Shown here: positions 1 through 52,445 of the stretch, one piece after another
How positions within the stretch are numbered: position 1 is the stretch's first letter
How the letters are laid out: every line of letters starts with the position of its first letter
Assembly (NCBI GenBank): GCA_039925225.1
Contig: JBDSZH010000050.1
Location: 1 to 52,445 of the forward strand
Direction: 5' to 3'
Length of the DNA: 52,445 nucleotides
Source: Candidatus Limnocylindrales bacterium
GTDB lineage: Bacteria > Chloroflexota > Limnocylindria > Limnocylindrales > CSP1-4
Position numbers and translations under genes: made by a program
Notes under the pieces: model-generated
Told to the model about the DNA's origin: nothing
Database searches by the model: none
What the model saw: only the letters and a program-made list of their open reading frames with translations

Positions 1-38
1 CTGGATCGACCGAATCCTTGGTCGCAGCTGACGCAGGC

Positions 39-44
39 TACCCT
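39..44 (+). promoter_or_regulatory. -10-like hexamer TACCCT 7 nt upstream of the galE ATG (leaderless layout)
   Basis: Read directly: 'gcTACCCTtccggccATG'. The same TANNNT + 6-7 nt + start layout recurs at 10 other genes in the window. Confidence 0.4.
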
Positions 45-51
45 TCCGGCC

Positions 52-1020
52 ATGCGCATCCTGGTCACCGGCGGCGCCGGCTATGTCGGCTCCGTTTCAG
101 TCGAGCATCTCATCGATTCCGGGCATGAGGTCGTCGTGCTGGACAACGGTGTGTCGGACAACCCGGCGGCGGATCTGGTCGGTTCCGCGATCGTCCGCGG
201 GAGCTACGGCGACCGACCGCTGGTGAGGGACCTTCTGGCAACCCACGGCATCGACGCGGTCCTGCATACGGCGGCGCGCTCGCTCGTGGGCGAATCCATG
301 CGTGAGCCCGCGCTGTACTACGGCGAGAACGTGGCCGGCGGGATCGCGCTCCTCGACGCGATGCGCGACGCGGGCGTCGTCCGGCTCGTGATCTCCTCGA
401 CCGCGTCCGTGTACGGCGAGCCGGAATCGAGCCCCGTGCGCGAGGATGCCCCGCTCCGTCCGATCAACGTCTACGGCGAGACGAAGCGCTCCTTCGAGGC
501 CGCGGCGGGCTGGTACGGGCGGGCGTATGGCCTGCGCGCCGCTGCGCTGCGCTATTTCAACGTCGCAGGTGCGAGCGAGCGCAACGGCGAGGTACACGAC
601 CCGGAGACGCACCTGATCCCGAACATCATCAAGGCCGTTCGCGGAGGTGCACCGCTGAACGTGTGGGGCGACGACTACCCGACCCCTGATGGCACGCCGA
701 TCCGCGACTACCTGCACGTCCGTGATCTCGCCGCGGCCCATCGGCTCGCGCTCGAGGCGACCGCACCCGGCGACCAGCGGACCGACGCGATGCTGACCTG
801 CAACCTGGGCAGCGGCCGCGGCTTCAGCGTGCGCGAGGTCATTGCGGCCGCCGAGCGCGTGATCGGGCGGCCGATCCCACGGATCGAGGGCCCACGCCGC
901 GCAGGCGACCCGCCGCAACTCGTCGCCGCAATCGAGCGCGCGCGCGACGTGCTGGGCTGGGCGCCGGAACGCTCGACCCTGGACGAGATGATCGGCTCCG
1001 CCTGGGCCCTCCGCGCCTGA
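52..1020 (+). CDS. galE: UDP-glucose 4-epimerase
   Basis: 322-aa ORF. N-terminal Rossmann motif 'ILVTGGAGYVGS', catalytic 'YGETK' (YxxxK), and length typical of GalE. Confidence 0.9.
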   Translation: MRILVTGGAGYVGSVSVEHLIDSGHEVVVLDNGVSDNPAADLVGSAIVRGSYGDRPLVRDLLATHGIDAVLHTAARSLVGESMREPALYYGENVAGGIALLDAMRDAGVVRLVISSTASVYGEPESSPVREDAPLRPINVYGETKRSFEAAAGWYGRAYGLRAAALRYFNVAGASERNGEVHDPETHLIPNIIKAVRGGAPLNVWGDDYPTPDGTPIRDYLHVRDLAAAHRLALEATAPGDQRTDAMLTCNLGSGRGFSVREVIAAAERVIGRPIPRIEGPRRAGDPPQLVAAIERARDVLGWAPERSTLDEMIGSAWALRA

Positions 1021-1251
1021 TCCCCGCGTCCAATCGCCCGCCCAGCGGGCGAACCGGCGAAGGAGCGGCCCTTTTGCACCCACGCGGCACATTCCGCTGC
1101 GGTTTTGGGCCCACCCAAGTTGGAGAACAGCGGAGATCGGGCGTCGTTGCGGATCGCGGGGATCGGTTGGGCCGATTTGCTGATCCTTCTTCGTCGTAGC
1201 GCCCGCTGAGCGGGTCCAGGCGGGCCGGCGGGACACCCGGACGTCGAGCGC

Positions 1252-1290
1252 GAGCCGGAGCCCGAGCCGGAACCGGAGCCCGAGCCGGAT
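1252..1290. repeat. Tandem GAGCCN hexamer repeat (18-bp unit 'ccggagcccgagccggaa' about x2) in a convergent intergenic region
   Basis: Read directly: 'gagccggagcccgagccggaaccggagcccgagccggat'. No ORF with a start codon spans it. Confidence 0.6.
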
Positions 1291-1312
1291 TCGGCGTGGG
1301 AGCCAAGCTTCG

Positions 1313-2707
1313 TTAGAAGCGCGCCTCGCTCGGCATATCCGCGGCGGGCATGAGGTGCTCCGGCGGCGAACGAACGCCGCCTTCGTCCCCCGACTCGACC
1401 GTGTGATCGGGAACGCCACGAAGCAGTGCCATCCCGATCAGCATCAGGATGAGGAAGCTCAGGATTCCGACCTGGTACGCGCCGTCGCCCCAGCCCGCGT
1501 TGAGCAGGACCGACACGATTGTCCCGTACAGGATCGGGCCAGTCACGGCGCTGAATTTGCCCGCGAGGCCGTACAGCCCGAAGAACTCGCCGATCTTGTC
1601 GGCCGGTGACAGTCGGAGCATCAACACCCGGTCCGAGGTCCAGACGCCGCCAAGCCCGGAGCCGAGCAGCACGCCGGCGATGAGGAAGGTCGGCTTCGAG
1701 AGGACCGAGCCCGCGATGATCAGGCCGACGGCCCAGCTCGCGAGGACGATCATCAGGGTTCGCTTAGGTCCGATCCGTTCCACGAGCACGCCCCAGCCGA
1801 AGCTCGCGAAAACCGCGGCCACGGTGAGCAGCAGGAGCACGATGTTTGCCTCGCCGCGGGTGAAGCCGATCGCCTCAGTCATGAACACCGTCATGATCAC
1901 GATCACCGTGTTGACGGGGTCGGTGTAGAAGAAACGAGCCACGAGAAACCGCAGCATCCCCGGGACCTTGCGCGCGTCGGCGATCGTGGTCCGGAGCTGG
2001 CCCCACGATGCCAGCGCGTCGCCGACCCGGAAGCGATAGCCGCTCGCGGCAGGTTCGCGCACGATCAGGAAGATCGGGATCGCGAACAGGGCGAAAAGCA
2101 CCGCGGCCATCAAGAAGGTCAACGGCGTCGCGCCGCTGTCGGTGATCAGGATCAGGAGCGCGATGAGGATGGTGCCGAGGTAGCCCACCGCCACCCCGAT
2201 CCCGGAGACGCGCCCGCGACTGGTGGGCTTCGAAACCACGGGCAACGTGGCGTCGTAGTAGATCAGCGCCGCCTGATAGGAGAAGTTCGCGAGCGTGAAC
2301 AGCAGGAGGCCGATGATCGTCAGCCCGGACGCACCAGCCGGCAGCAGCCCGATTGCTGCCGTCGCGACGACGCATTGGGCCGTGAAGAACAGCAGGTACG
2401 GCAGGCGCCGGCCCCCGCGATCGGACATGGCTCCGAGCACCGGCGAGACCAGCGCGTTGAGTCCCACGGACGCGGCGTTCGCGATCCCGAACCAGAACTG
2501 ACCATCCGCGGGCCCGAGTCGGTCGACGACCCACAGGCCCATCGCGTACGAAACGATGGCGTAGCTGTAGATCGTGTTCGCGAAGTCGTACAGCGCCCAG
2601 GCCACGGGAACGCCGGCGCGGCCGGACGGCGTTAACCCGGCGAGACGCTCGATGAGGCGCAGTCCGCGCCCTGAGCCGGTAACCGCGGCGGTGCTCGTCA
2701 CTGGCAA
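1313..2707 (-). CDS. MFS transporter, UMF1 (Atg22-like) family
   Basis: 464-aa polytopic ORF. The N-terminal 'WALYDFANTIYSYAIVSYAM' is typical of UMF1-type MFS proteins. About 12 hydrophobic segments. Confidence 0.75.
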   Translation of the reverse strand: MPVTSTAAVTGSGRGLRLIERLAGLTPSGRAGVPVAWALYDFANTIYSYAIVSYAMGLWVVDRLGPADGQFWFGIANAASVGLNALVSPVLGAMSDRGGRRLPYLLFFTAQCVVATAAIGLLPAGASGLTIIGLLLFTLANFSYQAALIYYDATLPVVSKPTSRGRVSGIGVAVGYLGTILIALLILITDSGATPLTFLMAAVLFALFAIPIFLIVREPAASGYRFRVGDALASWGQLRTTIADARKVPGMLRFLVARFFYTDPVNTVIVIMTVFMTEAIGFTRGEANIVLLLLTVAAVFASFGWGVLVERIGPKRTLMIVLASWAVGLIIAGSVLSKPTFLIAGVLLGSGLGGVWTSDRVLMLRLSPADKIGEFFGLYGLAGKFSAVTGPILYGTIVSVLLNAGWGDGAYQVGILSFLILMLIGMALLRGVPDHTVESGDEGGVRSPPEHLMPAADMPSEARF

Positions 2708-2769
2708 CCCTCCGCGCCGATGATAAGCGGGCCGATGGGCGCGAATCGGGCTGCGGCGCGCATCGGTGG

Positions 2770-2775
2770 TACGGT
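2770..2775 (+). promoter_or_regulatory. -10-like hexamer TACGGT 6 nt upstream of a GTG start
   Basis: 'ggTACGGTgagccgGTG'. Confidence 0.35.
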
Positions 2776-2781
2776 GAGCCG

Positions 2782-4146
2782 GTGCCTCAGCCTGTGCTGA
2801 CGCCGGCCATCCGAGAAGCGATCGCCCGCCTGGAGCGGGCGGACATCATGGTCGGCATCCCGAGCTTCAAGAACGCGACGACCATCGGCTATGTCGTGCG
2901 CGCGGCTCAGGCTGGCCTCGTCCAGTACTTCCCGGATCTGCGACCCGTCGTGGTCAACTCGGACGCCGGCTCGCCGGACGGCACGCAAAGGGTTGTCGTC
3001 GACACCGAGCCGCCGGACTACGTCGAGCGGATCCTGCTCGTCCGCCCGACCAACAAGCTGGCCCGCGTCTCGCTGACCTACCCGGAGATCGACGGTACCG
3101 GCGGCAAGGGTGCCGCGCTCCGCACGATCTTCGAGATCGCCGCGGCGCTGGAGGTCCAGGCGCTGGTCGTCGTGGACTCGGACCTGCGGAGCATCGGGCC
3201 CGAGTGGATCGAGCTCCTCGCCGGCCCGATCCTGAAGGGCGGCTATGACTACGTCGCGCCGCTGTACGCGCGCCACAAGCACGACGGCACGATCACGAAC
3301 AACGTCACGTACCCGCTCACGCGCGCGCTGTACGGATTGCGCATCCGGCAGCCCATCGGCGGCGACTTCGGGGTGTCCGGCGACCTCGTCCGGCATTACC
3401 TCGAGGCGGGCTACTGGACGTCCGAGGTCTCAAAGTTCGGGATCGACGTGTGGATGACCACGCACGCCCTCACCGGCGGCTTCGCGATCTGCCAGGCGCG
3501 ACTCGGCGCAAAGGTCCACGACCCCAAGGACCCCGGCGCAGATCTGGGCCCGATGTTCCGCCAGGTCGTGACCACGATCCTGCGAATGGCCGTGGCGAAC
3601 GCCGATCGCTGGCGCCAGGTCAAGGGCAGCCACGACGTCCCGGCCTACGGCTTCGAACGGCTCGCAGACCCCCCGCCGCTCGACGTGAACGTGCTCAGGC
3701 TGTTGTCCGAGTTCAACGAGGCGGCGCTGACGATGAGCACCACCTGGAGCGAAATGCTGCCCGATGACACTGCGGCGGCCGTGCAGGGTCTCGCCGACGA
3801 GGCGGGGACCGCGGCGGACGCCGTCCGTACCGCGCTGGACCTGGGTGCGCCCGGCCAGGAACGAGCCGCTACCGCCGCGATGGCAGACGCCGCCGCGGGC
3901 TTCGGATTCCCGGATGCCGTCTGGGCCCGCGTGGTCTTCGATCTCGTGATTGCCGCCCGCGACCACCCCGACCGTCTCGAATCGTTCGTGGCTGCACTCG
4001 TGCCCGTCTACTTCGGACGAGTGGCGAGCTCGGTCATCGAGAACCGGTACCTGTCCACCGAGCGTGCCGAGGAGAGCGTGGAGCGGCAGGCGCGCGAATT
4101 CGAACGCCTGAAGCCGTATCTCGTCAATCGATGGGCGAAGGCATGA
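2782..4146 (+). CDS. GT-A fold glycosyltransferase-like protein (function unassigned)
   Basis: 454-aa ORF with 'VGIPSFKNATTIGYVV' near the N-terminus and a DXD-like 'LVVVDSDLRS'. Its 3' end overlaps the downstream gpgS-like gene by 16 nt, so the two look operonic. Confidence 0.6.
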   Translation: MPQPVLTPAIREAIARLERADIMVGIPSFKNATTIGYVVRAAQAGLVQYFPDLRPVVVNSDAGSPDGTQRVVVDTEPPDYVERILLVRPTNKLARVSLTYPEIDGTGGKGAALRTIFEIAAALEVQALVVVDSDLRSIGPEWIELLAGPILKGGYDYVAPLYARHKHDGTITNNVTYPLTRALYGLRIRQPIGGDFGVSGDLVRHYLEAGYWTSEVSKFGIDVWMTTHALTGGFAICQARLGAKVHDPKDPGADLGPMFRQVVTTILRMAVANADRWRQVKGSHDVPAYGFERLADPPPLDVNVLRLLSEFNEAALTMSTTWSEMLPDDTAAAVQGLADEAGTAADAVRTALDLGAPGQERAATAAMADAAAGFGFPDAVWARVVFDLVIAARDHPDRLESFVAALVPVYFGRVASSVIENRYLSTERAEESVERQAREFERLKPYLVNRWAKA

Positions 4147-6065
4147 CCGAGCAGCCGCTGCCCGTTCGAATCGTCATCCCGGTCGCCAACCCGGCTACCG
4201 CAGAGGAGCTGATCCGGCTCGGTGCGGACCTGCTGGATCCGCGCGGCGGCGAGCTAACCGCACTGGGCATCGTCGAGGTGCCCGAGGGTATGCCCCTGTC
4301 CGAGGGCGCAACGCGCGCGCGGCATGCGCGGCGGCTGCTCCAGCGCGTCCTCGACTTCGTGCCCGAAGGCACGCACATCCACCCGCTCGTCCGTATCGGG
4401 CGACACGCCGCGGAGGGCATCCTCGAAGCCGCCGCGGAGCTCGAGGCGGACCTCATCGTGTTCGGCTGGGGCGGCAAGTCGCCGGCCGGGCGCGACGCGG
4501 TCACGAGTCCGTTCTCCGCGACGATCGACGAAGTGCTGCGCGAGTCACCGTGCGACATCGCGGTGGTGAAGCAGCGCGGCGTGCGCGACCTCAAGCGCGT
4601 CGTCGTTCCGGTTCGGGGCGGGCCGCACGCAGAACTGGCGCTGAGGGTCGCGAGCGTGATCGCGAGGCGCCACGAAGCCGAGCTCGTCGTGCTCCACGTC
4701 GTGATGCCCGGGATCACTTCGGCCGTGCGTGCCCAGGCTGAGCGCGCCCTGACCGCATTCGTCCGCCAGCACGTGAACGGCCCCGTGGAGATGCTCGTAC
4801 GCGAGGCCTCCAACGTGCGTGCCGCCATCCTGCGCGAAGCAGACCACTCGGACATCGTCGTGATGGGCGCGGCCGTACCGACCGCCGTGAACGGCAACAC
4901 CCACGTGTTCGGCGCAATGCCGGAAGCGATCGCCATGCGCTCGAAGACCACGGTCGTCGTCGTCAAGACGCGCGAGACCATCGGGCGCCAGACCTTCGAG
5001 CAGCTCGCCACGAAGGCTGAATCGCTTATCGCCGCCGACCGCGCCGCTGAGGAATCACGCGCCGTTCCAGCCAGGGTGGAGCGCTGGTTCGGCGAGTCGA
5101 ACTTCCATCACGGCGAGTTCGCGGACCTCCGCCGGCTGGTGCAGCTCAAAGAGAAGCAGGGCCTGACCGTGAGCCTCGTGCTACCGACGCTCAACGAGGC
5201 GGACACGATCGGCCCGATCGTCCGGCGTGCGATTCGCGAGATGGTCGGCCGGGTGCCGCTGCTGGACGAGGTCCTCGTGATGGATTCGGCATCGACGGAC
5301 CGGACTCGTGAGATCGCCGAGGCGGAGGGCGCCCGAGTCGTCCAGCACCCGGATGTGCTGAGTCGATACGGCACCTTCCACGGCAAGGGCGAGTCGCTCT
5401 GGAAGTCGATGTACGAGACCAGTGGCGACATCATCGTGTGGGCGGACACGGACGTGCGGAACTGGCACCCCCGCATGGTCTACGGCACGCTCGGGCCACT
5501 CCTGCATGAGGCGCGGCTGCAGTACGTCAAAGGCTACTACCAGCGCCCGATCGTGCAGGGCGGCGTCCTTCGCGAGGGCGGCGGCGGCCGGGTCACCGAG
5601 CTCGTCGCCCGGCCGCTGATCAACCTGTTCTTCCCCGAGCTGTCCGGCTTCATCCAGCCGTTGTCCGGGGAATATGCCGGGCGGCGGTCGCTGCTCGAGC
5701 AGATCCCTTTCTTCACCGGGTATGCGGTCGAGATCGGGCACCTCATCGACGTCGCCGAGCGGGCCGGGCTCGACGGGCTCGGCCAGGTCGACCTGGAGCG
5801 ACGTGTGCATCGAAACCAGGAGCTCGAGGGCCTGTCGCGGATGAGCTTCGTGATCCTCCAGGCGGTCATGAAGCGGATCGAAGAGCGGCGCAAGGCACGG
5901 CTCTTTGCCGAGCTCGGATCCACGATGAAGCTGCCACGTTCCGGGCGGGGCCGCCTCTCGCTGGAAGTCATCGAGCTGGCCGACATGGAGCGACCACCGA
6001 TGGTCCGCATCCCCGAGTACCTCGAGCGCCGCGCGCGCACAGTCGCGGACCTGCTCACCGACTGA
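4131..6065 (+). CDS. gpgS: Fusion protein: two universal stress protein (USP) modules + glucosyl-3-phosphoglycerate synthase (GT81)
   Basis: Residues ~10-290 form two USP-like repeats ('EADLIVFGWGG', 'HSDIVVMGA'). Residues ~340-644 carry the GpgS-type core ('LVLPTLNEADTIGPIV', 'VMDSASTDRTREIA', 'GKGESLWKS', 'WADTDV'). Confidence 0.8.
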   Translation: MGEGMTEQPLPVRIVIPVANPATAEELIRLGADLLDPRGGELTALGIVEVPEGMPLSEGATRARHARRLLQRVLDFVPEGTHIHPLVRIGRHAAEGILEAAAELEADLIVFGWGGKSPAGRDAVTSPFSATIDEVLRESPCDIAVVKQRGVRDLKRVVVPVRGGPHAELALRVASVIARRHEAELVVLHVVMPGITSAVRAQAERALTAFVRQHVNGPVEMLVREASNVRAAILREADHSDIVVMGAAVPTAVNGNTHVFGAMPEAIAMRSKTTVVVVKTRETIGRQTFEQLATKAESLIAADRAAEESRAVPARVERWFGESNFHHGEFADLRRLVQLKEKQGLTVSLVLPTLNEADTIGPIVRRAIREMVGRVPLLDEVLVMDSASTDRTREIAEAEGARVVQHPDVLSRYGTFHGKGESLWKSMYETSGDIIVWADTDVRNWHPRMVYGTLGPLLHEARLQYVKGYYQRPIVQGGVLREGGGGRVTELVARPLINLFFPELSGFIQPLSGEYAGRRSLLEQIPFFTGYAVEIGHLIDVAERAGLDGLGQVDLERRVHRNQELEGLSRMSFVILQAVMKRIEERRKARLFAELGSTMKLPRSGRGRLSLEVIELADMERPPMVRIPEYLERRARTVADLLTD

Positions 6066-6322
6066 GGCCGCTGCCGCCCGCCCGCGTGTCGCGCCGCTGC
6101 CGTGGTCGACTTCCGGCTGGCGGTGGATTCGAGATGGTTCCAACGAAGCGAAACCACTTGCCTCGATGCGCACATTTGGGCCGCGGGCGGGAACTTTTGC
6201 GCTGCCTCCACGTTGGTTCCGCTTGATCGGAACCCACTCAATTTGGGCGCAAAAGGCGACCGGCGCCCGCCGCACGAGCACGAATCCGACAACCGCGGGC
6301 ATTCGTGCAACGATTCCGGACG

Positions 6323-7444
6323 ATGCGCGTCGTCATCGCTCCAGACTCGTTCAAAGGTTCGCTGACCTCGATCGAGGTTGCCACAGCGCTCGCGACTGGG
6401 TGGCTCGCCGCGCGCCCGGAGGATGAGGTCCTCCTCGCGCCGCTCGCGGACGGCGGGGAGGGCACCCTGGTCGCGATCGCGGCCGCGGGCGGGTGGGAGT
6501 GGCATACCACGCCCTCCACGGATCCGATCGGGCGACCGGTGGAAGCGCGCTGGCTCCGATCCGCCGACGGCACCCGCGCGGTCGTCGAGCTTGCCGAGGC
6601 GTCGGGGCTCTCGAGGCTCACCGTCGCCGAGCGCGATCCGATTCGGGCATCCACCTTCGGGACGGGCACCGTGTTGCTGCGGGTGATGAATGACTCGGCG
6701 ATCCAATCCATCACGCTCGGCATCGGCGGTAGCGCAACAACCGATGGCGGCGCTGGAATACTCAAGGCACTGGGCGGCTGGGGTCCCGACGGCGAAGTCG
6801 ACCTGAGCGGTGGTCTCGACCAGTGCCTCGCGGAGATCGACCTGCGGATTGCCTGCGATGTCTCGAATCCGCTCCTCGGACCAACTGGGGCGGCCGCGAC
6901 GTACGGGCCGCAGAAGGGTGCGACGCCGCCACAGGTCGCGGAGCTCGACGCCAGGCTCACGCGCTACGCCGACTCCATCCGAGCCGCAACAGGCCGCGAC
7001 GAGCGGGAGACGCCGGGGGCTGGTGCAGCCGGCGGGACCGCTTTCGGGCTGCTCTCGATCGCCAGGCACTTCCGGTCGCTTCGACTTGTCCCCGGCGTCG
7101 AGGTCGTGATGGAGGAAACGGGGCTACGCGAGAAGCTCGCGGGTGCCGATCTCGTGATCACCGGTGAAGGGCGAATCGACGCCCAGACCGCATTCGGGAA
7201 GACGGCGCTCGGCGTGGCACAGCTCGCACACCGTGTCCGCGTCGCGTGCATAGCGGTCGGTGGCGGGGTCGAGCCCGGTGGTATCGAGGCCCTCAGACCC
7301 GTCGGCGCGGTCGTCGTGCCGATCGTCGAACGACCGCAAACGGTCGAGGAGGCCATGGCGGCCGGCATCGAGCCGGTCGTCCGCTGCGGCGAGCGGCTGG
7401 CTCGGCTGGTGTCGCTGGGCAACTTGACTAAGTCCATCGACTAA
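6323..7444 (+). CDS. Glycerate kinase
   Basis: 'MRVVIAPDSFKGSLTS' is the canonical glycerate kinase N-terminus, and 'ITGEGRIDAQTAFGK' lies near the C-terminus. The ORF track starts at GTG 6305; ATG 6323 gives the conserved N-terminus. Confidence 0.85.
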   Translation: MRVVIAPDSFKGSLTSIEVATALATGWLAARPEDEVLLAPLADGGEGTLVAIAAAGGWEWHTTPSTDPIGRPVEARWLRSADGTRAVVELAEASGLSRLTVAERDPIRASTFGTGTVLLRVMNDSAIQSITLGIGGSATTDGGAGILKALGGWGPDGEVDLSGGLDQCLAEIDLRIACDVSNPLLGPTGAAATYGPQKGATPPQVAELDARLTRYADSIRAATGRDERETPGAGAAGGTAFGLLSIARHFRSLRLVPGVEVVMEETGLREKLAGADLVITGEGRIDAQTAFGKTALGVAQLAHRVRVACIAVGGGVEPGGIEALRPVGAVVVPIVERPQTVEEAMAAGIEPVVRCGERLARLVSLGNLTKSID

Positions 7445-7458
7445 GGCACGATCCAGCC

Positions 7459-7722
7459 ATGGAAAAGGTGGTCAACATTCACGAGGCGAAGACGAACTTC
7501 TCCCGCCTCATCGAGCGGGTGCGGGCCGGCGAACGAGTCGTGATCGCGAAGGCAGGGCGCCCGGTCGCGGTCCTGTCACGATACGAAGGGCGTCCCCCGC
7601 GTCGGGTACCGGGCATGGACCGGGGGCGCGTCGTGATCCATGCGAACTTCGACGATCCGGTCCCGGAGTGGGATCCGGACAACATGCACCCGGACGATCC
7701 GCTGCGCGGGCTGGTTGGATGA
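7459..7722 (+). CDS. Type II antitoxin, Phd/YefM-like
   Basis: 87 aa. 'IHEAKTNFSRLIERVRAGERVVIAKAGRPVAVL' is the typical antitoxin N-domain. Its stop overlaps the toxin start (ATGA at 7719-7722). Confidence 0.8.
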   Translation: MEKVVNIHEAKTNFSRLIERVRAGERVVIAKAGRPVAVLSRYEGRPPRRVPGMDRGRVVIHANFDDPVPEWDPDNMHPDDPLRGLVG

Positions 7723-8105
7723 AGGTCCTGATCGACTCGCACGTGTTTCTGTGGTGGGTTCTTGAGGAGCCGCGGCTGACGCCGGCCATGCGCGAGATCA
7801 TTTCGGATGGCGGCAATGAGATCTTGTTCAGCGCCGCAAGCGCGTACGAGCTCGCCTACAAGGCGGCAGACGGACGATTGACGCTGCCGGAGGATGCCCA
7901 GTCCTATATCACCGATCGACTTGACGCCAATGGCTTTGATCCGTTGCCGGTCGACATTGGCCACGCGCTGACGGCCGCACTGCTGCCGCGCATCCATCGC
8001 GATCCGTTCGACCGCCTCTTGGTGGCCCAGGCCCAGCGTGAGGGCATTCCCATCCTGACGGCGGATCCCGTGATCGCTCGGTACGACGTCGAAACCATCT
8101 CGTGA
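7719..8105 (+). CDS. vapC: PIN-domain toxin (VapC-type ribonuclease)
   Basis: 'MKVLIDSHVFLWW...', 'FSAASAYELAYK', 'DPFDRLLVAQA...PILTAD' are acidic PIN signatures. The internal ATG at 7719 was chosen over the ORF-track start 7668 because of the ATGA coupling. Confidence 0.85.
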   Translation: MKVLIDSHVFLWWVLEEPRLTPAMREIISDGGNEILFSAASAYELAYKAADGRLTLPEDAQSYITDRLDANGFDPLPVDIGHALTAALLPRIHRDPFDRLLVAQAQREGIPILTADPVIARYDVETIS

Positions 8106-8929
8106 GCGAGGGCACGCCGCGCTCTCGCTCGCCTGCGCGGAGGCGGCACAAGCCGAACCCGTACCTCGCCTGGGCGAAGCGCCTCGAGCGGACGCGGCCC
8201 GGGCTCGTCCGGTTCACCCTCGACGGCCTGGCATCGGTGTACGGGCACCCCCCGTATGCGCGGCGCTGGGATCCCACCTCGGAGCTGATCCTCACGATCC
8301 TCACCCAGAACAGCGCGGACGTGAACGCCGAGTACGCGTTCATCGAGCTCCGAAAGGCGTACCCGTCGAATCGACCGGAGGAGCACCACGAGCCCGGGGC
8401 CGGCTGGGGCGGCGACGGCCTGCCGGATGGCGTGCCGCCGGACTGGGCGCTGGTCGACATGGCGCCGCTCGAGGAGCTGGTGGAGGTCATCCGTCCCGGC
8501 GGACTGCCGAACGGCAAGGCCCGCGGGATCAAGGCGGCGCTCCGGGCGATCCATGAGACGCGCGGCGACTACTCCCTCGAATTCCTCGGCGACATGCCCG
8601 CGCTCAAGGCGCGTACGTGGCTGACGAACATCAAGGGCATCGGCGTGAAGACGGCATCTGTGGTGCTGCTGTTCTCGTTCGGGATGCCGCTGATGCCCGT
8701 CGACCGCCACGTCGAACGTGTCGCCTCTCGGGTGGGCTTGCTGCCGAAGAAGGCGACCGCCGACCAGGCACACGACTACATGCTCGCGATGCTCCAGCCC
8801 GACGAGGTGCACGCCGCGCACGTGAACCTGATCCAGCACGGGCGGCTGATCTGCCACGCCCGGAACCCGGCGCACGAGCTGTGCCCCCTTCGCGCCCGCT
8901 GCCGCTTCGTGGACCTCAGGGCACCCTAG
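8102..8929 (+). CDS. HhH-GPD base-excision DNA glycosylase (endonuclease III-like)
   Basis: 'LTNIKGIGVKTASVVLLFSFGMPLMPVDRHVERV' is a helix-hairpin-helix/GPD motif with a C-terminal Cys cluster 'CHARNPAHELCPLRARC'. The GTG start overlaps the vapC stop (GTGA). Confidence 0.8.
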   Translation: MSEGTPRSRSPARRRHKPNPYLAWAKRLERTRPGLVRFTLDGLASVYGHPPYARRWDPTSELILTILTQNSADVNAEYAFIELRKAYPSNRPEEHHEPGAGWGGDGLPDGVPPDWALVDMAPLEELVEVIRPGGLPNGKARGIKAALRAIHETRGDYSLEFLGDMPALKARTWLTNIKGIGVKTASVVLLFSFGMPLMPVDRHVERVASRVGLLPKKATADQAHDYMLAMLQPDEVHAAHVNLIQHGRLICHARNPAHELCPLRARCRFVDLRAP

Positions 8930-8938
8930 GCCCGCGTG

Positions 8939-8944
8939 TATCCT
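8939..8944 (+). promoter_or_regulatory. -10-like hexamer TATCCT 6 nt upstream of ATG 8951
   Basis: 'gTATCCTccggccATG'. This supports 8951 rather than 8936 as the response-regulator start. Confidence 0.4.
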
Positions 8945-8950
8945 CCGGCC

Positions 8951-9697
8951 ATGTTGAGCGGCGGCGGTTGGAGGGGCGGCCCCGGGGCCCCGCGCATCCT
9001 CATCGTCGACGACGACCCGAACCTGCTCGTGCTCCTCGCCGATCAACTGCGCGCCGATGGCTTCGAGATCCAGACGGCGCGGGACGGGGAAGAGGCACTC
9101 AGGCGCCTCGACGGCGGCTGGCCGGATCTGCTGATCGTGGACATGATGATGGCCCGCATGGACGGCCTCACCCTCGCCCGAGAGGTCAAGGCACGCGCCG
9201 ACCTGCCGATCATCGTCCTTTCGGCAATCGACACCGCCGACTCCAAAGCCGACCTCCTCGAGGAGGTCGCCGAGGACTACGTCACCAAGCCGTACCACTA
9301 CCCGGAACTGCGGGCCCGGATCATGCGGGTCATGCGCCGGCTCGGCGACAAGGTGCCGCGGCGCGAGCTCGTGCTGGGTCCGGACCTCTCGCTGGAGCTG
9401 CGCCGCAAGTCGGCGACCGTAAAAGGCGAGGTCGTGCAGCTGACGCCCACCGAATCGCGCTTGCTCTATGCGCTCGCCGCGAACCTCGGCAACACCGTGA
9501 GCACGGAGACGCTGCTCGATCGGGGCTGGGGCGATACGGACGACGCGGATCCGTCATACGTCTGGGTGACGATGCGCCGGCTGCGCCAAAAGATCGAGCC
9601 GGACCCGGACCACCCGATCCACCTGGTCACGGTTCGCGGGGTCGGCTACCGGCTCGTCTCCCGGGCCGCACCCGAGCCGGTCGGCGAGGCTGGGTGA
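8951..9697 (+). CDS. OmpR-family response regulator
   Basis: Receiver domain ('RILIVDDDPN', 'DLLIVDMMMARMDG', 'YVTKPY') plus a winged-helix output ('TVRGVGYRL'). Confidence 0.85.
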   Translation: MLSGGGWRGGPGAPRILIVDDDPNLLVLLADQLRADGFEIQTARDGEEALRRLDGGWPDLLIVDMMMARMDGLTLAREVKARADLPIIVLSAIDTADSKADLLEEVAEDYVTKPYHYPELRARIMRVMRRLGDKVPRRELVLGPDLSLELRRKSATVKGEVVQLTPTESRLLYALAANLGNTVSTETLLDRGWGDTDDADPSYVWVTMRRLRQKIEPDPDHPIHLVTVRGVGYRLVSRAAPEPVGEAG

Positions 9698-11157
9698 GCG
9701 AATCGAGCCGTCGCCCGCCCGAGCGACCGGGCCCTCGGCCGGAACCGGTGCGAATCGGGTCCGCGATGTCGTTTCGCGCCCGGCTGACCCGGGGCCTGGT
9801 GATCGGCTCGGTGCTGCCCCTGGCGCTCTTTGGGCTCGTCCTGATCGGCACGGAGATCGCGCGGACCGGCGTCGTCGACTCGACGCTCGTCCGAGTCGTG
9901 GTGTTCGTGCTGGCCGCGGCGATCATCATCACCGTCCTGTTCGCGTACTTCCTCGCAGGCAACCTCACCGCGCCTCTGCGAGCGGTGTCCCGGGCGGTCG
10001 AGCGCACGTCGGCGGGCGACCTTTCCGTCCGCGTCGAGGTCGCCGGTGAGGACGAGCTGGCCCGCCTCGTCGAGAGTCACAATCGCCTTGCGAGCGACCT
10101 GGAGCGTCGCAACGAGGAGCTGGGCCGGATCCTCCTGGCGATCGGCGAGACGTCGCCGCAGGACGGGCTGGATCGGCTGGTCGCGCACTCGACGAGAAGC
10201 GCGAAGGACGCCTTCAGGCTGATCGATGCCCGGATCGTCCTCGGCGACCCGACGATGGTGCCGGAAGAGGAGGACATCCCCGGCGAGTCGCGACCGGTTC
10301 GCGCCGTCCTCGCGTTGCCGGACGAGCGCGTCGGCGTGCTGGTGGGCCACCTTGCTGCGACGCGCCGCTGGGACGCCGCCGATCAGGACCTGCTGGAGCT
10401 GTACGCGAGCGAGGTTGCGGTCGCGATCAGGAACCTCGAGCTGTTCGACCAGGTGGAGCGGCAGCGCGTCCGGCTGGTCGAGCTCGATGCCGCCAAGGAC
10501 GAGTTCCTCCGCGGCATCAGCCACAACCTCCAGACCCCGCTGACGAGCATCCGCGCCTACGCGGAGCAGATGGGCACGGAGCGGCCGGACCCCCGGCTGT
10601 CGATCATCGTCGAGCAGTCCGATCGGCTGTACCGGATCGTCCGCCAGCTCGTCTCCGTGTCCCGGCTTGAGGCGGGCACCCTGCGCTCGAAGACGGAGGT
10701 CCTCGCGCTGGCGCCGCGGGTCCGCCGCGCCTGGGATGCGCTCGGGGTCGCCGGCGTGCCGTTCGAGCTCCGGGACGACGCGGCTGGCTGGCTGGCGATC
10801 GCCGATCCCGACCAGCTGGATCAGGTGCTCTGGGCGCTGCTCGACAACTCGGCGCGGTACGCCGGGGGAGCGCCGATTCGCACCTCCGTGGCGCCCCGGC
10901 CCTCCGAGGGCCTGCTCGCAGTGACCATCGCGGACAGCGGACTCGGCGTGAAGCCGGAGGACCGCGAGCGGATCTTCGAGCGCTACGAGCGCGGCGCCGC
11001 GGGCGCCGGGGTGGAGGGCACCGGCCTGGGGTTGTACGTCTCGCGTCAGCTGTGCCGGGCCATGGGCGGCGACCTGGTCCTGGAGCCGGCTGGCCCCGAA
11101 CCCGGTGCTGCATTCACGGTCCTGCTGCCCGCGGAGCCTCCCGCGACCGAGACCTGA
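9694..11157 (+). CDS. Sensor histidine kinase (TM-HAMP-GAF-like-HisKA-HATPase)
   Basis: H-box 'FLRGISHNLQTPLTSI', N/G boxes 'LLDNSARY' and 'GTGLGLYVSRQL', and a HAMP-like 'LTAPLRAVSRAVERTSAGDLS'. GTG 9694 overlaps the regulator stop (GTGA); ATG 9766 ('MSFRARL') is an alternative start. The ORF-track start 8617 is an artefact. Confidence 0.8.
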   Translation: MSESSRRPPERPGPRPEPVRIGSAMSFRARLTRGLVIGSVLPLALFGLVLIGTEIARTGVVDSTLVRVVVFVLAAAIIITVLFAYFLAGNLTAPLRAVSRAVERTSAGDLSVRVEVAGEDELARLVESHNRLASDLERRNEELGRILLAIGETSPQDGLDRLVAHSTRSAKDAFRLIDARIVLGDPTMVPEEEDIPGESRPVRAVLALPDERVGVLVGHLAATRRWDAADQDLLELYASEVAVAIRNLELFDQVERQRVRLVELDAAKDEFLRGISHNLQTPLTSIRAYAEQMGTERPDPRLSIIVEQSDRLYRIVRQLVSVSRLEAGTLRSKTEVLALAPRVRRAWDALGVAGVPFELRDDAAGWLAIADPDQLDQVLWALLDNSARYAGGAPIRTSVAPRPSEGLLAVTIADSGLGVKPEDRERIFERYERGAAGAGVEGTGLGLYVSRQLCRAMGGDLVLEPAGPEPGAAFTVLLPAEPPATET

Positions 11158-11288
11158 CAAGCCCACAGCGGGCCTGACGCGAGAAGCGCGTGGGCCGATA
11201 GTCCCAGTCGGCCAGTACGAAGGGCCGGTGCACGACAGAACCACTGGCAAGGTCACGAGAAAGGTCGCCTGCGAAGACTTGGGGTTGG

Positions 11289-12155
11289 ATGTTCACGACC
11301 CCTGCAACCCCGATCGATCATGCCCCGGATGCCCCCGCGACGGCCCCGGATGCGGCGCCCAAGCGACGCCCCAGGAGTCGCGGGCAGAGCCTCGCCGAGT
11401 TCGCATTGACGGTGCCATTCGCCCTGTTCATGGTCCTGTTCGGACTCGACTTCGGGCGCGTCTTCCTCGGCTGGGTCGCCCTCAGCAACGCTGCCCGCGA
11501 GGCGTCGAACTACGCGGCCATGAACCCGACTGCGTGGACCCTGCCCTACAACCTGGCCGTCCAGGCCGAGTACACGCGGCTCGTGCAGACGGAGGCGTCC
11601 AGCATCAACTGCATCCTCGAGTCGCCGATCCCCCCGCCGACCTTCCCGTCCGGCACGAGCATTGGTGCCCCGGCGAACGCCAAGCTGACCTGCCAGTTCG
11701 GCCTGATCACGCCGTTCATCAGCCTCATCCTGGGCAACACGATCCCGGTCTCATCCTCGTCCGCGTTCCCAGTCCGGAGCGGCACGATCGAGGGCATTCC
11801 CGTCGAGACGCTGGTCCCGTCGCCCACTGCCGGCTCGACGGCGAGCGCAGCACCGACGGCGAGCGCAACACCGACGGCGAGCCCGGGGCCAAGTTCGTCT
11901 GTCAATCCGAGCGCCTCGCCGACCGCGACGCCGGCACCAACGCCGACCGCGACGCCGGCGACGTGCACGGTGGTCAGCCTCCTGAACATCCAGACGAACA
12001 AGGCGGCCGCGAAGTGGATCGACGCGGGCTTCAGCGGGAGCGTGATCTTCACGCCGCTCGTCCCGCCGAACTACAAGATCCTGTGGCAGAGCCTGACCGT
12101 TGGCACCACCCAGTCGTGCAGCAGCGGTATCAACGTGCGGAGCCGCGCGCCATGA
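11289..12155 (+). CDS. TadE-like pseudopilin-family protein with a Pro/Thr/Ala/Ser linker and a PASTA-like C-terminal module
   Basis: 'RGQSLAEFALTVPFALFMVLFGLDFGRVF' is the TadE-like N-terminal hydrophobic segment. A low-complexity linker covers aa ~178-225. A C-terminal ~60-aa module is bracketed by two Cys ('CTVVSLLNIQTNKAAAKWIDAGFSGSV...SC'). Confidence 0.65.
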   Translation: MFTTPATPIDHAPDAPATAPDAAPKRRPRSRGQSLAEFALTVPFALFMVLFGLDFGRVFLGWVALSNAAREASNYAAMNPTAWTLPYNLAVQAEYTRLVQTEASSINCILESPIPPPTFPSGTSIGAPANAKLTCQFGLITPFISLILGNTIPVSSSSAFPVRSGTIEGIPVETLVPSPTAGSTASAAPTASATPTASPGPSSSVNPSASPTATPAPTPTATPATCTVVSLLNIQTNKAAAKWIDAGFSGSVIFTPLVPPNYKILWQSLTVGTTQSCSSGINVRSRAP

Positions 12156-12646
12156 CGCGCCCGTCGCGGGGTCGATCCGGCCGTTCGGCCGGGCAGAGCC
12201 TGGTCGAGTTCGCACTGATCTTCCCGCTCATCCTGCTGCTCGTCGTCGGCTTCGTGGAGGTGGGCCGGGCGGTCTTCGCCTACAACACGATCGCCAACGC
12301 CGCTCGGCAGGCCGCGCGCGTCGCCATCGTGAACCAACTTGGCGACGTGACCGACTGCGACGAGACACGGCCGGTCGACGATCCGTACGAGCCGCACTGG
12401 TCCCTCCGCGGCTGCGCAATCGCGGCGGCGAGCACGCTCGGCATCACCGCTGCCAACGTGAGCGTGTCCTACGCACCGCCGCCGTCCACGACTCTCGGCT
12501 GTTACCCGACGCTCCATGTCGGCTGCATCGCCTCGGTGACCGTCACCTATGACTTCAAGGTCTCGACGCCGTTCGTGAACATGCTCATCGGCCCGTTCAC
12601 CATGCGCCAGACCTCGGAGATGCCAATCGAGAGGGTCTTCCCATGA
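12152..12646 (+). CDS. TadE-like pseudopilin-family protein
   Basis: 'GQSLVEFALIFPLILLLVVGFVEVGRAVFAYNTIANAARQAARVA'. ATGA overlaps with both neighbouring genes. The start was taken inside the long ORF 11105..12646. Confidence 0.75.
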   Translation: MTRPSRGRSGRSAGQSLVEFALIFPLILLLVVGFVEVGRAVFAYNTIANAARQAARVAIVNQLGDVTDCDETRPVDDPYEPHWSLRGCAIAAASTLGITAANVSVSYAPPPSTTLGCYPTLHVGCIASVTVTYDFKVSTPFVNMLIGPFTMRQTSEMPIERVFP

Positions 12647-13953
12647 TCAACCGGTGGCGATCCCGCGGGTGTGATCCGGAGGCCGGCCAGGCGATCGTCG
12701 TGATGATCGGAGCGATCCTGCTGTCCGTCGCGTTGGTCGCCACGATCGTTGACGGCGGGAACGTACTCGCCCAGCAGCGCGTGACACAGAACGGCGCCGA
12801 CGCTACCGCCGAGGCGGGCGCGGTGCTGCTCGCTGAGCGGCTGGCAGGCGCTAAAGAGCCGTCCGGCGGCTGGGACCTGAACATCGCGGGGCGCCTCGCG
12901 CAGACGGCCGCAGCCAACAACATGACGGTCGACGCCGCGTACTACACGGACATCTGCGGAATTCCTTTGCAGGACGACGGCACCGCCGCCACCAACGGTG
13001 ACGAGACCGAGGATCTCTCGGTTGCGCTGCAGGTCGGGAACGGCTCGCACGTCCTGCCCGGCGGCACCGCGACCGCCCCAGACTGCCCGAACAGGCTCGT
13101 TGGCCCGGTGGCGGGTGTCCTCGTCATCGGCCGCAAGCGGGTTGCCGCGTATGTCGCGGGCGCGATCGGAATCAAGGAGTTCCAGATCACGACACGTGCC
13201 ACCGCCGTCGCGGGCTACCTGCAGGGGTATTGCGACGCCACCGAAGGCAAGTACTGCGCGCTCCTGCCCGTCGCCTTCCCGGTGAACATCATCAAGTGCA
13301 ACGGCAGCAACAAGCCGATCGATACCGGGACGCCGTGGACATACAACGTCGTCTACAAGATCCCGCTCTGCCAGAGCAGCCCGGGCAATGTCGGCTATCT
13401 GGACTGGGATCCACCGGCCGGCGGCATCGGTGAGGTGGTCTGCTCCATCCTCACCGCGGACAACCCCGCGATCGACCTGCCGTCGTGGCAGTACGTCACC
13501 GCAACCGGCAACAGCAACGGCGGCGGCGGGGCCTGCGGCATGAGCATTGAGGAGGCACTCCGCACCTACGAAGGCGAAGTCGTCCTCGCACCCCAATTCG
13601 ATCTCACCTGCAACCCGGGTCAAAACGCCACACCGAACAGCTCGTCGCCGGCCGTGATCACGGCGCCGAACTATGGCTGCCCCGCCGGGGACCTGGGCGG
13701 GAACGGGTCGAACCAGTGGTACCGGATGCCGAGCTTCGCGTTCCTGGAGCTGTGCGGCCCCGCGGTCGCCGGCTGCGGTGGACTCCACGCGGCGTACATC
13801 TCGGGCAACAACTCGGCCATCTGCGACACGGGCAACGGCGCGACGTCATGCCTGATCGCGAAGTTCAAGCACATCATGGCGACCGGCACCGTCGGAGCGG
13901 GCGTGGGCTCCGGGACCGGGAGCAAGGCCGTCGGGGTCCAGCTCATCAAGTAG
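12643..13953 (+). CDS. TadG-like (Tad_N-type) secreted, cysteine-rich protein
   Basis: 'GQAIVVMIGAILLSVALVATIVDGGNVLAQQRVTQNGADATAEAGA' matches the TadG/Tad_N N-terminus. There are about 18 Cys along the mature part. Confidence 0.7.
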   Translation: MINRWRSRGCDPEAGQAIVVMIGAILLSVALVATIVDGGNVLAQQRVTQNGADATAEAGAVLLAERLAGAKEPSGGWDLNIAGRLAQTAAANNMTVDAAYYTDICGIPLQDDGTAATNGDETEDLSVALQVGNGSHVLPGGTATAPDCPNRLVGPVAGVLVIGRKRVAAYVAGAIGIKEFQITTRATAVAGYLQGYCDATEGKYCALLPVAFPVNIIKCNGSNKPIDTGTPWTYNVVYKIPLCQSSPGNVGYLDWDPPAGGIGEVVCSILTADNPAIDLPSWQYVTATGNSNGGGGACGMSIEEALRTYEGEVVLAPQFDLTCNPGQNATPNSSSPAVITAPNYGCPAGDLGGNGSNQWYRMPSFAFLELCGPAVAGCGGLHAAYISGNNSAICDTGNGATSCLIAKFKHIMATGTVGAGVGSGTGSKAVGVQLIK

Positions 13954-13970
13954 GACCTGCGGCGGTCGGT

Positions 13971-14414
13971 TTACGCCGGCAAGTCCGACGCGAGCGGATC
14001 ACCGGTCTCGGTCACGAGGGAGAGGGCGCCATCGCCCTTGACCTCGTACGTCCAGACGTGGCGGTTGATGCAGCCTGCCGGGCAATCGCCCCAGCCAACG
14101 GTCATGACGATCGTGAAACCGCCACCGGCGAGCGGAGTCGCGACCCACCACTTCGACGCCCCGATGAGGTCCACGCTGAGCTCGACCGCGCCCGCAAACA
14201 GCGGGTTCGACGCGATCACCAGCGCCGCAGCCGCAGCTGGTGTTGCGACCGACGCGGCGATGGGTGTGGGGGTGGGCTTGGCCGATGGTGCCGGGCTGGC
14301 GGATGGCGCCGCGGCGCCGCCGCACGCGGCGAGGATGGCTGCGCCCAGAAGCCCCGTGAGGAGAGGTGCGACTTGGTTCTGCGATTGGTTCGTCATGGGC
14401 CGTGTGACGGGCAT
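13971..14414 (-). CDS. Small lipoprotein, unknown function (CxxxC motif)
   Basis: Lipobox 'ILAACGG', an Ala/Pro linker, and 'WGDCPAGCINRHVWTYEV' in the C-terminal part. Confidence 0.55.
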   Translation of the reverse strand: MPVTRPMTNQSQNQVAPLLTGLLGAAILAACGGAAAPSASPAPSAKPTPTPIAASVATPAAAAALVIASNPLFAGAVELSVDLIGASKWWVATPLAGGGFTIVMTVGWGDCPAGCINRHVWTYEVKGDGALSLVTETGDPLASDLPA

Positions 14415-14465
14415 CGGCCCCGCGCGGTTCCCGCGAGCTACGTTCGAGGAGCCCGAGCTGGGCCG

Positions 14466-15059
14466 CTAGGGCAGGCCCGGGATCGGGAAGCCCGGAAGGC
14501 CACCGGGGATCGTCGTCGGGACGATCGAGCTGATGTCCTTCGGGAGCAGAGGGCCGAGCAGGAGCAGGACGATCGGGACCGTCGTGTCCTCGAGGAGTTT
14601 GCCGATCGTCGACTCGTCGACCGCCGTCCGGAGGTCCTTCAGGATGCCCAGGTCCGGGAGCCCGCCGAGGGCGGTCGAGTCCGAGTACGTGTGCAGGATC
14701 ACGATCCCTGCCGAGATGATCAGGACCGCCTCAAGTCCGCCGAAGACGACGCCCAGGACCTTGTCCGTCATCTGGCTAAGGCCACGCGTCGCGACCCGCG
14801 ACAGGATCTTGGACGAGAACAGGTTGAAGACGATCAGGAGGACGCTGAACGCGACCGCGTAGCCGACCATGTCGGCGTATTGCTCGGGGATCTTCGGGAA
14901 CACGGCATTGACCACCGCGCCCGCCGGCGCCCGCAGGTACGCGCCGGCCACGAACGAGATCCCCAGGAAGGCGAGGCCGGCGAGGCGCCTCAGGAAGCCG
15001 CTCCGAAACCCGCCGAAAACCGATGCCCCGATGAACCCGAGCAATGCCAGATCTGCCAC
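14466..15059 (-). CDS. CvpA-family membrane protein
   Basis: 'DLALLGFIGASVFGGFRSGFLRRLAGLAFLGISFVAG' followed by further TM segments. GTG 15059 was chosen; the upstream part of ORF 14466..15251 looks non-coding. Confidence 0.65.
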   Translation of the reverse strand: MADLALLGFIGASVFGGFRSGFLRRLAGLAFLGISFVAGAYLRAPAGAVVNAVFPKIPEQYADMVGYAVAFSVLLIVFNLFSSKILSRVATRGLSQMTDKVLGVVFGGLEAVLIISAGIVILHTYSDSTALGGLPDLGILKDLRTAVDESTIGKLLEDTTVPIVLLLLGPLLPKDISSIVPTTIPGGLPGFPIPGLP

Positions 15060-15310
15060 GCGCCAACGATACGGGGCCGGGCGGGCGATTACGAGGCCTT
15101 CCGGGCTGCCCCGGAGGCAACCCCTTACCCGCGGCCGGTCCACGACAACACGCGTGACGGCCCGGCGGGAACACCCTCCCAAGAAATCGGACGTGGCGGA
15201 TCGGGCGTAGCCGGTCAGATAGGGCGAGGTGCCGCTGTCCGCGGCCGACACCGGAATCTGAGTTCGCCTCGCGTCACGGTCGGGTCACCATGTGACGCCA
15301 TGCTGCGCGA

Positions 15311-16546
15311 ATGCTCGTCCTTGTGTCCTTCGCCTTCATCGCCGGCGTCGTTTCGATCCTCGCGCCGTGCACGCTGCCCGTGGTGCCCCTCGTCATGGGG
15401 GCCGGGGCGGGCGGCGGATCGCGGCGACCGGTGGGGATCGTGGTCGGACTCGCGATCAGCTTCGTCGCCGTCACGATCATCCTGGCCTCGATCCTGGCGG
15501 CGCTCGGGATCTCGACCGCGGGCCTTCGGGTGGTCGCAGTCATCGCTCTTGGGTCGATCGGCCTGACCCTTGCCTGGCCGTGGTTCGCGCGTCGAGTGGA
15601 TGCGACATTCCGGCCCGTCGCCCAGCTCGGGGTCCGGCTCGCCGGCGGCCAATCGAGAAATGGATTTCGATCAGGGGTCGCGATGGGTGCGGCGATTGGG
15701 CTCGTATGGGCGCCCTGCGTCGGCCCGATCATGGCGGGCACCATCGCGGTGGCCGCGACCCGAGGGCCGTCGCTGGAGACCGCCCTCGTCGCCCTGGCCT
15801 ACGTGGCTGGGGCGGCCCTGCCGCTGCTCGCCGTGGCTCGCCTGGGCCGTCGGTTCGTGGACCGCGTCGGTGGGCTCGCGGCCGACATGAAACCGAGACG
15901 AGCGCTCGGCTCGCTGACTGTCGTGGCGGCATTGCTGATTGCCACCGGCCTCGACGCTCGCGTCCAGTCCGCCGTGACCGCCGTGCTCCCCGCCGAGTGG
16001 AGTGCGGTCCTCTATAGCGTCGAACGACAGCCGATCATCCAGCAGGAGGTACGGGCATTGGACAAGAGTGCGCCCACCGCGTCAGGTCCCGCCGACGTCT
16101 CGCTCGGCCAGTACGGCCAGGCTCCCGAGTTCGAGGGCATCACCGCCTGGATCAACACCGAGCCGCTGACGATCAGCGGGCTTCGCGGCCGCGTCGTGCT
16201 TGTCCACTTCTGGACCTTTGGATGCATCAACTGCCAGAACGTCCAGCCATACGTGAAGGCGTGGTATGGCCGCTACGCGGCCCAGGGTTTCGAGGTCATC
16301 GGCGTCCACACGCCCGAGCTTTCCTTCGAGAAGGACATCGCCAACGTCCGCGAGGCCGTCATCGACAAGGGCGTGACGTTCCCGGTTGCCTTCGACCCAA
16401 ACTTCCGGACCTGGAACGCCTACGCGAACAGCTACTGGCCGGCGATGTACTTCATCGACAAGGCCGGCAGGATTCGCTACGCCCACGTCGGCGAGGGCGC
16501 CTACGCCGAGCAGGAACAGGTGATCCGCCAGCTCCTTGCCGAGTAG
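15311..16546 (+). CDS. dipZ: CcdA/DsbD-type thiol:disulfide transporter fused to a thioredoxin-like domain (DipZ-like)
   Basis: N-terminal 'FIAGVVSILAPCTLPVVP' and a second TM Cys 'WAPCVGP'. The C-terminal redoxin domain has 'FWTFGCINCQNVQP' (CxxC). Confidence 0.85.
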   Translation: MLVLVSFAFIAGVVSILAPCTLPVVPLVMGAGAGGGSRRPVGIVVGLAISFVAVTIILASILAALGISTAGLRVVAVIALGSIGLTLAWPWFARRVDATFRPVAQLGVRLAGGQSRNGFRSGVAMGAAIGLVWAPCVGPIMAGTIAVAATRGPSLETALVALAYVAGAALPLLAVARLGRRFVDRVGGLAADMKPRRALGSLTVVAALLIATGLDARVQSAVTAVLPAEWSAVLYSVERQPIIQQEVRALDKSAPTASGPADVSLGQYGQAPEFEGITAWINTEPLTISGLRGRVVLVHFWTFGCINCQNVQPYVKAWYGRYAAQGFEVIGVHTPELSFEKDIANVREAVIDKGVTFPVAFDPNFRTWNAYANSYWPAMYFIDKAGRIRYAHVGEGAYAEQEQVIRQLLAE

Positions 16547-16643
16547 ATCGGGCGAGGCGCCCGTTGGCCGAGCGGTCGGTCGTCCGGCCGTCACCTTGTG
16601 TCGCCACGCCCGCGGTCATTCGGCCCCGACAAAGGAGACCCAG

Positions 16644-17129
16644 ATGCCCGCCATTGATCGCAAGATCGTTCCAACCCGGTTGGCCGTGACCGCCGCGGCG
16701 TTCCTCGCGATCGTGCTCGCGGCCTGTGGCCAGGGAGCCGCCGCCACGTCGGCGCCGTCCGCCGCCGCGGCGACGATGGCCACCGGGATCATGAGCCGAG
16801 CCAACTTCCATGACGTGGACGGCACCGCGACCGGCGAGGCCCAGCTCTTCGAGACACCGACAGGCGGCTACGAAGTAATCCTCGAGAACTTCTCGATCGC
16901 TTCGATCGCCCACACGAATGTCGTCCTCGTTGCGAACCTGGACGTCACCGCGACCGGCGACGTCGATAAGTTGAAGCTCCTCGATCTCGGCCCGCTCAAG
17001 AGCACGACCGGGATGCAGGACTTACCGATCCCGGCGCAGATGGCTGCGTCCGTCATGGACGGCTACCACACGGTCCTGATCTGGGACACCGAGATGGCCC
17101 ATGCGATCGCTGCGGCGCCACTGAAGTGA
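16644..17129 (+). CDS. Lipoprotein with a DM13-like domain
   Basis: RBS 'aaaggag' 6 nt upstream and lipobox 'VLAACGQ'. 'FHDVDGTATGEAQLFETPTGGYEVILENFS' resembles DM13 domains. This family call rests on pattern memory only. Confidence 0.5.
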   Translation: MPAIDRKIVPTRLAVTAAAFLAIVLAACGQGAAATSAPSAAAATMATGIMSRANFHDVDGTATGEAQLFETPTGGYEVILENFSIASIAHTNVVLVANLDVTATGDVDKLKLLDLGPLKSTTGMQDLPIPAQMAASVMDGYHTVLIWDTEMAHAIAAAPLK

Positions 17130-17263
17130 TCTGCTGGCCGGCGGTCGTTGTCCCATGGTTCGCTGCCCGAGCCCGAGGTCGGGCTTGAGCGAAAAGGTTG
17201 CGCGATCCGGTTGATGTTGCCGCCGTCGCCGGACGCTCGGCTGATCCGCGCAGGGCCTTGACC

Positions 17264-17269
17264 TATACT
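17264..17269 (+). promoter_or_regulatory. -10-like hexamer TATACT upstream of tRNA-Thr
   Basis: 'ccttgaccTATACTcccgggccggG'. The tRNA 5' end is 10 nt downstream. Confidence 0.35.
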
Positions 17270-17279
17270 CCCGGGCCGG

Positions 17280-17354
17280 GCCGACATAGCTCAGCGGTAG
17301 AGCAGCTGTTTCGTAAACAGCAGGTCCTCGGTTCAAATCCGAGTGTCGGCTCCA
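17280..17354 (+). tRNA. tRNA-Thr (anticodon CGU), CCA encoded
   Basis: Cloverleaf folded by hand: acceptor GCCGACA/TGTCGGC, D stem GCTC/GAGC, anticodon stem GCTGT/ACAGC with loop TTCGTAA, T stem CTCGG/CCGAG with loop TTCAAAT, discriminator T, then CCA. Confidence 0.9.
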
Positions 17355-17367
17355 GCTCCCCTCTTTC

Positions 17368-17412
17368 GTGCTCAGGTAGAGCAGCTATCTGCAATCAGCA
17401 CGGTCTTCGTCG
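17368..17412 (+). other. Degenerate tRNA-like fragment (D-arm-like 'gctcaggtagagcagct')
   Basis: 17370-17386 matches the tRNA-Thr D-arm region 17289-17307 except for a 2-nt gap. No acceptor stem or T-arm can be formed. Confidence 0.3.
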
Positions 17413-17519
17413 GGCGCGAGGACCTACTAGCCGGCGAAGGCCTGCTAACTGGACCGTTTCGAGGTTTCGATGCAGCCCCCTTGCCTTCGGACCACTACGG
17501 GACGTTGGTGGCTTCGGAG

Positions 17520-17711
17520 TCAGGCACTCGCGGCGCGCGCGACTCGCCGGCGGAGGATGGCCGTCAGCCGGTCGCGACGGGAGACCGGCGCGGGCTCGTT
17601 GAGCGGGAGGGCGTCGACGGCCGCGTACCGCGATCGGCGGTTCCGCTGGGCGGCGTCCCCGTAGTTGTGTTCGACGTCGATCGCGGCGAGGTACAGGGCG
17701 AAGGGGTGCAT
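17520..17711 (-). CDS. Small hypothetical protein (63 aa), divergent from the LAL regulator
   Basis: ATG preceded by 'aggagacgaac'. Third-position G/C is about 90 percent by hand count. No family recognised. Confidence 0.5.
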   Translation of the reverse strand: MHPFALYLAAIDVEHNYGDAAQRNRRSRYAAVDALPLNEPAPVSRRDRLTAILRRRVARAASA

Positions 17712-17839
17712 GTTCGTCTCCTGGCTTCTGGTCGGGTGATCTGATGCCTGGAGCGTGGCCCCTGCCTCCCTGTCTGCCATCGTGCATTCCCTTACCCGAC
17801 GATGCCGTGGACCTCATTTATCTCGCGTAGACCGACAGC

Positions 17840-20800
17840 GTGTTGTCCGGGACGGCACCCGGGCGCAATATCGCAGTCGTGCCTCGTCGAGTCTCCAGTC
17901 CGATCTTCGTTGGCCGTGTCACCGAGCGAGCGGCGCTGTCCGAGGCGCTCGAGCGCGCCGCTGCCGGTCAGCCCGGCATCGTGCTCATCAACGGCGAAGC
18001 GGGCGTGGGCAAGAGCCGCCTCCTCACCGAGGTCGCAACCCTGTCCGCCGCGATGCGGGCCACCACGGTCGGGGGACTGTGCGTGGATGTGGCCGCAGGG
18101 ACGTTTCCGTACGCGCCCTTCGTCGACATCGTGCGTGACCTGCACGGCGCTAGATTGACGGCGGCGCTCCCCGCGTCGGCGCGCGCCGAGCTCGGGCGGC
18201 TCGTTCCCGAGATCGCCCAGCAGGCCGATGGTCGATCGGATGCCGTCCAGGGTGGCCAGGGACGGCTGTTCGCGGCAGTTCGCGACCTCCTGGCCGTCGC
18301 GTCGACGTCGCGGCCGATCCTGATCACGATCGAGGACCTGCACTGGGCCGACGCGTCGACGCTCGAACTCGTGACGTATCTCGCCCGGTCGATGCAGACG
18401 GAGCACTACCTCCTCGTCGCCACCGCCCGACTGGAGACGCTTCCCCGGCGGCATCCCCTCCTGGGCATCGTCGCCGAGCTCGCGCGCCTGCCGGCGTTCG
18501 AACGGATCGACCTTGCCCGGTTCGATCGGGGCGAACTGGTCCAGCAGCTGACCGGGATCCTTGGCCGCGTACCGGATCCGGGGGTGGCGCTAAAGGTGTT
18601 CGAGCGCTCGGATGGGAATGCCTTCTTCGCCGAGGAACTCGTCGCGACGGATGCAAGCCGTGGCGGGCAGCTGCCCGCGTCGCTCCACGAGGTGCTGGCC
18701 GCACGCCTGGCGACGCTCGATGAGGTGGCACAGGGGATCGTTCGCGTGGCGGCGGTCGCCGGACGCGTCGTCAGCCACGAGCTGCTCGAAGAAGTGGGCG
18801 GGAGGCCGTCGCCGGTCCTCATCGCCGCGCTCCGAGCGGCGGTCGACCAAGGCGTGCTCCTGCGCGTCGAGGACCCCTCGCCCGGCTACGCGTTCAGGCA
18901 CGCACTCGTTCGCGAGGCCGCCACCGATGAGCTCCTCCCGACCGAGCGGGTGGCGATCCACCGCGCCATCGCCGACGCCATTGAGCGGGACCGTGCGTTG
19001 TCGCCGGCAGGCGAGCTGGCCCGGACGGGCGAGATCGCCTACCACGCGATGGCAGCGAACGACCTGTCCCGGGCGCTGACGGCGTCGCTCGCCGCCGTGG
19101 TGGTCGCCGAGGAGGCATCGGCCTACGCGGAGGCGGAGCTCCACCTGGAGCGGATCCTCGACATCTGGCCGCGGGTCGCCGACGCTGCATCCCGGGTGGG
19201 CGCGGATCATGCCGACGTCCTGGCTCGCACCGCCCGTGCCGCGGCGTCCGCCGGGCACTTGTCGCGTGCCGTCGCGCTCGCCCAGGACGCATTGGCCGAG
19301 CTGGGCCCAAGCGACACGGATCGACGGGTCGCGATCCTCCTCGAGCTGTTCGACTATGCGTGGGAGGCGGCGGAGCTCGACATCGCGGACCGCGTCGTCC
19401 CCGCGGCGATGGCCCTGCTGCGTGACGAGCGGTCTGCCCGGACCGCCGAGGCGTTCGCGGCGGAAGCGCTGCTCAGCTGGCACCAGGGTCGGTACACGAC
19501 TGCCCGCGAGTCGGCGGCACAGGCAATCGCGATCGCGCGCGAGTGCGGCGCTTCCCGGGAGCTCGCGATGGCGCTCATGATCCTCGCCCAGGTCTACGCG
19601 CACATCGGGGAAACGAACCATGCCGAGGAGTCATTCGTCGAAGCGGCAGAGATCGTGGAGTCAGTCAACGACCCTCGGCTCAGGGCGCGGACGACTCGTT
19701 CGGGGGCCTGGACCCGGTACCTGCACGGCCGTTTCGAGGAGAGCCTGGCCCTGAGTTGGGCTGGGCTCGAGATCGCGCGACGAGAGGGTGCCGACGGGCG
19801 GTACGGGGTGAACCTCCTCGACGGGGCCTTCGAGGACCTGATCGAGCTCGGTCGATGGCCGGAAGCCGAGCTCGTCGCTGATCAGATCCTGGCCAGGATG
19901 TCTCCATCCCTCGAGATGCTCGGCGTCCATATGTCGCTGGGGCGGCTGTTCACGCTCCAGGGTCGGATCGCGGACGCCGAACGAGAGATCGCCGAAGCCG
20001 AGGCGATGGCCGCGGTCGGTCCGCATCGGGTCTGGCAGCTGGAGGACGCGATTCTCCTCGCGTACGCGACCGGCCGGTACGCAGATGGGCGGGGCCTCAT
20101 GGACGCGGCGCTATCCGCCTCTCCCGAACCCGATCGCGATGCGATCCTGTGGTGGCCACTTCACAAGGCCATCGCAGGTGAGGCCGATCACGCCGATGGC
20201 GCCCGCCGCCGTCGTCGCACGGGCGAAGCGGAGCAGGCCGTCGCGGCGGGGCACCGGTTCGCGGATGCCCTCGGCACGAGCGCCCGGGCGGCGATCGAGG
20301 CCGACGGAGCCGGTCCGTTGATCCGGGCCGAACTTCGGAGCGCAGACGCGGAGATAAGCCGTCTCGATGGCCAGTCGGATCCCGCGCTGTGGGCGGCTGC
20401 GGTTGACGCTCGGCGCGAGCTCGAGCAGCTTTGGGAGCTGGCGTACGCTCGGTACCGACACGCCGAGGCGATCCTCCTGAGCGGCGGTCCCGCAAGCGAC
20501 GCAAAGCAGCCCTTGCGGCAGGCGCACGTCGTGGCGAGCGGCTTGGGTGCGGCCCCTCTCCGGATAGCCATCGAAGCGCTCGCGTCACGAGCGCGTATCC
20601 AGCTCGAGAGCGATCCGGGTAGCGTCGGGCCGGCGGCGAAGCGCCCGGCTTCTGCCCTGACCGCCCGGGAGCTCGAAGTCCTGGCACTCGTCGCGGCTGG
20701 CCATACCAACCGCGAGATCGGTGATCGCCTGTTCATCAGCGAAAAGACGGTTTCCGTGCACATCACCCACACGATGAACAAGTTGGGCGCGCTGAGTCGG

Positions 20801-20866
20801 TACGAGGCAGCCGCGGCGGCGACCCGACAAGGGTTGCTGGAGCCGGAAACGAGGACCGCTAACTGA
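17840..20866 (+). CDS. LAL-type regulator: STAND/AAA ATPase + TPR-like repeats + C-terminal LuxR HTH
   Basis: Walker A 'NGEAGVGKSRL', 'ITIEDLHWADASTLEL', 'GNAFFAEEL', and a C-terminal 'LTARELEVLALVAAGHTNREIGDRLFISEKTVSVHITHTMNKLG'. Confidence 0.85.
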   Translation: MLSGTAPGRNIAVVPRRVSSPIFVGRVTERAALSEALERAAAGQPGIVLINGEAGVGKSRLLTEVATLSAAMRATTVGGLCVDVAAGTFPYAPFVDIVRDLHGARLTAALPASARAELGRLVPEIAQQADGRSDAVQGGQGRLFAAVRDLLAVASTSRPILITIEDLHWADASTLELVTYLARSMQTEHYLLVATARLETLPRRHPLLGIVAELARLPAFERIDLARFDRGELVQQLTGILGRVPDPGVALKVFERSDGNAFFAEELVATDASRGGQLPASLHEVLAARLATLDEVAQGIVRVAAVAGRVVSHELLEEVGGRPSPVLIAALRAAVDQGVLLRVEDPSPGYAFRHALVREAATDELLPTERVAIHRAIADAIERDRALSPAGELARTGEIAYHAMAANDLSRALTASLAAVVVAEEASAYAEAELHLERILDIWPRVADAASRVGADHADVLARTARAAASAGHLSRAVALAQDALAELGPSDTDRRVAILLELFDYAWEAAELDIADRVVPAAMALLRDERSARTAEAFAAEALLSWHQGRYTTARESAAQAIAIARECGASRELAMALMILAQVYAHIGETNHAEESFVEAAEIVESVNDPRLRARTTRSGAWTRYLHGRFEESLALSWAGLEIARREGADGRYGVNLLDGAFEDLIELGRWPEAELVADQILARMSPSLEMLGVHMSLGRLFTLQGRIADAEREIAEAEAMAAVGPHRVWQLEDAILLAYATGRYADGRGLMDAALSASPEPDRDAILWWPLHKAIAGEADHADGARRRRRTGEAEQAVAAGHRFADALGTSARAAIEADGAGPLIRAELRSADAEISRLDGQSDPALWAAAVDARRELEQLWELAYARYRHAEAILLSGGPASDAKQPLRQAHVVASGLGAAPLRIAIEALASRARIQLESDPGSVGPAAKRPASALTARELEVLALVAAGHTNREIGDRLFISEKTVSVHITHTMNKLGALSRYEAAAAATRQGLLEPETRTAN

Positions 20867-20895
20867 GCGCCTTGCGCTCGCGACTCCACGCTTGT

Positions 20896-20964
20896 GCCAC
20901 AACGCTCAGGCCGATCCACTTCGTAGACAGCAGGTCCTCGGTTCAAATCCGAGTGTCGGCTCCA
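20896..20964 (+). pseudogene. Truncated/degenerate tRNA-Thr copy (3' half intact, 5' half decayed)
   Basis: 20927-20969 is identical to 17317-17359 (43 bp). It extends to 50 bp (20920-20969 vs 17310-17359) with one mismatch. The upstream 'gccacaacgctcagg' only weakly resembles the tRNA 5' half and is about 6 nt too short to fold. Confidence 0.6.
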
Positions 20965-21182
20965 GCTCCATGAAGCCCCGGCGAGGATTCGAGCAATCGA
21001 TCGCTGACGTACGATGCTGGCGTGTCCGACGCCGCGGACGTCGCGCGCGAGGATCGGCGATCAGTTCGAAGCCGTGCGCGAGGTGCTCCGGGCTCCCAGC
21101 TCATCGGTGACGTCCCTCCGCCGGCGCGAGATGCCGGTCTGGTTCCTCCGATCACGTTGTCGAGGTGCCCCTCGTCGACGGC

Positions 21183-21188
21183 TAGAAT
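21183..21188 (+). promoter_or_regulatory. -10-like hexamer TAGAAT 7 nt upstream of ATG 21196
   Basis: 'gcTAGAATcgcgggcATG'. Confidence 0.45.
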
Positions 21189-21195
21189 CGCGGGC

Positions 21196-24100
21196 ATGAT
21201 CGCGTGCCCGAGCTGCGGAACCGCGAACCCTGACGGCGCGCGCTTCTGCATGGCATGCGCCACGCCCCTCGAGATCCCAGGACCGAGCCGCGAGGCACGC
21301 AAGGTCGTCACGGTCGTCTTCGCGGACATCACGGGCTCGACCGGGCTCGGGGAGCGCCTCGACCCTGAATCGCTCCGGGCGATCATGGGTCGCTGGTTCG
21401 AGGCCATGCGCGCGGTGTTGGAGCACCACGGCGGCACTGTCGAGAAGTTCATCGGTGACGCCGTCGTCGCCGTCTTCGGGGTCCCGGTCGTCCACGAGGA
21501 CGATGCGCTGCGTGCGGTCCGCTCGGCGGTCGACATGGAGGCTGCGCTCCTCGAGTTGAACGTCGCACTCCGTGCGGAGCGAGACCTGGAGATCGAGATG
21601 CGCGTCGGCGTCAACACGGGCGAGGTGGTCGTTGGCGATGCGCGGGCTGGTGGCAGCCGCGCGACCGGCGACGCGGTCAACGTCGCGGCGCGGCTGCAGC
21701 AGGCTGCGGAACCCGGCGAGAGCCTGCTCGGCGATTCGACGTGGCGGCTCGTACGTGATGCGGCGGTCACCGGCGAGCCCCGCGAGGTCCACGTCAAGGG
21801 TCGGGACGAGCCCGTCATCGTGCGCCGGCTGCTGTCAGTTGACCGGTCGGCGGACGCTATCCACCGCCGCGTCGGCGGCGCAATGGTGGGCCGCGATCGC
21901 GAGCTGGGAATCCTGCGAGGGGCATACGAGCGGTCCGTCGTTGAGGAACGCTGCGTCCTGGTCACGGTCCTCGGTTCGGCCGGTGTCGGGAAGAGCCGTC
22001 TGGTCCAGGAGTTCCTTGCAAGCGCCGAGGGTGCCACGGTCCTTCGCGGCCGCTGCCTCCCGTACGGTGGCGGGATCACCTGGTATCCGGTCGCAGGGCT
22101 GCTGCGGTCTGCCGTCGGACTCGGCGAGGACGCGGAGCCGAGCGCCGTCCTCGAGCGACTGCGCAGAAGGCTCGATGGCATCACCGACGCCGACCAGATC
22201 CTCGCCAGGCTGGCCGAGCCCCTGGGCGTCACCGGCGAGCCGGCCCCGATCGAAGAGCTCGTATGGGCCATTCGCCGCTTCGTGGAGCGGGTCGCAACCG
22301 GCGGACCGGTGGTGCTTGTCATCGACGACCTGCAATGGGCGGAAGCAACGCTGCTGGATCTCGTGGAGCACCTCGCGGGGTGGGTGCACGGCGTGCCGGT
22401 TCTCCTGCTCGCGATGGCCCGACCGGAGTTGCTCGAGATTCGCGCGGGGTGGGGCGGCGGCAAGCCCGACGCGACGACGTTCCTTCTCGAGCCGCTGCCA
22501 TCCTCTGATACGGAGCAGCTCGTGCGCACCCTCCTCGAGGGCGCATCGATCCCGGCCGCCGCGGTGGCGCGCATCGCCACCGCCGCCGACGGAAACCCGC
22601 TGTACGTGGAGCAGGTCGTCGAGATGCTCCTGGACGATGGCGTCGTGCGGCGCCTTCGCGATGGCTCGCTGGAGGTGCGTGACCTCGAGACGATCTCCGT
22701 TCCGCCGACGATCCATGCGCTGCTCGCGGCTCGGCTGGATCGCCTCAGCGAAGCCGAGCGGCGCACGATCGAGCGGGCTGCGGTGGTCGGCAAGGAGTTC
22801 GGGCAGCGGGACGTCTCGGAGCTTACGCCGGCCGACGGTCGCGAAGGGTTGTCGCGCTCGCTGATGTCGCTCGTCCGAAAGGAGCTGATCCGGCCGGACC
22901 GGCGCCGCGACGATGGCGGCGAGACGTACCGCTTTCGCCATCTCCTTATCCGCGATGCGGCCTACGACAGCCTGCCCAAATCGGAGCGCGCGGACCTCCA
23001 CGAGCAGTTCGCGGACTGGCTGGATCGGGCCGTGGGCGACCGGATCGCGGACCTCGACGAGATCATCGGCTTCCACCTCGACCAGGCGCGGGCATATCGG
23101 CTGGCGCTCGGGCCGGAGGACGATCGGACGCGCAGCTTGGCGCTGCGGGCGGGTCGCCGCCTTGCAGCGGCCGGCGAGCGCGCCGCTGACCGTGAGGACC
23201 CGGTCGCTGGAGCTCGCTTGTTGACCCGCGCTGCGGACCTTCTGGTCTCCGACCCGCCTGCCCGATACCAGGCCCTGATGCTGCTGCTCTCGGTTGGTTT
23301 CCCGTTTGACTATGCCGCCGCGATGCAGGCCGCACGCCAGGCCGAGCAGGTCGGCGAGCAGCTCGGGGAGCTGGCGGCACGACGGGCATCGATCTGGGTC
23401 GCCAGCGCCCGGGCGATGACCGATCCGGACTTCCGCATATCGGACACTCGCGCGGAGACCGAGTTGGCCGCCCAGGCGTTCGAGGCAGAGGGAGACGTCG
23501 AGGGCCTCCTGGATGCCTACGCGCAGCTGAATCAGATCGACCTGGCCCTCGCGCATTGGGAGGATTCGCTCAGGTGGGCGCAGCTCGGCCTCGACCTCGC
23601 AACCCGTGCGGGACGAGAACGCATGCGCGGCACCTTTGCCATGTGGGTCTCCAACGCGCTCACCTGGGGATCCATGGACGCATCGGCAAGTATCGCGTTG
23701 ATGGAGGGACTGGTTGCCACGGCGACTCGCCGCCTGACCAAGGCTGCGATTTTCGATTCGATCGCGGTCCTGAAGGGCGTCCTCGGTGACCGGCCCGGTG
23801 CGGATGCCGCGAGAGGCGAGGCGGCCGCCATCTTCGACGAGTTGGGCCACCAGCACCGGGAGTTTCGTGACGCCTTCATGGAGTACGCGCTGGACGACTT
23901 CGGGGCCGCGGTCCGGCTGACGCGCGCCGAGGCAGCCGACCTGGAGCGGCGCGGCGACACAGGCCAACGCTCCACGATGCTCGGGCTCCAGTCTTGGACC
24001 CTGGCGCTCCTTGGCGACGATCAGGACGCGGCGGCGGCCGCGGCGACCGCGTATGCGCTGAGCGCGCCCGACGATGCCGTGTCGCAGATCCTCTGGCGAG

Positions 24101-24375
24101 CCGGACTCGGCCTTGTCGAGGCAAGGCGCGGCAACGCCGCCGAGGCGGACCGGCTCACGCACGAGGCTACCGAGGTGGCAGCGGAGACCGATTCGATGGA
24201 GGCCGGTACGGCGTGGCTCGCGCGGGCGATGGCCCTGGCCAGCCTCGGTCGCACGTCCGAGGCCAGCGACGCGGCCCGCGAGGCGCGCAGGCTGTTCGCG
24301 CTGAAGGGCTCGGTCAACGCGATGCGGCGCGCCGAGGCGCTCATCACGTCAGCTGGCAGCGCGGGACCTCGTTGA
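21196..24375 (+). CDS. Zinc-ribbon + class III adenylate/guanylate cyclase + STAND/AAA ATPase + TPR-like protein
   Basis: 'CPSCGTANPDGARFCMAC' is a zinc ribbon. 'VTVVFADITGSTGL...EKFIGDAVVAVFG...RVGVNTGEVVVGD' is the cyclase core. Walker A 'GSAGVGKSRL', 'LVIDDLQWAEATLLDL', 'GNPLYVEQ', and a long helical repeat tail follow. There is no C-terminal HTH. The start was moved from 21022 to 21196. Confidence 0.85.
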   Translation: MIACPSCGTANPDGARFCMACATPLEIPGPSREARKVVTVVFADITGSTGLGERLDPESLRAIMGRWFEAMRAVLEHHGGTVEKFIGDAVVAVFGVPVVHEDDALRAVRSAVDMEAALLELNVALRAERDLEIEMRVGVNTGEVVVGDARAGGSRATGDAVNVAARLQQAAEPGESLLGDSTWRLVRDAAVTGEPREVHVKGRDEPVIVRRLLSVDRSADAIHRRVGGAMVGRDRELGILRGAYERSVVEERCVLVTVLGSAGVGKSRLVQEFLASAEGATVLRGRCLPYGGGITWYPVAGLLRSAVGLGEDAEPSAVLERLRRRLDGITDADQILARLAEPLGVTGEPAPIEELVWAIRRFVERVATGGPVVLVIDDLQWAEATLLDLVEHLAGWVHGVPVLLLAMARPELLEIRAGWGGGKPDATTFLLEPLPSSDTEQLVRTLLEGASIPAAAVARIATAADGNPLYVEQVVEMLLDDGVVRRLRDGSLEVRDLETISVPPTIHALLAARLDRLSEAERRTIERAAVVGKEFGQRDVSELTPADGREGLSRSLMSLVRKELIRPDRRRDDGGETYRFRHLLIRDAAYDSLPKSERADLHEQFADWLDRAVGDRIADLDEIIGFHLDQARAYRLALGPEDDRTRSLALRAGRRLAAAGERAADREDPVAGARLLTRAADLLVSDPPARYQALMLLLSVGFPFDYAAAMQAARQAEQVGEQLGELAARRASIWVASARAMTDPDFRISDTRAETELAAQAFEAEGDVEGLLDAYAQLNQIDLALAHWEDSLRWAQLGLDLATRAGRERMRGTFAMWVSNALTWGSMDASASIALMEGLVATATRRLTKAAIFDSIAVLKGVLGDRPGADAARGEAAAIFDELGHQHREFRDAFMEYALDDFGAAVRLTRAEAADLERRGDTGQRSTMLGLQSWTLALLGDDQDAAAAAATAYALSAPDDAVSQILWRAGLGLVEARRGNAAEADRLTHEATEVAAETDSMEAGTAWLARAMALASLGRTSEASDAAREARRLFALKGSVNAMRRAEALITSAGSAGPR

Positions 24376-24404
24376 GCGCGAACGGGACCCGCGAGCCGAT
24401 GTAG

Positions 24405-24418
24405 CTGACGGCCGTCAG
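24405..24418. terminator. Perfect 14-bp palindrome CTGACGGCCGTCAG in a convergent intergenic region
   Basis: Read directly, 30 nt after the cyclase-STAND stop. No U-tract follows. Confidence 0.3.
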
Positions 24419-24629
24419 GCGTGGACGATTACGGAAGTCTGCAGGTGATCTGATGCGCGCCAGGCACGTAGAAAGTTACGGTCACGCTCGAGCGAGTGGG
24501 CTGGTTCGCATCCACACGGGCGCCTCACGACCGGTCGATCTCGTGACGCATCTCCCGGGGACGACGAGGACGAGGTCGCTCGCGTCACGCCGGCGGTCGA
24601 AGGTCGAGGTCGACCAGATCGGATGACGG

Positions 24630-25460
24630 CTACGGCCAGTAGCCGACTGCCCACGTCCCTGCGGCGAACTTGGCCTGGCCCGATAGGGATGGGTGGAAGT
24701 AGTCGAAGTGGCCGACGTCATTCTTCGTGTATGCGGCGTTGAAGGCGGCGTTGCCGTCGAACAGGCACTGGCGGTACTGCGCGCAGACCTCCGCGAGGGC
24801 AGTGTTGTAGTCGACGCTGCGCTGAAGGACGCGCGCCCGGCGCGCGACATCGGCCGTCGCCGTCGACGTCGGGTTGGCGAGCATTGATTGGCACACCCCG
24901 AACGTCGCCCACGCGGCCTGCGCGAGGAGATTGTCGTGGTAGAGGTCCCAAAGGTGCTTGATGTTCGGCACGCTCGCTACGAACACCTTCACGCTCGGCA
25001 GTCCGTTGGTGACCGTCTCCATGCCTGTCTGAAATTGAGCGCGGTAGGCGGCCACCGAGGTCATCGCGCTTTCGCTTGACGCGCAGACATCATTGCCACC
25101 CATCTCCACCGTCACGTAACCGACGCGTTGCGCAACAGCGGTCGACATCTGGCCCGCGAGCTCAACCATCTTCGCGCCGGATCGCGCGTCGTTGTAATTC
25201 CTGCCCTTGATCTTCGGGTTGAGCACGAGCAGTCGGAGGTAGTGGCTGTTCACCGAGGTAGCCGTGCCGGTGGACCACGAACCCGCGGGGTTATCGGTCC
25301 AAGGGAGCAAGCCCGTTCCCGCGGCCCGGGTCAGCGAATCTCCGGTGGCCGCCATCGACGACGGGAGCGACGGTCGGGCGCTCGCAGCTGGGGCCAGGAC
25401 TGCGATGGCGAGCGCCGCGGCGGCGAGCGCCGAGCGCCGGGATCGAAGCGATCGCGTCAT
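24630..25460 (-). CDS. Secreted SGNH/GDSL-family hydrolase
   Basis: Signal peptide 'AALAIAVLAPAASA', block I 'ATGDSLT', 'GGNDVC', and block V 'DYFHPS'. ATG 25460 is preceded by 'gggggagg'; the upstream part of the ORF looks non-coding. Confidence 0.8.
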   Translation of the reverse strand: MTRSLRSRRSALAAAALAIAVLAPAASARPSLPSSMAATGDSLTRAAGTGLLPWTDNPAGSWSTGTATSVNSHYLRLLVLNPKIKGRNYNDARSGAKMVELAGQMSTAVAQRVGYVTVEMGGNDVCASSESAMTSVAAYRAQFQTGMETVTNGLPSVKVFVASVPNIKHLWDLYHDNLLAQAAWATFGVCQSMLANPTSTATADVARRARVLQRSVDYNTALAEVCAQYRQCLFDGNAAFNAAYTKNDVGHFDYFHPSLSGQAKFAAGTWAVGYWP

Positions 25461-25692
25461 GTCGAGCCTCCCCCGAGTGTGGTGGGCAACCGCCGCGTTC
25501 TGGCGGTTCGCGACATTGTCGTCCCAGATTGCGCGGCGGTCCATCGTTGAGGCGTTCGTGGCACGACCAGCACTGCGCTGTGAGCGGGCCCGGAGATTGG
25601 ATCGCGTCTCACAGTCGCGCCTCGACGGAGTCGAGGATGACATCGATGATGCTTGCCGTTGTCTGGCCCATCCTTTCGTTGCTGCTGCCCGG

Positions 25693-27351
25693 TCAGGGCT
25701 CGTAGTAGGGCGAGTCCTTGCCCTGCCAGATGCGTTCGAGGACGTAATGGCCGTCGCCCTCGGGGTCGAGCAGGCTCGGGCGGGCCGCGAGGATCATCAC
25801 GTACGGGTGGAGCCGGACGTTGACCATCCGCGTCCCGACGAACGTCTGATCGAGGATGACGCCCTCCTGGGTCTGCTGCCACCAGTCCTGCCCGAACGCG
25901 TAGTTGCCGGGGCTGGCCAGGACGAGGCTGACGTCGTCGCCTCGGTCCCGGAGGAGGAGCGGTCCGGCGACGTGCGTTCCCGCACCGATGACATGGTCAC
26001 AACCGGCGCCGTCGAACCACGTGAGTTGCGTGACCTGCGTCTTGAGCAGGCCGTCGTGGTACTCGCGACCACCCCACCACTGGGGTGAGCAGATCACGAG
26101 GTCCGCGCCGCCCGCACGCGCGCGCTTGACTGCCTCATCCACGTTGGCCTTCGTGATCCACGGCACGCCCGCGGTGTCCGCGTCAGCGCGGGCGACACCG
26201 CCGACGTCGTTCCAGGCCACGATCCCGATCTTGATTCCAGCGACTTCGAGGTACGCGGGCTCCAGCCCCTCATCCAGGTTCAGGCCGAGGCCCGTGTGGG
26301 GCATCTTGTGCTCGTCCAGGATCTTGATCGTCGATCGGATGCCCGCCACGCCGCGGTCGCTCATGTGGTTCGCCGCGAGATAGACGGCGTCGAGGCCGAG
26401 CATCTTCTCCCACGAGTCCACCTCGGCCTCGGGGACGGCGAAGACCAGCGCGCTTCCCGAGTCGTTGGGCGACCACTTGTTGTTCGGCATGATCGGACAC
26501 TCGTGGTCCGCGATCGCGATGTCGGAGCGCTTGAGGATCGCCGGCGTCGCGCCCGCGTTGCCGGTGTCGACCGGTCGGACGACGAGCTCCAGCGAAACGC
26601 CCGGCGGCTTGTTGGGGTTGAGGATCGGCTTGCCCTTGTACTTCGCGGTGCCGCCGCCGAAGACCCAGTCCCAGCCCTTGCCCAGCGTCACAGCTTGGTG
26701 GGCGGCCCAGCGATCCGCGCACAGACTGCCGATGGAGGTCATGTTCCAGACCTTCGAGGCGTCATACGCGGTCCAGGCCGGGTCCAGCGTCGCGGCAACC
26801 GACTCGCGACCCTGCACCGGATACGGCAGGGCACGCGATTCCGGGTCGCCGAACAGGTCCGGTCCGAAGAGGCCGTACGGTCCGTCGCCCGCGATCGGGA
26901 GCACCTTGGTCTCGGTCTCGACCAGGCCGGGCGGCAGGAGGGCCACCTGCCTCTGGTTGCCCTTCAGTGCCGCCTGGATCTTGCCGGCATCAACGCAGGC
27001 ATCGGTCCGCTTCAGATTGGGCGCCAGGATGTCCACGCCGCAGGGCATGAGCAGCTTGTTCTGGTCGGCGAGCGCCGCCAACTCGTCGAGCGAGATGGTG
27101 CCCTTCAGGTTCGTCAGGCCGGTGACGACGGCGAGCGGAAACTCGATGGCAACGGCGGTGGGGCTCGGGAGGACGGTGGGAGTCGGCGAAACCGTCGACG
27201 GCGGTGATGTCGGCGCCACGCCGGACGACGGTGCGGCCGTTGGCCCCGACACGCAGCCCGCGAGCATCGCCAGGACAGTGACCACGAGGATGCCGCGAAC
27301 CGGCAGGGAGTTGGCCACACCGAGGCGGCGGAGGCGCTCGGTGCCGATCAC
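25693..27351 (-). CDS. CapA-family (PGA_cap metallophosphatase-like) lipoprotein
   Basis: Lipobox 'LAMLAGCVSG' and a Pro/Thr/Ser linker. C-terminal half: 'YLAANHMSDRG', 'GIVAWNDVGG', 'DLVICSPQWWGGREY'. Confidence 0.7.
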   Translation of the reverse strand: MIGTERLRRLGVANSLPVRGILVVTVLAMLAGCVSGPTAAPSSGVAPTSPPSTVSPTPTVLPSPTAVAIEFPLAVVTGLTNLKGTISLDELAALADQNKLLMPCGVDILAPNLKRTDACVDAGKIQAALKGNQRQVALLPPGLVETETKVLPIAGDGPYGLFGPDLFGDPESRALPYPVQGRESVAATLDPAWTAYDASKVWNMTSIGSLCADRWAAHQAVTLGKGWDWVFGGGTAKYKGKPILNPNKPPGVSLELVVRPVDTGNAGATPAILKRSDIAIADHECPIMPNNKWSPNDSGSALVFAVPEAEVDSWEKMLGLDAVYLAANHMSDRGVAGIRSTIKILDEHKMPHTGLGLNLDEGLEPAYLEVAGIKIGIVAWNDVGGVARADADTAGVPWITKANVDEAVKRARAGGADLVICSPQWWGGREYHDGLLKTQVTQLTWFDGAGCDHVIGAGTHVAGPLLLRDRGDDVSLVLASPGNYAFGQDWWQQTQEGVILDQTFVGTRMVNVRLHPYVMILAARPSLLDPEGDGHYVLERIWQGKDSPYYEP

Positions 27352-27412
27352 GGCGTCGATGGTAGGGCCGGCAACGTTTGTCCGGCGCTGGGCGAATCCG
27401 CGGGAACGCGGC

Positions 27413-27418
27413 TAGGCT
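27413..27418 (+). promoter_or_regulatory. -10-like hexamer TAGGCT 7 nt upstream of ATG 27426
   Basis: 'gcTAGGCTccccgcgATG'. Confidence 0.4.
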
Positions 27419-27425
27419 CCCCGCG

Positions 27426-28415
27426 ATGCGTCTGATTCGCGTGCTCAGCGCGGCGACCATGCTCGCCGCGGGGCTGCTCACGGTCCCGGCCGCCTCGCCA
27501 CGGCCCGCCGCCGCGATTGGTCCTCTCCCGGAGTGCAGGCTCGAGGACCACCTCACGTCGCCGCTTGGGTACGACGACTGGGCAACGACCCTCGTCGACT
27601 GGAACCTGAGCGTCGGGAAGGACTACGCGCCACCGGATCTCGTCTCGGTGCGCACGGGCGACGTCGCCGGAGGCGGCAACGTCCGCAGGGTCGTCATCAC
27701 CGACCTCAAGGCCATGGCCGCGGCGGCCAAGAAGAACGGCACGCCGCTCGTGGCTTGGAGCCCGTACCGCAGCTACAGCCAGCAGGAGAAGCTGTTCAAC
27801 GGCTACGTCAAGGGCTACGGCTACGACTCGGCGATCAACTTCTCCGCGCGCCCCGGTCATTCCGAGCACCAGCTGGGCCTGACGATCGATTTCGTCGCCG
27901 TTGGCGACGACGGTCTCACCAGCAACTGGGAGGTGACGAAGACGGGCGCCTGGATGGCGAAGAACGCGTGGAAGTACGGCTGGCTCATGAGCTACCCAAA
28001 GGGCAAGCAGGAAGTCGTGTGCTACAGCTACGAACCGTGGCACTACCGCTACGTCGGGGTCGAACTCGCGAAGAAGATCCACGACTCCGGCCTGACGCCG
28101 CGCGAGTACCTGTGGGCGAACTTCACCCAGCTCGACACGACCTTCCAACCCGTGCCGACGCCGACACCAGAAGCGACGCCGACACCGAGCCCCTCGCCGA
28201 CGCCCGTCCCGCTCATTCCGTCGGCGATCGCCAGCGGAGCAGGTTCGACGGGCGCGCCGGCGGCGAGCCCTCCGCCGACTTCACCAGCTGGTTCCTGGCT
28301 CGGCTTCGACCCGGCGGTCGTGCTGGCTGGCATCGTCATGGTGCTGGCATCGATCGGATTGGTCGTCGCCGTCCGGCGTGCCCGCGCTTCGCCGGGACTG
28401 TACTCGAGGCCCTGA
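27426..28415 (+). CDS. M15B (VanY-type) D-alanyl-D-alanine carboxypeptidase with a PT linker and C-terminal membrane anchor
   Basis: 'RPGHSEHQLGLTIDF' and 'YEPWHYRYVG' are zinc-ligand motifs. An N-terminal signal, a 'PVPTPTPEATPTPSPSPTPVP' linker and a terminal TM 'VLAGIVMVLASIGLVVAV' are present. Confidence 0.85.
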   Translation: MRLIRVLSAATMLAAGLLTVPAASPRPAAAIGPLPECRLEDHLTSPLGYDDWATTLVDWNLSVGKDYAPPDLVSVRTGDVAGGGNVRRVVITDLKAMAAAAKKNGTPLVAWSPYRSYSQQEKLFNGYVKGYGYDSAINFSARPGHSEHQLGLTIDFVAVGDDGLTSNWEVTKTGAWMAKNAWKYGWLMSYPKGKQEVVCYSYEPWHYRYVGVELAKKIHDSGLTPREYLWANFTQLDTTFQPVPTPTPEATPTPSPSPTPVPLIPSAIASGAGSTGAPAASPPPTSPAGSWLGFDPAVVLAGIVMVLASIGLVVAVRRARASPGLYSRP

Positions 28416-28540
28416 CAAACCCCGCGCACGATCATTGGAACCATCGCGTCGCGGATGGCGTCTGCGCGACGAACGGGCGCGCGACGTTGCTCACCAACGT
28501 TGTCGACGGCCTGCACCGTTCGAATTGGAGGATCACCCAG

Positions 28541-29536
28541 ATGGCCCACCGACTTCCTCGCCACGCCGTTCTTGGCGTGCTCGCCAGCATGCTCGTCGCG
28601 TGCGGCGGAACGCCCACGCCGACCGCGGCGCCGGCAACCCAGTCTCCGGCGAGCGCGCCGGTCGTGACGACGGCGTCGGCGACGGTGCCCGCCGCCACGG
28701 CGGCAGCGACCGCCCCGACAGCCGTTTCGTCACCCGCGCGCGATCCCGGCACTGCACGCACTGACCCGAAGGGGATCGGCCAGGTGTGGGTCCCGGGCGG
28801 CGTCTTCACGATGGGCTCGGACGCCGGGTCGGCGACGCCGCCATCGTGGGCGGTCGCGACGTACGCCAGCGAGCACCCGGCCCACGAAGTGCACCTGACG
28901 CGCGGCTACTGGATCGACACGACGGAGGTCACGGTCGAGGCGTTCAAGGCATTCAAGGACGCCGGCGGCTACACGGACCAATCGAACTGGTCCGAGAAGG
29001 GCTGGGCATGGCTCCAGGGCATGGGCGCTGTGCCACTTCCGAACCCGTGCCTGACGCAGAAGGCGGCTGAGCCGCAGGTCTGCGTGACCTGGTACGAAGC
29101 CGAGGCGTACGCGCACTGGCGCGGTGGCCGCCTGCCAACCGAAGCGGAGTGGGAGTTCGCCGCCCGCGGCGCGGAGTCGCGCGTCTACCCGTGGGGCGAC
29201 ACGTTCGATGGCGCCAAGGCGAATCTCGACGGCGGGACCGGCCCGGTCGCGGTCGGGGGCTTCCCGGACGGCGCCAGCTGGATCGGCGCGCTGGACATGG
29301 CCGGCAACGCGATGGAATGGGTCGCCGACTGGTGGAGCGACACGTACTACGCGGAGGGCGTGCGCGACGATCCGACAGGCCCCGACGCGGGCGTGATCAA
29401 AATCGAGAAGGGCGGCTGGTGGGGCCCCCCGGATGGGACCGGCTCATTCGTTGCGCGATCGTCGTTCCGCCTCGACGAGGACTTCCCGACCTACCAGGAC
29501 CACCACATCGGGTTCCGGATCGTCGCCACCGACTGA
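28541..29536 (+). CDS. Formylglycine-generating-enzyme (SUMF1/FGE) family lipoprotein
   Basis: RBS 'ggagga' and lipobox 'MLVACGG'. 'HEVHLTRGYWIDTTEVT', 'CVTWYEAEAYAHWRGGRLPTEAEWEFAARG' and 'YPWGD' are present. Confidence 0.85.
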   Translation: MAHRLPRHAVLGVLASMLVACGGTPTPTAAPATQSPASAPVVTTASATVPAATAAATAPTAVSSPARDPGTARTDPKGIGQVWVPGGVFTMGSDAGSATPPSWAVATYASEHPAHEVHLTRGYWIDTTEVTVEAFKAFKDAGGYTDQSNWSEKGWAWLQGMGAVPLPNPCLTQKAAEPQVCVTWYEAEAYAHWRGGRLPTEAEWEFAARGAESRVYPWGDTFDGAKANLDGGTGPVAVGGFPDGASWIGALDMAGNAMEWVADWWSDTYYAEGVRDDPTGPDAGVIKIEKGGWWGPPDGTGSFVARSSFRLDEDFPTYQDHHIGFRIVATD

Positions 29537-29561
29537 GTTATTGCGACTGAGTCTCGATTAC
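29537..29561. promoter_or_regulatory. Imperfect 25-bp inverted repeat (core GACTGAGTC) abutting the zur -10 box: candidate Fur-family operator
   Basis: 'gttattgcgactgagtctcgattac' has 9 of its 12 arm positions paired around the central base, is locally AT-enriched, and lies 3 nt upstream of TAGCAT. Confidence 0.4.
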
Positions 29562-29564
29562 TGC

Positions 29565-29570
29565 TAGCAT
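29565..29570 (+). promoter_or_regulatory. -10-like hexamer TAGCAT 6 nt upstream of ATG 29577
   Basis: 'gcTAGCATcggggcATG' has nearly the same 17-mer context as the ligD-pol start at 34199. Confidence 0.45.
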
Positions 29571-29576
29571 CGGGGC

Positions 29577-30008
29577 ATGGTTGCCGCTACGTCGATCGTC
29601 GAGGCATTCGAGGGTGCCGGCTACCGCCTGACGGCGCCTCGGCGCGCGCTTGCAGGCCTGATTGCATCGCGAAGCGGCCACTTCACCGCCGATGAGCTGC
29701 TCGCGGACGCGCGGCGCGGGCGCGGCGGGCTCGGGCGCGCGACGATCTTCCGGTCGTTGGACGTCCTCGCGGAGCTCGGAGCGGTGGAACGGCTCGATCT
29801 GCCGTCGGGGGGCCACGCCTTCGTCGCCTGCGAGCCGGCCCATCACCACCACGTCGTGTGCTCGTCGTGCGGGCAGTCGACCGAGGTATCCGATCACGGG
29901 CTCGAGGGCATGGCCGAGGCGATCGAGCGTGAGACCGGCTACCGGGTGGATACCCACCGGCTGGAACTGTTCGGCGTCTGCCCAGCGTGTCGGGATGGGC
30001 AGCGATGA
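29577..30008 (+). CDS. zur: Fur-family metalloregulator (probable Zur)
   Basis: 'HHHHVVCSSCGQSTEV' and 'FGVCPACR' are metal sites. Translationally coupled (ATGA) to a ZIP transporter. Confidence 0.8.
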   Translation: MVAATSIVEAFEGAGYRLTAPRRALAGLIASRSGHFTADELLADARRGRGGLGRATIFRSLDVLAELGAVERLDLPSGGHAFVACEPAHHHHVVCSSCGQSTEVSDHGLEGMAEAIERETGYRVDTHRLELFGVCPACRDGQR

Positions 30009-30784
30009 ATCCGCTGGCGCTGCTGCCCTTCTTCTCGACGCTCCTCGGCGGTTTCGCGGCGTTGCACCTGCGGCATCGACTGCACGCGTTCATGGCGCTC
30101 GCGGCCGGCGTCGTGGTCGCGACCGCCATCGTGGACCTCCTGCCGGAGGCGTTCGAGCTCGTCGGGCCGGACGGCACCCTCGGCGTGGGCATCGCGGCGG
30201 TCATCGGCTTCATCGGCTTCAGCCTCGTCGAGGCGTTCCTCCATCAGTCGAGCTTCGAGCACGCCGGCGACCACGACCACTATCAAGACCACGCGAGCGG
30301 CGGCGATGGCGCGATCTCGCCCAGGACCGGCGCGCCGTCGGGGATCATCGGACTCCTGCCTCCGATCAGCCTGATCATCCATAGCACGCTTGATGGCCTC
30401 GCCATCGGGCTCGCCTTCCAGGCGGGCGGGGAGATCGGCCTGATCGTGCTGCTCGCCGTGCTCGCGCACGACTTCGCCGACGGCATGAACGTCGTGACGC
30501 TCGCACTCGACGCGGCCCGCGGCCAGCGATTGGCGATCATCCTGCTCCTACTGGACGCCATAGCCCCGCTCGCCGGAGCGGCGCTGAGCACCGTCGTGGC
30601 CGTCTCGCCGGGTGCGCTGGGATTGCTGCTTGCCTCGTTCGCCGGGGTCTTCATCGCGATCGGTGCGGGCCATCTCCTGCCGGAGTCGCAGCATCGCGAC
30701 CCGCGGCGAGGACCGGCCCTCGTGGCACTGTCCGGGCTCGGCGCGACGTTCGTCCTTGTCGTTCGCGCGATCGGCGTTCAGTGA
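30005..30784 (+). CDS. ZIP-family divalent metal (zinc) transporter
   Basis: Polytopic, with a His/Asp-rich loop 'HQSSFEHAGDHDHYQDH', 'IHSTLDGLAIG' and 'AVLAHDFADG'. Confidence 0.85.
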   Translation: MNPLALLPFFSTLLGGFAALHLRHRLHAFMALAAGVVVATAIVDLLPEAFELVGPDGTLGVGIAAVIGFIGFSLVEAFLHQSSFEHAGDHDHYQDHASGGDGAISPRTGAPSGIIGLLPPISLIIHSTLDGLAIGLAFQAGGEIGLIVLLAVLAHDFADGMNVVTLALDAARGQRLAIILLLLDAIAPLAGAALSTVVAVSPGALGLLLASFAGVFIAIGAGHLLPESQHRDPRRGPALVALSGLGATFVLVVRAIGVQ

Positions 30785-30797
30785 CGGGAGGCGCACG

Positions 30798-31199
30798 ATG
30801 ACGACGACCAGCAACGATCGGCTGCTCGGGCCGATCATGCAGATCCTCGTGCCCGTCTCCGACCTGGAGCGCGCGACCAAGTTCTACGAGGACATTCTCG
30901 GCTTGCCGCTGCTGTTCCGCTACCCGGGGAATGCGTTCTTCGACGCGCACGGCATCCGGATCTACCTCGCGACGCCCTCGGAGCCCGGGTACGCCGGGCC
31001 AGCGACGCTGTACTTCCGGGTCGACGACGTCGGCGCGACCTTCGATCGCCTGGTCGCGTGCGGTGCGACCGTTCGTGAGGAACCCGAGATCGCCCATCGA
31101 GACGAGGCGTACGACCTGTGGCTCGGCTTCGTCAGCGACCCGGACGGCAACAATATCGGGCTGATGCGGGAGGCGCCCAAGGGCCTGGAGCGGGGCTGA
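30798..31199 (+). CDS. VOC/glyoxalase-family protein
   Basis: RBS 'gggagg'. 'IMQILVPVSDLERATKFYEDILGL' and 'FVSDPDGNNIGL' are present. Confidence 0.8.
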   Translation: MTTTSNDRLLGPIMQILVPVSDLERATKFYEDILGLPLLFRYPGNAFFDAHGIRIYLATPSEPGYAGPATLYFRVDDVGATFDRLVACGATVREEPEIAHRDEAYDLWLGFVSDPDGNNIGLMREAPKGLERG

Positions 31200-31211
31200 C
31201 CGCCCCTCACC

Positions 31212-32366
31212 TCAGGTGCGGGCTGCGCTCTCCTTCCGACGGCGCTTCAGTGTCGGCGAGTCCGCGGCGCCGGTTGCCGCTGTCGCGCTCTCCTCCTTAC
31301 TCGGTGTCTCCAAGGCGGCAGGGTCGATCGGCACCGGCGTCTCCCGATCCTGGAGGCGGCCCAGGACTACTGTTATCCCGGCGACGAGCGGGACCGCGAC
31401 GATCGCGCCGAGAACGCCCGCGACCGCCCCGCCGAGCAACAGGCTCACGAGGACGAGGAACGGAGACAGCCCGACGCTGTTGCGCATGATCATGGGCACG
31501 AGAACGTTGCCCTCGATGAGCTGGAGCAGAACGTAGATGACGAGCGTGAGTACCACCGTATCGGTCGAGACCGTCGTCGCCATGAGGACCGCGGGCACAG
31601 CCCCGATCAGCGGGCCGACAATCGGGATGACCTCGGTCATGGCCGCGATGAGGGCCAGGAGGAGTGCCGCCGGCAGGCCCAACACGCTGTATGCGATACC
31701 GGTCGCGACGCCGATGGTGAGCATGAGGATGAGCTGGCCGCGGACCCACAGACCAAGGCGCGACTCGATCTCGTTCCAGGCGTCGCGGATGCCTTCACGC
31801 CGATCCGCCGGCACGAATGCCAGCGTGTAGCGCTGGAGCCGCGGTCGTTCGGTCAGCCAGAAGAACACCATCACCATCAGCGTCACGAGGGCGGCGGTCA
31901 CCTCAAAGATGAGCAGCGACGCACTCACGACCTTGTCCGGGGATGGCGGTGGGCCTGGCCGGAGCGGTGCCTCGATCGCATCGAGGAGCGACCCGATTCC
32001 CTTCGACAGGATCTCCGGGCGCAGATTCGCGCTCGATGCCCGGACCTGATCGAGGAACGCGGGCAGGCGACCCATAGCACCCTCGACCTGGACGAGAGCA
32101 GCCGGCACGATGAATACGGCGATGGCGACCACCCCGGCGAGGAACGTCGCGTACACGAGCAGGATCGCGAATCCGCGACCGATGCCGGTCCGGCCGCGGA
32201 TGGCGCCCACGACCGGTTCCAGCGCTGCGCCGAGCAGGATCGCAAGGAAGACGAGCAGGATCACTTCGGTGGCCGCCGCCGCGACACCGGCCAGGATCAG
32301 GATGAGACCGACGCCCACGGCGAGACCTGCGCCCCGCGCAACCCAGCTCATTGATTCCGATCGCAT
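31212..32366 (-). CDS. AI-2E family (PerM/UPF0118) transporter
   Basis: Polytopic ORF with 'TEVIPIVGPLIGAVPAV' and 'LQLIEGNVLVPMIM'. ATG 32351 is an alternative start. Confidence 0.8.
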   Translation of the reverse strand: MRSESMSWVARGAGLAVGVGLILILAGVAAAATEVILLVFLAILLGAALEPVVGAIRGRTGIGRGFAILLVYATFLAGVVAIAVFIVPAALVQVEGAMGRLPAFLDQVRASSANLRPEILSKGIGSLLDAIEAPLRPGPPPSPDKVVSASLLIFEVTAALVTLMVMVFFWLTERPRLQRYTLAFVPADRREGIRDAWNEIESRLGLWVRGQLILMLTIGVATGIAYSVLGLPAALLLALIAAMTEVIPIVGPLIGAVPAVLMATTVSTDTVVLTLVIYVLLQLIEGNVLVPMIMRNSVGLSPFLVLVSLLLGGAVAGVLGAIVAVPLVAGITVVLGRLQDRETPVPIDPAALETPSKEESATAATGAADSPTLKRRRKESAART

Positions 32367-32465
32367 CCGCCCCTCCAGACGTGTCGGGACGGATCGTGGC
32401 GGCGGATCGGTCCACGGGACTCGCTGCCGGGGGGCGTGCGCATTGCAATTGCATCGCGCCTTGTG

Positions 32466-33737
32466 TCAGTTCGCCCGGCCCGTCTCCAGCTCGCGGATCC
32501 GGCGCGTCAGGAATGCCCGCTCAACCTGATTCGAGGTCAGGTCGAGTGCCGCTTGATACGCCACTGCGGCGGCGTCGCGCCGGCCGAGTCGGCGGAGCAG
32601 GTCCGCGCGAGCCGCGTGGAAATACGGGTACGACGCGAGACGCTCGTCGCCGTCCAGCGACTCGAGGAGGGCGAGGCCCACCGCCGGGCCGTCGGCCATC
32701 GCAACCGCGACGGCGCGGTTGAGCTCCACGACGGGCGAGGGAGCGAGACTCGCGAGGCGCCCATAGAGCGCGGCGATCTCCCGCCAGTCTGTCTCGACCG
32801 CGCTCGCTGCCGTGTCGTGGAGCGCGGCGATCGCTGCCTGGACCTGGTACGGACCGGCGCGGCCCACCCGGAGCGCGCGGTCCAGCACGGCCTGGCCCTC
32901 GACGATTTCCGCCCGGTCCCAGCGCGAGCGGTCCTGGTCCTCGAGCAGCGCCAGGTCGCCCGTGCTGCTCGTCCGCGCCTCGCGGCGTGCATCGTGCAGG
33001 AGCAGCAGCGCGAGGAGTCCGAGGCTCTCCGGCTCGTCGGGCATGAGTTCGTTCAGCAGGCGGGCGAGGCGGATCGCCTCTCCCGTCAGCTCGCGCCGGA
33101 TCAGCGCCTCGCCCTCGGCGGAGCTGTAGCCCTCGTTGAAGATCAGGTACAGAACGCGCAGGACCGCGTCGAGCCGCTCCGGGAGCGCGGCGGGCGGCGG
33201 GACCCCGTATGGGATCCCGGCGTCGCGGATCTTCCGCTTCGCTCGGACGAGCCGCTGCGCGAGCGTCACCTCTGAAACGAGGAACGCGCGGGCGATCTCC
33301 GGCGTGCTGAGGCCGCCCAGTGTGCGCAGGGTGAGCGCCACCCGCGCCTCCGGCGCGAGCGCCGGGTGGCAGCACGTGAAGATCAATCGCAGCCGGTCGT
33401 CGATGGCGTCCGTGTCGCTTGCCTCCTCCATGCCCTCACTTCCCGCGTTTGCGTCGATCTCGATCTCGCGCCGGAGCTCATCCGTCTTATCCGCGAGCCG
33501 CCGCCGGCGACGGATCCGGTCGATCGCAGCGTTTCGGGCCGTCGTCGTGATCCACGCGGCGGGGTTCCGCGGCACGCCCTGGCTCGACCACGTCTCCAGC
33601 GCCCTCGCGAACGCGTCCTGGACGGCCTCTTCGGCGAGGTCGAAGTCGCCGAGCACGCGGATGAGGGTCGCGACGACCCTGCCCGATTCCTCGCGGAACA
33701 GGCGATCGACGACCTCGTGGGCCGCGGGCGTCGTCAA
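32466..33737 (-). CDS. ECF-type sigma-70 factor with a long C-terminal extension
   Basis: Region 2 '[30 protein letters not shown]', region 4 '[34 protein letters not shown]', and a helical extension of about 230 aa. This is the usual partner of YCII genes. Confidence 0.85.
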
Positions 33738-33753
33738 GGACGCTCCGATGCCG

Positions 33754-34107
33754 TCAGCCGCCCGATTGCCCGTTGATCGGACGGACCTCGATCGAGCCCC
33801 AGGCCGCGCCCGGGCACGCCTTCGCGAGTTCGATCGCCTCGTCGAGGTCAGCCGCCTCGATCAGGTAGTAGCCGCCCAGGGCCTCCTTCGTCTCAGCGAA
33901 GGGACCATCCGTGATCAACATTTGGCCGTCACGGACGCGAATGGTCGTCGCCGTCGTGGTGGGCTCCAGCTCGTCACCATCGACGAAGGCGCCCCGCTCG
34001 CGGAGCATGCCCGTGTACGCGCGATACGTCGTTCGGATTTCGTCCAGCGGCGCCGGGGGCGGCGTGCTCGTCGGTTCCTCGCTGTAGATGAGGACCAGGT
34101 AGCGCAT
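33754..34107 (-). CDS. YCII-related (DGPF) domain protein
   Basis: 'MRYLVLIY' and '[21 protein letters not shown]'. Confidence 0.85.
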
Positions 34108-34186
34108 GGCTTCCTCCGGATGCGTCGCGGCGGCATCGCCGCGTTCACCGAAACGACGAACGGACCGACCGGAATCGACAGCACGC

Positions 34187-34192
34187 TAGCAT
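34187..34192 (+). promoter_or_regulatory. -10-like hexamer TAGCAT 6 nt upstream of ATG 34199
   Basis: 'gcTAGCATccgggcATG'. Confidence 0.45.
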
Positions 34193-34198
34193 CCGGGC

Positions 34199-35674
34199 AT
34201 GCCCAAGGAACAGGAGGTCCTGCGGATCGGGGATCGCGAGGTCACGGTCACCAATCCGGGCAAGATCTTCTTCGATGCGATCGGGGCGACGAAGCTGGAC
34301 CTCGTTCGCTACTACCTCGCGGTAGCGCCAGGCGCCCTGACCGGTGCGGGCGGCCGCCCGATGGCGCTCAAGCGCTTCGTGAACGGGGCGGCGGGCGAGG
34401 CGTTCTTCCAGAAGCGGGCACCGGACAACCGGCCGGAGTGGCTGCGCACGGTCACGCTGTCATTCCCGTCCGGTCGAACCGCCGACGAGATCGTCGTCGA
34501 GGACGCGGCGGGTCTTGCCTGGATCGTGAACCTCGGCTGCCTGGACCTCAATCCGCACCCGGTGCGCGCCGATGACCTCGATCACCCCGACGAGTTGCGC
34601 GTTGATCTTGACCCCGTTCCGGGTGTTGGCTGGGCGCAGATCCGCGACGTCGCGATGGTCACCAAGGAGTCGCTCGAGGCCGTCGGACTCACCGGCTGGC
34701 CGAAGACCTCTGGCTCGCGGGGCATTCACGTCAACGTGCGCCTAGAGCGGCGCTGGACGTACCCGGAGGTCCGACGCGCCGCGCTGGCGATCGCTCGCGA
34801 CGTCGAACGGCGGGCGCCGGCGATCGCCACGTCGAAGTGGTGGAAGGAGGAGCGCCACGGCGTCTTCCTCGACTACAACCAGAACGCCAAGGACCGCACG
34901 GTAGCCTCGGCGTACTCCGTGCGGCCGCTGCCGGACGCGCGTGTGTCGACGCCCCTGTCGTGGGACGAGGTGCCCACAGCCGAGGCCGAGGCATTCACGA
35001 TCTCCACCGTGCCGGCACGGTTCGCCGCGATCGGCGATCCGGGAGCGGGCATCGACGGGGCAGTAGGCTCGCTCGAGGCGCTGCTGGAGCTCTCGCATCG
35101 CGACGAGGCGGAGGGTCTGGGGGACGCGCCATGGCCGCCCAATTATCGGAAGCAGGAGGGTGAGCCGCCGCGCGTGCAACCGTCGCGCCAGCGCCGCGCC
35201 ACCGCTGAGTACGACACGCCGGAGGCCGAGGCGGACCGCGAGAAGAACCGCGCCGCGATGGAGAAACGCTTCACCGCGGAGCTGGAGCGCCGAGCTGCGG
35301 CGAAGGCCTCGGGCGAGGCAACACCCGCCACCCGGCCAACGCCAACCGGACGCCGCAAGTCAACGGTGCCGGTCATCGAGATCTCGCGCGCGAAGTCGAA
35401 GGCAGCGGCACTGGAAGGGCTGGAGCGCTGGAAGGTTCGCCACCCGGAGGCAGCTGCGGCACTCAAGGAGCCGGACGTGCTCGTCGACGGTATGCGCGGC
35501 CGATCGTCGCTCTGGTACCGGGTCCGCGTGAATCTCACCCACGTGCCAGAACCTGATCGGCCGGCGCAGGACGCGCTCGACCCTGACTACGACCCGTGGG
35601 CCGAGTATGCGTTTCCCGATCGCGTCGGGCAGGCGGAGCGCGCACCGCGAACGCGGCGCGCGCCCGGAAGCTGA
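34199..35674 (+). CDS. ligD: NHEJ polymerase/primase (LigD-Pol domain) with a ~170-aa C-terminal extension
   Basis: 'VTNPGKIFF', 'KLDLVRYY', 'FFQKRAP' and 'WPKTSGSRGIHVNV'. The tail beyond about aa 320 is charged and of unassigned family. Confidence 0.85.
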   Translation: MPKEQEVLRIGDREVTVTNPGKIFFDAIGATKLDLVRYYLAVAPGALTGAGGRPMALKRFVNGAAGEAFFQKRAPDNRPEWLRTVTLSFPSGRTADEIVVEDAAGLAWIVNLGCLDLNPHPVRADDLDHPDELRVDLDPVPGVGWAQIRDVAMVTKESLEAVGLTGWPKTSGSRGIHVNVRLERRWTYPEVRRAALAIARDVERRAPAIATSKWWKEERHGVFLDYNQNAKDRTVASAYSVRPLPDARVSTPLSWDEVPTAEAEAFTISTVPARFAAIGDPGAGIDGAVGSLEALLELSHRDEAEGLGDAPWPPNYRKQEGEPPRVQPSRQRRATAEYDTPEAEADREKNRAAMEKRFTAELERRAAAKASGEATPATRPTPTGRRKSTVPVIEISRAKSKAAALEGLERWKVRHPEAAAALKEPDVLVDGMRGRSSLWYRVRVNLTHVPEPDRPAQDALDPDYDPWAEYAFPDRVGQAERAPRTRRAPGS

Positions 35675-35678
35675 GTCG

Positions 35679-36305
35679 CTAGGCGGTCTTGTTCCGCCAG
35701 AACATCAACAGCACGACGACAACGTACACGTGGATGCCGAGCATCACGAGCACGAACCCGATGCCGCTGCTGGCTCCGCTGGAGCTGCCGCCGCCCGTGA
35801 GGCTCAGGAGCCAGAACAGGCCGCTGAGAATGCCCACGATCAGGCCCATTACGCGGCCCCAGCCACGTGAGCGAACGATGCCGATACCGCCGAGCAGGTA
35901 CACGAGGCTGTAGACGACGACCACGATGCCGACGAACGCGAGGAAGCCGCTGACCACGGCAGCGGGATCGTTGAGCCCGCTGCCCGTGAAATCGCCTCCG
36001 AACTGGTCCAGATCGAGCTGGCCGACGATCGTCGAGCCAAAAACGGTGATCATGAGACCGAGAAGGCCGCCGAGGATCCCGAGGAGGATCAGCAGGACAC
36101 CGGCGATCGCCGCGAGCGTGGTCCGCCCGCCCTTGGCAACGGCAACAACTGGTGCAGCACCCCAGGCGACCGGCGGCGGCATGATCGGCGGCGGCATGAT
36201 CGGCGGCGGCGGCGCGGGCGCCGCTGCCTGCTCCACGAGTGGCGCCAAAGGCGGTGGATCCGCGCTGGGTGTGGGCTCGCCCGCGGGCGTCTGCTCGTCG
36301 GTCAT
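35679..36305 (-). CDS. Membrane protein with a Pro-rich N-terminus (PPPIM repeats), unknown function
   Basis: 'PPPPIMPPPIMPPP' followed by about 4 TM segments. The ATG overlaps the ligase stop (ATGA). Confidence 0.6.
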   Translation of the reverse strand: MTDEQTPAGEPTPSADPPPLAPLVEQAAAPAPPPPIMPPPIMPPPVAWGAAPVVAVAKGGRTTLAAIAGVLLILLGILGGLLGLMITVFGSTIVGQLDLDQFGGDFTGSGLNDPAAVVSGFLAFVGIVVVVYSLVYLLGGIGIVRSRGWGRVMGLIVGILSGLFWLLSLTGGGSSSGASSGIGFVLVMLGIHVYVVVVLLMFWRNKTA

Positions 36306-37399
36306 GTGGTCACCCCTCCCTTGAAGATCAGGTCCAGCTCATATGCGGCCGTCACCTCGAGCTGATCGTAGCGGCAGTCCGCGGGCTGTTTGTCCGGGCG
36401 CCAGCGGAGGAACGTGGTCCCGTGCCGAAATCGATCGCCCTGCAGGTGATCGTACGCGACCTCGGCAACCCGTTCGACGTGAATCGGTTCCCAGGAGAGG
36501 TCCTTGCCGCGATTCCAGCGTGAGGTCGCGCCCGGCAGCCGTTGCCCCGAGGCCTGGGTGGCCTGTGCCCATTCCGCCCACTCGGACCACGGGTGGCCCT
36601 CCAGGGCGTTCTCGCGCAGCGGTGCGAGTTCCTCGACGAGCGCGGCGCGCCTGTCCCACGTAAACGACGATGTCACGCCAACGCTATGCAGGGTCCCGGT
36701 CCCATCGAAGAGCCCGAGCAGCAGCGATCCGATGTGCGTGCCCGGCCCGTTCTTGTGCCACCGGAACCCCGCGACGGCACACTCGGCGGTGCGCTGATGC
36801 TTGACTTTGATCATCGCCCGCTTGCCGGGCTGGTAGGTGCCGTCGAGCCGCTTGGCGATCACCCCATCCAGGCCGGCGCCTTCGAACCGCTTGAACCAGT
36901 CCGCGGCGAGGACGCGGTCGGTGGTGGCCGGCGTGAGGTGAACCGGCGGCTTCGCGATCCCGGCGAGCGCGGCCTCGAGGCGCGCGCGCCGCTCGCCCTG
37001 GTTTGCGCCGCGCAGGTCCTCGTCGCCGATCGCGAGCAGGTCCCACGCGACGAACGAAGCGGGCGACTGCTCCGCGAGCATCTTCACTCGTGAAGCGGCA
37101 GGGTGGATGCGGAGCAGCAGCGCCTCGAATTGCAGCCCTCCGTCGCCGGCGATGACCACCTCACCATCCAGCACGCAGCGCTCCGGCAACGAAGCCTTGA
37201 GCGGCTCGGCCAGCTCGGGGAAGTAGCGGTCGAGCGGCTTGAGGTCGCGCGACTGGATGTAGGTCTCGTCCCCGTCTCGAAAGACGAGCGCCCGAAAGCC
37301 GTCCCATTTCGGCTCGTACAGCCAGCCGTCGCCCGACGGCAGGGCGTCGGCGGCCTTTGCCAGCATCGGCTCGATAGGTGGTTCGAACGGGAGCTTCAC
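36302..37399 (-). CDS. ATP-dependent DNA ligase (LigC/LigD ligase-domain type)
   Basis: Adenylation motif I 'EPKWDGFRAL', 'LDGEVV' and 'DGVIAKRLDGTYQPGKR'. Confidence 0.85.
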   Translation of the reverse strand: MKLPFEPPIEPMLAKAADALPSGDGWLYEPKWDGFRALVFRDGDETYIQSRDLKPLDRYFPELAEPLKASLPERCVLDGEVVIAGDGGLQFEALLLRIHPAASRVKMLAEQSPASFVAWDLLAIGDEDLRGANQGERRARLEAALAGIAKPPVHLTPATTDRVLAADWFKRFEGAGLDGVIAKRLDGTYQPGKRAMIKVKHQRTAECAVAGFRWHKNGPGTHIGSLLLGLFDGTGTLHSVGVTSSFTWDRRAALVEELAPLRENALEGHPWSEWAEWAQATQASGQRLPGATSRWNRGKDLSWEPIHVERVAEVAYDHLQGDRFRHGTTFLRWRPDKQPADCRYDQLEVTAAYELDLIFKGGVTT

Positions 37400-37428
37400 C
37401 GCGCCACGGTACCCCAGGCGACGGCGGC

Positions 37429-37434
37429 TACAGT
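37429..37434 (+). promoter_or_regulatory. -10-like hexamer TACAGT 6 nt upstream of GTG 37441
   Basis: 'gcTACAGTtcgcccGTG'. This supports 37441 over the ORF-track start 37378. Confidence 0.4.
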
Positions 37435-37440
37435 TCGCCC

Positions 37441-38319
37441 GTGACTGACTCCGCGGCCGCCGAGCCGTTCGTTAGCGAGCCGCACGAGGACGAGCCGCAG
37501 CCCGCGAGCCGCTACGACGACATGGCTGAGGGCTATGCGCGCTTTTGGGCGCCGGTCATCCGCCCGGGAGCTATCCGCGTGCTCGACCTCGTCGCGCCAG
37601 ATCTGGAACCCGCAGGAACAAGCGCGATCCTGGATGTCGGCAGCGGCACGGGATCCCTGGCGATCGCGACGTTGAAGCGCTGGCCGTGGCATCGCGTGAC
37701 CGGCATCGACCCGTCCGGCGGGATGCTCGAGGTGGCCCGCGACACGGCCGACCAGGAGCTCCCGGAGGCGGTCGCCCGCCGGTTCCGCGCCGAGGTCGCC
37801 TCGGCCGATCGTCTGCCCTTCGATGACGCGACCTTCGACGTCGCGGTCTCGTCATTCGTCCTGCAGCTCGTCAAGAGCCGCTCGGCAGCGCTCCGCGAAG
37901 TTCGCCGCGTGCTAAAACCGGGGGGGGTGTTCGCGTGGGTCGCGTGGCTGCGAACGGACAGAGCCTTCGAGCCCGATCGGATCGCGAACGAGCTGCTCGA
38001 CGAGGCGGGCTTCGACCCGCCGGAACCAGATCGCCGGCCCGGCGATCTCGCGTCAGTGTCTTCAGCGGCGCAGGGAATGCGACGCGCGGGCTACGTCGAC
38101 GTCCGCGCGCACGCGGGCGAGGTCGAGCACGCGTGGGACGCAGACGGCTACCGGGCGTTCTACACGGAGTTCGACGAGGCAAGCCTGTTCGACGACCTGG
38201 AGCCGGGTGAGCGCGACGAGATCCGGGCGAAGCTGCTCGAACGGCTTGGCGCGCTCAGGCCAGAGCAGCTGACGCTGCGGTTGCCTGTCGTCTACATAGT
38301 GGGGCGCGCGCCGAGCTGA
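37441..38319 (+). CDS. Class I SAM-dependent methyltransferase
   Basis: Motif I 'ILDVGSGTGSLA' and post-I/II 'FDVAVSSFVLQLV...LKPGGVF'. Confidence 0.8.
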   Translation: MTDSAAAEPFVSEPHEDEPQPASRYDDMAEGYARFWAPVIRPGAIRVLDLVAPDLEPAGTSAILDVGSGTGSLAIATLKRWPWHRVTGIDPSGGMLEVARDTADQELPEAVARRFRAEVASADRLPFDDATFDVAVSSFVLQLVKSRSAALREVRRVLKPGGVFAWVAWLRTDRAFEPDRIANELLDEAGFDPPEPDRRPGDLASVSSAAQGMRRAGYVDVRAHAGEVEHAWDADGYRAFYTEFDEASLFDDLEPGERDEIRAKLLERLGALRPEQLTLRLPVVYIVGRAPS

Positions 38320-38321
38320 GC

Positions 38322-38348
38322 CACGGCCGGTCCGGCCAGATGGCCGTG
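38322..38348. terminator. Hairpin CACGGCC...GGCCGTG between convergent genes (candidate bidirectional terminator)
   Basis: 7-bp stems at 38322-38328 and 38342-38348, with an inner 'ccggtccgg' palindrome. Confidence 0.35.
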
Positions 38349-38349
38349 A

Positions 38350-39033
38350 TCAGCCCGCGTCGGGTTCCTTGTCCGACTCGCCCTCGCCGCCCTCGCCGCC
38401 CTCGGCTCCCTCGGCTGCGCCCTCTGCGGCACCGTCTGCCGCGCCCTCGGGGACCTCGACGACCTCCTCGACGCGCGGCGGCAGCACCTTGGCCACGACC
38501 TCGGTCGGGTCGTTGAGCAGGATCGCATCGGACGGGATCACGAGATCGCTGACGTGAATCTGGTCGTCGAACGTTGCCAGTGACTCGATGGAGTAGTGGA
38601 TGGACTGCGGGAGGTGATCGGGCAGCGCGCGAACGCGGACGTGCTCGATGACGTGCATCAGCGTTCCACCCGCGGTCTCGATGGCCTCCGACAGGCCCTC
38701 GGAGACGAGCGGCACGTCCACGGTCAGCTCTTCGGTCATGCGCACGACGTACAGGTCCACGTGCAGCAGCCGGCGGGTGACGCGATGGGTCTGCACGCCG
38801 TACACGAGCACGGGTGCCGCGGCGCCGCCATCGACGGACAGGTCGATGAGGGTGTTCGCCCCAGCGTGGCGTCGAAGCTGCTCGAATTCGTGCGTGTCGA
38901 CGGAGACGTTGTCCGAGGCGAGGCCGTTGCCGAAGATGACCGCGGGCAGGCGGCCAGCGCGGCGCATGTTCGAGACCTTCTTGCCTGTGAGCGTGCGGCT
39001 CGCCGCGGCGAGCTTGGGACGAGCGGTGGACAT
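38350..39033 (-). CDS. rplY: 50S ribosomal protein L25 / general stress protein Ctc
   Basis: 'RTLTGKKVSNMRRAGRLPAVIFG' and 'LIDLSVDG', with an acidic C-terminal tail. The internal ATG 39033 was chosen. Confidence 0.85.
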   Translation of the reverse strand: MSTARPKLAAASRTLTGKKVSNMRRAGRLPAVIFGNGLASDNVSVDTHEFEQLRRHAGANTLIDLSVDGGAAAPVLVYGVQTHRVTRRLLHVDLYVVRMTEELTVDVPLVSEGLSEAIETAGGTLMHVIEHVRVRALPDHLPQSIHYSIESLATFDDQIHVSDLVIPSDAILLNDPTEVVAKVLPPRVEEVVEVPEGAADGAAEGAAEGAEGGEGGEGESDKEPDAG

Positions 39034-39115
39034 GCGGAAGTGGGGCCTCCGGGAGGGATCGATCGGCCCGGTAAGGTACCACGACGGCTCGCCGGGCATC
39101 CGGAGGTGCCCGGTG

Positions 39116-39121
39116 TAGGAT
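39116..39121 (+). promoter_or_regulatory. -10-like hexamer TAGGAT 6 nt upstream of GTG 39128
   Basis: 'gtgTAGGATcggttcGTG'. Confidence 0.4.
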
Positions 39122-39127
39122 CGGTTC

Positions 39128-39826
39128 GTGGCAGCAACGATTTTGGTCGTCGAGGATGAGCACGCCGTGGCGCGCGGGCTCCAGTACGCCCTCGAACAGG
39201 AGGGCTACGAGGTGACGCTCGCCAGATCCGGCGAGGAGGGCTACGAGGTCGCGACCCGGTCAGCCCCGGACCTGATCCTGCTGGACGTGCGCCTGCCCGG
39301 CATGGACGGCTTCGAGGTGCTGCGCCGCCTGCGCGCGGCAGGCACGAAATCTCCGGTCCTGATGCTCACCGCCCGCGACGAGGAAGTCGACAAGGTCATC
39401 GGCCTGGAGCTGGGCGCGGACGACTACCTCACGAAGCCGTTCGGGCTGCGCGAGCTGCTCAGCCGGGTAAAGGCGCTCCTCCGCCGGGCGTATGGCGACC
39501 TCGCCGATGCCGTCGGCGGCCGCGTCATCCGGCATCGCGACCTCCTGATCGATCTCGATCGCCGGCGGGTCCAGCGCGGCGACCGGCGAATCAGCCTCAC
39601 GCCGACGGAATTCGAGATCCTGCGCCACCTCGCCAGCAAGCCCGGCCGGGTCTACACGCGCGCGGAGCTGCTGGACCTCCTGCGCGATTACGAGGCGCTG
39701 GACCAGGACGAGAAGACGATCAACGTCCACGTGAGCCACCTGCGGGACAAGCTCGAGGACGATCCGACCAATCCCGCGTTTGTCCAGACGATCCGCGGCG
39801 TCGGCTACGCGTTCGCCGAGCGCTGA
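39128..39826 (+). CDS. OmpR-family response regulator (MprA-like by context)
   Basis: 'ILVVEDEHAV', 'DLILLDVRLPGMDG', 'DDYLTKPF' and 'TIRGVGYAF'. Confidence 0.85.
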   Translation: MAATILVVEDEHAVARGLQYALEQEGYEVTLARSGEEGYEVATRSAPDLILLDVRLPGMDGFEVLRRLRAAGTKSPVLMLTARDEEVDKVIGLELGADDYLTKPFGLRELLSRVKALLRRAYGDLADAVGGRVIRHRDLLIDLDRRRVQRGDRRISLTPTEFEILRHLASKPGRVYTRAELLDLLRDYEALDQDEKTINVHVSHLRDKLEDDPTNPAFVQTIRGVGYAFAER

Positions 39827-41411
39827 GCGCCGAACCCTGAGCGACGGGCTCGCGCCAAAGACGTTTCAGGGCCGGCTGACGCTGGGCTTCGTGGCGGTCG
39901 TGGCCGTCACGCTCGGCCTCGTCGGCCTCCTGGTCGTGAACCGCCTGGGCGCGTACTTCGACCAGCAGCAGGACGACGATCTCACCGCCCGCGCCCGCGG
40001 CGTGGCGCAGTACGTGATCCTGATCGCGGAGAGCACGGGCACGGTGCGCGCCGGCCGGCCGGTCGTCTCGAACGACGGGATGGTCGACCCCGCCGTCGTG
40101 AACGAGCTCACTCGCGGTACCCAGCAGCGGATCATGGCCGACCACCTCGCCCAGGCGGACGTCCGGATCCGGGTTGGGCGCGCGGGCACCGAGTTCCTGC
40201 CCGCCGCAAACGGGGTCTTCGCGGCGACAGATGAGGCGAAGCCCGACGACCCCCGCCAGGCACGCGAACGGGTCACGAGCAGGACCGTCCTGATAGAGGT
40301 CAAGTCGGCGGCCATCCCGTACGGCGTGGAGGTGACGCTCCTGAATCCGTACACCTATCGCGCGGCGGCAGTCTCCAACGTGACCGGACTGCTCGCGGTC
40401 ATCGGGCTGATCGCGCTAGCGGTCGCGGTGGTGGTCGCGGCGATGCTCACCCGGCGCATCACCACGCCCCTCCGGCGCCTCACCGAGGCGAGTCGCGACC
40501 TCGCAGAGGGCGATTTCGCCCGCCGCGTCCCGTCCGATGCGATAGAAGCCGGCCCCATCGAGCTGTCGAACCTCGGCCTCCAGTTCAACGCCATGGCCGA
40601 GCGCCTCCAGGAGAGCGTCGAGATCATCCGCCGCGACCGCGATCGAAGCCGCGAGTTCCTGGCGGACGTCTCGCATGAGCTGCGGACGCCGATCGCGGCG
40701 CTCCGAACGTTCAACGAGCTCCTCGTCGAGGGCGCCGCAGACGACCCGGCAGCGCGCAACGAGTTCCTCGAGACCAGTCGCGCCCAGCTTGAGCGCCTCG
40801 ACTGGCTCGCCCAGAACCTGCTCGAGCTGTCCAAGCTCGATTCCGGGCTCGTCCTGCTCGACCTCCGGCGCGAGGACCTCCGTTCGTCGGTGCAGCAGGC
40901 AGTCGACCAGGCAGCTGCGACGGCAAGGCGCCGCGGCGTCGAGCTCACGATGGCGCGCCCGTCGGAAGCGATCCAACTGCGCCACGATCCTGTCCGCATT
41001 GGCCAGGTCGTGACGAATCTCGTCGGCAACGCGATCAAGTTCACGTCGGGCGGCGGGCGCGTGGACGTGGCGGTCCAGCCAGAACCGGACGGGGGAGCCT
41101 CGATCACGGTCAGCGATACCGGGATCGGCATCGACCCGGCGGAGCTGCCCAGGATCTTCGACCGGTTCTTCCGCGGCTCACGCGCCAGTGAGGCGCGGGG
41201 GAGTGGCAGCGGGCTCGGCCTGGCCATCGTCCGGAGCATCGTCGAGATGCACGGCGGGACCGTCGCCGTCGAGAGCCGGCTCGGCGCCGGAACGGCGTTC
41301 CGGGTCGTGCTGCCGGCGCAGCCCCGGCCCTACCCGGGCGACGACGAACGGCGCGTAGTGGAAACTTCATCGTCACCCGCGCAGAACCTGAACCCGCAGC
41401 CCGCACCGTAG
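39780..41411 (+). CDS. Sensor histidine kinase (TM-sensor-TM-HAMP-HisKA-HATPase; MprB-like by context)
   Basis: H-box 'FLADVSHELRTPIAAL', 'NLVGNAIKFT' and 'GSGLGLAIVRSIVEMHGG'. The start is uncertain: TTG 39780 overlaps the regulator by 47 nt, so a later start is possible. Confidence 0.8.
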   Translation: MSRRSAASATRSPSAERRTLSDGLAPKTFQGRLTLGFVAVVAVTLGLVGLLVVNRLGAYFDQQQDDDLTARARGVAQYVILIAESTGTVRAGRPVVSNDGMVDPAVVNELTRGTQQRIMADHLAQADVRIRVGRAGTEFLPAANGVFAATDEAKPDDPRQARERVTSRTVLIEVKSAAIPYGVEVTLLNPYTYRAAAVSNVTGLLAVIGLIALAVAVVVAAMLTRRITTPLRRLTEASRDLAEGDFARRVPSDAIEAGPIELSNLGLQFNAMAERLQESVEIIRRDRDRSREFLADVSHELRTPIAALRTFNELLVEGAADDPAARNEFLETSRAQLERLDWLAQNLLELSKLDSGLVLLDLRREDLRSSVQQAVDQAAATARRRGVELTMARPSEAIQLRHDPVRIGQVVTNLVGNAIKFTSGGGRVDVAVQPEPDGGASITVSDTGIGIDPAELPRIFDRFFRGSRASEARGSGSGLGLAIVRSIVEMHGGTVAVESRLGAGTAFRVVLPAQPRPYPGDDERRVVETSSSPAQNLNPQPAP

Positions 41412-41418
41412 GGAGCGC

Positions 41419-42771
41419 ATGACCAACGACCTGATCCACGACGACAACACCCCCGGCGACGCCGAGACCGTCGCGTACGCCCCACAACCGGAGCGCCGAC
41501 CGGAGTGGGCCCGCTCGGCATGGACTGATCCGGTCGCCGCGCCGCCCGCCGCACCACTCGAGCCGGCGCCGATCCTGGCTCCCGTGGTGCCCGCTCAACC
41601 CGTCGAACCCAACCGTGGCGAGCCTCGCGGGAGTGGTGGCGGCATCGGCACGCTGATCGGCGCGGCCCTCCTGTCCGCCGTCCTCGCGTCGGGAGGGACC
41701 GTGTTCCTCCTCGAATCCACCGGCGCGCTCAACCACCAGGCCACCACGAGCGCCGCGCCAAACCCGACCCAACGCCCGGTCGCCATCGACGAATCGTCGG
41801 CGGTCGTCAACGCCGCCGCGAACGTGAGCCCCGCGGTGGTCCGGATCACCGCATCCGGAGTCGCGACCGACGGCCTGGGCGGGCCGCTGCCGGAGACCGG
41901 CGTCGGCTCCGGCGTGATCTACGACGCGGACGGCTGGATCCTCACGAATCGCCACGTCGTACTGACCACGAACAAGGCGATCGCGTCATCGCTCACGGTG
42001 GAGCTCAAGGACGGTCGCGAGTTCACCGGGACCGTGTACGGCATCGATACGCTGACCGACCTCGCGATCGTGAAGGTCGACGTGACCGGATTGCCGGCGG
42101 CGCCGATCGGCAAGTCCGCCGACATCAAGGTCGGTCAGCTCGCGATCGCGATCGGCTCGCCGCTCGGGACGTACACGAACACGGTCACCACCGGGATCAT
42201 CTCGGCCACGGGCCGGACGATCCAGATCGATGCGAAGACACGCCTCACCAACCTCATCCAGACGGACGCGGCGATCAACCCAGGTAACAGCGGCGGCCCG
42301 CTCCTCGACGCGTCCGGCGCGGTGATCGGCATCAACACCGCGGTCGAGCGCGATTCGACGGGCATCGGCTTCGCAATCCCGATCGACATCGCCCGCCCGA
42401 TCATGGCCCAGGCCCTCGCCGGCGAGCCGCTTGCCCGGCCGTACCTCGGCATCCGCTATCGGCAGATCGACGTCAAGGTCAAGAAGGAGAAGGGCCTCAC
42501 CGTGGATTCGGGTGCGCTGATCGGACCGTCGACCGACGAGCTGGGCGTGACGAAGCCTGGGGTCACCCCGGGCAGCCCCGCCGAGGCCGCGGGCCTCCAG
42601 GACGGCGACATCGTCCTGAAGATCGAGGATCAGCTCGTGGATTCCGAGCACCCGCTCGATGCCATCCTCACGAGCTATCGGCCGGGGCAGGTCGTGAAGA
42701 TGAGCGTCCTCCGCGGCACATCGGCCGTGTCGATCAGCGTCACCCTGGGAACGCGACCGGAAGGGCTCTAG
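41419..42771 (+). CDS. htrA: HtrA/PepD-type S1C serine protease with a PDZ domain
   Basis: Catalytic triad context 'LTNRHVV', 'DLAIVKV' and 'GNSGGPLLD'. The C-terminal PDZ has 'GSPAEAAGLQDGDIVLKI'. Confidence 0.85.
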   Translation: MTNDLIHDDNTPGDAETVAYAPQPERRPEWARSAWTDPVAAPPAAPLEPAPILAPVVPAQPVEPNRGEPRGSGGGIGTLIGAALLSAVLASGGTVFLLESTGALNHQATTSAAPNPTQRPVAIDESSAVVNAAANVSPAVVRITASGVATDGLGGPLPETGVGSGVIYDADGWILTNRHVVLTTNKAIASSLTVELKDGREFTGTVYGIDTLTDLAIVKVDVTGLPAAPIGKSADIKVGQLAIAIGSPLGTYTNTVTTGIISATGRTIQIDAKTRLTNLIQTDAAINPGNSGGPLLDASGAVIGINTAVERDSTGIGFAIPIDIARPIMAQALAGEPLARPYLGIRYRQIDVKVKKEKGLTVDSGALIGPSTDELGVTKPGVTPGSPAEAAGLQDGDIVLKIEDQLVDSEHPLDAILTSYRPGQVVKMSVLRGTSAVSISVTLGTRPEGL

Positions 42772-43148
42772 CCCCGAACGTCGCCCTCGCGGACGCGACG
42801 GATCTCAACCCCGGCGTATGCGAGCGGACCGCCGAGCTGCACTCCAGGCTTGCGCACCCGGACCACCACTTCCTCGACCTGCGTGTGCTCCCCGAGCACT
42901 TCGTGCGCGATCGCCTCCGCAAGGGCCTCGATGAGGTTGAAGGTCGTCGACTCGACCACCTGCTTCGTGATCCCGTAGACGGCGCCGTAGTCGACCGTTC
43001 GTGCAAGGTCGTCGTCGAGACCGGCGGGCTGGACGTCGAGCACCAGCTCCACGTCGACCTCGAATGGCTGCGCCTCGACTTTCTCCCAATCGGCGACGCC
43101 GTGGCGCGCCTGGAAGGCCATGCCGGACAGGATGATGCGATCGCTCAT
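42768..43148 (-). CDS. folB: Dihydroneopterin aldolase
   Basis: 'IILSGMAFQARHGVADWEKVEAQPFEVDVEL'. The ATG overlaps the folP stop (ATGA). Confidence 0.85.
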   Translation of the reverse strand: MSDRIILSGMAFQARHGVADWEKVEAQPFEVDVELVLDVQPAGLDDDLARTVDYGAVYGITKQVVESTTFNLIEALAEAIAHEVLGEHTQVEEVVVRVRKPGVQLGGPLAYAGVEIRRVREGDVRG

Positions 43149-44011
43149 GTGCGGCCATCGGGCCATGTGCCGCGGACGATCGCGTCGGCCATCCGGGCGG
43201 CCCGGACGTTGGCCCTGACGTCGTGAACGCGGACGACGTCGGCACCCGCGGCGACGCCGAGCGCCGTCGTGGCCAGGGTCGCCTCGAGCCGCTCGTCCGC
43301 AGGCAGGTCCAGCACCTTCCCCAATGTCGACTTGCGCGACGTCCCGAGCAGGATCGGGCGGCCGAGGGTGCGCAGTTCACCGAGGTCGCGCAAAAGCACC
43401 AGGTTCTGCTGCGCGGTCTTGCCGAACCCGATCCCGGGATCGATGAGGATGTCGGCGGGGGCAACGCCTGCTGCGATGGCCCGCTCGATTGCGCGGCGCA
43501 GGTCGTCGATGACCTCCTGCACGACCTGGTCGTAGCGCGGCTCGGCGCGGTTGTGCATCAGGACGATCGGGACGGCGTGGGCCGCGGCGATTCTCGCCAA
43601 CGTCGCCGCCTCGTCGACGCCCCACACGTTGTTGATGGCATCGGCGCCGGCGGCGAGCGCAGCCTCCGCGACGGCCGGCTTGGTCGTGTCGATCGACAGC
43701 GGGATGTCCGGCAGCGCGGCGCGGACCGCGCGTACCACCGGCACGACCCGGCCCAGCTCCTCGGCTTCGGCAACGGGGGCGTGCCCCGGGCGCGTCGATT
43801 CGCCGCCGATATCGAGCAGGTCCGCGCCCTCCGCTGCCATCGCCCGTGCCTGCGCCACGGCTGCGGCGACGGCATCAATCGCCTCGCCGGGCGGTAGCAG
43901 ACCGTCGCCGGAGAACGAATCCGGCGTCACGTTGAGGATGCCCATGACGAAGGTGCGCTCGCCCCATCGAAAGGTGCGCTCGCCGATGCGCGTCGTTCCG
44001 AGATCAGTCAT
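43145..44011 (-). CDS. folP: Dihydropteroate synthase
   Basis: 'GILNVTPDSFSGDG', 'DIGGESTRPG' and 'GTSRKS'. Confidence 0.9.
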   Translation of the reverse strand: MTDLGTTRIGERTFRWGERTFVMGILNVTPDSFSGDGLLPPGEAIDAVAAAVAQARAMAAEGADLLDIGGESTRPGHAPVAEAEELGRVVPVVRAVRAALPDIPLSIDTTKPAVAEAALAAGADAINNVWGVDEAATLARIAAAHAVPIVLMHNRAEPRYDQVVQEVIDDLRRAIERAIAAGVAPADILIDPGIGFGKTAQQNLVLLRDLGELRTLGRPILLGTSRKSTLGKVLDLPADERLEATLATTALGVAAGADVVRVHDVRANVRAARMADAIVRGTWPDGRT

Positions 44012-45381
44012 GCAGCTGGAGCCTCCGGGTCGCGCAGGCGCGGGTCGTCGAGCCAGCGGCGGCGAGCCTCGCCGACGAGGTACAGCGAACCCGCGACGAC
44101 AACCGGACCCGCAGCCCCGGCCAGCGCCAGCTCGAGCGCCGTCGCGACGTCGGCGACCATCGTGATCGTCGCATCCGGGCGGATCGTGCGCCAGCGTCGG
44201 CCAAGCTCCGTCGCTGACATCGCCCGGTCGCCGGGCACCTCGGTCGCGATGATCCGTGCGCCCCGGAGCGCCGCCGCACGGTCCAGAGCCTGGATGATCC
44301 CATCGACGTCCTTGTCGGCCATCGAGCCGTGGACGAGTGTCACGGGGGGCGGCGTCGACTGGTCCCCCCCAGCGAGGAACGGACGCAGGTCGTCAAGGGC
44401 CTGTGCGAGGGCGATCGCCCCCGCCGGGTTATGGGCGCCGTCGAGGAGCGCCTCGTGCCCGTCGACCTGGAGGAGCTCGAGGCGACCGGGCCACGTCGCC
44501 GTGGAGTAGCCCTGGCGTCGAGCAGCCGCGTCGACCTGCGCGATGCCCGCTGCGCCCAGCGCATCGAGGACGGCGTCGGCCACGGCCGCGTTCTCGGCCT
44601 GGTGCCGGCCCCGAAGCGAGACCCGTGTCGGACCCAGCACGCCGATCTCAACCGACAGGCCGTCGCGGTCCCAGCCCAGCACGCGCGGCATGGCGACCTC
44701 CGTCAGCGGCGCCCCGACCCGCCGAGCCCGGCGCCGGATGACCTCGAAGGCCTCGCCGGTGGCGCCCGTCACGGCCCTGTCGCCGCGCTCGATGATGGCC
44801 GCCTTCTCGCGCGCGATCGCCGGGATCGTGTCTCCCAGCCAGGCCATGTGGTCGAGCGCCACGTTCGTGATCGCCGCCACGCCTCCGTCCCAGGCGTGCG
44901 TCGCATCGAGGCGCCCGCCGAGCCCGACCTCGACCAGGGCCACCTCCACCCGCTCCTCGGCGAACCAGCGAAAGAGCATCGCGGTGATCAGCTCGAACTC
45001 GGTCGGGGGGCCGTGTCGCCTCGCGACACCATCGGCTGCGGCAAGGACCTCATGCACCAGGCGCGTGAATGTCACCGGGTCGATCGGCCGGCCGTCGATC
45101 TCCAGCCGTTCCCGGTAGCTCACCAGGTGCGGCTTGGGCGTGGTGCCCGTGCGAACGCCTGCGGCGCGCAGGGCGCTCGAGGCAAGGGCGAGGACGCTGC
45201 CCTTGCCGTTTGTGCCACCGATCAGAGCGCCGCGCAGCTGGAGCTGTGGATCGCCAAAGGCCTTCAGGAGTGCGCGTGTTCGAGCCAGCCCCAGCCGGAC
45301 CCCGAATCGACCGCGATCAGCCAGCGCCCCAACCGCGGCGTGATACTCGGCCGCACCGGTCGGCGAGCCCGGGGAGCTCAA
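44008..45381 (-). CDS. folC: Folylpolyglutamate synthase / dihydrofolate synthase
   Basis: P-loop 'IGGTNGKGS' and Mur-ligase-type central and C-terminal domains. TTG 45381 was chosen because it forms a TTGA overlap with the stop of the upstream ORF. The rest of ORF 44008..46278 is Arg-rich and looks non-coding. Confidence 0.75.
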   Translation of the reverse strand: MSSPGSPTGAAEYHAAVGALADRGRFGVRLGLARTRALLKAFGDPQLQLRGALIGGTNGKGSVLALASSALRAAGVRTGTTPKPHLVSYRERLEIDGRPIDPVTFTRLVHEVLAAADGVARRHGPPTEFELITAMLFRWFAEERVEVALVEVGLGGRLDATHAWDGGVAAITNVALDHMAWLGDTIPAIAREKAAIIERGDRAVTGATGEAFEVIRRRARRVGAPLTEVAMPRVLGWDRDGLSVEIGVLGPTRVSLRGRHQAENAAVADAVLDALGAAGIAQVDAAARRQGYSTATWPGRLELLQVDGHEALLDGAHNPAGAIALAQALDDLRPFLAGGDQSTPPPVTLVHGSMADKDVDGIIQALDRAAALRGARIIATEVPGDRAMSATELGRRWRTIRPDATITMVADVATALELALAGAAGPVVVAGSLYLVGEARRRWLDDPRLRDPEAPAA

Positions 45382-45848
45382 CGCGCGCTGAGCTCCTCCT
45401 CGTAGAACACACACTGGTTGAAGCGCGGCGAGAGACACACGTCGTTCACGTAGCTCTGCTCGAGGTGGACGCCGCCACGGAGCTGGCAGCGCGACACAAC
45501 GCTGTCCTGGCGGACGATGCCCTTCAACAGGTGCGGGGCGTGGATGGGCAGAGCCCCTCGTGCGCCACTCACGAAGAAGTGCGGGCAGACGTTCCGGCGA
45601 AGGTTGGGCAGCCCGAACGCGCGGGTGCGAGCCGGATCGCCGGCCGGCCCGCCACCGATGGTGACCCCGAAGCGGCGGTCGCCCGGACCTCCCGCCTGGG
45701 AGGTCACGAGCCGATCCGGAACGTCCTGAGCGCCGGGCGCGGGGACGGTCGAAACGCGCGAGATCGGGCCGAGGCCAAAGGCCGGGCGCCCGCTGACGCG
45801 GGACCCGCGACCCGTCTTGGGACCGCCAGGCTGCACAGGATCCCCCAC
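45378..45848 (-). CDS. Hypothetical protein: Gly/Pro/Arg-rich N-terminus + 4-Cys C-terminal domain
   Basis: High G/C at third positions throughout, by hand count. Its stop overlaps the folC TTG. The C-terminal 'NVCPHFFV...SRCQL...DVCLSPRFNQCVFYEE' matches no family I recognise. The start is uncertain. Confidence 0.5.
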   Translation of the reverse strand: MGDPVQPGGPKTGRGSRVSGRPAFGLGPISRVSTVPAPGAQDVPDRLVTSQAGGPGDRRFGVTIGGGPAGDPARTRAFGLPNLRRNVCPHFFVSGARGALPIHAPHLLKGIVRQDSVVSRCQLRGGVHLEQSYVNDVCLSPRFNQCVFYEEELSAR

Positions 45849-45928
45849 TCCAACCGCGGCTCCACTGCCGCGCCGACGCAGCGTACACCGCAGCGTCCTC
45901 CGGCCGTGGCGTGCGACGATAGGGCGAG

Positions 45929-47116
45929 ATGCCGACTCGTCGTGGCTCGCATGTCCGCCCCCGCCCGCCGTCGAGCGCGCGCACCCAGTCGGTCAAAGTT
46001 GCCGCGCCGGACCGACGGCGCGTCCGCCAGCACCGCGGCATCGCCAGTCGGCGGAAGCGTCCGCCACTCGCCACTCGGACCCTGCTCGGGCTGTCCGTCG
46101 TCGCCCTCGCGGCTGTGGCATTCATCGCTGCCAGCGGTGGGATGGGACCGGTCCTCGCGACCCTGGGGGCGGGTATCGGGTCTGCGTTTGGGCGCCTCTC
46201 CGCGACGCCGCTCCCTTCGGCCACCGCGTTGATCGAAACAGATTCGCCGCGCCTCGCCCCGCCGGACCAGCCGTACACGAACGAGGCAATGGTCGACCTG
46301 ACCGTTAACGTGCCGCAGAGCGTCGTCGGCGACCCGGGAGCGAAGGTCCGGATCTATCTCGCCCTGGAGGGGCTCGATCCGTCAGCCGTCGTCGACGTGC
46401 CGGTGGGCACGACGACTCGGATGATCATTCCGTTCGAGCTGACCGCCGGCCGGAACAACATCTCGGCGACCCTGTTTCGTGGCTCGGAGGAATCCGACCA
46501 ATCCCCGATCGTCACCTACATCCTCGATCTGGAGCCGCCAAAGATCACGGTGACAGCACCGAAGAACGGCGCGACGGTCGACACCTTCGAGGTGACCGTG
46601 AAGGGCAGGACGCAGGCGAGCACGACGCTCGTTGCGCTCAATGCCGGTAACGGGACATCGATCTCGTCGATCGCCGCCAAGGACGGCACGTTCGAGTTCG
46701 GGCTGGTCCTGGGGCCGGGCACCAACCAGATCACCATCACCGGCACGGATCCGGCGGGTAACGTCGGCGAGGCCAAGCTGAAGCTCATCCAGGGTTCACG
46801 GGAGATGGGCGTCCGACTCACCGCGTCGTCCTACCGGATCTCCATCTCCAAGCACCCATCGTCGATCCAGCTCGTCGTGCTCGTCACCGATCCGTCAGGC
46901 GCCCCACTGGCGGGCGCGCGCGCATTCTTCACGCTCCAGATCCCTGGTCTCTCGCCGATCTCCAACGAGCTGGTGACGAGCGCCGACGGCCGAGCCGTGT
47001 TCACGACGCCACTCGTCGGCAAGCTGGCCACCGGCGGCGGCCTGGGCACCGTGCTCGTGACATCCAGCCTGTACGGCTCCTCGACCGACCGAGTGACGCT
47101 CACCTTCGTCAAGTAG
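45929..47116 (+). CDS. Membrane-anchored protein with Ig-like (Big-type) repeats
   Basis: Basic N-terminus plus TM 'LLGLSVVALAAVAFIAA'. Beta-rich repeats include 'PPKITVTAPKNGATVDTFEVTVKGRT' and 'ITITGTDPAGNVG'. The start is uncertain. Confidence 0.6.
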   Translation: MPTRRGSHVRPRPPSSARTQSVKVAAPDRRRVRQHRGIASRRKRPPLATRTLLGLSVVALAAVAFIAASGGMGPVLATLGAGIGSAFGRLSATPLPSATALIETDSPRLAPPDQPYTNEAMVDLTVNVPQSVVGDPGAKVRIYLALEGLDPSAVVDVPVGTTTRMIIPFELTAGRNNISATLFRGSEESDQSPIVTYILDLEPPKITVTAPKNGATVDTFEVTVKGRTQASTTLVALNAGNGTSISSIAAKDGTFEFGLVLGPGTNQITITGTDPAGNVGEAKLKLIQGSREMGVRLTASSYRISISKHPSSIQLVVLVTDPSGAPLAGARAFFTLQIPGLSPISNELVTSADGRAVFTTPLVGKLATGGGLGTVLVTSSLYGSSTDRVTLTFVK

Positions 47117-47258
47117 AGTCTGATTCGCCGCGCTCAGCGCTGCCGAGCGCAAGGCGGCGGCGAGCACACGAGCGAACGCACCCGAAGGTGCGTGAGCGAG
47201 CGAGCGCAGCCGACAACGCGGCGATCGGCGGCGATGAGCGCGGCGTCACGGGCGCAGC

Positions 47259-47264
47259 TACCAT
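47259..47264 (+). promoter_or_regulatory. -10-like hexamer TACCAT 6 nt upstream of GTG 47271
   Basis: 'gcTACCATcagcacGTG'. Confidence 0.4.
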
Positions 47265-47270
47265 CAGCAC

Positions 47271-47705
47271 GTGGCGTTGTGGCATTGCCCGCACTGCGGT
47301 GCTCCACAGGCAGAGACGGCTCGCTGCTGGGTCTGCCGCCGTTCGTCGACCACTTGTTCGACTTGCCGCCACTTCCGGGTCTCCCTGGCGGCCGATCTCG
47401 GCTACTGCGCACTGGATCGCCAGCGGCGCCCGCTCACGGGTCGCGAGCTGCGCGGCTGCTGGGAGGAACGCCCCCTGACCGGCCTGGACCAGGGCAAGCG
47501 CCGGACCGCCGAGCGACCCATCGCCGCAGCACATCCTCTCGGCGCGCCCATTCGCGGGTTCGTGCCGCTCGATGAGGTGCTGCCCGCCGGCCCGCCAGTG
47601 GCCGCGGGGCCCGGCTCCCTCCCGGAAGTCACGGCGACGATCCTGCGTGACGCTGCGGACGCCTGGGATACCCGCACAAGCCTGTTCGGCGAAGCCGAGC
47701 ACTAG
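47271..47705 (+). CDS. Cys-rich zinc-ribbon-like hypothetical protein
   Basis: 'WHCPHCGAPQAETARCWVCRRSSTTCSTCRHFRV...YCALD...GCWEE'. The leaderless promoter layout supports expression. Confidence 0.5.
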   Translation: MALWHCPHCGAPQAETARCWVCRRSSTTCSTCRHFRVSLAADLGYCALDRQRRPLTGRELRGCWEERPLTGLDQGKRRTAERPIAAAHPLGAPIRGFVPLDEVLPAGPPVAAGPGSLPEVTATILRDAADAWDTRTSLFGEAEH

Positions 47706-47727
47706 CTGCTCGAGCGACGCCAGCTGC

Positions 47728-49701
47728 TCAGGTGGGGCACGTCTCCGCGGGCGCGGCAACCACCGTCAGGTCGATCTGGGTCAGCGGCGGCCGCACTGAA
47801 TCCGGCGCCGGGTCCTGCGCGACCACGATCGATGCCGGGTCGTCCGGGCCGCTCACGGACCCGAGGGCGAAGCCGTCGTTCTGGATCTGCGACTGTGCGA
47901 GCGCCAGCAGGGTGCACCGGTAGTCCTTCACCGTCAGCATCTGCGGGGTTGGAACCGGAGTCGGGACGGGCGTCGGCACGGCCGTCGGGACAGGCGTGGG
48001 AACCGGGGTAGGAGTTGGCACGGGAGTGGGCGCCGGTGTCGGCGAGGGCTCGGGGCCCTTCGAGACGATGTAATCGACGATGGTGCCGGGCAGGACCACC
48101 TCGTTCGGTCGGGGCGTGTGATCGACGACGGCGCCGATCGGGAAGAACTCGTCGAATTCCTCCGTCCGCGTCCCGACCGTCAGGCCGGCCGCGGCGATCA
48201 GATTGACGGCGTCGGCTTCGATGCGGCCGCGCAGGTCGGGGACGGCCACGCCAGTCGGGCTGATGGCCATGGTCAGCGAGATCACGGCGCCCTGGTCGAC
48301 CGTGGCACCCTCGGCGGGATCCTGCTTGGTGACCGTACCGACTGCGGCGGTCGCGCTCTGCTCGAAGGCGACCTGCTCCACCTTCAGCTTGAGTGTGGTC
48401 GCGGCCTGGCGAGCCGCCTCGAAGGTCTGCCCCACGAACGATGGCACCTCGACCTGCGGCGCCGACGAGGCGCCGGGTCCGGATGTGAGCTTGACCACGG
48501 CGAACGCGGCAAGCGCGAGGATGACCACGGCAAGGATTCCACTGACCCAGACCCACGGCGACGTCCCGCGGCGCTCGTCGACATCGTCGAGGTCATCCTC
48601 CGCCGGGGTGCTGTGGGCTGGGGGCACCTGTCGCCCGCGGGCGGGTCCGGCGGGTCCCGCCGCATACGCGTCGCGGGGATACTCGATTCTCGCGTCCGGG
48701 TTGGGTCGGGCGACGCCGGCCGCGAGCGTTGGCGTGGCTCCCGCGGCTGCACCCGCTCCGGCAGCGGCGCCCGCTGCGCCCGCGGCGGCTATGCCACCGG
48801 CCGCCGCGGCGGCACCGGCCGCTGCGGCTCCCGCGCCCGGTGCCGCGCTCCGGCCGCGGATGCTGTCGCCACCGCGCTCCTCGCCCAGGAACAGCTCCAG
48901 GGCTTCGGCCATGTCAGTCGCAGACGCGAAGCGGCCCTCGGCATTGGTGGCCAGCGCCTTTCGGTCGATCGCCTCGAGGGTCGGCGGAATGCCGCCATGG
49001 ACCGCGGCGGGACTGGGGACGGCGCCGGTCAGGCGCGCGGTGGCGATCGCGGCCGCGGTGTCGCCGGTCCAAGGGCGCCGGCCCGTCAGCAGCTCGAACA
49101 GGACGATCCCGAGGCTGTAGATGTCCGAGGCGGGGGTGGCGAGCTCGCCGCGGGCCTGCTCGGGGCTGAAATAGTGGACCGAGCCGAGGGTCGTGCCCGG
49201 GAGCGTCAGCGCCGACTCGGCCAGCGCGCGGGCGATCCCGAAGTCGGCGACCTTTACGCGGCCTTCCCGCGTGACCAGGATGTTGCCCGGCTTGATGTCC
49301 CGATGGACGAAGCCGCGATGGTGCGCGGCGGCGATCGCGCGAGCCGCCTGGGCGACGAGCCGTGCCGCGGCGCGGGGCGGCAGGGCTCCGCTGCGCCGGA
49401 CGATCGTGGCGAGATCCTCGCCCTCCACCAGCTCCATGACGATGAATGGCCCAACAGGGTCCGTGCCGTAGTCGTACACGGCGACGACCGACGGGTGGTT
49501 CAGGGACGCGGCGGACTGCGCCTCGTGCCGGAACCGGTCGAGGAAGTCCGAGTCTGTGCCGTACTCCGGCCGGAGGACCTTGACCGCGACGTCGCGTTCG
49601 AGCTGGCTGTCGCGGGCGCGGTAGATCGTGGCCATACCACCCTGGCCCAGGAGCTCGATGAGGCGGTAGCGGCCGCCGAGGACGGTCCCGAGATCGGTCA
49701 C
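47728..49701 (-). CDS. pknB: Ser/Thr protein kinase with extracellular PASTA repeats (PknB-type)
   Basis: 'LGQGGMATIYRA', 'VAVKVL', 'HRDIKPGNIL', 'DFGIA', an Ala/Gly low-complexity juxtamembrane region, a TM segment, PASTA repeats, a PT linker and a terminal Cys-bracketed module. Confidence 0.9.
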   Translation of the reverse strand: MTDLGTVLGGRYRLIELLGQGGMATIYRARDSQLERDVAVKVLRPEYGTDSDFLDRFRHEAQSAASLNHPSVVAVYDYGTDPVGPFIVMELVEGEDLATIVRRSGALPPRAAARLVAQAARAIAAAHHRGFVHRDIKPGNILVTREGRVKVADFGIARALAESALTLPGTTLGSVHYFSPEQARGELATPASDIYSLGIVLFELLTGRRPWTGDTAAAIATARLTGAVPSPAAVHGGIPPTLEAIDRKALATNAEGRFASATDMAEALELFLGEERGGDSIRGRSAAPGAGAAAAGAAAAAGGIAAAGAAGAAAGAGAAAGATPTLAAGVARPNPDARIEYPRDAYAAGPAGPARGRQVPPAHSTPAEDDLDDVDERRGTSPWVWVSGILAVVILALAAFAVVKLTSGPGASSAPQVEVPSFVGQTFEAARQAATTLKLKVEQVAFEQSATAAVGTVTKQDPAEGATVDQGAVISLTMAISPTGVAVPDLRGRIEADAVNLIAAAGLTVGTRTEEFDEFFPIGAVVDHTPRPNEVVLPGTIVDYIVSKGPEPSPTPAPTPVPTPTPVPTPVPTAVPTPVPTPVPTPQMLTVKDYRCTLLALAQSQIQNDGFALGSVSGPDDPASIVVAQDPAPDSVRPPLTQIDLTVVAAPAETCPT

Positions 49702-50576
49702 AGGTCGAGGCTCTTCAGGTGCGCGCGAAATCCACTGGCAAGGTCCGGCCGCTGGAGCGCCAGGTCGACCGTCGCCGTGAGCCAGCCCATGGTCGTCCCA
49801 GCGTCGTAGCGGACGCCCTCGAACTCATACGTGTAGACCGACTGCTCGGCCATGAGCGCCTCGATCGCATCGGTGAGCTGGATCTCGCCGCCGCTGCCGC
49901 GCTGCGTCTGCTCCAGCTTGTCGAAGATCTTGGGGGTCAGCACGTAGCGGCCGATGACGGCGAGCGTGGACGGCGCGTCCGCGGGCGACGGCTTCTCGAC
50001 GATCCGGGTCATGCGCCGCAATCGTCCGCCATCGAGGTGGCTCTCGTCGACCTCTGCCGCGACGATGCCGTAGCGCGACACGTCCTCCGCCGGCACGTCG
50101 GTGACGGCCACGACGGATGAGTGGGTGCTCTCGTAGGCGTGGATGAGTTGGCCGATACATGGCCGATCGGCGACGACCACGTCATCGGGGAGGAGCACCG
50201 CGAACGGCTCGTGGCCGATAAGGTCCTTCGCCATGAGGATCGCGTGACCCAGGCCCAGCTGCTCCTTCTGGCGGACGTAGGCGAGCTGGGCGAGGTCCGT
50301 GATCGCCCGGACCTGGCGGAGCTTCTCGATCTCGCCCTTTTCCTCGAGAACTTTTTCGAGCTCATAGTTCAGGTCGAAGTGGTCCTCGATCGCGCCCTTG
50401 TGGGTCGAGGTGACGATGATGATCTGCTCGATCCCCGCCGCGACCGCCTCCTCGACGCCGTACTGGATAATCGGCTTGTCGACGAGCGGCAACATCTCCT
50501 TGGGCTGTGCCTTGGTCGCCGGCAGGAACCGGGTACCCCATCCCGCCGCCGGGAACACAGCCTTGCGGACGCGCAT
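49698..50576 (-). CDS. galU: UTP--glucose-1-phosphate uridylyltransferase
   Basis: 'AVFPAAGWGTRFLPATKAQPKEMLP' and 'VEKP'. Its stop overlaps the pknB GTG start (GTGA). Confidence 0.9.
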   Translation of the reverse strand: MRVRKAVFPAAGWGTRFLPATKAQPKEMLPLVDKPIIQYGVEEAVAAGIEQIIIVTSTHKGAIEDHFDLNYELEKVLEEKGEIEKLRQVRAITDLAQLAYVRQKEQLGLGHAILMAKDLIGHEPFAVLLPDDVVVADRPCIGQLIHAYESTHSSVVAVTDVPAEDVSRYGIVAAEVDESHLDGGRLRRMTRIVEKPSPADAPSTLAVIGRYVLTPKIFDKLEQTQRGSGGEIQLTDAIEALMAEQSVYTYEFEGVRYDAGTTMGWLTATVDLALQRPDLASGFRAHLKSLDL

Positions 50577-50647
50577 CGAACCTCACGGTGGGGGACGGGT
50601 GGGAGCGGGATGACCGCGCCCGAGAATACCACCGGTCCTCCCGGCGC

Positions 50648-51436
50648 CTACCGCTCCAAGGTACTGATGAACTCCTCCACGAGCCCCGTGAAGGCCGCCG
50701 GCCGATCGACATTGGACAGGTGGCCCGCCCGGCCGATCACCCGATAAGTCGCGCGCGGAACACCGGCAATGAAGCGCCTTGCCCCGATCGCAAAGACGAG
50801 GTCCGTGGCGCCGTTGATTGCCAGGATCTGGCCCCCGTAGGCCATGAGCCGGTCGCGGAAGCCGCCACCGACAAGCTGCTTGACCGCCCGCGACCCACCG
50901 CGCGAGAAGTGCCCGCCCGCGGTGATCGCCGCCGCAACCTCACCGCCGTAGCGGAGCCGGAACCAGGTCAGCGCGACGACCCTGACCAGGCGCTCCGGCA
51001 CGAGCCGGAGGCTCCACGAATAGGCGTGGAAGCCGACCCGACTGAGCCCGACCGGCTCCCGCGTGCAGCCCGCGATCACCAGGCCGCGAACCCGTTCCGG
51101 ATAGCGGCCGGCAAGGGTCATCGCCACGTAGCCGCCCAGCGACAGGCCGACAAGGACGGACCGCCCACCGGCCGCCTGATCGATCGCGTCGAGCACGTTG
51201 TTGACGGCGACGTCGAGGGTGAAGGCTCGGTCGCGAAGGGTGCCGTGACCGGGCTGGTCGACGCTTATGCAGCGATAGCGATCCTTGAGAGCATCCACCT
51301 GGGGCCGCCACACGGAGCGGTCCATCATCGCCCCATGGACGAACACGATCGTCGGCGCGTCGATGGGACCGGCGACCTCCCAGCTGGGGCGCTCCGTGAC
51401 GCCCTGGCCGTTCTCGCTCACTGCCGGCTTGCTCAC
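50648..51436 (-). CDS. Alpha/beta hydrolase
   Basis: 'VFVHGAM', nucleophile elbow 'GLSLGG' and a C-terminal 'AGHLSN'. Confidence 0.8.
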   Translation of the reverse strand: MSKPAVSENGQGVTERPSWEVAGPIDAPTIVFVHGAMMDRSVWRPQVDALKDRYRCISVDQPGHGTLRDRAFTLDVAVNNVLDAIDQAAGGRSVLVGLSLGGYVAMTLAGRYPERVRGLVIAGCTREPVGLSRVGFHAYSWSLRLVPERLVRVVALTWFRLRYGGEVAAAITAGGHFSRGGSRAVKQLVGGGFRDRLMAYGGQILAINGATDLVFAIGARRFIAGVPRATYRVIGRAGHLSNVDRPAAFTGLVEEFISTLER

Positions 51437-52395
51437 GGGCCGCCCGGCGCCGGGACGACCACGCCGGCCTGACCTGAGGCACGGGCACCACGCTGGACGA
51501 TCAGCGCGGCGAGCAGGATCGTCGCGCCGCCGGCGATCTGGAGTGGCTGAAGACCTTCCGCGAGCAATGCAGCGGCGAGCGCGACGCCAACGACCGGCTC
51601 GAACAGCATCAGGATCCCCGTCCGGACCGCGCCGATCCGGCGGATCCCGGTCAGGAAGAGCACGGACGGCAGCGCCGCAGCGAAGAATCCGACGCCGACC
51701 AGCAGGAGTACCACCGGCATCTGACCGAGTGGCTGGAGGAGCGCCGCGGGTCCGCTGGTGACGATGCTGACCACGGCCGCGACGATCGCCGAGCCCGCCA
51801 GGATCGCGCCCATCGCCACGTCGGCGCGGATCGCCGCAAAGCCTCGACTGGTCAGCACGAAGGTTGCCTGAAAGCCGGCGGCGGCAAGACCGAGGAGGAT
51901 CCCGAGCGCGTCGACTCGCACCGCGTCGGTGGAGCCGAGCCCGCCCAGGACCACCGCGATCATGCCCGCGAGCGCGAGCCCGAGGGCGACCACGCGCGCG
52001 AGATCGAGCGGCTCCCGCCCGAGCAGGCCGCTGGCTGCGGCCACCATCGCGGGATACGTGTAGAAGCCCAGGAGTGCGAGCGCGACGGTCGTTCGGTCGA
52101 AGGCCAGGAACATCGACAGATTCAGGCTCGCCGCGAGAACGATCGCCAGTGCGAGCGTCCGCTGCGCGGACCTGCCGGCCCCGGCGATGTTCGCCCAGGC
52201 CGACCGATGACCTCGGGTTGCAGCCAGGACGAGTGCGATCCCGATTGCGCCCGCGCCGGCGCGCCAGGCCACGAATGCGAACGGCTGGACGCCCGCGTCA
52301 TACGCGAACCGCGAGGCGACGCCAAGCGACCCGAACAGGGCAGCGGCGAACAGGACGATCACGGCGCCGAGCCAGCCGGCGCGGGGGGTGGGCAT
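51433..52395 (-). CDS. EamA/DMT-family transporter
   Basis: About 10 TM segments in two repeated halves. 4-nt overlap with the downstream hydrolase. Confidence 0.75.
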   Translation of the reverse strand: MPTPRAGWLGAVIVLFAAALFGSLGVASRFAYDAGVQPFAFVAWRAGAGAIGIALVLAATRGHRSAWANIAGAGRSAQRTLALAIVLAASLNLSMFLAFDRTTVALALLGFYTYPAMVAAASGLLGREPLDLARVVALGLALAGMIAVVLGGLGSTDAVRVDALGILLGLAAAGFQATFVLTSRGFAAIRADVAMGAILAGSAIVAAVVSIVTSGPAALLQPLGQMPVVLLLVGVGFFAAALPSVLFLTGIRRIGAVRTGILMLFEPVVGVALAAALLAEGLQPLQIAGGATILLAALIVQRGARASGQAGVVVPAPGGP

Positions 52396-52445
52396 GCCGC
52401 CACATGCTAGCGGCGGATCTCACATCGACTCGGGCTCGGCCTCCC

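Follow-up and report, generated by a model that had tools for sequence, protein, structure and literature searches.

Three genes on one strand of DNA from an uncultured Chloroflexota bacterium (class Limnocylindria), originating from soil or groundwater, probably form an operon that makes a compatible solute of the glycosyl-glycerate type (glucosylglycerate or mannosylglycerate). [quoted passage not shown] The initial annotation of the window, by which we mean the whole 52,445-nucleotide stretch of DNA analysed, had described these genes and a divergent transporter gene, and had remarked on the fusion and on the lack of a phosphatase. An ORF check, which places the four genes at the same coordinates (Table 1), and the domain searches bear out that description as a whole. 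Soils, aquifers and fresh water are rich in Limnocylindria and other Chloroflexota, but almost none of them are in culture, and how they withstand drying and salt is mostly a matter of inference. A USP-fused GT81 GpgS would be a regulatory design undescribed for GpgS and would give direct access to the post-translational control of solute synthesis; no paper on such a fusion came up in a text search of the literature.

Table 1. Features of the locus, with positions counted from the first letter of the window
Feature	Position	Strand	Basis
ATG22/UMF1-like MFS transporter, 464 aa, divergent from the putative operon	1313..2707	-	PF11700 ATG22-like 94.9 bits, MFS_1 82 bits
GT-A glycosyltransferase, 454 aa, C-terminal helical domain, Ggs/MGS-like family	2782..4146	+	Profile matches, invariants, gene linkage
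USP-USP-GpgS fusion protein, 644 aa from ATG 4131	4131..6065	+	Pfam, NCBIfam and PDB matches
USP module 1, residues ~13-147, 'PVANP' and 'GWGGK-x12-S-A-T' replacing the ATP motif	4167..4571	+	Pfam Usp, AlphaFold2 (pLDDT 76-91), Foldseek
USP module 2, residues ~156-280, 'PVRGGPH'; keeps only G246 and G261	4596..4970	+	Pfam, AlphaFold2, Foldseek
GT81 catalytic domain, residues ~310-628	5058..6014	+	NF010496, 3f1y
Long gpgS-glxK spacer, 257 nt	6066..6322	.	blastn, Rfam, promoter and terminator scans
Class I (GlxK/GarK-type) glycerate kinase, 379 aa, likely start ATG 6323	6305..7444	+	PF02595, TIGR00045

The C-terminal part of the fusion protein scores 366 bits against the NCBIfam GpgS equivalog NF010496 (cut-off 262), with residues 315-628 covering model positions 4-306 of 307. 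Among solved structures the closest match is 3f1y, from the MpgS/GpgS of Rubrobacter xylanophilus (E 7e-78); GpgS of mycobacteria matches at about E 6e-60. The domain carries the motifs D439-T-D441, GGGRVTE (R487, V488, T489), P510-L-S-G-E514 and H560-R-N, and alignment with 3f1y and the mycobacterial enzyme revealed that the DxD, the metal-binding His, the Val-Thr carboxylate site and the PLSGE of solved GpgS are all present, the residue roles being those given in the GpgS structure paper (PMC2581804). On the strength of the family model and the motifs, the C-terminal domain is a GT81 glucosyl-3-phosphoglycerate synthase of predicted catalysis. The initial annotation had proposed just such a core behind two USP modules; GT81 proved to be the best family for the domain, none outside GT81 aligning better, and the USP fold is supported as well. 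The match to the GT81 GpgS/MpgS of M. tuberculosis (Rv1208), M. hassiacum (GpgS) and R. xylanophilus (PDB 3e25, 7p5l and 3f1y) is full-length (E 7e-78 to 6e-57) and the DxD, GGGRVTE, PL(S/A)GE and HRN are common to all, but the window protein differs from these enzymes in its 300-residue N-terminal tandem-USP extension and in its partners, a Ggs-like glycosyltransferase and a kinase instead of a His-phosphatase GpgP (Rv2419c type). The PLSGE of the window, a sequence described as glucose-selective (PMC2581804), is replaced in most relatives by PLAGE (Ala for S512), as in the dual-specificity Rubrobacter enzyme.

If the fusion gene starts at ATG 4131, it overlaps the upstream gene by 16 nt, as first annotated. 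That overlap exists, but the junction kept in relatives is a 4-nt ATGA-type overlap of the first two genes (44 of 66 loci), and its counterpart in the window, ATG 4143 over TGA 4144-4146, is likely to be the true start of USP-GpgS.

Evidence for the USP modules comes from both profile and structure comparisons. PF00582 (Usp) matches two stretches of the 644-aa protein (75.5 bits), AlphaFold2 models residues 10-280 with pLDDT ~80-90, and Foldseek ranks two tandem USPs, Rv2623 and TTHA0350, highest for the pair (probability 1.0; target TM-score 0.67-0.75; E ~1e-14 to 1e-12), with C-terminal USPs of transporters also among the matches. ATP-binding USPs of the MJ0577 type carry the motif G-x2-G-x9-G-[ST] and a conserved Asp after strand 1. 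Motif reading found neither this motif nor the PVD aspartate in either module, the corresponding region of the second reading G-A-A-x12-G-A. What the fusion family does keep throughout is the 'PVRGGPH' of module 2, and across 39 fusion clusters only W113, RGGP, G246 and G261 persist in the USP part. The nearest non-GpgS relatives of the pair in Chloroflexota are the C-terminal tandem USPs of amino-acid permeases (28-32% identity over residues 14-271), and by sequence relationship the pair is of the transporter C-terminal type. Related tandem USP regulatory domains are shared by the C-termini of APC amino-acid permeases and cation-chloride cotransporters (KCC/NKCC); there the pair sits on a membrane protein, whereas in the window it lies at the N-terminus of a soluble glycosyltransferase. 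Direct gating by ATP or cAMP, which had been suggested for the fusion at the outset, sits poorly with modules that lack both the ATP motif and the PVD Asp and that belong to the transporter type.

The order Ggs-like gene, USP-GpgS, GlxK is kept in 80 loci from both Limnocylindria families, down to ~53% identity; a homologue of the 454-aa protein adjoins USP-GpgS in 79 of the 80, and a glycerate kinase homologue is found in 74. The fusion is not peculiar to this locus: it turned up in ~90 of 301 sampled Chloroflexota genomes from ~21 families, and GT81 GpgS of Chloroflexota is, as far as these genomes tell, almost always USP-fused, which would be its standard form there. Other Chloroflexota have the order GT4, USP-GpgS, histidine phosphatase, clusters for which we found no published description. 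They have the USP-USP-GT81 fusion in common with the window (42-50% identity) but differ in an upstream GT4 (MggS/MggA-like), present in 10 of 10 loci and weakly similar to the mannosylglucosylglycerate synthase NF041101, and in a downstream GpgP-like His_Phos_1 (89 bits to PDB 4pz9), both of which Limnocylindria have lost. GT4-GpgS fusions exist too, and in six of ten other Chloroflexota loci a member of the GT-A family adjoins a class II glycerate kinase.

Fold-level assignment of the 454-aa protein failed: AlphaFold2 models of this protein and of the GT81 part, built from alignments of 27 sequences sharing 72% identity or more, were both poor (mean pLDDT 59), and Foldseek returned only generic GT-A matches for it, none with E below 0.001. 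Family assignment was therefore made by profile-sequence searches. A diverse family profile searched against the PDB found only two kinds of solved relative, GT81 GpgS (E 8.6e-11) and, more weakly, GT78 MGS (2bo4, E 3.4e-8). The family invariants GKG 108-110, D132-x-D134, T170-I171-T172 and H246 include the DxD motif, the metal-binding His and an I-T pair, all retained, and this pair aligns with the glycerate-carboxylate site, which is Ile138-Thr139 in MGS and Val186-Thr187 in GpgS (PMC2581804). Missing from the family are ~12 residues of the beta6-alpha6 loop, for which a contact to the phosphate of 3-PGA has been proposed in GpgS (PMC2581804). The MGS of Rhodothermus marinus, which also combines a GT-A core with a helical C-terminal domain and the Ile-Thr pair, is a one-step enzyme on free glycerate, although the 454-aa protein resembles it less than it does GT81. 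Many homologues bear the JGI name 'glucosylglycerate synthase', which is a lead only, and PF21969 (Pfam MGS_GT) is recorded on many family members, the window protein itself giving no match at E 0.01. The most likely role of the 454-aa protein is one-step synthesis of a glycosyl-glycerate, as by Persephonella Ggs; the single-step synthase offered in the initial annotation as one option for this enzyme is plausible.

Gene linkage is consistent with this assignment. The GT-A family is very large and spread over several phyla; it adjoins, or is fused to, two unrelated GpgS types, adjoins both glycerate-kinase classes, and is also found with glycerate kinase at sites away from gpgS. Fusions with GpgS (P0131, P0169, P0187) occur in both orders, and there is also a GT-A-USP-USP-GpgS triple fusion. 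Of 80 loci of other phyla centred on Methanococcoides/Persephonella-type gpgS, a set that leaves out Persephonella itself, 54 contain an MpgP-type phosphatase, 27 a GT-A family member at most 8 kb from gpgS, and 27 a class II glycerate kinase; often the four genes occur together. The neighbours of the GT-A family in these phyla are a Meth-type gpgS (NF040724, 363-375 bits) and an MpgP-type phosphatase (TIGR01486, 231 bits against a cut-off of 164.75), which is the clustering with gpgS and gpgP expected of Ggs. Persephonella marina, as described in PMC3736172 (citing Fernandes et al. 2007; Costa et al. 2007), has a ggs-gpgS-gpgP cluster encoding the one-step Ggs (EC 2.4.1.268) and the two-step GpgS/GpgP. 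The clusters of GT-A, gpgS and MpgP-type gpgP in other phyla mirror this arrangement, and the window resembles it in setting a glycosyltransferase of unassigned family beside GpgS, giving two routes to glycosyl-glycerate. It departs from the P. marina cluster so described in that its GpgS is of the unrelated actinobacterial GT81 type with two USPs and that a class I glycerate kinase takes the place of the phosphatase.

The glycerate kinase matches PF02595 (364 bits, E 1.2e-108) and TIGR00045 (337 bits, cut-off 168) over its full length, both the 2-kinase and the 3-kinase equivalog models remaining under their cut-offs. In several phyla both gpgS and the GT-A family repeatedly have a glycerate kinase as neighbour, belonging to one or the other of two unrelated classes, and the proposal that the kinase is a partner in the pathway, made when the locus was first read, gains from this recurrence. 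To our knowledge, published schemes of the glucosylglycerate pathway do not include glycerate kinase; the comparative data now place it repeatedly in glucosylglycerate gene clusters of several phyla.

Neither known type of GpgP, MpgP-like HAD-IIB or Rv2419c-like His phosphatase, was found within the window, in agreement with the initial annotation. A search of the whole genome with the MpgP-type HAD-IIB model (TIGR01486) gave no match, and tblastn detected no orthologue there of the GT4, the gpgS-linked phosphatase or the class II glycerate kinase. Because this genome is only 62.6% complete, the absence was checked in relatives: TIGR01486 gave nothing above cut-off in 5 near-complete Limnocylindria genomes, and the gpgS-linked His phosphatase reached at most 80 bits in 12 such genomes, compared with at least 180 bits for true orthologues. 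Judged by these 5 to 12 genomes, the absence holds across Limnocylindria, which lack both known types, and this class-wide lack would repeat the earlier 'missing phosphatase' problem of mycobacteria (PMC3240985). The His_Phos_1 matches of the window genome are confined to two other contigs, C92 and C68; the C92 protein was considered and rejected as a clear GpgP, as it resembles Rv3214 (2a6p) more and matches GpgP with only 35 bits.

The sequence comparisons show the domain identities, their conservation, the gene linkage, the fusions and the lack of the known phosphatases; from there we infer the substrates, flux directions, regulation by the USP pair and physiology of the system as follows. 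The GT81 domain of USP-GpgS would convert NDP-hexose and 3-phosphoglycerate to glycosyl-3-phosphoglycerate, and the 454-aa enzyme would reach a product of the same kind in a single step, with NDP-hexose and free D-glycerate as substrates. Glycerate, which could come from solute breakdown or uptake, would be phosphorylated by the class I kinase to phosphoglycerate, which would connect the two pools of acceptor. For the tandem USP we propose a role in regulation and dimerisation, most likely making GpgS respond to a small ligand or to an ionic or osmotic signal rather than through canonical ATP binding. Finally, the GpgS product would be dephosphorylated by a phosphatase encoded elsewhere and orthologous to neither known GpgP type. 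Several observations speak against this scheme. With the known GpgP types missing, the two-step route is incomplete as annotated. Two supposedly alternative synthases joined in one polypeptide, as in the fusions above, are odd if redundant and fit consecutive steps better; the logic of co-expressing a glycerate-consuming kinase with a glycerate-requiring enzyme is not obvious; and PLSGE in the window against PLAGE in most relatives leaves the donor as glucose or mannose. Because the transferases are fused in both orders and both unrelated kinase classes recur in the clusters, we also consider, tentatively and as rather improbable, that the two transferases and the kinase form one coupled system, phosphatase-free in Limnocylindria, with the USP pair as a built-in osmotic or ionic switch at the enzyme. 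The transferases could then act consecutively on a phosphorylated intermediate, or glycerate could cycle between its free and phosphorylated pools. As the pieces are of known kinds, the advance would be incremental unless this coupled reading is true.

The fusions also bear on a sequential pathway, in which the 454-aa enzyme would add a second sugar to GPG or GG, yielding a diglycosyl-glycerate such as mannosylglucosylglycerate, and would stand in for the GT4 in Limnocylindria. Its gene holds the place that the GT4 occupies in all ten other Chloroflexota loci, that GT4 has the weak similarity to NF041101 noted above, and fusion to GpgS, in both orders for the GT-A family and also seen for the GT4, is typical of consecutive enzymes. 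Yet the only solved relatives of the 454-aa family use glycerate or 3-PGA themselves, its glycerate-carboxylate I-T pair is invariant, its members accompany glycerate kinase away from gpgS, and the known MggA and MggS are GT4-like rather than GT-A, NF041101 matching GT4 proteins; on balance we hold this pathway to be unlikely. Still less likely is the production of two solutes or their phosphates, glucosylglycerate and mannosylglycerate, by transferases using different donors. The dual specificity of the Rubrobacter enzyme, the closest solved match to the GT81 domain, the prevalence of PLAGE over the glucose-selective PLSGE (PMC2581804) in relatives, and the MGS_GT matches of GT-A family members would suit such a division, but the GT81 domain passes the GpgS equivalog cut-off, the JGI label of the GT-A family is glucosylglycerate synthase, and no sequence feature examined decides between glucose and mannose for either transferase.

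A role outside osmoprotection appears least likely of all, indeed very improbable. The product would then be a primer of intracellular polysaccharide or a nitrogen-starvation metabolite and the USPs a mere dimerisation scaffold without sensing, in keeping with their degenerate ATP motif; according to PMC2581804 and PMC5381378, mycobacterial GpgS starts the synthesis of MGLP (methylglucose lipopolysaccharide) and GG builds up under nitrogen limitation. Against it, the conserved cluster contains no methyltransferase, acyltransferase or GH57 elongation genes, one relative's cluster ends in a mechanosensitive-channel gene, and the USPs are of the transporter-attached type.

The gap between gpgS and glxK measures 257 nt in the window as against the usual -21 to +57 nt in relatives. 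The spacer folds strongly, yet it was rejected as a conserved RNA element, since blastn found no match to it in the 80 related loci; scanning 1-9000 and 2600-7600 for Rfam families, promoters and terminators gave no matches. Extra DNA in relatives, either in this gap or upstream of the GT gene, consists of a GNAT acetyltransferase-like gene and a LigD-like gene, with no phosphatase. The MFS gene does lie divergently upstream, as annotated, but its link to the operon is loose, a homologue being nearby in 60 of the 80 related loci, often with a ligase-like gene between. Some Limnocylindria, among them one genome from the window's genus, carry an MGH1-like hydrolase, which could serve solute breakdown.

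The window is one contig (C50) of a MAG (1.85 Mb, 179 contigs, 62.6% complete, ~69% G+C). The closest relatives of the central gene all belong to MAGs of Limnocylindria/Chloroflexota recovered from soil, fresh water and groundwater. [quoted passage not shown] An MFS homologue is found near the operon in 60 of 80 Limnocylindria loci, an association that is only loose. The GalE-like protein could serve in nucleotide-sugar supply or interconversion. The downstream neighbours of the operon are unrelated genes, among them those for a response regulator and a DNA glycosylase.

Genes of the operon and its upstream flank, with the matches that identify them
Feature	Coordinates	Strand	Matches and remarks
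GalE-like NAD-dependent sugar epimerase/dehydratase	52-1020		convergent to MFS gene, upstream of operon
MFS transporter, ATG22/UMF1-like	1313-2707	-	family matches
GT-A protein, 454 aa	2782-4146	+	Pfam, only sub-threshold Glycos_transf_2; NCBIfam, weak GpgS match (57 bits)
USP-USP-GpgS, 644 aa	4131-6065	+	two USP stretches, then GpgS domain at 366 bits (NCBIfam equivalog cut-off 262)
Class I glycerate kinase	6305-7444	+	family models

The assignment of the C-terminal domain of the fusion to GT81 GpgS was borne out: the domain passed the NCBIfam equivalog cut-off and aligned best with 3f1y, a GT81 MpgS/GpgS from Rubrobacter xylanophilus (E 7e-78), followed by mycobacterial GpgS (~E 6e-60). With residue roles as assigned in the structural study of the M. 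tuberculosis enzyme (PMC2581804), the motifs kept are DxD (D439-T-D441), GGGRVTE, which contains the Val-Thr carboxylate site, PLSGE and the metal-binding His (H560-R-N). PLSGE has been tied to discrimination against mannose (PMC2581804). Because the window protein carries this motif whereas most Limnocylindria relatives and the dual-specificity Rubrobacter enzyme have PLAGE, the donor sugar is not fixed by sequence.

The N-terminal 280 residues yielded a structure model of good confidence (pLDDT ~80-90), for which Foldseek returned the tandem USPs Rv2623, TTHA0350 and UspE, as well as the C-terminal domains of KCC/NKCC cotransporters, upholding the predicted USP fold of both modules. Canonical ATP-type USPs carry the motif G-x2-G-x9-G-[ST]. 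It is kept in neither module: USP1 reads PVANP ... GWGGK-x12-S-A-T and USP2 reads PVRGGPH ... G-A-A-x12-G-A. Given this loss and the marginal sequence similarity of the pair to solved USPs (E ~0.004), the nucleotide binding initially proposed for the modules is weakly founded. In a comparison of 39 divergent fusion clusters, only R67, W113, PCD, RGGP, G246 and G261 were retained. Among Chloroflexota proteins other than GpgS, those closest to the pair are APC-type amino-acid permeases, through their C-terminal tandem USPs (28-32% identity, residues 14-271), and the most apt label for the pair is probably that of a regulatory and dimerisation unit of the transporter type.

A survey of the fusion, as the initial annotation had proposed, revealed that this locus is far from alone in having it. 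Of 301 evenly sampled Chloroflexota genomes, ~90 from ~21 families have single frames of 600-700 aa covering residues ~10-635, and no unfused GT81 GpgS was seen in the sample. When 1.84 billion cluster representatives were searched exhaustively with HMMER, 6019 matches were obtained, the best 150 of which included ~40 full-length fusions at 34-58% identity; the fusions with names are called 'universal stress protein' (Dehalococcoidia) or 'glucosyl-3-phosphoglycerate synthase' (JGI).

Searched alone against the PDB, the 454-aa protein matched GT81 GpgS structures only (E 2.5e-8). A diverse profile of its family (alignment A3, members 37-56% identical to the window protein) matched GT81 GpgS (E 8.6e-11) and GT78 mannosylglycerate synthase (MGS; E 3.4e-8), with the next match at E 0.012; all solved relatives of the family are thus enzymes that glycosylate glycerate or 3-phosphoglycerate (3-PGA). 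The family invariants include GKG, D132-x-D134, H246 and T170-I171-T172, the I-T pair of which corresponds to the residues that bind the carboxylate in MGS (Ile138-Thr139) and in GpgS (Val186-Thr187). The beta6-alpha6 loop, suggested in GpgS to touch the 3-PGA phosphate (PMC2581804), is ~12 residues shorter in the 454-aa protein, and HDPK stands at the GpgS HRNR position; both features would be consistent with a non-phosphorylated acceptor. This very large family extends over several phyla; a search started from one of its distant members gave 5941 matches at E < 1e-10, among them Thermodesulfobacteriota, Syntrophaceae and Aerophobetes. Many members carry Pfam MGS_GT, and some the JGI name 'glucosylglycerate synthase'. 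One Chloroflexota genome has a 1233-aa frame (L165:5343-9044, minus strand) that includes a distant homologue and, at its end, a GH130 domain similar to beta-1,2-mannobiose phosphorylase (244 bits).

Across the 80 Limnocylindria loci, the GT-A gene lies upstream of USP-gpgS in 79 and glxK downstream in 74, and both families of the class keep the three-gene core, at identities as low as ~53%. The GT-A and USP-gpgS genes overlap by 4 nt in 44 of 66 loci, which points to ATG 4143 as the true USP-gpgS start in the window. At 240-257 nt, the spacer before glxK (6066-6322) exceeds the -21 to +57 nt of most relatives; it is predicted to fold strongly (-112 kcal/mol), shows no similarity in the 80 related loci and no Rfam match, and is both unconserved and atypical for the operon. 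Two insert genes absent from the window occur in relatives: in several, one of ~170-230 aa between gpgS and glxK that by its motif looks like a GNAT acetyltransferase (L018, L032, L051, L055, L065, L072, L076, L080), and in many, one of ~235 aa between the MFS and GT-A genes whose motifs suggest a relic of an ATP-dependent DNA ligase of the LigD type (L004, L007, L011, L018, L027, L032, L039, L054, L071).

Neither gpgP nor mpgP, the matching phosphatase genes whose search had been proposed initially, was found elsewhere in the genome. The MpgP family (TIGR01486) gave nothing above cut-off in this or four larger Limnocylindria genomes, and none of 12 Limnocylindria genomes, a number of them 95-99% complete, had an orthologue of the His phosphatase linked to gpgS in other Chloroflexota (maximum 80 bits, against at least 180 for true orthologues). 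Since both tests were negative in other genomes, the absence is class-wide and not an artefact of incomplete assembly. The best His_Phos_1 protein of the window's genome, on contig C92, resembles Rv3214 rather than GpgP and was rejected as a clear GpgP. A non-orthologous phosphatase elsewhere in the genome would be the most economical explanation, for which mycobacteria provide a precedent (PMC3240985). An MGH1-like (GH63-type) hydrolase, found in some Limnocylindria including one same-genus genome and as a weak match in the incomplete window MAG, could release glycerate from the solute.

In other Chloroflexota, the GT-A gene and USP-gpgS are unlinked. A GT4 gene lies upstream of USP-gpgS in all 10 loci compared, and a His_Phos_1 gene of 200-226 aa, similar to mycobacterial GpgP over its full length (89 bits), lies downstream in at least five. 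This trio is conserved outside Limnocylindria (L166-L175, for example L166:7312-11163); because the GT4 protein is weakly like mannosylglucosylglycerate synthase, it suggests a diglycosyl-glycerate pathway in these lineages. A class II (DUF4147 + MOFRL) glycerate 2-kinase overlaps the GT-A homologue from upstream in 6 of 10 other-Chloroflexota loci. Among 80 loci from other phyla, centred on the Methanococcoides/Persephonella-type gpgS that is unrelated to the GT81 type, an MpgP-type phosphatase was present in 54, the GT-A family in 27 and a class II kinase in 27, often with all four genes in one locus. GpgS, the GT-A family and glycerate kinase, with or without phosphatase, are a recurrent module, paralleled by the published Persephonella ggs-gpgS-gpgP cluster (PMC3736172). 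In different lineages, non-homologous proteins occupy the GpgS slot of the module and likewise its kinase slot, and this recurrence strongly supports a place for the 454-aa enzyme and the kinase in glycosyl-glycerate metabolism.

In the best-supported model, which we favour with moderate confidence, a glycosyl-glycerate solute is made by way of two entry points. GpgS would take 3-PGA as acceptor and the 454-aa enzyme, which is like MGS and the one-step glucosylglycerate synthase Ggs, would take free glycerate; the kinase would join the two acceptor pools, and the tandem USP would control GpgS. The main rival, consecutive action of the two transferases, appears rather unlikely; it draws on the GT-A gene standing where other Chloroflexota have the GT4 gene, and on homologues in which the two enzymes are fused in both orders (GT-A-USP-USP-GpgS in P0131, GT-A-GpgS in P0187, GpgS-GT-A in P0169). 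The catalytic kinds in the operon are all known already, and a two-route cluster has been published. Unstudied are the fusion of USP with GT81, found widely across Chloroflexota and for which a text search of a paper library gave no paper, the glycerate kinase as a regular member of glycosyl-glycerate clusters, and the Limnocylindria arrangement without a phosphatase.

Further fusions join GT4 to GpgS, with or without GH13. The 1383-aa metagenomic protein P0176 (JGI), named glucosylglycerate phosphorylase, combines GT4 with a GpgS domain of GT81 and a GH13 domain of the alpha-amylase type, apparently placing synthesis and phosphorolysis on one polypeptide. On a 290-kb metagenome contig, a mechanosensitive-channel-domain gene (L188:6258-6977) closes a gpgS, gpgP ... 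GT-A cluster, which fits a role of the module in osmoadaptation.

Follow-up and report, generated by a model that had tools for sequence, protein, structure and literature searches.

Three consecutive genes of an uncultured soil Chloroflexota bacterium of the class Limnocylindria, located in a contig of 52,445 nucleotides (the window, i.e., the whole stretch of DNA that was analysed), probably encode a detached, regulated minor-pilin tip module of a Tad/Flp adhesion pilus (Table 1), which is most likely a variant of a known system and not a free-standing new one. All three products appear to be minor pilins, two of the TadE type and a large one of the TadG type. As a set, they would be cleaved between G and Q by a prepilin peptidase, join through their N-terminal helices and, as a complex, prime and cap the Flp (Tad, type IVc) pilus. 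At the fibre tip, the TadG-like protein would expose its disulfide-rich C-terminal domain and the first TadE-like protein its PASTA-like domain. The motor (flp, rcpC, tadZ, cpaF/tadA, tadB, tadC and the peptidase) would be encoded elsewhere in the same genome, and an OmpR-type regulator with its kinase is predicted to control transcription of the trio via a direct repeat, GCAAGGT-N5-GAAAGGT, 5' of gene 1. Other trio modules carry the same repeat, so that the cell could choose among alternative pilus tips.

Table 1. Positions of the trio and of the adjacent features in the window
Feature	Positions	Strand	Description
OmpR/PhoB-type response regulator	8936..9697	+	receiver and winged-helix Trans_reg_C (Pfam)
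Histidine kinase	9766..11157	+	HAMP, GAF-like, HisKA, HATPase_c (Pfam)
Conserved non-coding block, kinase-gene 1 gap	11197..11288	+	direct-repeat core, candidate operator
Gene 1	11289..12155	+	TadE-like minor pilin, 288 aa
Gene 2	12152..12646	+	short TadE-like minor pilin, 164 aa
Gene 3	12643..13953	+	TadG-like large minor pilin, 436 aa
DsbD_TM+Redoxin fusion gene	15311-16546		downstream of the trio (Pfam)

As noted in the preliminary description of this DNA, the three genes are joined by ATGA overlaps, at 12152-12155 (genes 1 and 2) and 12643-12646 (genes 2 and 3), and the 4-nt overlaps are also kept in two relatives (loci L001 and L002). All three frames are intact, with the high third-position GC that is typical of coding sequence here. 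Pfam searches bear out the TadE/TadE/TadG-like designation: the N-terminal segments of the gene 1 and gene 2 products match TadE (PF07811) with 38.4 and 60.4 bits, respectively (cut-off 22.9), and that of gene 3 passes the threshold of Tad (PF13400) marginally, with 23.1 bits (cut-off 22.3); the latter profile is matched by 34 of 34 diverse gene 3 homologues (best E 1.5e-9). Pilus machinery had been described as missing for about 10 kb on each side, and the Pfam search of essentially all ~50 genes extends this to the entire window, where no Flp, A24 peptidase, T2SSE, T2SSF, RcpC or secretin was detected; a motif scan of the window found no Flp-like small ORF either. A complete Tad/Flp (type IVc) locus, in which Flp, TadA/CpaF, TadB/TadC and a peptidase occur together, is thus not present in these 52 kb. 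The thiol-disulfide cluster that the trio had been reported to precede is represented by the DsbD_TM+Redoxin fusion gene; however, two minus-strand genes intervene, and the partner is not conserved. The genes downstream of the trio differ in L001 and L002. Since every other locus fetched lacks a homologue of the thiol-disulfide gene, a role of the downstream redox genes in servicing the cysteine-rich TadG-like protein was rejected as a conserved association. A DM13-like gene is also located downstream of the trio, beyond the same two minus-strand genes.

The product of the regulator gene scores 90.9 bits with Response_reg and 79.8 bits with Trans_reg_C, and the kinase contains HAMP (50.5 bits), HisKA (47.5 bits) and HATPase_c (76.9 bits), the receiver, winged helix and HisKA/HATPase_c partner that characterize an OmpR/PhoB pair. 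The GAF-like insert previously noticed in the kinase is fairly so called, given that GAF_3 scores 26.4 bits, below its cut-off of 27. The kinase possesses two N-terminal membrane helices connected by a short loop, with almost no extracellular loop. Orthologues of the regulator (70-96% identity) are encoded directly 5' of the kinase and the trio in ~38 loci, with the kinase beside the regulator in relatives too (L001 and L002 included). A survey of the gene order, which had been suggested at the outset, reveals that the synteny of the window type, GlyK-EndoIII-RR-HK-trio (RR, regulator; HK, kinase), is kept in these ~38 loci, and the RR-HK-trio part persists even with the identity of the TadG-like proteins down to 35%.

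The gap between the kinase and gene 1 contains a block that is conserved in 20 type-A loci, with variable flanks (the 3' end of the kinase gene and the leader of gene 1). At the core of the block lies GCAAGGTcacgaGAAAGGT (11247-11265), a direct repeat whose class-wide form is GCAAGGT-N5-G(C/A)AAGGT. A 28-nt core occurs only once in the window, has no chance matches in 100 shuffles and is found in 16 loci, always just 5' of gene 1; the repeat is expected by chance 0.01 times in the window. Allowing at most two mismatches, the repeat is found ahead of 64 out of 101 first TadE genes compared with 37 of 2000 random windows (1.9%), and it recurs across all three module types, in types B and C within otherwise unrelated upstream regions. 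The presence of a single cis element in front of all module types suggests a common regulon. The period of the repeat is 12 bp, and most OmpR-family sites have 10-11 bp. A candidate -10-like element, AAGACT, at 11274-11279 would yield an mRNA that is leaderless or has a very short leader; a scan for promoter and terminator consensus sequences was uninformative in the 69% GC sequence of the window. The recognition helix of the regulator, ADPSYVWVTMRRLRQK, is almost identical to that of a paralogous regulator, RR', encoded in the tad operons of related Limnocylindria, and the corresponding helix of the other OmpR-type regulator in the window is different. From this pattern of conservation, we propose that the block is a candidate operator to which the OmpR-type regulator would bind. 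The control by the adjacent two-component system that had been suggested earlier is strengthened by both the synteny and the upstream direct repeat.

It seems unlikely that the block functions instead as an RNA leader that folds into a structured 5' UTR or is bound by a protein. Such a leader would be consistent with a 7-bp stem (approximately 11224-11248) in which G-U pairs are conserved and G-C is replaced by U-A in one compensatory change (5 versus 10 sequences), but the folding energy is no better than that of shuffled sequence (z = +0.88), no Rfam family matches the block at either gathering or E-value thresholds, and the most conserved part is a direct, not an inverted, repeat that recurs upstream of type B and type C modules. 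The conserved recognition helix of the regulator likewise fits protein-DNA recognition.

The gene 1 protein consists of a 32-aa leader that ends in RG/QSLAEF (...RSRG/QSLAEFALTVPF), the TadE helix and head, a Pro/Thr/Ala linker (approximately residues 176-225) and a 63-aa PASTA-like C-terminal domain (residues 226-288, bases 11964-12152); all four of its cysteines are conserved in a three-sequence alignment. The added C-terminal domain mentioned in the preliminary description is therefore real, whereas the "unusual 30-aa extension" at the N-terminus is simply a long class III leader. In the gene 2 protein, the leader ends in AG/QSLVEF (...RSAG/QSLVEFALIFPL) and four cysteines are conserved; a homologue of this gene is found ahead of nearly every TadG-like gene surveyed. 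Both proteins contain a complete class III prepilin signal (basic leader, Gly-1, Glu+5 and hydrophobic helix), which is kept in their orthologues, and share a G/QSL(A/V)EF-type motif, the cleavage site of the Flp pilin of this class being DG/QTLVEY. The retention of the Flp-type cleavage motif implies that both depend on an assembly platform and on a prepilin peptidase.

The gene 3 protein contains the Tad_N helix (residues 15-60, bases 12685-12822) followed by a pilin-like head and a beta-rich C-terminal domain (approximately residues 200-436) that ends in a conserved GVQLIK tail. The G15-Q16 motif is kept and the Glu at +5 is missing; tip-most subunits of type II secretion systems and type IV pili, such as GspK, also lack Glu+5. 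The number of cysteines is 15, rather than the ~18 originally counted; 14 of these are located beyond the membrane helix, and all 14 mature cysteines are invariant in 34 homologues (76-88% identity). An AlphaFold2 model obtained with a diverse alignment (mean pLDDT 80.5) includes a long helix (residues 14-67), a beta-sheet head and the beta-rich C-terminal domain; it replaces a model made with close homologues only, which had a pLDDT of 56 and was uninformative in Foldseek. Even with the diverse-alignment model, Foldseek finds no significant fold match in the PDB (the matches to MetAP and LuxQ are noise, E>0.1), and a profile search against PDB sequences gave nothing meaningful. The C-terminal half matches no Pfam family above the threshold and no NCBIfam family: Tad_C remains below threshold (14.8 bits against 22.1), and neither a vWA domain nor another known C-terminal module was detected in the protein. 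A C-terminal vWA or Tad_C domain is common in TadG proteins but does not strictly define them. At 50% clustering, the family includes 490 representatives, nearly all from Limnocylindria/Chloroflexota MAGs, and full-length homologues are found down to 33% identity.

In related Limnocylindria, a homologous block forms the distal part of complete tad operons with the order flp-RcpC-TadZ-CpaF(T2SSE)-TadB-TadC-RR'-HK'-TadE-TadE-TadG (L055/L084, L057, L059, L072, L085, L086 and L107-L109); in L078, RR'-HK' is followed by two trios and the upstream side is cut off. The C-terminal motifs of gene 3 (GNVGWLDW, PSWQYV, VLxPQFD, WYxxPxFA and GVQLI) recur in the TadG proteins that these operons encode. The complete loci contain every core part beside the paralogous module except the peptidase, no A24 enzyme being encoded up to 10 kb away from the core-linked loci. 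No secretin is present in the tad operons of the class, and a second kinase (HisKA_3) and a LuxR-type regulator are encoded 5' of flp. The window kinase is 40% identical to HK' and, judging by the 53% identity between the window regulator and RR', the window block is an old paralogue of the distal block of the tad operons. The core ATPase was first searched with a crude T2SSE-family probe, a PilT sequence that matched only L055 and L057, and then with the L055 proteins. CpaF proteins abound in the class and show high conservation: the best 120 matches are all at least 89% identical, and several are named Limnocylindria. REC+ParA-like matches in L066 and L073, which resembled TadZ, were rejected as tad loci because the neighbours are unrelated (an SPFH-like gene and others).

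The trios also occur as satellites. At least eight MAGs combine the window-type module with further trios that lack the regulator pair; L028 contains three tandem sets, and tandem sets are found in L022, L026, L035 and others as well. Together with the detachment of the window trio from any core, this is the arrangement of the satellite "Tip" clusters of the Myxococcus Kil type (triplets apart from the core, several paralogous ones per genome). In a scan of species representatives, whose patterns miss most core-linked TadG proteins, no MAG contained both the window-type and the core-linked module. Likewise, no genome with the window-type module and a tad core was found via NCBI accession blocks, and the assemblies of Flp/CpaF contigs (DASTII, JAICQM, DASYRA and JBJSWF) yielded no link between the two. 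When metagenomes were scanned for the type-A upstream element, 20 mostly short contigs were retrieved (the longest of 39.7 kb), none of them among the contigs on which a tad core had been observed. Exact look-ups of the gene 3 protein and of the product of a GalE-like gene at the left edge of the window had no match.

The PASTA-like domain of gene 1, which is conserved across types A and B, could be taken to indicate an envelope device, namely a short pseudopilus, possibly with Flp, in which this domain contacts peptidoglycan in the course of secretion or wall sensing; we consider this quite improbable. PASTA domains bind peptidoglycan fragments, the lack of a secretin in the tad operons of the class fits such a device, and so does the kinase, which, with almost no extracellular loop, may sense the state of the membrane or envelope. 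The tail of gene 1 resembles PASTA in that the profile (PF03793) is matched by 7 of 26 homologous tails (best E 7.3e-5) and that an hhalign comparison with three PASTA repeats of the window's own kinase aligns in register over 53 columns (E 0.0018, probability 15%). However, the tail from the window does not itself match the profile at E<=1, which makes its assignment to PASTA weak. A profile of the tail finds nothing meaningful among PDB sequences. Moreover, the core-linked paralogue of gene 1 contains in this position a PKD domain, a typical surface-exposed fold, and no secretion-substrate signature was found near the trio.

The preliminary description suggested a self-contained surface or adhesion module regulated by the adjacent two-component system; in this case, the three proteins would be anchored in the membrane by their N-terminal helices and act as an adhesin or envelope complex that dispenses with Tad machinery. 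The 52 kb without machinery, the synteny that the window-type locus keeps for itself away from the tad core in ~38 loci and the genome searches that found no co-occurrence with such a core are all compatible with this proposal, but it is very unlikely given that the paralogue is part of complete tad operons and that genes 1 and 2 keep the full class III signal, with Gly-1 and Glu+5, common to the Flp pilins of the class. The cis element common to all module types, with the regulon that it suggests, and the abundance of conserved CpaF in the class also argue against independence. Decay of a block split from a since-lost tad operon, with the genes heading to pseudogenisation, would explain why no core genes are in view in the 52 kb but is extremely improbable in the face of intact frames with high third-position GC, conserved translational coupling, 14 of 14 mature cysteines and many motifs invariant across 34 homologues, full-length homologues down to 33% identity, and a conserved upstream element.

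The interpretation of the trio as a detached tip module can be taken further, albeit tentatively. Limnocylindria could possess a programmable Tad pilus, with several interchangeable three-protein tips, each from a TadE-TadE-TadG cassette, placed under one operator, GCAAGGT-N5-GCAAGGT, and selected by paralogous OmpR-type systems. These systems may combine the same DNA specificity with different kinases, such that the signal input picks the identity of the tip and hence the adhesion or sensing target; the TadG tips may adopt an undescribed seven-disulfide fold, and the first TadE may contribute a PASTA-like or a PKD domain.

Limnocylindria are an abundant uncultured class of soil and freshwater Chloroflexota. 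How Tad pili come to differ in binding specificity is only now emerging, the first experimental case of specificity via tip sets being that of Myxococcus, reported in 2025 (PMC12075869). If the tip-module interpretation is correct, an abundant uncultured soil lineage uses multiple minor-pilin tip sets for one pilus, as Myxococcus does, with the added features of a two-component switch within the module and a single cis repeat common to all tip cassettes. The analysis also defines ~490 TadG sequence clusters with a cysteine-rich C-terminal domain that has no match among known structures. In genome annotation, trios of the "orphan" TadE/TadG kind are better treated as satellite Tad parts than as independent systems.

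A literature search on Limnocylindria and pili found nothing relevant. The canonical TadE/TadF/TadG proteins of Aggregatibacter actinomycetemcomitans and Pseudomonas aeruginosa have the same PF07811 and PF13400 N-termini, the G-1/E+5 motif in the TadE-type members and the small-small-large gene order. Unlike these, which are encoded inside the tad locus, the window trio is detached; its first TadE has the extra PASTA-like domain (PKD in the core-linked paralogue), and the Limnocylindria TadG has no detected vWA or other known C-terminal domain. In P. aeruginosa, the PprA-PprB two-component system is encoded among the tad genes and controls the expression of the Flp/Tad locus. The Limnocylindria pair resembles it as a two-component system encoded among tad genes that would control pilus components. 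This OmpR-type pair follows tadC and precedes the minor pilins in the tad operons, and in the window its counterpart is separated from the core. The secretin-less tad loci of Actinobacteria (Rv3654c-Rv3660c of Mycobacterium tuberculosis and those of Bifidobacterium breve) encode a small Flp and TadZ-TadA-TadB-TadC followed by TadE/TadF-like proteins, with the peptidase elsewhere. In the absence of a secretin and of a nearby A24 peptidase they are similar to the core-linked Limnocylindria loci; they are not known to include an embedded OmpR-type pair, a large cysteine-rich TadG or satellite trios. Gene 3 also resembles the tip minor pilins of type IVb pili, CofB and TcpB, whose C-terminal domains are located at the pilus tip and initiate assembly, in that a long N-terminal helix and a head precede beta-rich C-terminal domains; no sequence similarity to gene 3 was detected, and the Foldseek matches are non-significant (E ~0.7-2, probability 0.01).

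For a regulated, interchangeable tip module, the Kil Tad pilus of Myxococcus xanthus is, in the best reading of these comparisons, the closest match. Its "Tip" complexes, which resemble TadE/F/G, number four and are encoded separately, by the KilL/KilM/KilN 1-4 clusters (Herrou et al. 2025, PMC12075869), and the authors propose that TadEFG proteins form tip complexes generally (PMC12075869). The Limnocylindria modules differ in that their host belongs to the Chloroflexota, with no known predation context, and the system is known from sequences alone; the TadG C-terminal domain is distinct and cysteine-rich, with no Pfam or PDB match. Furthermore, each principal Limnocylindria module is accompanied by an OmpR-type regulator and a kinase of its own, and the upstream direct repeat is common to all modules, whereas the term "two-component" is absent from the text of the Kil paper (PMC12075869). 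In both cases, triplets homologous to TadE/TadF/TadG are present in several paralogous sets per genome, mostly away from the core, and include a large TadG-like member whose C-terminal domain is variable and would, as proposed, make up the extremity of the pilus.

The three genes of the window trio, which encode TadE (gene 1), TadE (gene 2) and TadG-like (gene 3) proteins, overlap at ATGA stop/start junctions in precisely the positions given by the preliminary description, and a Pfam search bears out the family assignments, with all three proteins above the cut-offs, gene 3 barely so; for gene 2, NCBIfam adds only a weak, sub-threshold match to TadE_Rv3655c. The two-component pair upstream is likewise as described, except that the GAF-like insert attributed to the kinase scores just short of the GAF_3 threshold. 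On the 3' side of the trio lie two minus-strand genes, one a lipoprotein-like ORF and the other a homologue of CvpA, followed by a DsbD_TM+Redoxin fusion and a DM13-like gene. The GC content is about 69% across the entire window. A Pfam search with essentially every gene of the window detects no Flp pilin, A24 peptidase, T2SSE ATPase, T2SSF, RcpC or secretin, and a motif scan detects no Flp-like small ORF, in agreement with the reported absence of pilus machinery near the trio. Other features of the window include a single tRNA gene between the DM13-like gene and a LuxR-type regulator (17280-17351, Rfam 72.6 bits); two very large AAA_16 (STAND-like) regulators side by side (17840-24375), one of which (1008 aa) ends in a LuxR/GerE helix-turn-helix and the other (1117 aa) combines an N-terminal zinc ribbon with an adenylate/guanylate cyclase domain; and genes for a LigD primase-polymerase and an ATP-dependent DNA ligase with a 208-aa unannotated gene between them (34199-37399), which we take to be a non-homologous end-joining set.

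Coordinates of features in the window and in homologous loci from other genomes (L-numbers)
Feature	Location	Coordinates	Strand	Remarks
OmpR-type regulator	window	8936-9697		upstream of trio
Kinase	window	9766-11157		upstream of trio; HAMP, HisKA, HATPase_c
Direct repeat GCAAGGT-N5-GAAAGGT	window	11247-11265		centre of conserved core; 0.01 expected by chance
Gene 1	window	11289-12155	+	288 aa; TadE PF07811, 38.4 bits (cut-off 22.9)
Gene 2	window	12152-12646	+	164 aa; TadE, 60.4 bits
Gene 3	window	12643-13953	+	436 aa; Tad PF13400, 23.1 bits (cut-off 22.3)
PknB-like Ser/Thr kinase	window	47728-49701	-	extracellular PASTA repeats after long Ala/Gly-rich linker
HisKA_3 kinase and LuxR/GerE-type regulator	L084; L085; L086; L087	4539-6293; 5150-6990; 5096-6840; 3244-5009		immediately upstream of flp
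DUF192 (PF02643) gene	L084; L085; L086; L107-L109	18322-18690; 18578-18943; 18598-18960; about 15139-15977

Homologues of gene 3 fall into 917 detectable clusters. The best 120 are 76-88% identical to gene 3 and come, where hosts are named, almost exclusively from MAGs of Candidatus Limnocylindria or Chloroflexota. Searching without a word index yields 490 representatives at 50% clustering, many of them full-length with 33-52% identity, and 80 loci emerge when each GTDB species is represented by one genome, essentially all in Limnocylindria-type MAGs, along with a few obviously mis-binned labels.

When the fetched loci are compared by tblastn, with protein queries taken from the window and from one informative locus, three arrangements recur. 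Type A, to which the window belongs, is found in about 38 loci and has the order glycerate kinase, EndoIII-like glycosylase, regulator, kinase, TadE, TadE, TadG; some lineages have two trios after the kinase. Genomes and contigs with a type A module include UBA5189 (DHWF01), JACPOS01, CAVRKQ01 (a 599 kb contig), JGI Ga0672937_0000003 (1.43 Mb) and CAWGCS010000001.1 (2.69 Mb). The type A regulator remains 70-96% identical even where the TadG protein is down to 35% (L064, L069, L070, L079). The genes downstream of the trio vary between the window and its close relatives L001 and L002, and no other fetched locus contains a homologue of the DsbD/Redoxin gene. The only difference in type A order between the window and these two relatives is a PhdYefM antitoxin/PIN-domain toxin pair (7459-8105) between the glycerate kinase and EndoIII-like genes, which are adjacent in L001 and L002; this suggests that the pair was inserted in a single lineage, immediately 5' of the regulator operon. 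A protein of 450-454 aa encoded upstream of a Usp/glycosyltransferase gene is also conserved in the window (2782-4146), L001 (1031-2395) and L002 (1045-2397), at the same place in each, and has no Pfam match.

In type B loci (e.g., L022, L026, L028-L032 and L034), between one and three trios lie in tandem and no regulator pair is visible; at least eight MAGs contain both type A and type B loci. In L028 (UBA5189, DHWF01000024.1, 5524-15429), a TadE-like gene that overlaps a 953-aa ORF lies downstream of two tandem TadE-TadE-TadG trios, and L022, L026, L030, L032 and L034 are comparable; there is no regulator pair or tad core within 10 kb of the L028 trios, and the same genome also holds a module of the window type.

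Type C (L055/L084, L057, L059, L072, L085, L086 and L107-L109) starts with a HisKA_3 kinase and a LuxR-type regulator, followed by one or two Flp genes, RcpC/CpaB, TadZ (receiver plus ParA), CpaF/TadA (T2SSE), TadB and TadC, and continues with an OmpR-type regulator, a kinase, TadE, TadE and TadG. In L078, the upstream end is missing, and the regulator, kinase and downstream genes match type C. The TadG proteins of these operons share the C-terminal motifs of gene 3. A DUF192 gene consistently lies beside the trio, in some cases downstream of TadG and in others separating the kinase from the first TadE gene; none is found in the window. Given the conservation of the HisKA_3/LuxR pair upstream of flp, the tad system of this class has two embedded sensor pairs. 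In this class, as the type C gene order shows, the regulator-kinase-TadE-TadE-TadG block is the distal end of a complete tad operon lacking a secretin; the self-contained surface module proposed previously is at odds with the presence of the same block at the end of complete tad operons in related loci.

The window regulator and kinase are 53% and 40% identical, respectively, to their type C counterparts, compared with 70% or more within a type; types A and C are therefore old paralogues, and the window module did not arise by recent translocation. No link between a window-type module and a tad core in one genome emerges from accession blocks, from assembly names or from a metagenome scan. The species-representative scan finds no MAG with both the window type and type C, which is uninformative because the search patterns miss the type C TadG proteins of L085 and L086. 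CpaF is abundant and strongly conserved in the class, with the best 120 matches all at least 89% identical, and Flp forms 983 detectable clusters. A tad core probably exists elsewhere in the genome from which the window derives.

The spacer between the kinase and gene 1, aligned from 20 type A loci, contains a conserved block of about 90 nt directly 5' of the gene 1 start (approximately 11197-11288 in the window), with variable flanks on both sides. The 28-nt core of this block occurs once in the window, gives 0 matches in shuffled sequence and is found at the same position in 16 loci. The type C spacers, otherwise unalignable, contain GCAAGGT-N5-GCAAGGT at the place equivalent to the direct repeat of the core. 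The exact repeat occurs 43 times in the 1.36 Mb of all loci, almost invariably on the coding strand and a short distance upstream of a first TadE gene; when up to 2 mismatches are allowed, 64 of the 101 first TadE genes in types A, B and C have it upstream, compared with 37 of 2000 random windows of the same DNA. Both regulator paralogues possess the winged-helix recognition helix ADPSYVWVT(M/V)RRLR(Q/R)K, which differs in the other OmpR-type regulator of the window (39128-39826). We infer that both paralogous regulators bind the repeat and that all trio cassettes would belong to one regulon. The last base of the repeat is 24 nt upstream of the gene 1 ATG; more speculatively, if AAGACT (11274-11279) is the -10 element, transcripts would start near 11286 and be leaderless, and the repeat would lie over the -35 region, like pho boxes. 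Action of the conserved block as RNA carries low weight: a nearby 7-bp stem (GCCGGTG ... CACTGGC, 11224-11248) includes one compensatory pair (G-C to U-A, 5 versus 10 sequences) and conserved G-U pairs, but the block matches no Rfam family, and its predicted folding is no better than that of shuffled sequence.

The 'unusual 30-aa N-terminal extension' of gene 1 turns out to be a long leader peptide of 32 aa ending in RG/QSLAEF, followed by the TadE helix and a head with two conserved cysteines. The type C Flp pilin is cleaved at DG/QTLVEY, in the same context, G/Q(S/T)L(V/A)E(F/Y), as in genes 1 and 2, so that Flp and both TadE-like proteins would suit one prepilin peptidase. The added C-terminal domain noted in gene 1 is indeed present, as a 63-aa tail with two conserved cysteines after a Pro/Thr/Ala linker. 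On visual inspection, this tail resembles PASTA. Pfam detects PASTA in 7 of 26 homologous tails (best E-value 7.3e-5), although not in the window copy, and a profile comparison aligns the tail in register with the PASTA repeats of the window PknB-like kinase (E-value 0.0018, probability 15%); with moderate confidence, we consider this tail PASTA-like. In L085 and L086, the first TadE ends in a PKD tail. Gene 2 encodes a minimal TadE, in which four cysteines are conserved.

Gene 3 retains Gly15-Gln16, with Val instead of Glu at +5. It contains 15 cysteines rather than the approximately 18 counted initially, 14 of them beyond the membrane helix; these 14 are invariant in 34 homologues at 76-88% identity, and only C219, C243, C346, C394 and C403 stay invariant in a far more diverse alignment. 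The Tad N-terminal domain is found in all 34 aligned homologues of a diverse set, none of which contains a known C-terminal domain. An AlphaFold2 model based on the diverse alignment (mean pLDDT 80.5) combines an N-terminal helix of 54 residues with a helix-plus-sheet head and, from about residue 200 to 436, a beta-rich C-terminal domain. A Foldseek search reveals no significant PDB neighbour, and the type IVb tip pilins CofB and TcpB match only at an E-value of about 1.

In Myxococcus, four TadE/TadF/TadG-like heterotrimers, for the most part encoded by separate gene clusters, can each prime and cap the Kil Tad pilus, with the TadG-like C-terminal domain at the extremity, and TadEFG have been proposed as tip complexes of Tad systems generally (Herrou et al. 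2025, PMC12075869). The Limnocylindria data fit this model: the E-E-G triplets are invariant and occur several per genome, the TadG C-terminal domain evolves fast, and the machine would be encoded once. A tip module together with its regulator is the likely full explanation of the window block. Unlike in Kil, the principal modules embed a dedicated OmpR-type sensor pair, one upstream repeat is common to the trios, the TadG domain is cysteine-rich, and the first TadE carries a PASTA-like or PKD tail.

Follow-up and report, generated by a model that had tools for sequence, protein, structure and literature searches.

In the actinomycete integrative elements pSAM2 and SLP1, the att identity segment runs from the anticodon loop of a tRNA gene through its 3′ end; the hosts are of high G+C content, the att arms contain repeated arm-type motifs, and the elements encode Int, Xis, and replication or transfer functions. 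Among the tDNA islands of Islander, the anticodon loop defines crossover class A and is, with the T loop and the T/acceptor junction, one of the canonical crossover sublocations (PMC4383910, where Williams 2002 is cited). Cis-mobilizable elements (CIMEs) and tandem accretion are known from Streptococcus thermophilus islands related to ICESt1 and ICESt3 (PMC5704250, which cites Pavlovic 2004 and Bellanger 2011); a CIME arises from an ICE or IME by decay and becomes mobilizable in cis once it has accreted with a functional element. Here we compare with these systems a locus of the Limnocylindrales, abundant and uncultured Chloroflexota of soil and freshwater. In a 52,445-nt stretch of DNA from one such bacterium (the window), the 3′ half of a tRNA-Thr gene is repeated 3.6 kb downstream of the gene, and the enclosed segment is probably a decayed, integrase-less remnant of an integrative element, that is, a CIME-type island in a Limnocylindrales tRNA-Thr(CGT) hot spot.

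The repeat, its arms, and the enclosed genes

The intact tRNA-Thr(CGT) gene lies at 17280-17354 on the plus strand (ARAGORN; Rfam RF00005, 72.6 bits). Starting with the first base of its anticodon loop (17310), 50 nt, made up of the last 45 nt of the gene and 5 nt past the CCA, recur with 98% identity at 20920-20969 (repeat search, family D2 for the first copy), the sole mismatch being A17316 versus G20926. A first-pass annotation, made from the sequence alone, had described a 43-mer that is identical at 17317-17359 and 20927-20969, extends from the first base of the 3′ strand of the anticodon stem to 5 nt past the CCA, and widens to 50 bp with one mismatch; the repeat search reproduced each of these observations. 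The window contains exactly two occurrences of the 38-mer core, a number obtained in none of 100 shuffles, and no 50-nt repeat with one mismatch is expected by chance. ARAGORN and Rfam both called the first copy as tRNA-Thr(CGT), and neither called a tRNA at the second copy, which is not a tRNA gene. Like a tDNA island, the locus thus combines an intact tRNA gene, the regenerated target with the attL core (17310-17359, plus strand) inside it, with a cognate displaced 3′ fragment, the attR core (20920-20969, plus strand), on the same replicon and in direct orientation. The crossover is at a canonical sublocation, the anticodon loop (17310), and nearly all tRNA-Thr fragments in ~120 genome loci start at that loop, whatever sits upstream of them.

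Both cores are accompanied by conserved arms. The arm that follows the first copy (the T arm, of P′ type; 17355-17455, plus strand) contains a conserved trailer, CTCCCC..TTTCGTGCTCAGG, an inverted repeat (CGTGCT at 17367-17372 and AGCACG at 17397-17402), a degenerate motif copy, GAGGACCTACTAG (17418-17430), and a motif copy, GAAGGCCTGCTAACTG (17436-17451), the latter being the single match in a motif search of the window. Trailer and motif are common to relatives, many of which have them 20 to 200 nt past the ends of the tRNA gene or its fragments, always on the tRNA strand. The arm that precedes the second copy (the X arm, of P type; 20846-20919, plus strand), recognized from alignments of 13 and of 105 copies, is truncated at about −125 in the window and comprises a motif copy, GAGGACC-GCTAACTG (20851-20865), and the block CCACGCTTGTGCCACAACGCTCAGGCCGATCCAC. 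The 16-nt motif GAAGACCTGCTAACTG is fixed in X at 115 nt before the CCA end and recurs one to three times in the T arm after tRNA or fragment ends, always on the same strand; this arrangement matches that of the TGACCCCT repeats in both arms of integrase-bearing islands. As in a CIME, attL and attR are retained in the form of core repeats and conserved arms, with a shared motif on the inner side of each core.

Integration and transfer genes are lost, and only a LAL-type regulator and a 63-aa ORF lie between the two sites, as the first-pass annotation had stated. No tyrosine or serine integrase was detected in the segment by Pfam searches of the ORFs or by jackhmmer searches of six-frame window ORFs; the annotation was right in this respect also, and the same searches found none elsewhere in the 52-kb window. 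The regulator (17879-20866, plus strand; 100% match to the 995-aa protein P0001) has the LAL architecture in Pfam searches: an N-terminal AAA_16 (AAA/STAND) NTPase domain at residues 23-193 (4.9e-29), a central TPR region (TPR_12/TPR_MalT, 460-638), and a C-terminal LuxR-type HTH domain (GerE, 939-992; 7.1e-20). Its last codons run into the X arm, as seen in the X alignment and the junction sequence. The small ORF (MHPF...; 17520-17711, minus strand) has its own RBS and ATG and no Pfam match, and was not identified as an excisionase by any test applied. An ORF of 63 to 65 aa adjoins the LAL gene in every context examined, including those that have no tRNA-Thr, so it is a conserved partner of the regulator; its orientation varies among genomes, and no inverted repeats that might explain an inversion flank it in the window. 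The compositional comparison that the annotation had proposed revealed no anomaly, with GC (0.66 to 0.71) and GC3 (0.83) equal to those of the neighboring genes, a point against an island.

The LAL protein has orthologs with 57 to 84% identity and a paralog tier at ~42%. The surroundings of its gene (ECF sigma/DUF6596, YCII, LigD) are conserved between the window, L001, and L243/L244, the X-linked copies fall in both sub-clades of the LAL tree, and the LAL-X junction is stable across 76 to 89% protein divergence. Because of the conserved neighborhood and the distribution of X-linked copies over both sub-clades, the tRNA...LAL-X arrangement of this lineage is, judged by gene order and phylogeny, ancient and vertically inherited rather than a recent insertion, and the mobility of this particular segment is putative. 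Two genomic loci, L001 and L242, contain the LAL pair with no tRNA-Thr fragment after it, and the flanks of the LAL gene in L242 lack att-like repeats. In a distant relative (L245), the orthologous pair of small ORF and LAL gene is located between a tRNA-Pro(CGG) gene and a 16-nt repeat of its 3′ end; a second repeat of the tRNA-Pro 3′ end follows 9 kb on and is preceded by a similar arm of ~60 nt.

Module X and integrase islands in related genomes

The second copy of the window forms the terminal part of a conserved noncoding module, X, that consists of an arm of ~75 to 190 nt and the tRNA 3′ half. Module X is present in at least 133 related loci, 0.6 to 11 kb downstream of an intact tRNA. 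While the scar type is already known, the right end as a conserved module in more than 100 related contigs is an added element. The first-pass annotation had missed both the wide distribution of module X and the ancient vertical inheritance of the arrangement. In 24 contigs that contain the intact tRNA and X, their spacing is 0.64 to 11 kb, and the cargo between them is different almost every time: a LAL gene, LeuRS, a sulfatase cluster, a TOTE primase-helicase with SLFN/AlbA_2, a DUF6036 nucleotidyltransferase (NTase) with MarR and nSTAND, oxidoreductases, and others. None of these 24 complete intervals contains an integrase. AAA_16 STAND regulators are the most frequent family near X, which bears out the “regulator hot spot” of the first-pass annotation in part, but most of the cargo is nonregulatory.

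The same module comes after unrelated genes in more than 100 loci, and its right flanks are of the T type (33), the T2 type (8), the integrase-arm type (7), or another type (73). Across many contexts, the proximal 75 nt of the X arm show 82 to 87% pairwise identity, a conservation higher than expected of a dead scar and one that counts against a decayed-scar reading. Four loci (L162, L164, L192, and L225) contain arrays in which X occurs two or three times, as well as very short units (0.6 to 1.6 kb), and X-T junctions, which have an attP configuration, were found in five (L019, L068, L071, L084, and again L162). In the window and three relatives (L010, L243, and L002), X lacks its upstream half, which the LAL gene replaces, and the remainder is kept; the LAL/X junctions of the window and L002 resemble deletion products. 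The X pattern had no match in viral contigs. A small ORF inside X, ending in ...RRPAN*, was considered and rejected, as it has no consistent start codon or frame.

Integrases of family PF00589 adjoin this tRNA or its fragments in 10 loci. The contig shared by L001 and L044 has an integrase-bearing island of ~15.6 kb between the intact tRNA and its fragment, and the integrase-bearing islands share the same tRNA-Thr core. Five loci, four of which (L157, L161, L201, and L224) are among these 10, the other being L136, have X directly followed by the arm of an integrase-bearing island, indicating integration events that involved the X core. Accretion-like tandems, in which an integrase-bearing element lies directly against a decayed element's att site, are also seen in relatives. 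The T-stem allele V differs by two compensatory pair changes and is linked to trailer T2 in at least 7 of 13 copies, compared with 3 of 216 for allele R. The intact tRNA is R with trailer T and X is V with T2 in both L133 and L196, and the reverse is true of L172. Units of 3′ half plus tail are thus found swapped between tRNA and X, a pattern expected of reciprocal exchange at the anticodon loop but not of in situ duplication or gene conversion.

Relatives are polymorphic for the DNA between the tRNA and its fragment, and the LAL pair of L001 and L242 is not followed by a tRNA-Thr fragment. Together with the integrase islands after the same tRNA and the tRNA-Pro bracketing in L245, this supports the attL/attR model, one of the two that the first-pass annotation had put forward. 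Against this model, jackhmmer searches with three local PF00589 seeds for an integrase matching the X and T arms retrieved only other island types, and clustering of more than 900 ORFs near X revealed no recurrent recombinase family. An empty site, with the tRNA directly followed by the adenylate cyclase gene that is the first to the right of the segment, was not found; the three loci with cyclase orthologs (P0122, P0132, and P0134) do not have the tRNA-Thr core.

Origin of the segment

A decayed island would have arisen from a circular element with an attP composed of the X arm, a tRNA-Thr copy from anticodon loop to CCA, and the T arm. A tyrosine integrase, presumably encoded by the element, would have recombined this attP with the chromosomal tRNA gene through a crossover in the anticodon loop. 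The predicted products are an attL at 17280-17455, with the tRNA 5′ half, the element's 3′ half, and the T arm, and an attR at 20846-20969, with the X arm and the displaced chromosomal 3′ half. Whatever the element originally carried, later deletions may have left only the 63-aa ORF and the LAL regulator, and may have shortened the X arm to the point where the LAL frame entered it. The arrangement would thereafter have been inherited vertically, and excision today, should the sites still work, would require an integrase in trans.

The first-pass annotation had rated an ancient tandem duplication of a unit of tRNA-Thr and STAND ATPase, followed by decay of the second tRNA's 5′ half, as an equally good explanation. 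The gene after each copy indeed encodes an AAA_16 NTPase domain and TPRs, and in a few X copies the loop is still preceded by TCTGT, compared with GCTGT in the tRNA. However, the gene to the right, which encodes a zinc-ribbon/adenylate cyclase/AAA_16/TPR protein (21196-24375, plus strand; Pfam; 100% match to the 1,059-aa protein P0121), differs from the LAL gene in domain architecture, and the two proteins are 29% identical over 414 aa, in the NTPase region alone; they are not closest paralogs, the LAL gene having the far closer relatives described above. The 3′ half is perfect, with no significant similarity 5′ of the loop: the supposed likeness of gccacaacgctcagg to the tRNA 5′ half did not exceed chance in local alignments against 5,000 shuffles (P = 0.055 for the window version and P = 0.5 for the family consensus), and so sharp a boundary makes uniform decay unlikely. 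Nor does duplication account for a module that comes after unrelated genes in so many loci, or for the different alleles and trailers of intact tRNA and X in some genomes. We consider a duplication scarcely credible, and the choice between the two proposed models settled, which for the window is a modest result: its LAL regulator probably sits in a decayed, stably inherited island. Were the tRNA with T and X with T mere homology arms for RecA-dependent replacement of cargo after DNA uptake, with no site-specific recombinase, a hypervariable interval flanked by conserved blocks would be expected, this being typical of replacement hot spots, and the cargo composition does match the host. Such replacement leaves unexplained why the match to the tRNA begins, in X as in all other fragment classes, precisely at the anticodon loop, why the arms contain motifs, and why the R+T/V+T2 hybrids have their junction at the loop, and we regard it as improbable.

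It could also be supposed that X is a gene for a small RNA whose 3′ end resembles a tRNA, that an old gene duplication links it to the tRNA, and that the variation in between is ordinary flux. A −10-like TACGAT box lies ~185 nt upstream of the CCA, the conserved 190 nt after it terminate in an intact T arm, acceptor strand, and CCA, and single-sequence folds repeatedly pair GAAGACCUGCU with AGCAGGUCCUC in a putative long-range helix, the tRNA side of which is invariant. Yet cmscan of the window region and five X loci matched no Rfam family other than tRNA itself, and RNAalifold of 105 copies recovered the T arm and a 3-bp hairpin only, with a covariation term of −0.24 kcal/mol. As there is no Rfam match to X and no covariation outside the inherited T stem, X is more readily read as a DNA site than as an RNA gene; the replacement of its upstream half by the LAL gene in four loci, and allele and tail swaps that require recombination at the loop, also speak against an RNA, which seems very improbable. 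A living cassette system, in which a tyrosine integrase encoded elsewhere in the genome would insert integrase-free segments (T arm, genes, X arm) at the tRNA, excise them, and shuffle them, much as with integron cassettes but at tRNA-derived attachment sites, is a more serious though still unlikely alternative. It would agree with the hypervariable yet integrase-free intervals, the multi-X arrays of short units, the attP-like X-T junctions, the X copies abutting integrase-island arms, and an X arm whose conservation exceeds that expected of a scar. The X arm, tRNA-Thr 3′ half, and T arm might then, at similarly long odds, be the attachment site of an active, so far undescribed system of the Limnocylindrales, by which defense, metabolic, and regulatory segments would be exchanged at tRNA-Thr to form integron-like arrays; that the LAL gene of the window is one fixed cassette of such a system is equally doubtful. 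Arguing against it are the lack of a matching integrase in the 24 intervals and among the ORFs near X, the mosaic rather than discrete cargo (a TOTE helicase, a toxin-antitoxin pair, and an NTase-MarR pair are variously combined), the stability of the LAL-X junction despite protein divergence, and the deletion-like junctions in the window and L002. For the Limnocylindrales as a whole, one tRNA-Thr gene anchors a hypervariable locus the far end of which is marked by a conserved module of ~120 to 190 nt. Module X is thus an easy sequence tag for islands of accessory and defense genes in fragmentary metagenomes, and if a matching integrase exists in trans, the locus would be a natural cassette-exchange system.

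Comparison with known systems

With integron cassette arrays, the locus can be compared by analogy only. In both, gene segments without a recombinase each end in a conserved recombination-site module, and the array begins at a fixed site; here, however, no intI-like gene lies beside the array, the cargo is often multigenic and mosaic, and the att sites are tRNA-derived duplexes with arms instead of folded attC hairpins. pSAM2 and SLP1 resemble the locus in the extent of the att identity segment, the high G+C content of the host, and the repeated arm-type motifs, but the Int, Xis, and replication or transfer functions that they encode have no counterpart in the window segment. Like Islander class A islands, the segment has its ends marked by a regenerated tRNA and a displaced 3′ fragment in direct orientation, and the identity spans the anticodon loop through the 3′ end; as Islander accepts only islands that contain an integrase gene, the segment would be filtered out. 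CIMEs are similarly flanked by attL and attR and devoid of integration and transfer genes, and the tandem arrays of relatives, where an integrase-bearing element adjoins the att site of a decayed element, have their parallel in CIME accretion. The differences are that the segment retains no conjugation or mobilization gene, so descent from an ICE or IME is not demonstrable, that the host is an uncultured Chloroflexota lineage, and that the target is the anticodon loop of a tRNA and not, as there, a protein-coding gene's 3′ end. Finally, the P-type arm is conserved here across more than 100 cargos, a property that has not been described for CIMEs.

Repeat and arms at the tRNA-Thr gene

ARAGORN identified a single tRNA gene in the window, tRNA-Thr(CGT) at 17280-17354, and Rfam concurs. 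A repeat search confirmed the direct repeat of its 3′ half that had been proposed in the first-pass annotation: 17310-17359 and 20920-20969 match over 50 nt except for a single position (A17316 versus G20926). On the cloverleaf, this 50-mer opens with the anticodon loop (TTCGTAA), from its first base, and ends 5 nt past the CCA. The 38-nt core occurs exactly twice in the window, and two matches were reached by no shuffle. A 63-aa ORF (17520-17711, minus strand) and a large ATP-binding LuxR-family regulator (LAL; AAA_16, TPR, and GerE domains; 17879-20866) lie between the copies, and a zinc-ribbon/cyclase/AAA_16/TPR gene (cyclase-STAND, 21196-24375) follows the second one. The remaining genes are those of an ordinary chromosome (Tad pilus genes, CvpA, DsbD-thioredoxin, DM13, GDSL, PGA_cap, VanY, ECF sigma, LigD/ligase, L25, and HtrA). 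Consistently with the earlier annotation, the bracketed DNA encodes no integrase, and none is present anywhere in the window, a complete 52,445-nt contig of a Candidatus Limnocylindrales (Chloroflexota) MAG. The intervals 4146-8042 and 42771-45923 contain zero ORFs passing the GC3 filter.

The window's tRNA is followed by a trailer, T (17355-17455), which is conserved 3′ of many intact tRNAs and of many copies of X, a noncoding module made of an arm and a displaced tRNA-Thr 3′ half. T reads CTCCCCCGTTTCGTGCTCAGGAAGA..., followed by a CGTGCT/AGCACG inverted repeat and then by one to three copies of the 16-mer GAAGACCTGCTAACTG. The second repeat copy of the window belongs to X, of which only the proximal part of the arm, ~75 nt, is present (20846-20919); the LAL reading frame enters this arm and has its stop codon within GCTAACTGA. 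Every X carries the 16-mer at one constant distance, 115 nt, from the CCA end, and invariably on the strand of the tRNA. Its only match in the window is at 17436-17451, within T, while the X-arm copy of the motif is at 20851-20865. One motif common to the two arms, internal to each core, is the layout of arm-type integrase sites in attL (B-O-P′) and attR (P-O-B′). The order X then T, found in five related loci (L019, L068, L071, L084, L162), is the P-O-P′ junction expected inside tandem arrays.

Integration hot spot and module X in Limnocylindrales

A 38-mer scan of one genome per GTDB species yielded at least 119 stretches. Among the matches listed, almost all are in Limnocylindrales-like MAGs, about two-thirds are intact tRNA-Thr genes and one-third are fragments, and identity to the tRNA starts at the anticodon loop in nearly all fragments, regardless of the upstream sequence. 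Two or three core copies occur on several contigs, such as that of L021 and L090, with an intact gene at ~295.9 kb and fragments at ~320.9 and 327.4 kb. In L011, L041, L044, L049, L118, and L025, a PF00589 tyrosine integrase is the immediate neighbor of the tRNA or of a fragment; decayed integrase genes are present in L004, L014, and L089. On the 564-kb contig shared by L044 and L001, the intact tRNA is followed by an integrase, and a fragment lies ~15.6 kb away. In each arm of these integrase-bearing islands, TGACCCCT occurs as direct repeats. The locus in these relatives has the textbook anatomy of class-A (anticodon-loop) tDNA islands (PMC4383910), and the tRNA-Thr gene serves as an integration hot spot. 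Position 38, where the anticodon loop ends, is G in place of A at window position 20926 and in L006, L065, L081, L090, L146, L182, and L209; all are displaced fragments, of different classes, and no intact tRNA gene has this G. It may indicate where the crossover region ends or reflect relaxed selection on fragments.

Alignment of the sequences upstream of window-like fragments revealed the block X, ...GGGTACGATG..CGACCATCGCG..ACCTCGGAGG...CGAAACGAAGACCTGCTAACTGAGCGGCCTACGCTCGC.ATTCCACGCTTGTGCCACAACGCTTAGGCCGATCTAC, which leads directly into the tRNA 3′ half. X was found in 13 genome loci, and a metagenome scan added at least 120 contigs. Pairwise identity falls with distance from the core, from 87% in the nearest 30 nt to 82% in the following 45 nt and 55% farther out; such arm conservation exceeds the expectation for a dead scar. 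X matched no Rfam family, and RNAalifold analysis of 105 copies gave support only for the T arm inherited from the tRNA. Among the X copies listed, the right flank is T in 33, the alternative trailer T2 in 8, an integrase-type arm in 7, and other sequence in 73; these flanks include five contigs in which an integrase-bearing island begins directly past X. The main by-product of this analysis is the widespread X module as a tag of the hypervariable tRNA-Thr locus in Limnocylindrales.

At least 24 contigs carry X together with an intact tRNA of like orientation. Among the 24 listed, the two are separated by as little as 636 nt (L162) and as much as 11 kb (L123), the cargo changes nearly every time, and no integrase was found in the tRNA-to-X intervals. 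The cargo is LAL in the window, L002, L010, and also L243/L244; leucyl-tRNA synthetase in L082; a sulfatase/maturase cluster in L123; an SLFN-AlbA_2 ATPase with a TOTE primase-helicase and a toxin-antitoxin-like pair in L175 and L195; a DUF6036 nucleotidyltransferase and MarR with a 1521-aa nSTAND protein in L135 and L153, or the same pair with a TOTE helicase in L071 and L022; and a second LAL-like gene in L181. Other cargo includes GMC oxidoreductase, PLP decarboxylase, glyoxalases, and AraC/LysE/MFS genes. Only the window, L002, L010, and L243/L244 have LAL before X, an order seen in 0 of the 120 metagenome X contigs listed. The “regulator hot spot” of the first-pass annotation is partly accurate, as AAA_16 STAND regulators are the commonest gene family beside X (19 of the loci listed, 15 immediately upstream).

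Several intervals deserve separate mention. Full-length leucyl-tRNA synthetase is the sole gene between the intact tRNA-Thr and X in L082 (450-3482; one MAG). Defense-type genes are frequent in the interval, in mosaic combinations (L071, L022, L135, L153, L175, L195, L123); they comprise the TOTE conflict-system primase-helicase, the SLFN/AlbA_2 ATPase, the DUF6036 nucleotidyltransferase with MarR, the 1521-aa nSTAND protein, and a two-gene pair of 129 and 109 aa that adjoins X. The shortest interval (L162, 60-800) is an almost cargo-free unit: between its T arm and X arm there is only a possible ORF for a hydrophobic peptide of 42 aa, and X is again followed by T.

History of the LAL segment

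The pair of a 63-65-aa ORF, which has no Pfam match, and LAL is kept wherever the LAL gene was found. L243/L244 (76% identity) have the order of the window, namely tRNA-Thr, T, (an extra hydrolase), small ORF, LAL, and X, with an identical LAL/X junction, and the architecture of L010 is also the same. In L002, LAL ends at a stop codon of its own, with the arm beginning at about −75, and a remnant arm of an integrase-type island lies 3′ of the tRNA. In L001 (81-83% identity), LAL is located 8 kb beyond the fragment ending the 15.6-kb island and X is absent after LAL; in L242, no tRNA was found within 10 kb of the LAL gene. The neighbor-joining tree of LAL, ((window,(L002,L001)),(L243,L010),L242) with L245 as outgroup, indicates that tRNA-Thr...LAL-X is ancestral to the clade, vertically inherited, and secondarily lost in L001. 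Synteny is in agreement: the window, L001, and L243/L244 share ECF sigma/DUF6596, YCII, and LigD on the downstream side, and the window and L002 share Tad genes on the upstream side. The window block 32466-37471, 11-16 kb downstream of LAL and syntenic with L001 and L243/L244, encodes ECF sigma with DUF6596 and the NHEJ pair of LigD primase-polymerase and ATP-dependent ligase.

In the outgroup L245 (62% identity), the LAL pair is bracketed by tRNA-Pro(CGG) on one side and, on the other, by 16 nt repeated from the 3′ end of that tRNA; a second such repeat is 9 kb farther, and a similar ~60-nt arm precedes both. The LAL pair has thus served as att-bracketed cargo at two different tRNAs, tRNA-Thr and tRNA-Pro. 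The region (L245 9301-22362) consists of tRNA-Pro(CGG) and two tandem integrase-less segments of 4 kb and 9 kb, each ending in the ~60-nt arm and the 16-nt copy (CCTCTCGCCCCGACCA); the first carries the small ORF and LAL, and the second another AAA_16/GerE regulator and DUF3558/DUF8403 genes.

The small ORF (MHPF...) points away from LAL in the window (17520-17711, minus strand), L010, and L243 (9642-9833, minus strand), and in the LAL direction in L001 (9790-9981), L002 (9736-9927), L242 (9777-9968), and L245 (9753-9950), the last four on the plus strand. By blastn, window 17686-17819 matches L002 in reverse; a search of the window for inverted repeats flanking the small ORF found none. The cyclase-ortholog locus L247 (1051-4442) has a 63-aa ORF without the tRNA-Thr core, together with a PadR and 257-aa pair like that upstream of tRNA-Thr in L243, and is otherwise rich in PIN/PhdYeFM/ParE toxin-antitoxin genes.

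Origin of the segment

The first-pass annotation had offered an island or, equally, a tandem duplication of a tRNA + STAND unit, citing the STAND gene after each copy and a weak resemblance of the sequence before the second copy to the tRNA 5′ half. We reject the duplication. The similarity of LAL to the cyclase-STAND protein is confined to 414 aa of the NTPase region, at 29% identity, while LAL orthologs are far closer, forming an unbroken series at 57-84% identity before a paralog tier near 42%. The sequence immediately 5′ of the second copy is no more similar to the tRNA 5′ half than shuffled sequence is (p = 0.055 with the sequence of the window, p = 0.5 with the family consensus). Uniform decay would not leave the 3′ half perfectly preserved beside unrelated 5′ sequence; this boundary is a recombination junction. 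Direct evidence for reciprocal exchange at the loop comes from the 130 complete X 3′ halves among the copies listed: 82 are identical to the tRNA, and 11 to 14 have allele V, in which two T-stem pairs show compensatory changes. The T-stem alleles (CTCGG/CCGAG versus CGCAG/CTGCG, plus A>G in the T loop) are each linked to their own 3′ trailer, T2 accompanying V in at least 7 of 13 copies versus 3 of 216 for the reference allele R. The single contigs L133 and L196 each contain tRNA(5′ half)+R+T and X arm+V+T2, and L172 has the reverse arrangement. Thus, units of 3′ half and trailer have been swapped between the tRNA 5′ half and the X arm by exchanges joined at the anticodon loop, an outcome that in situ duplication or gene conversion would not yield.

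These data support the island model, and the best reading of the segment is a decayed integrative island without an integrase; an RNA gene, homologous replacement, and duplication are much less likely. A tyrosine-integrase crossover in the anticodon loop would have formed the island, which deletions would then have trimmed and which would have been long fixed in the lineage. Excision is predicted to give an attB of 17280-17354 joined directly to 20965 onwards (...GGCTCCAGCTCCATGAAGCCCC) and an attP of 20846-20919, the core, and 17355 onwards (...GATCCACTTCGTA[A/G]ACAGC...CTCCAGCTCCCCTCTTTCGTGCTCAGG). We found no integrase matching the X/T arms and no empty site for the right flank, the three cyclase-ortholog loci being without the tRNA core. 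Because of these two absences and the overly conserved X arm, there is some room for X and T as living sites of a cassette-like system mobilized in trans, although we consider this improbable. [quoted passage not shown]
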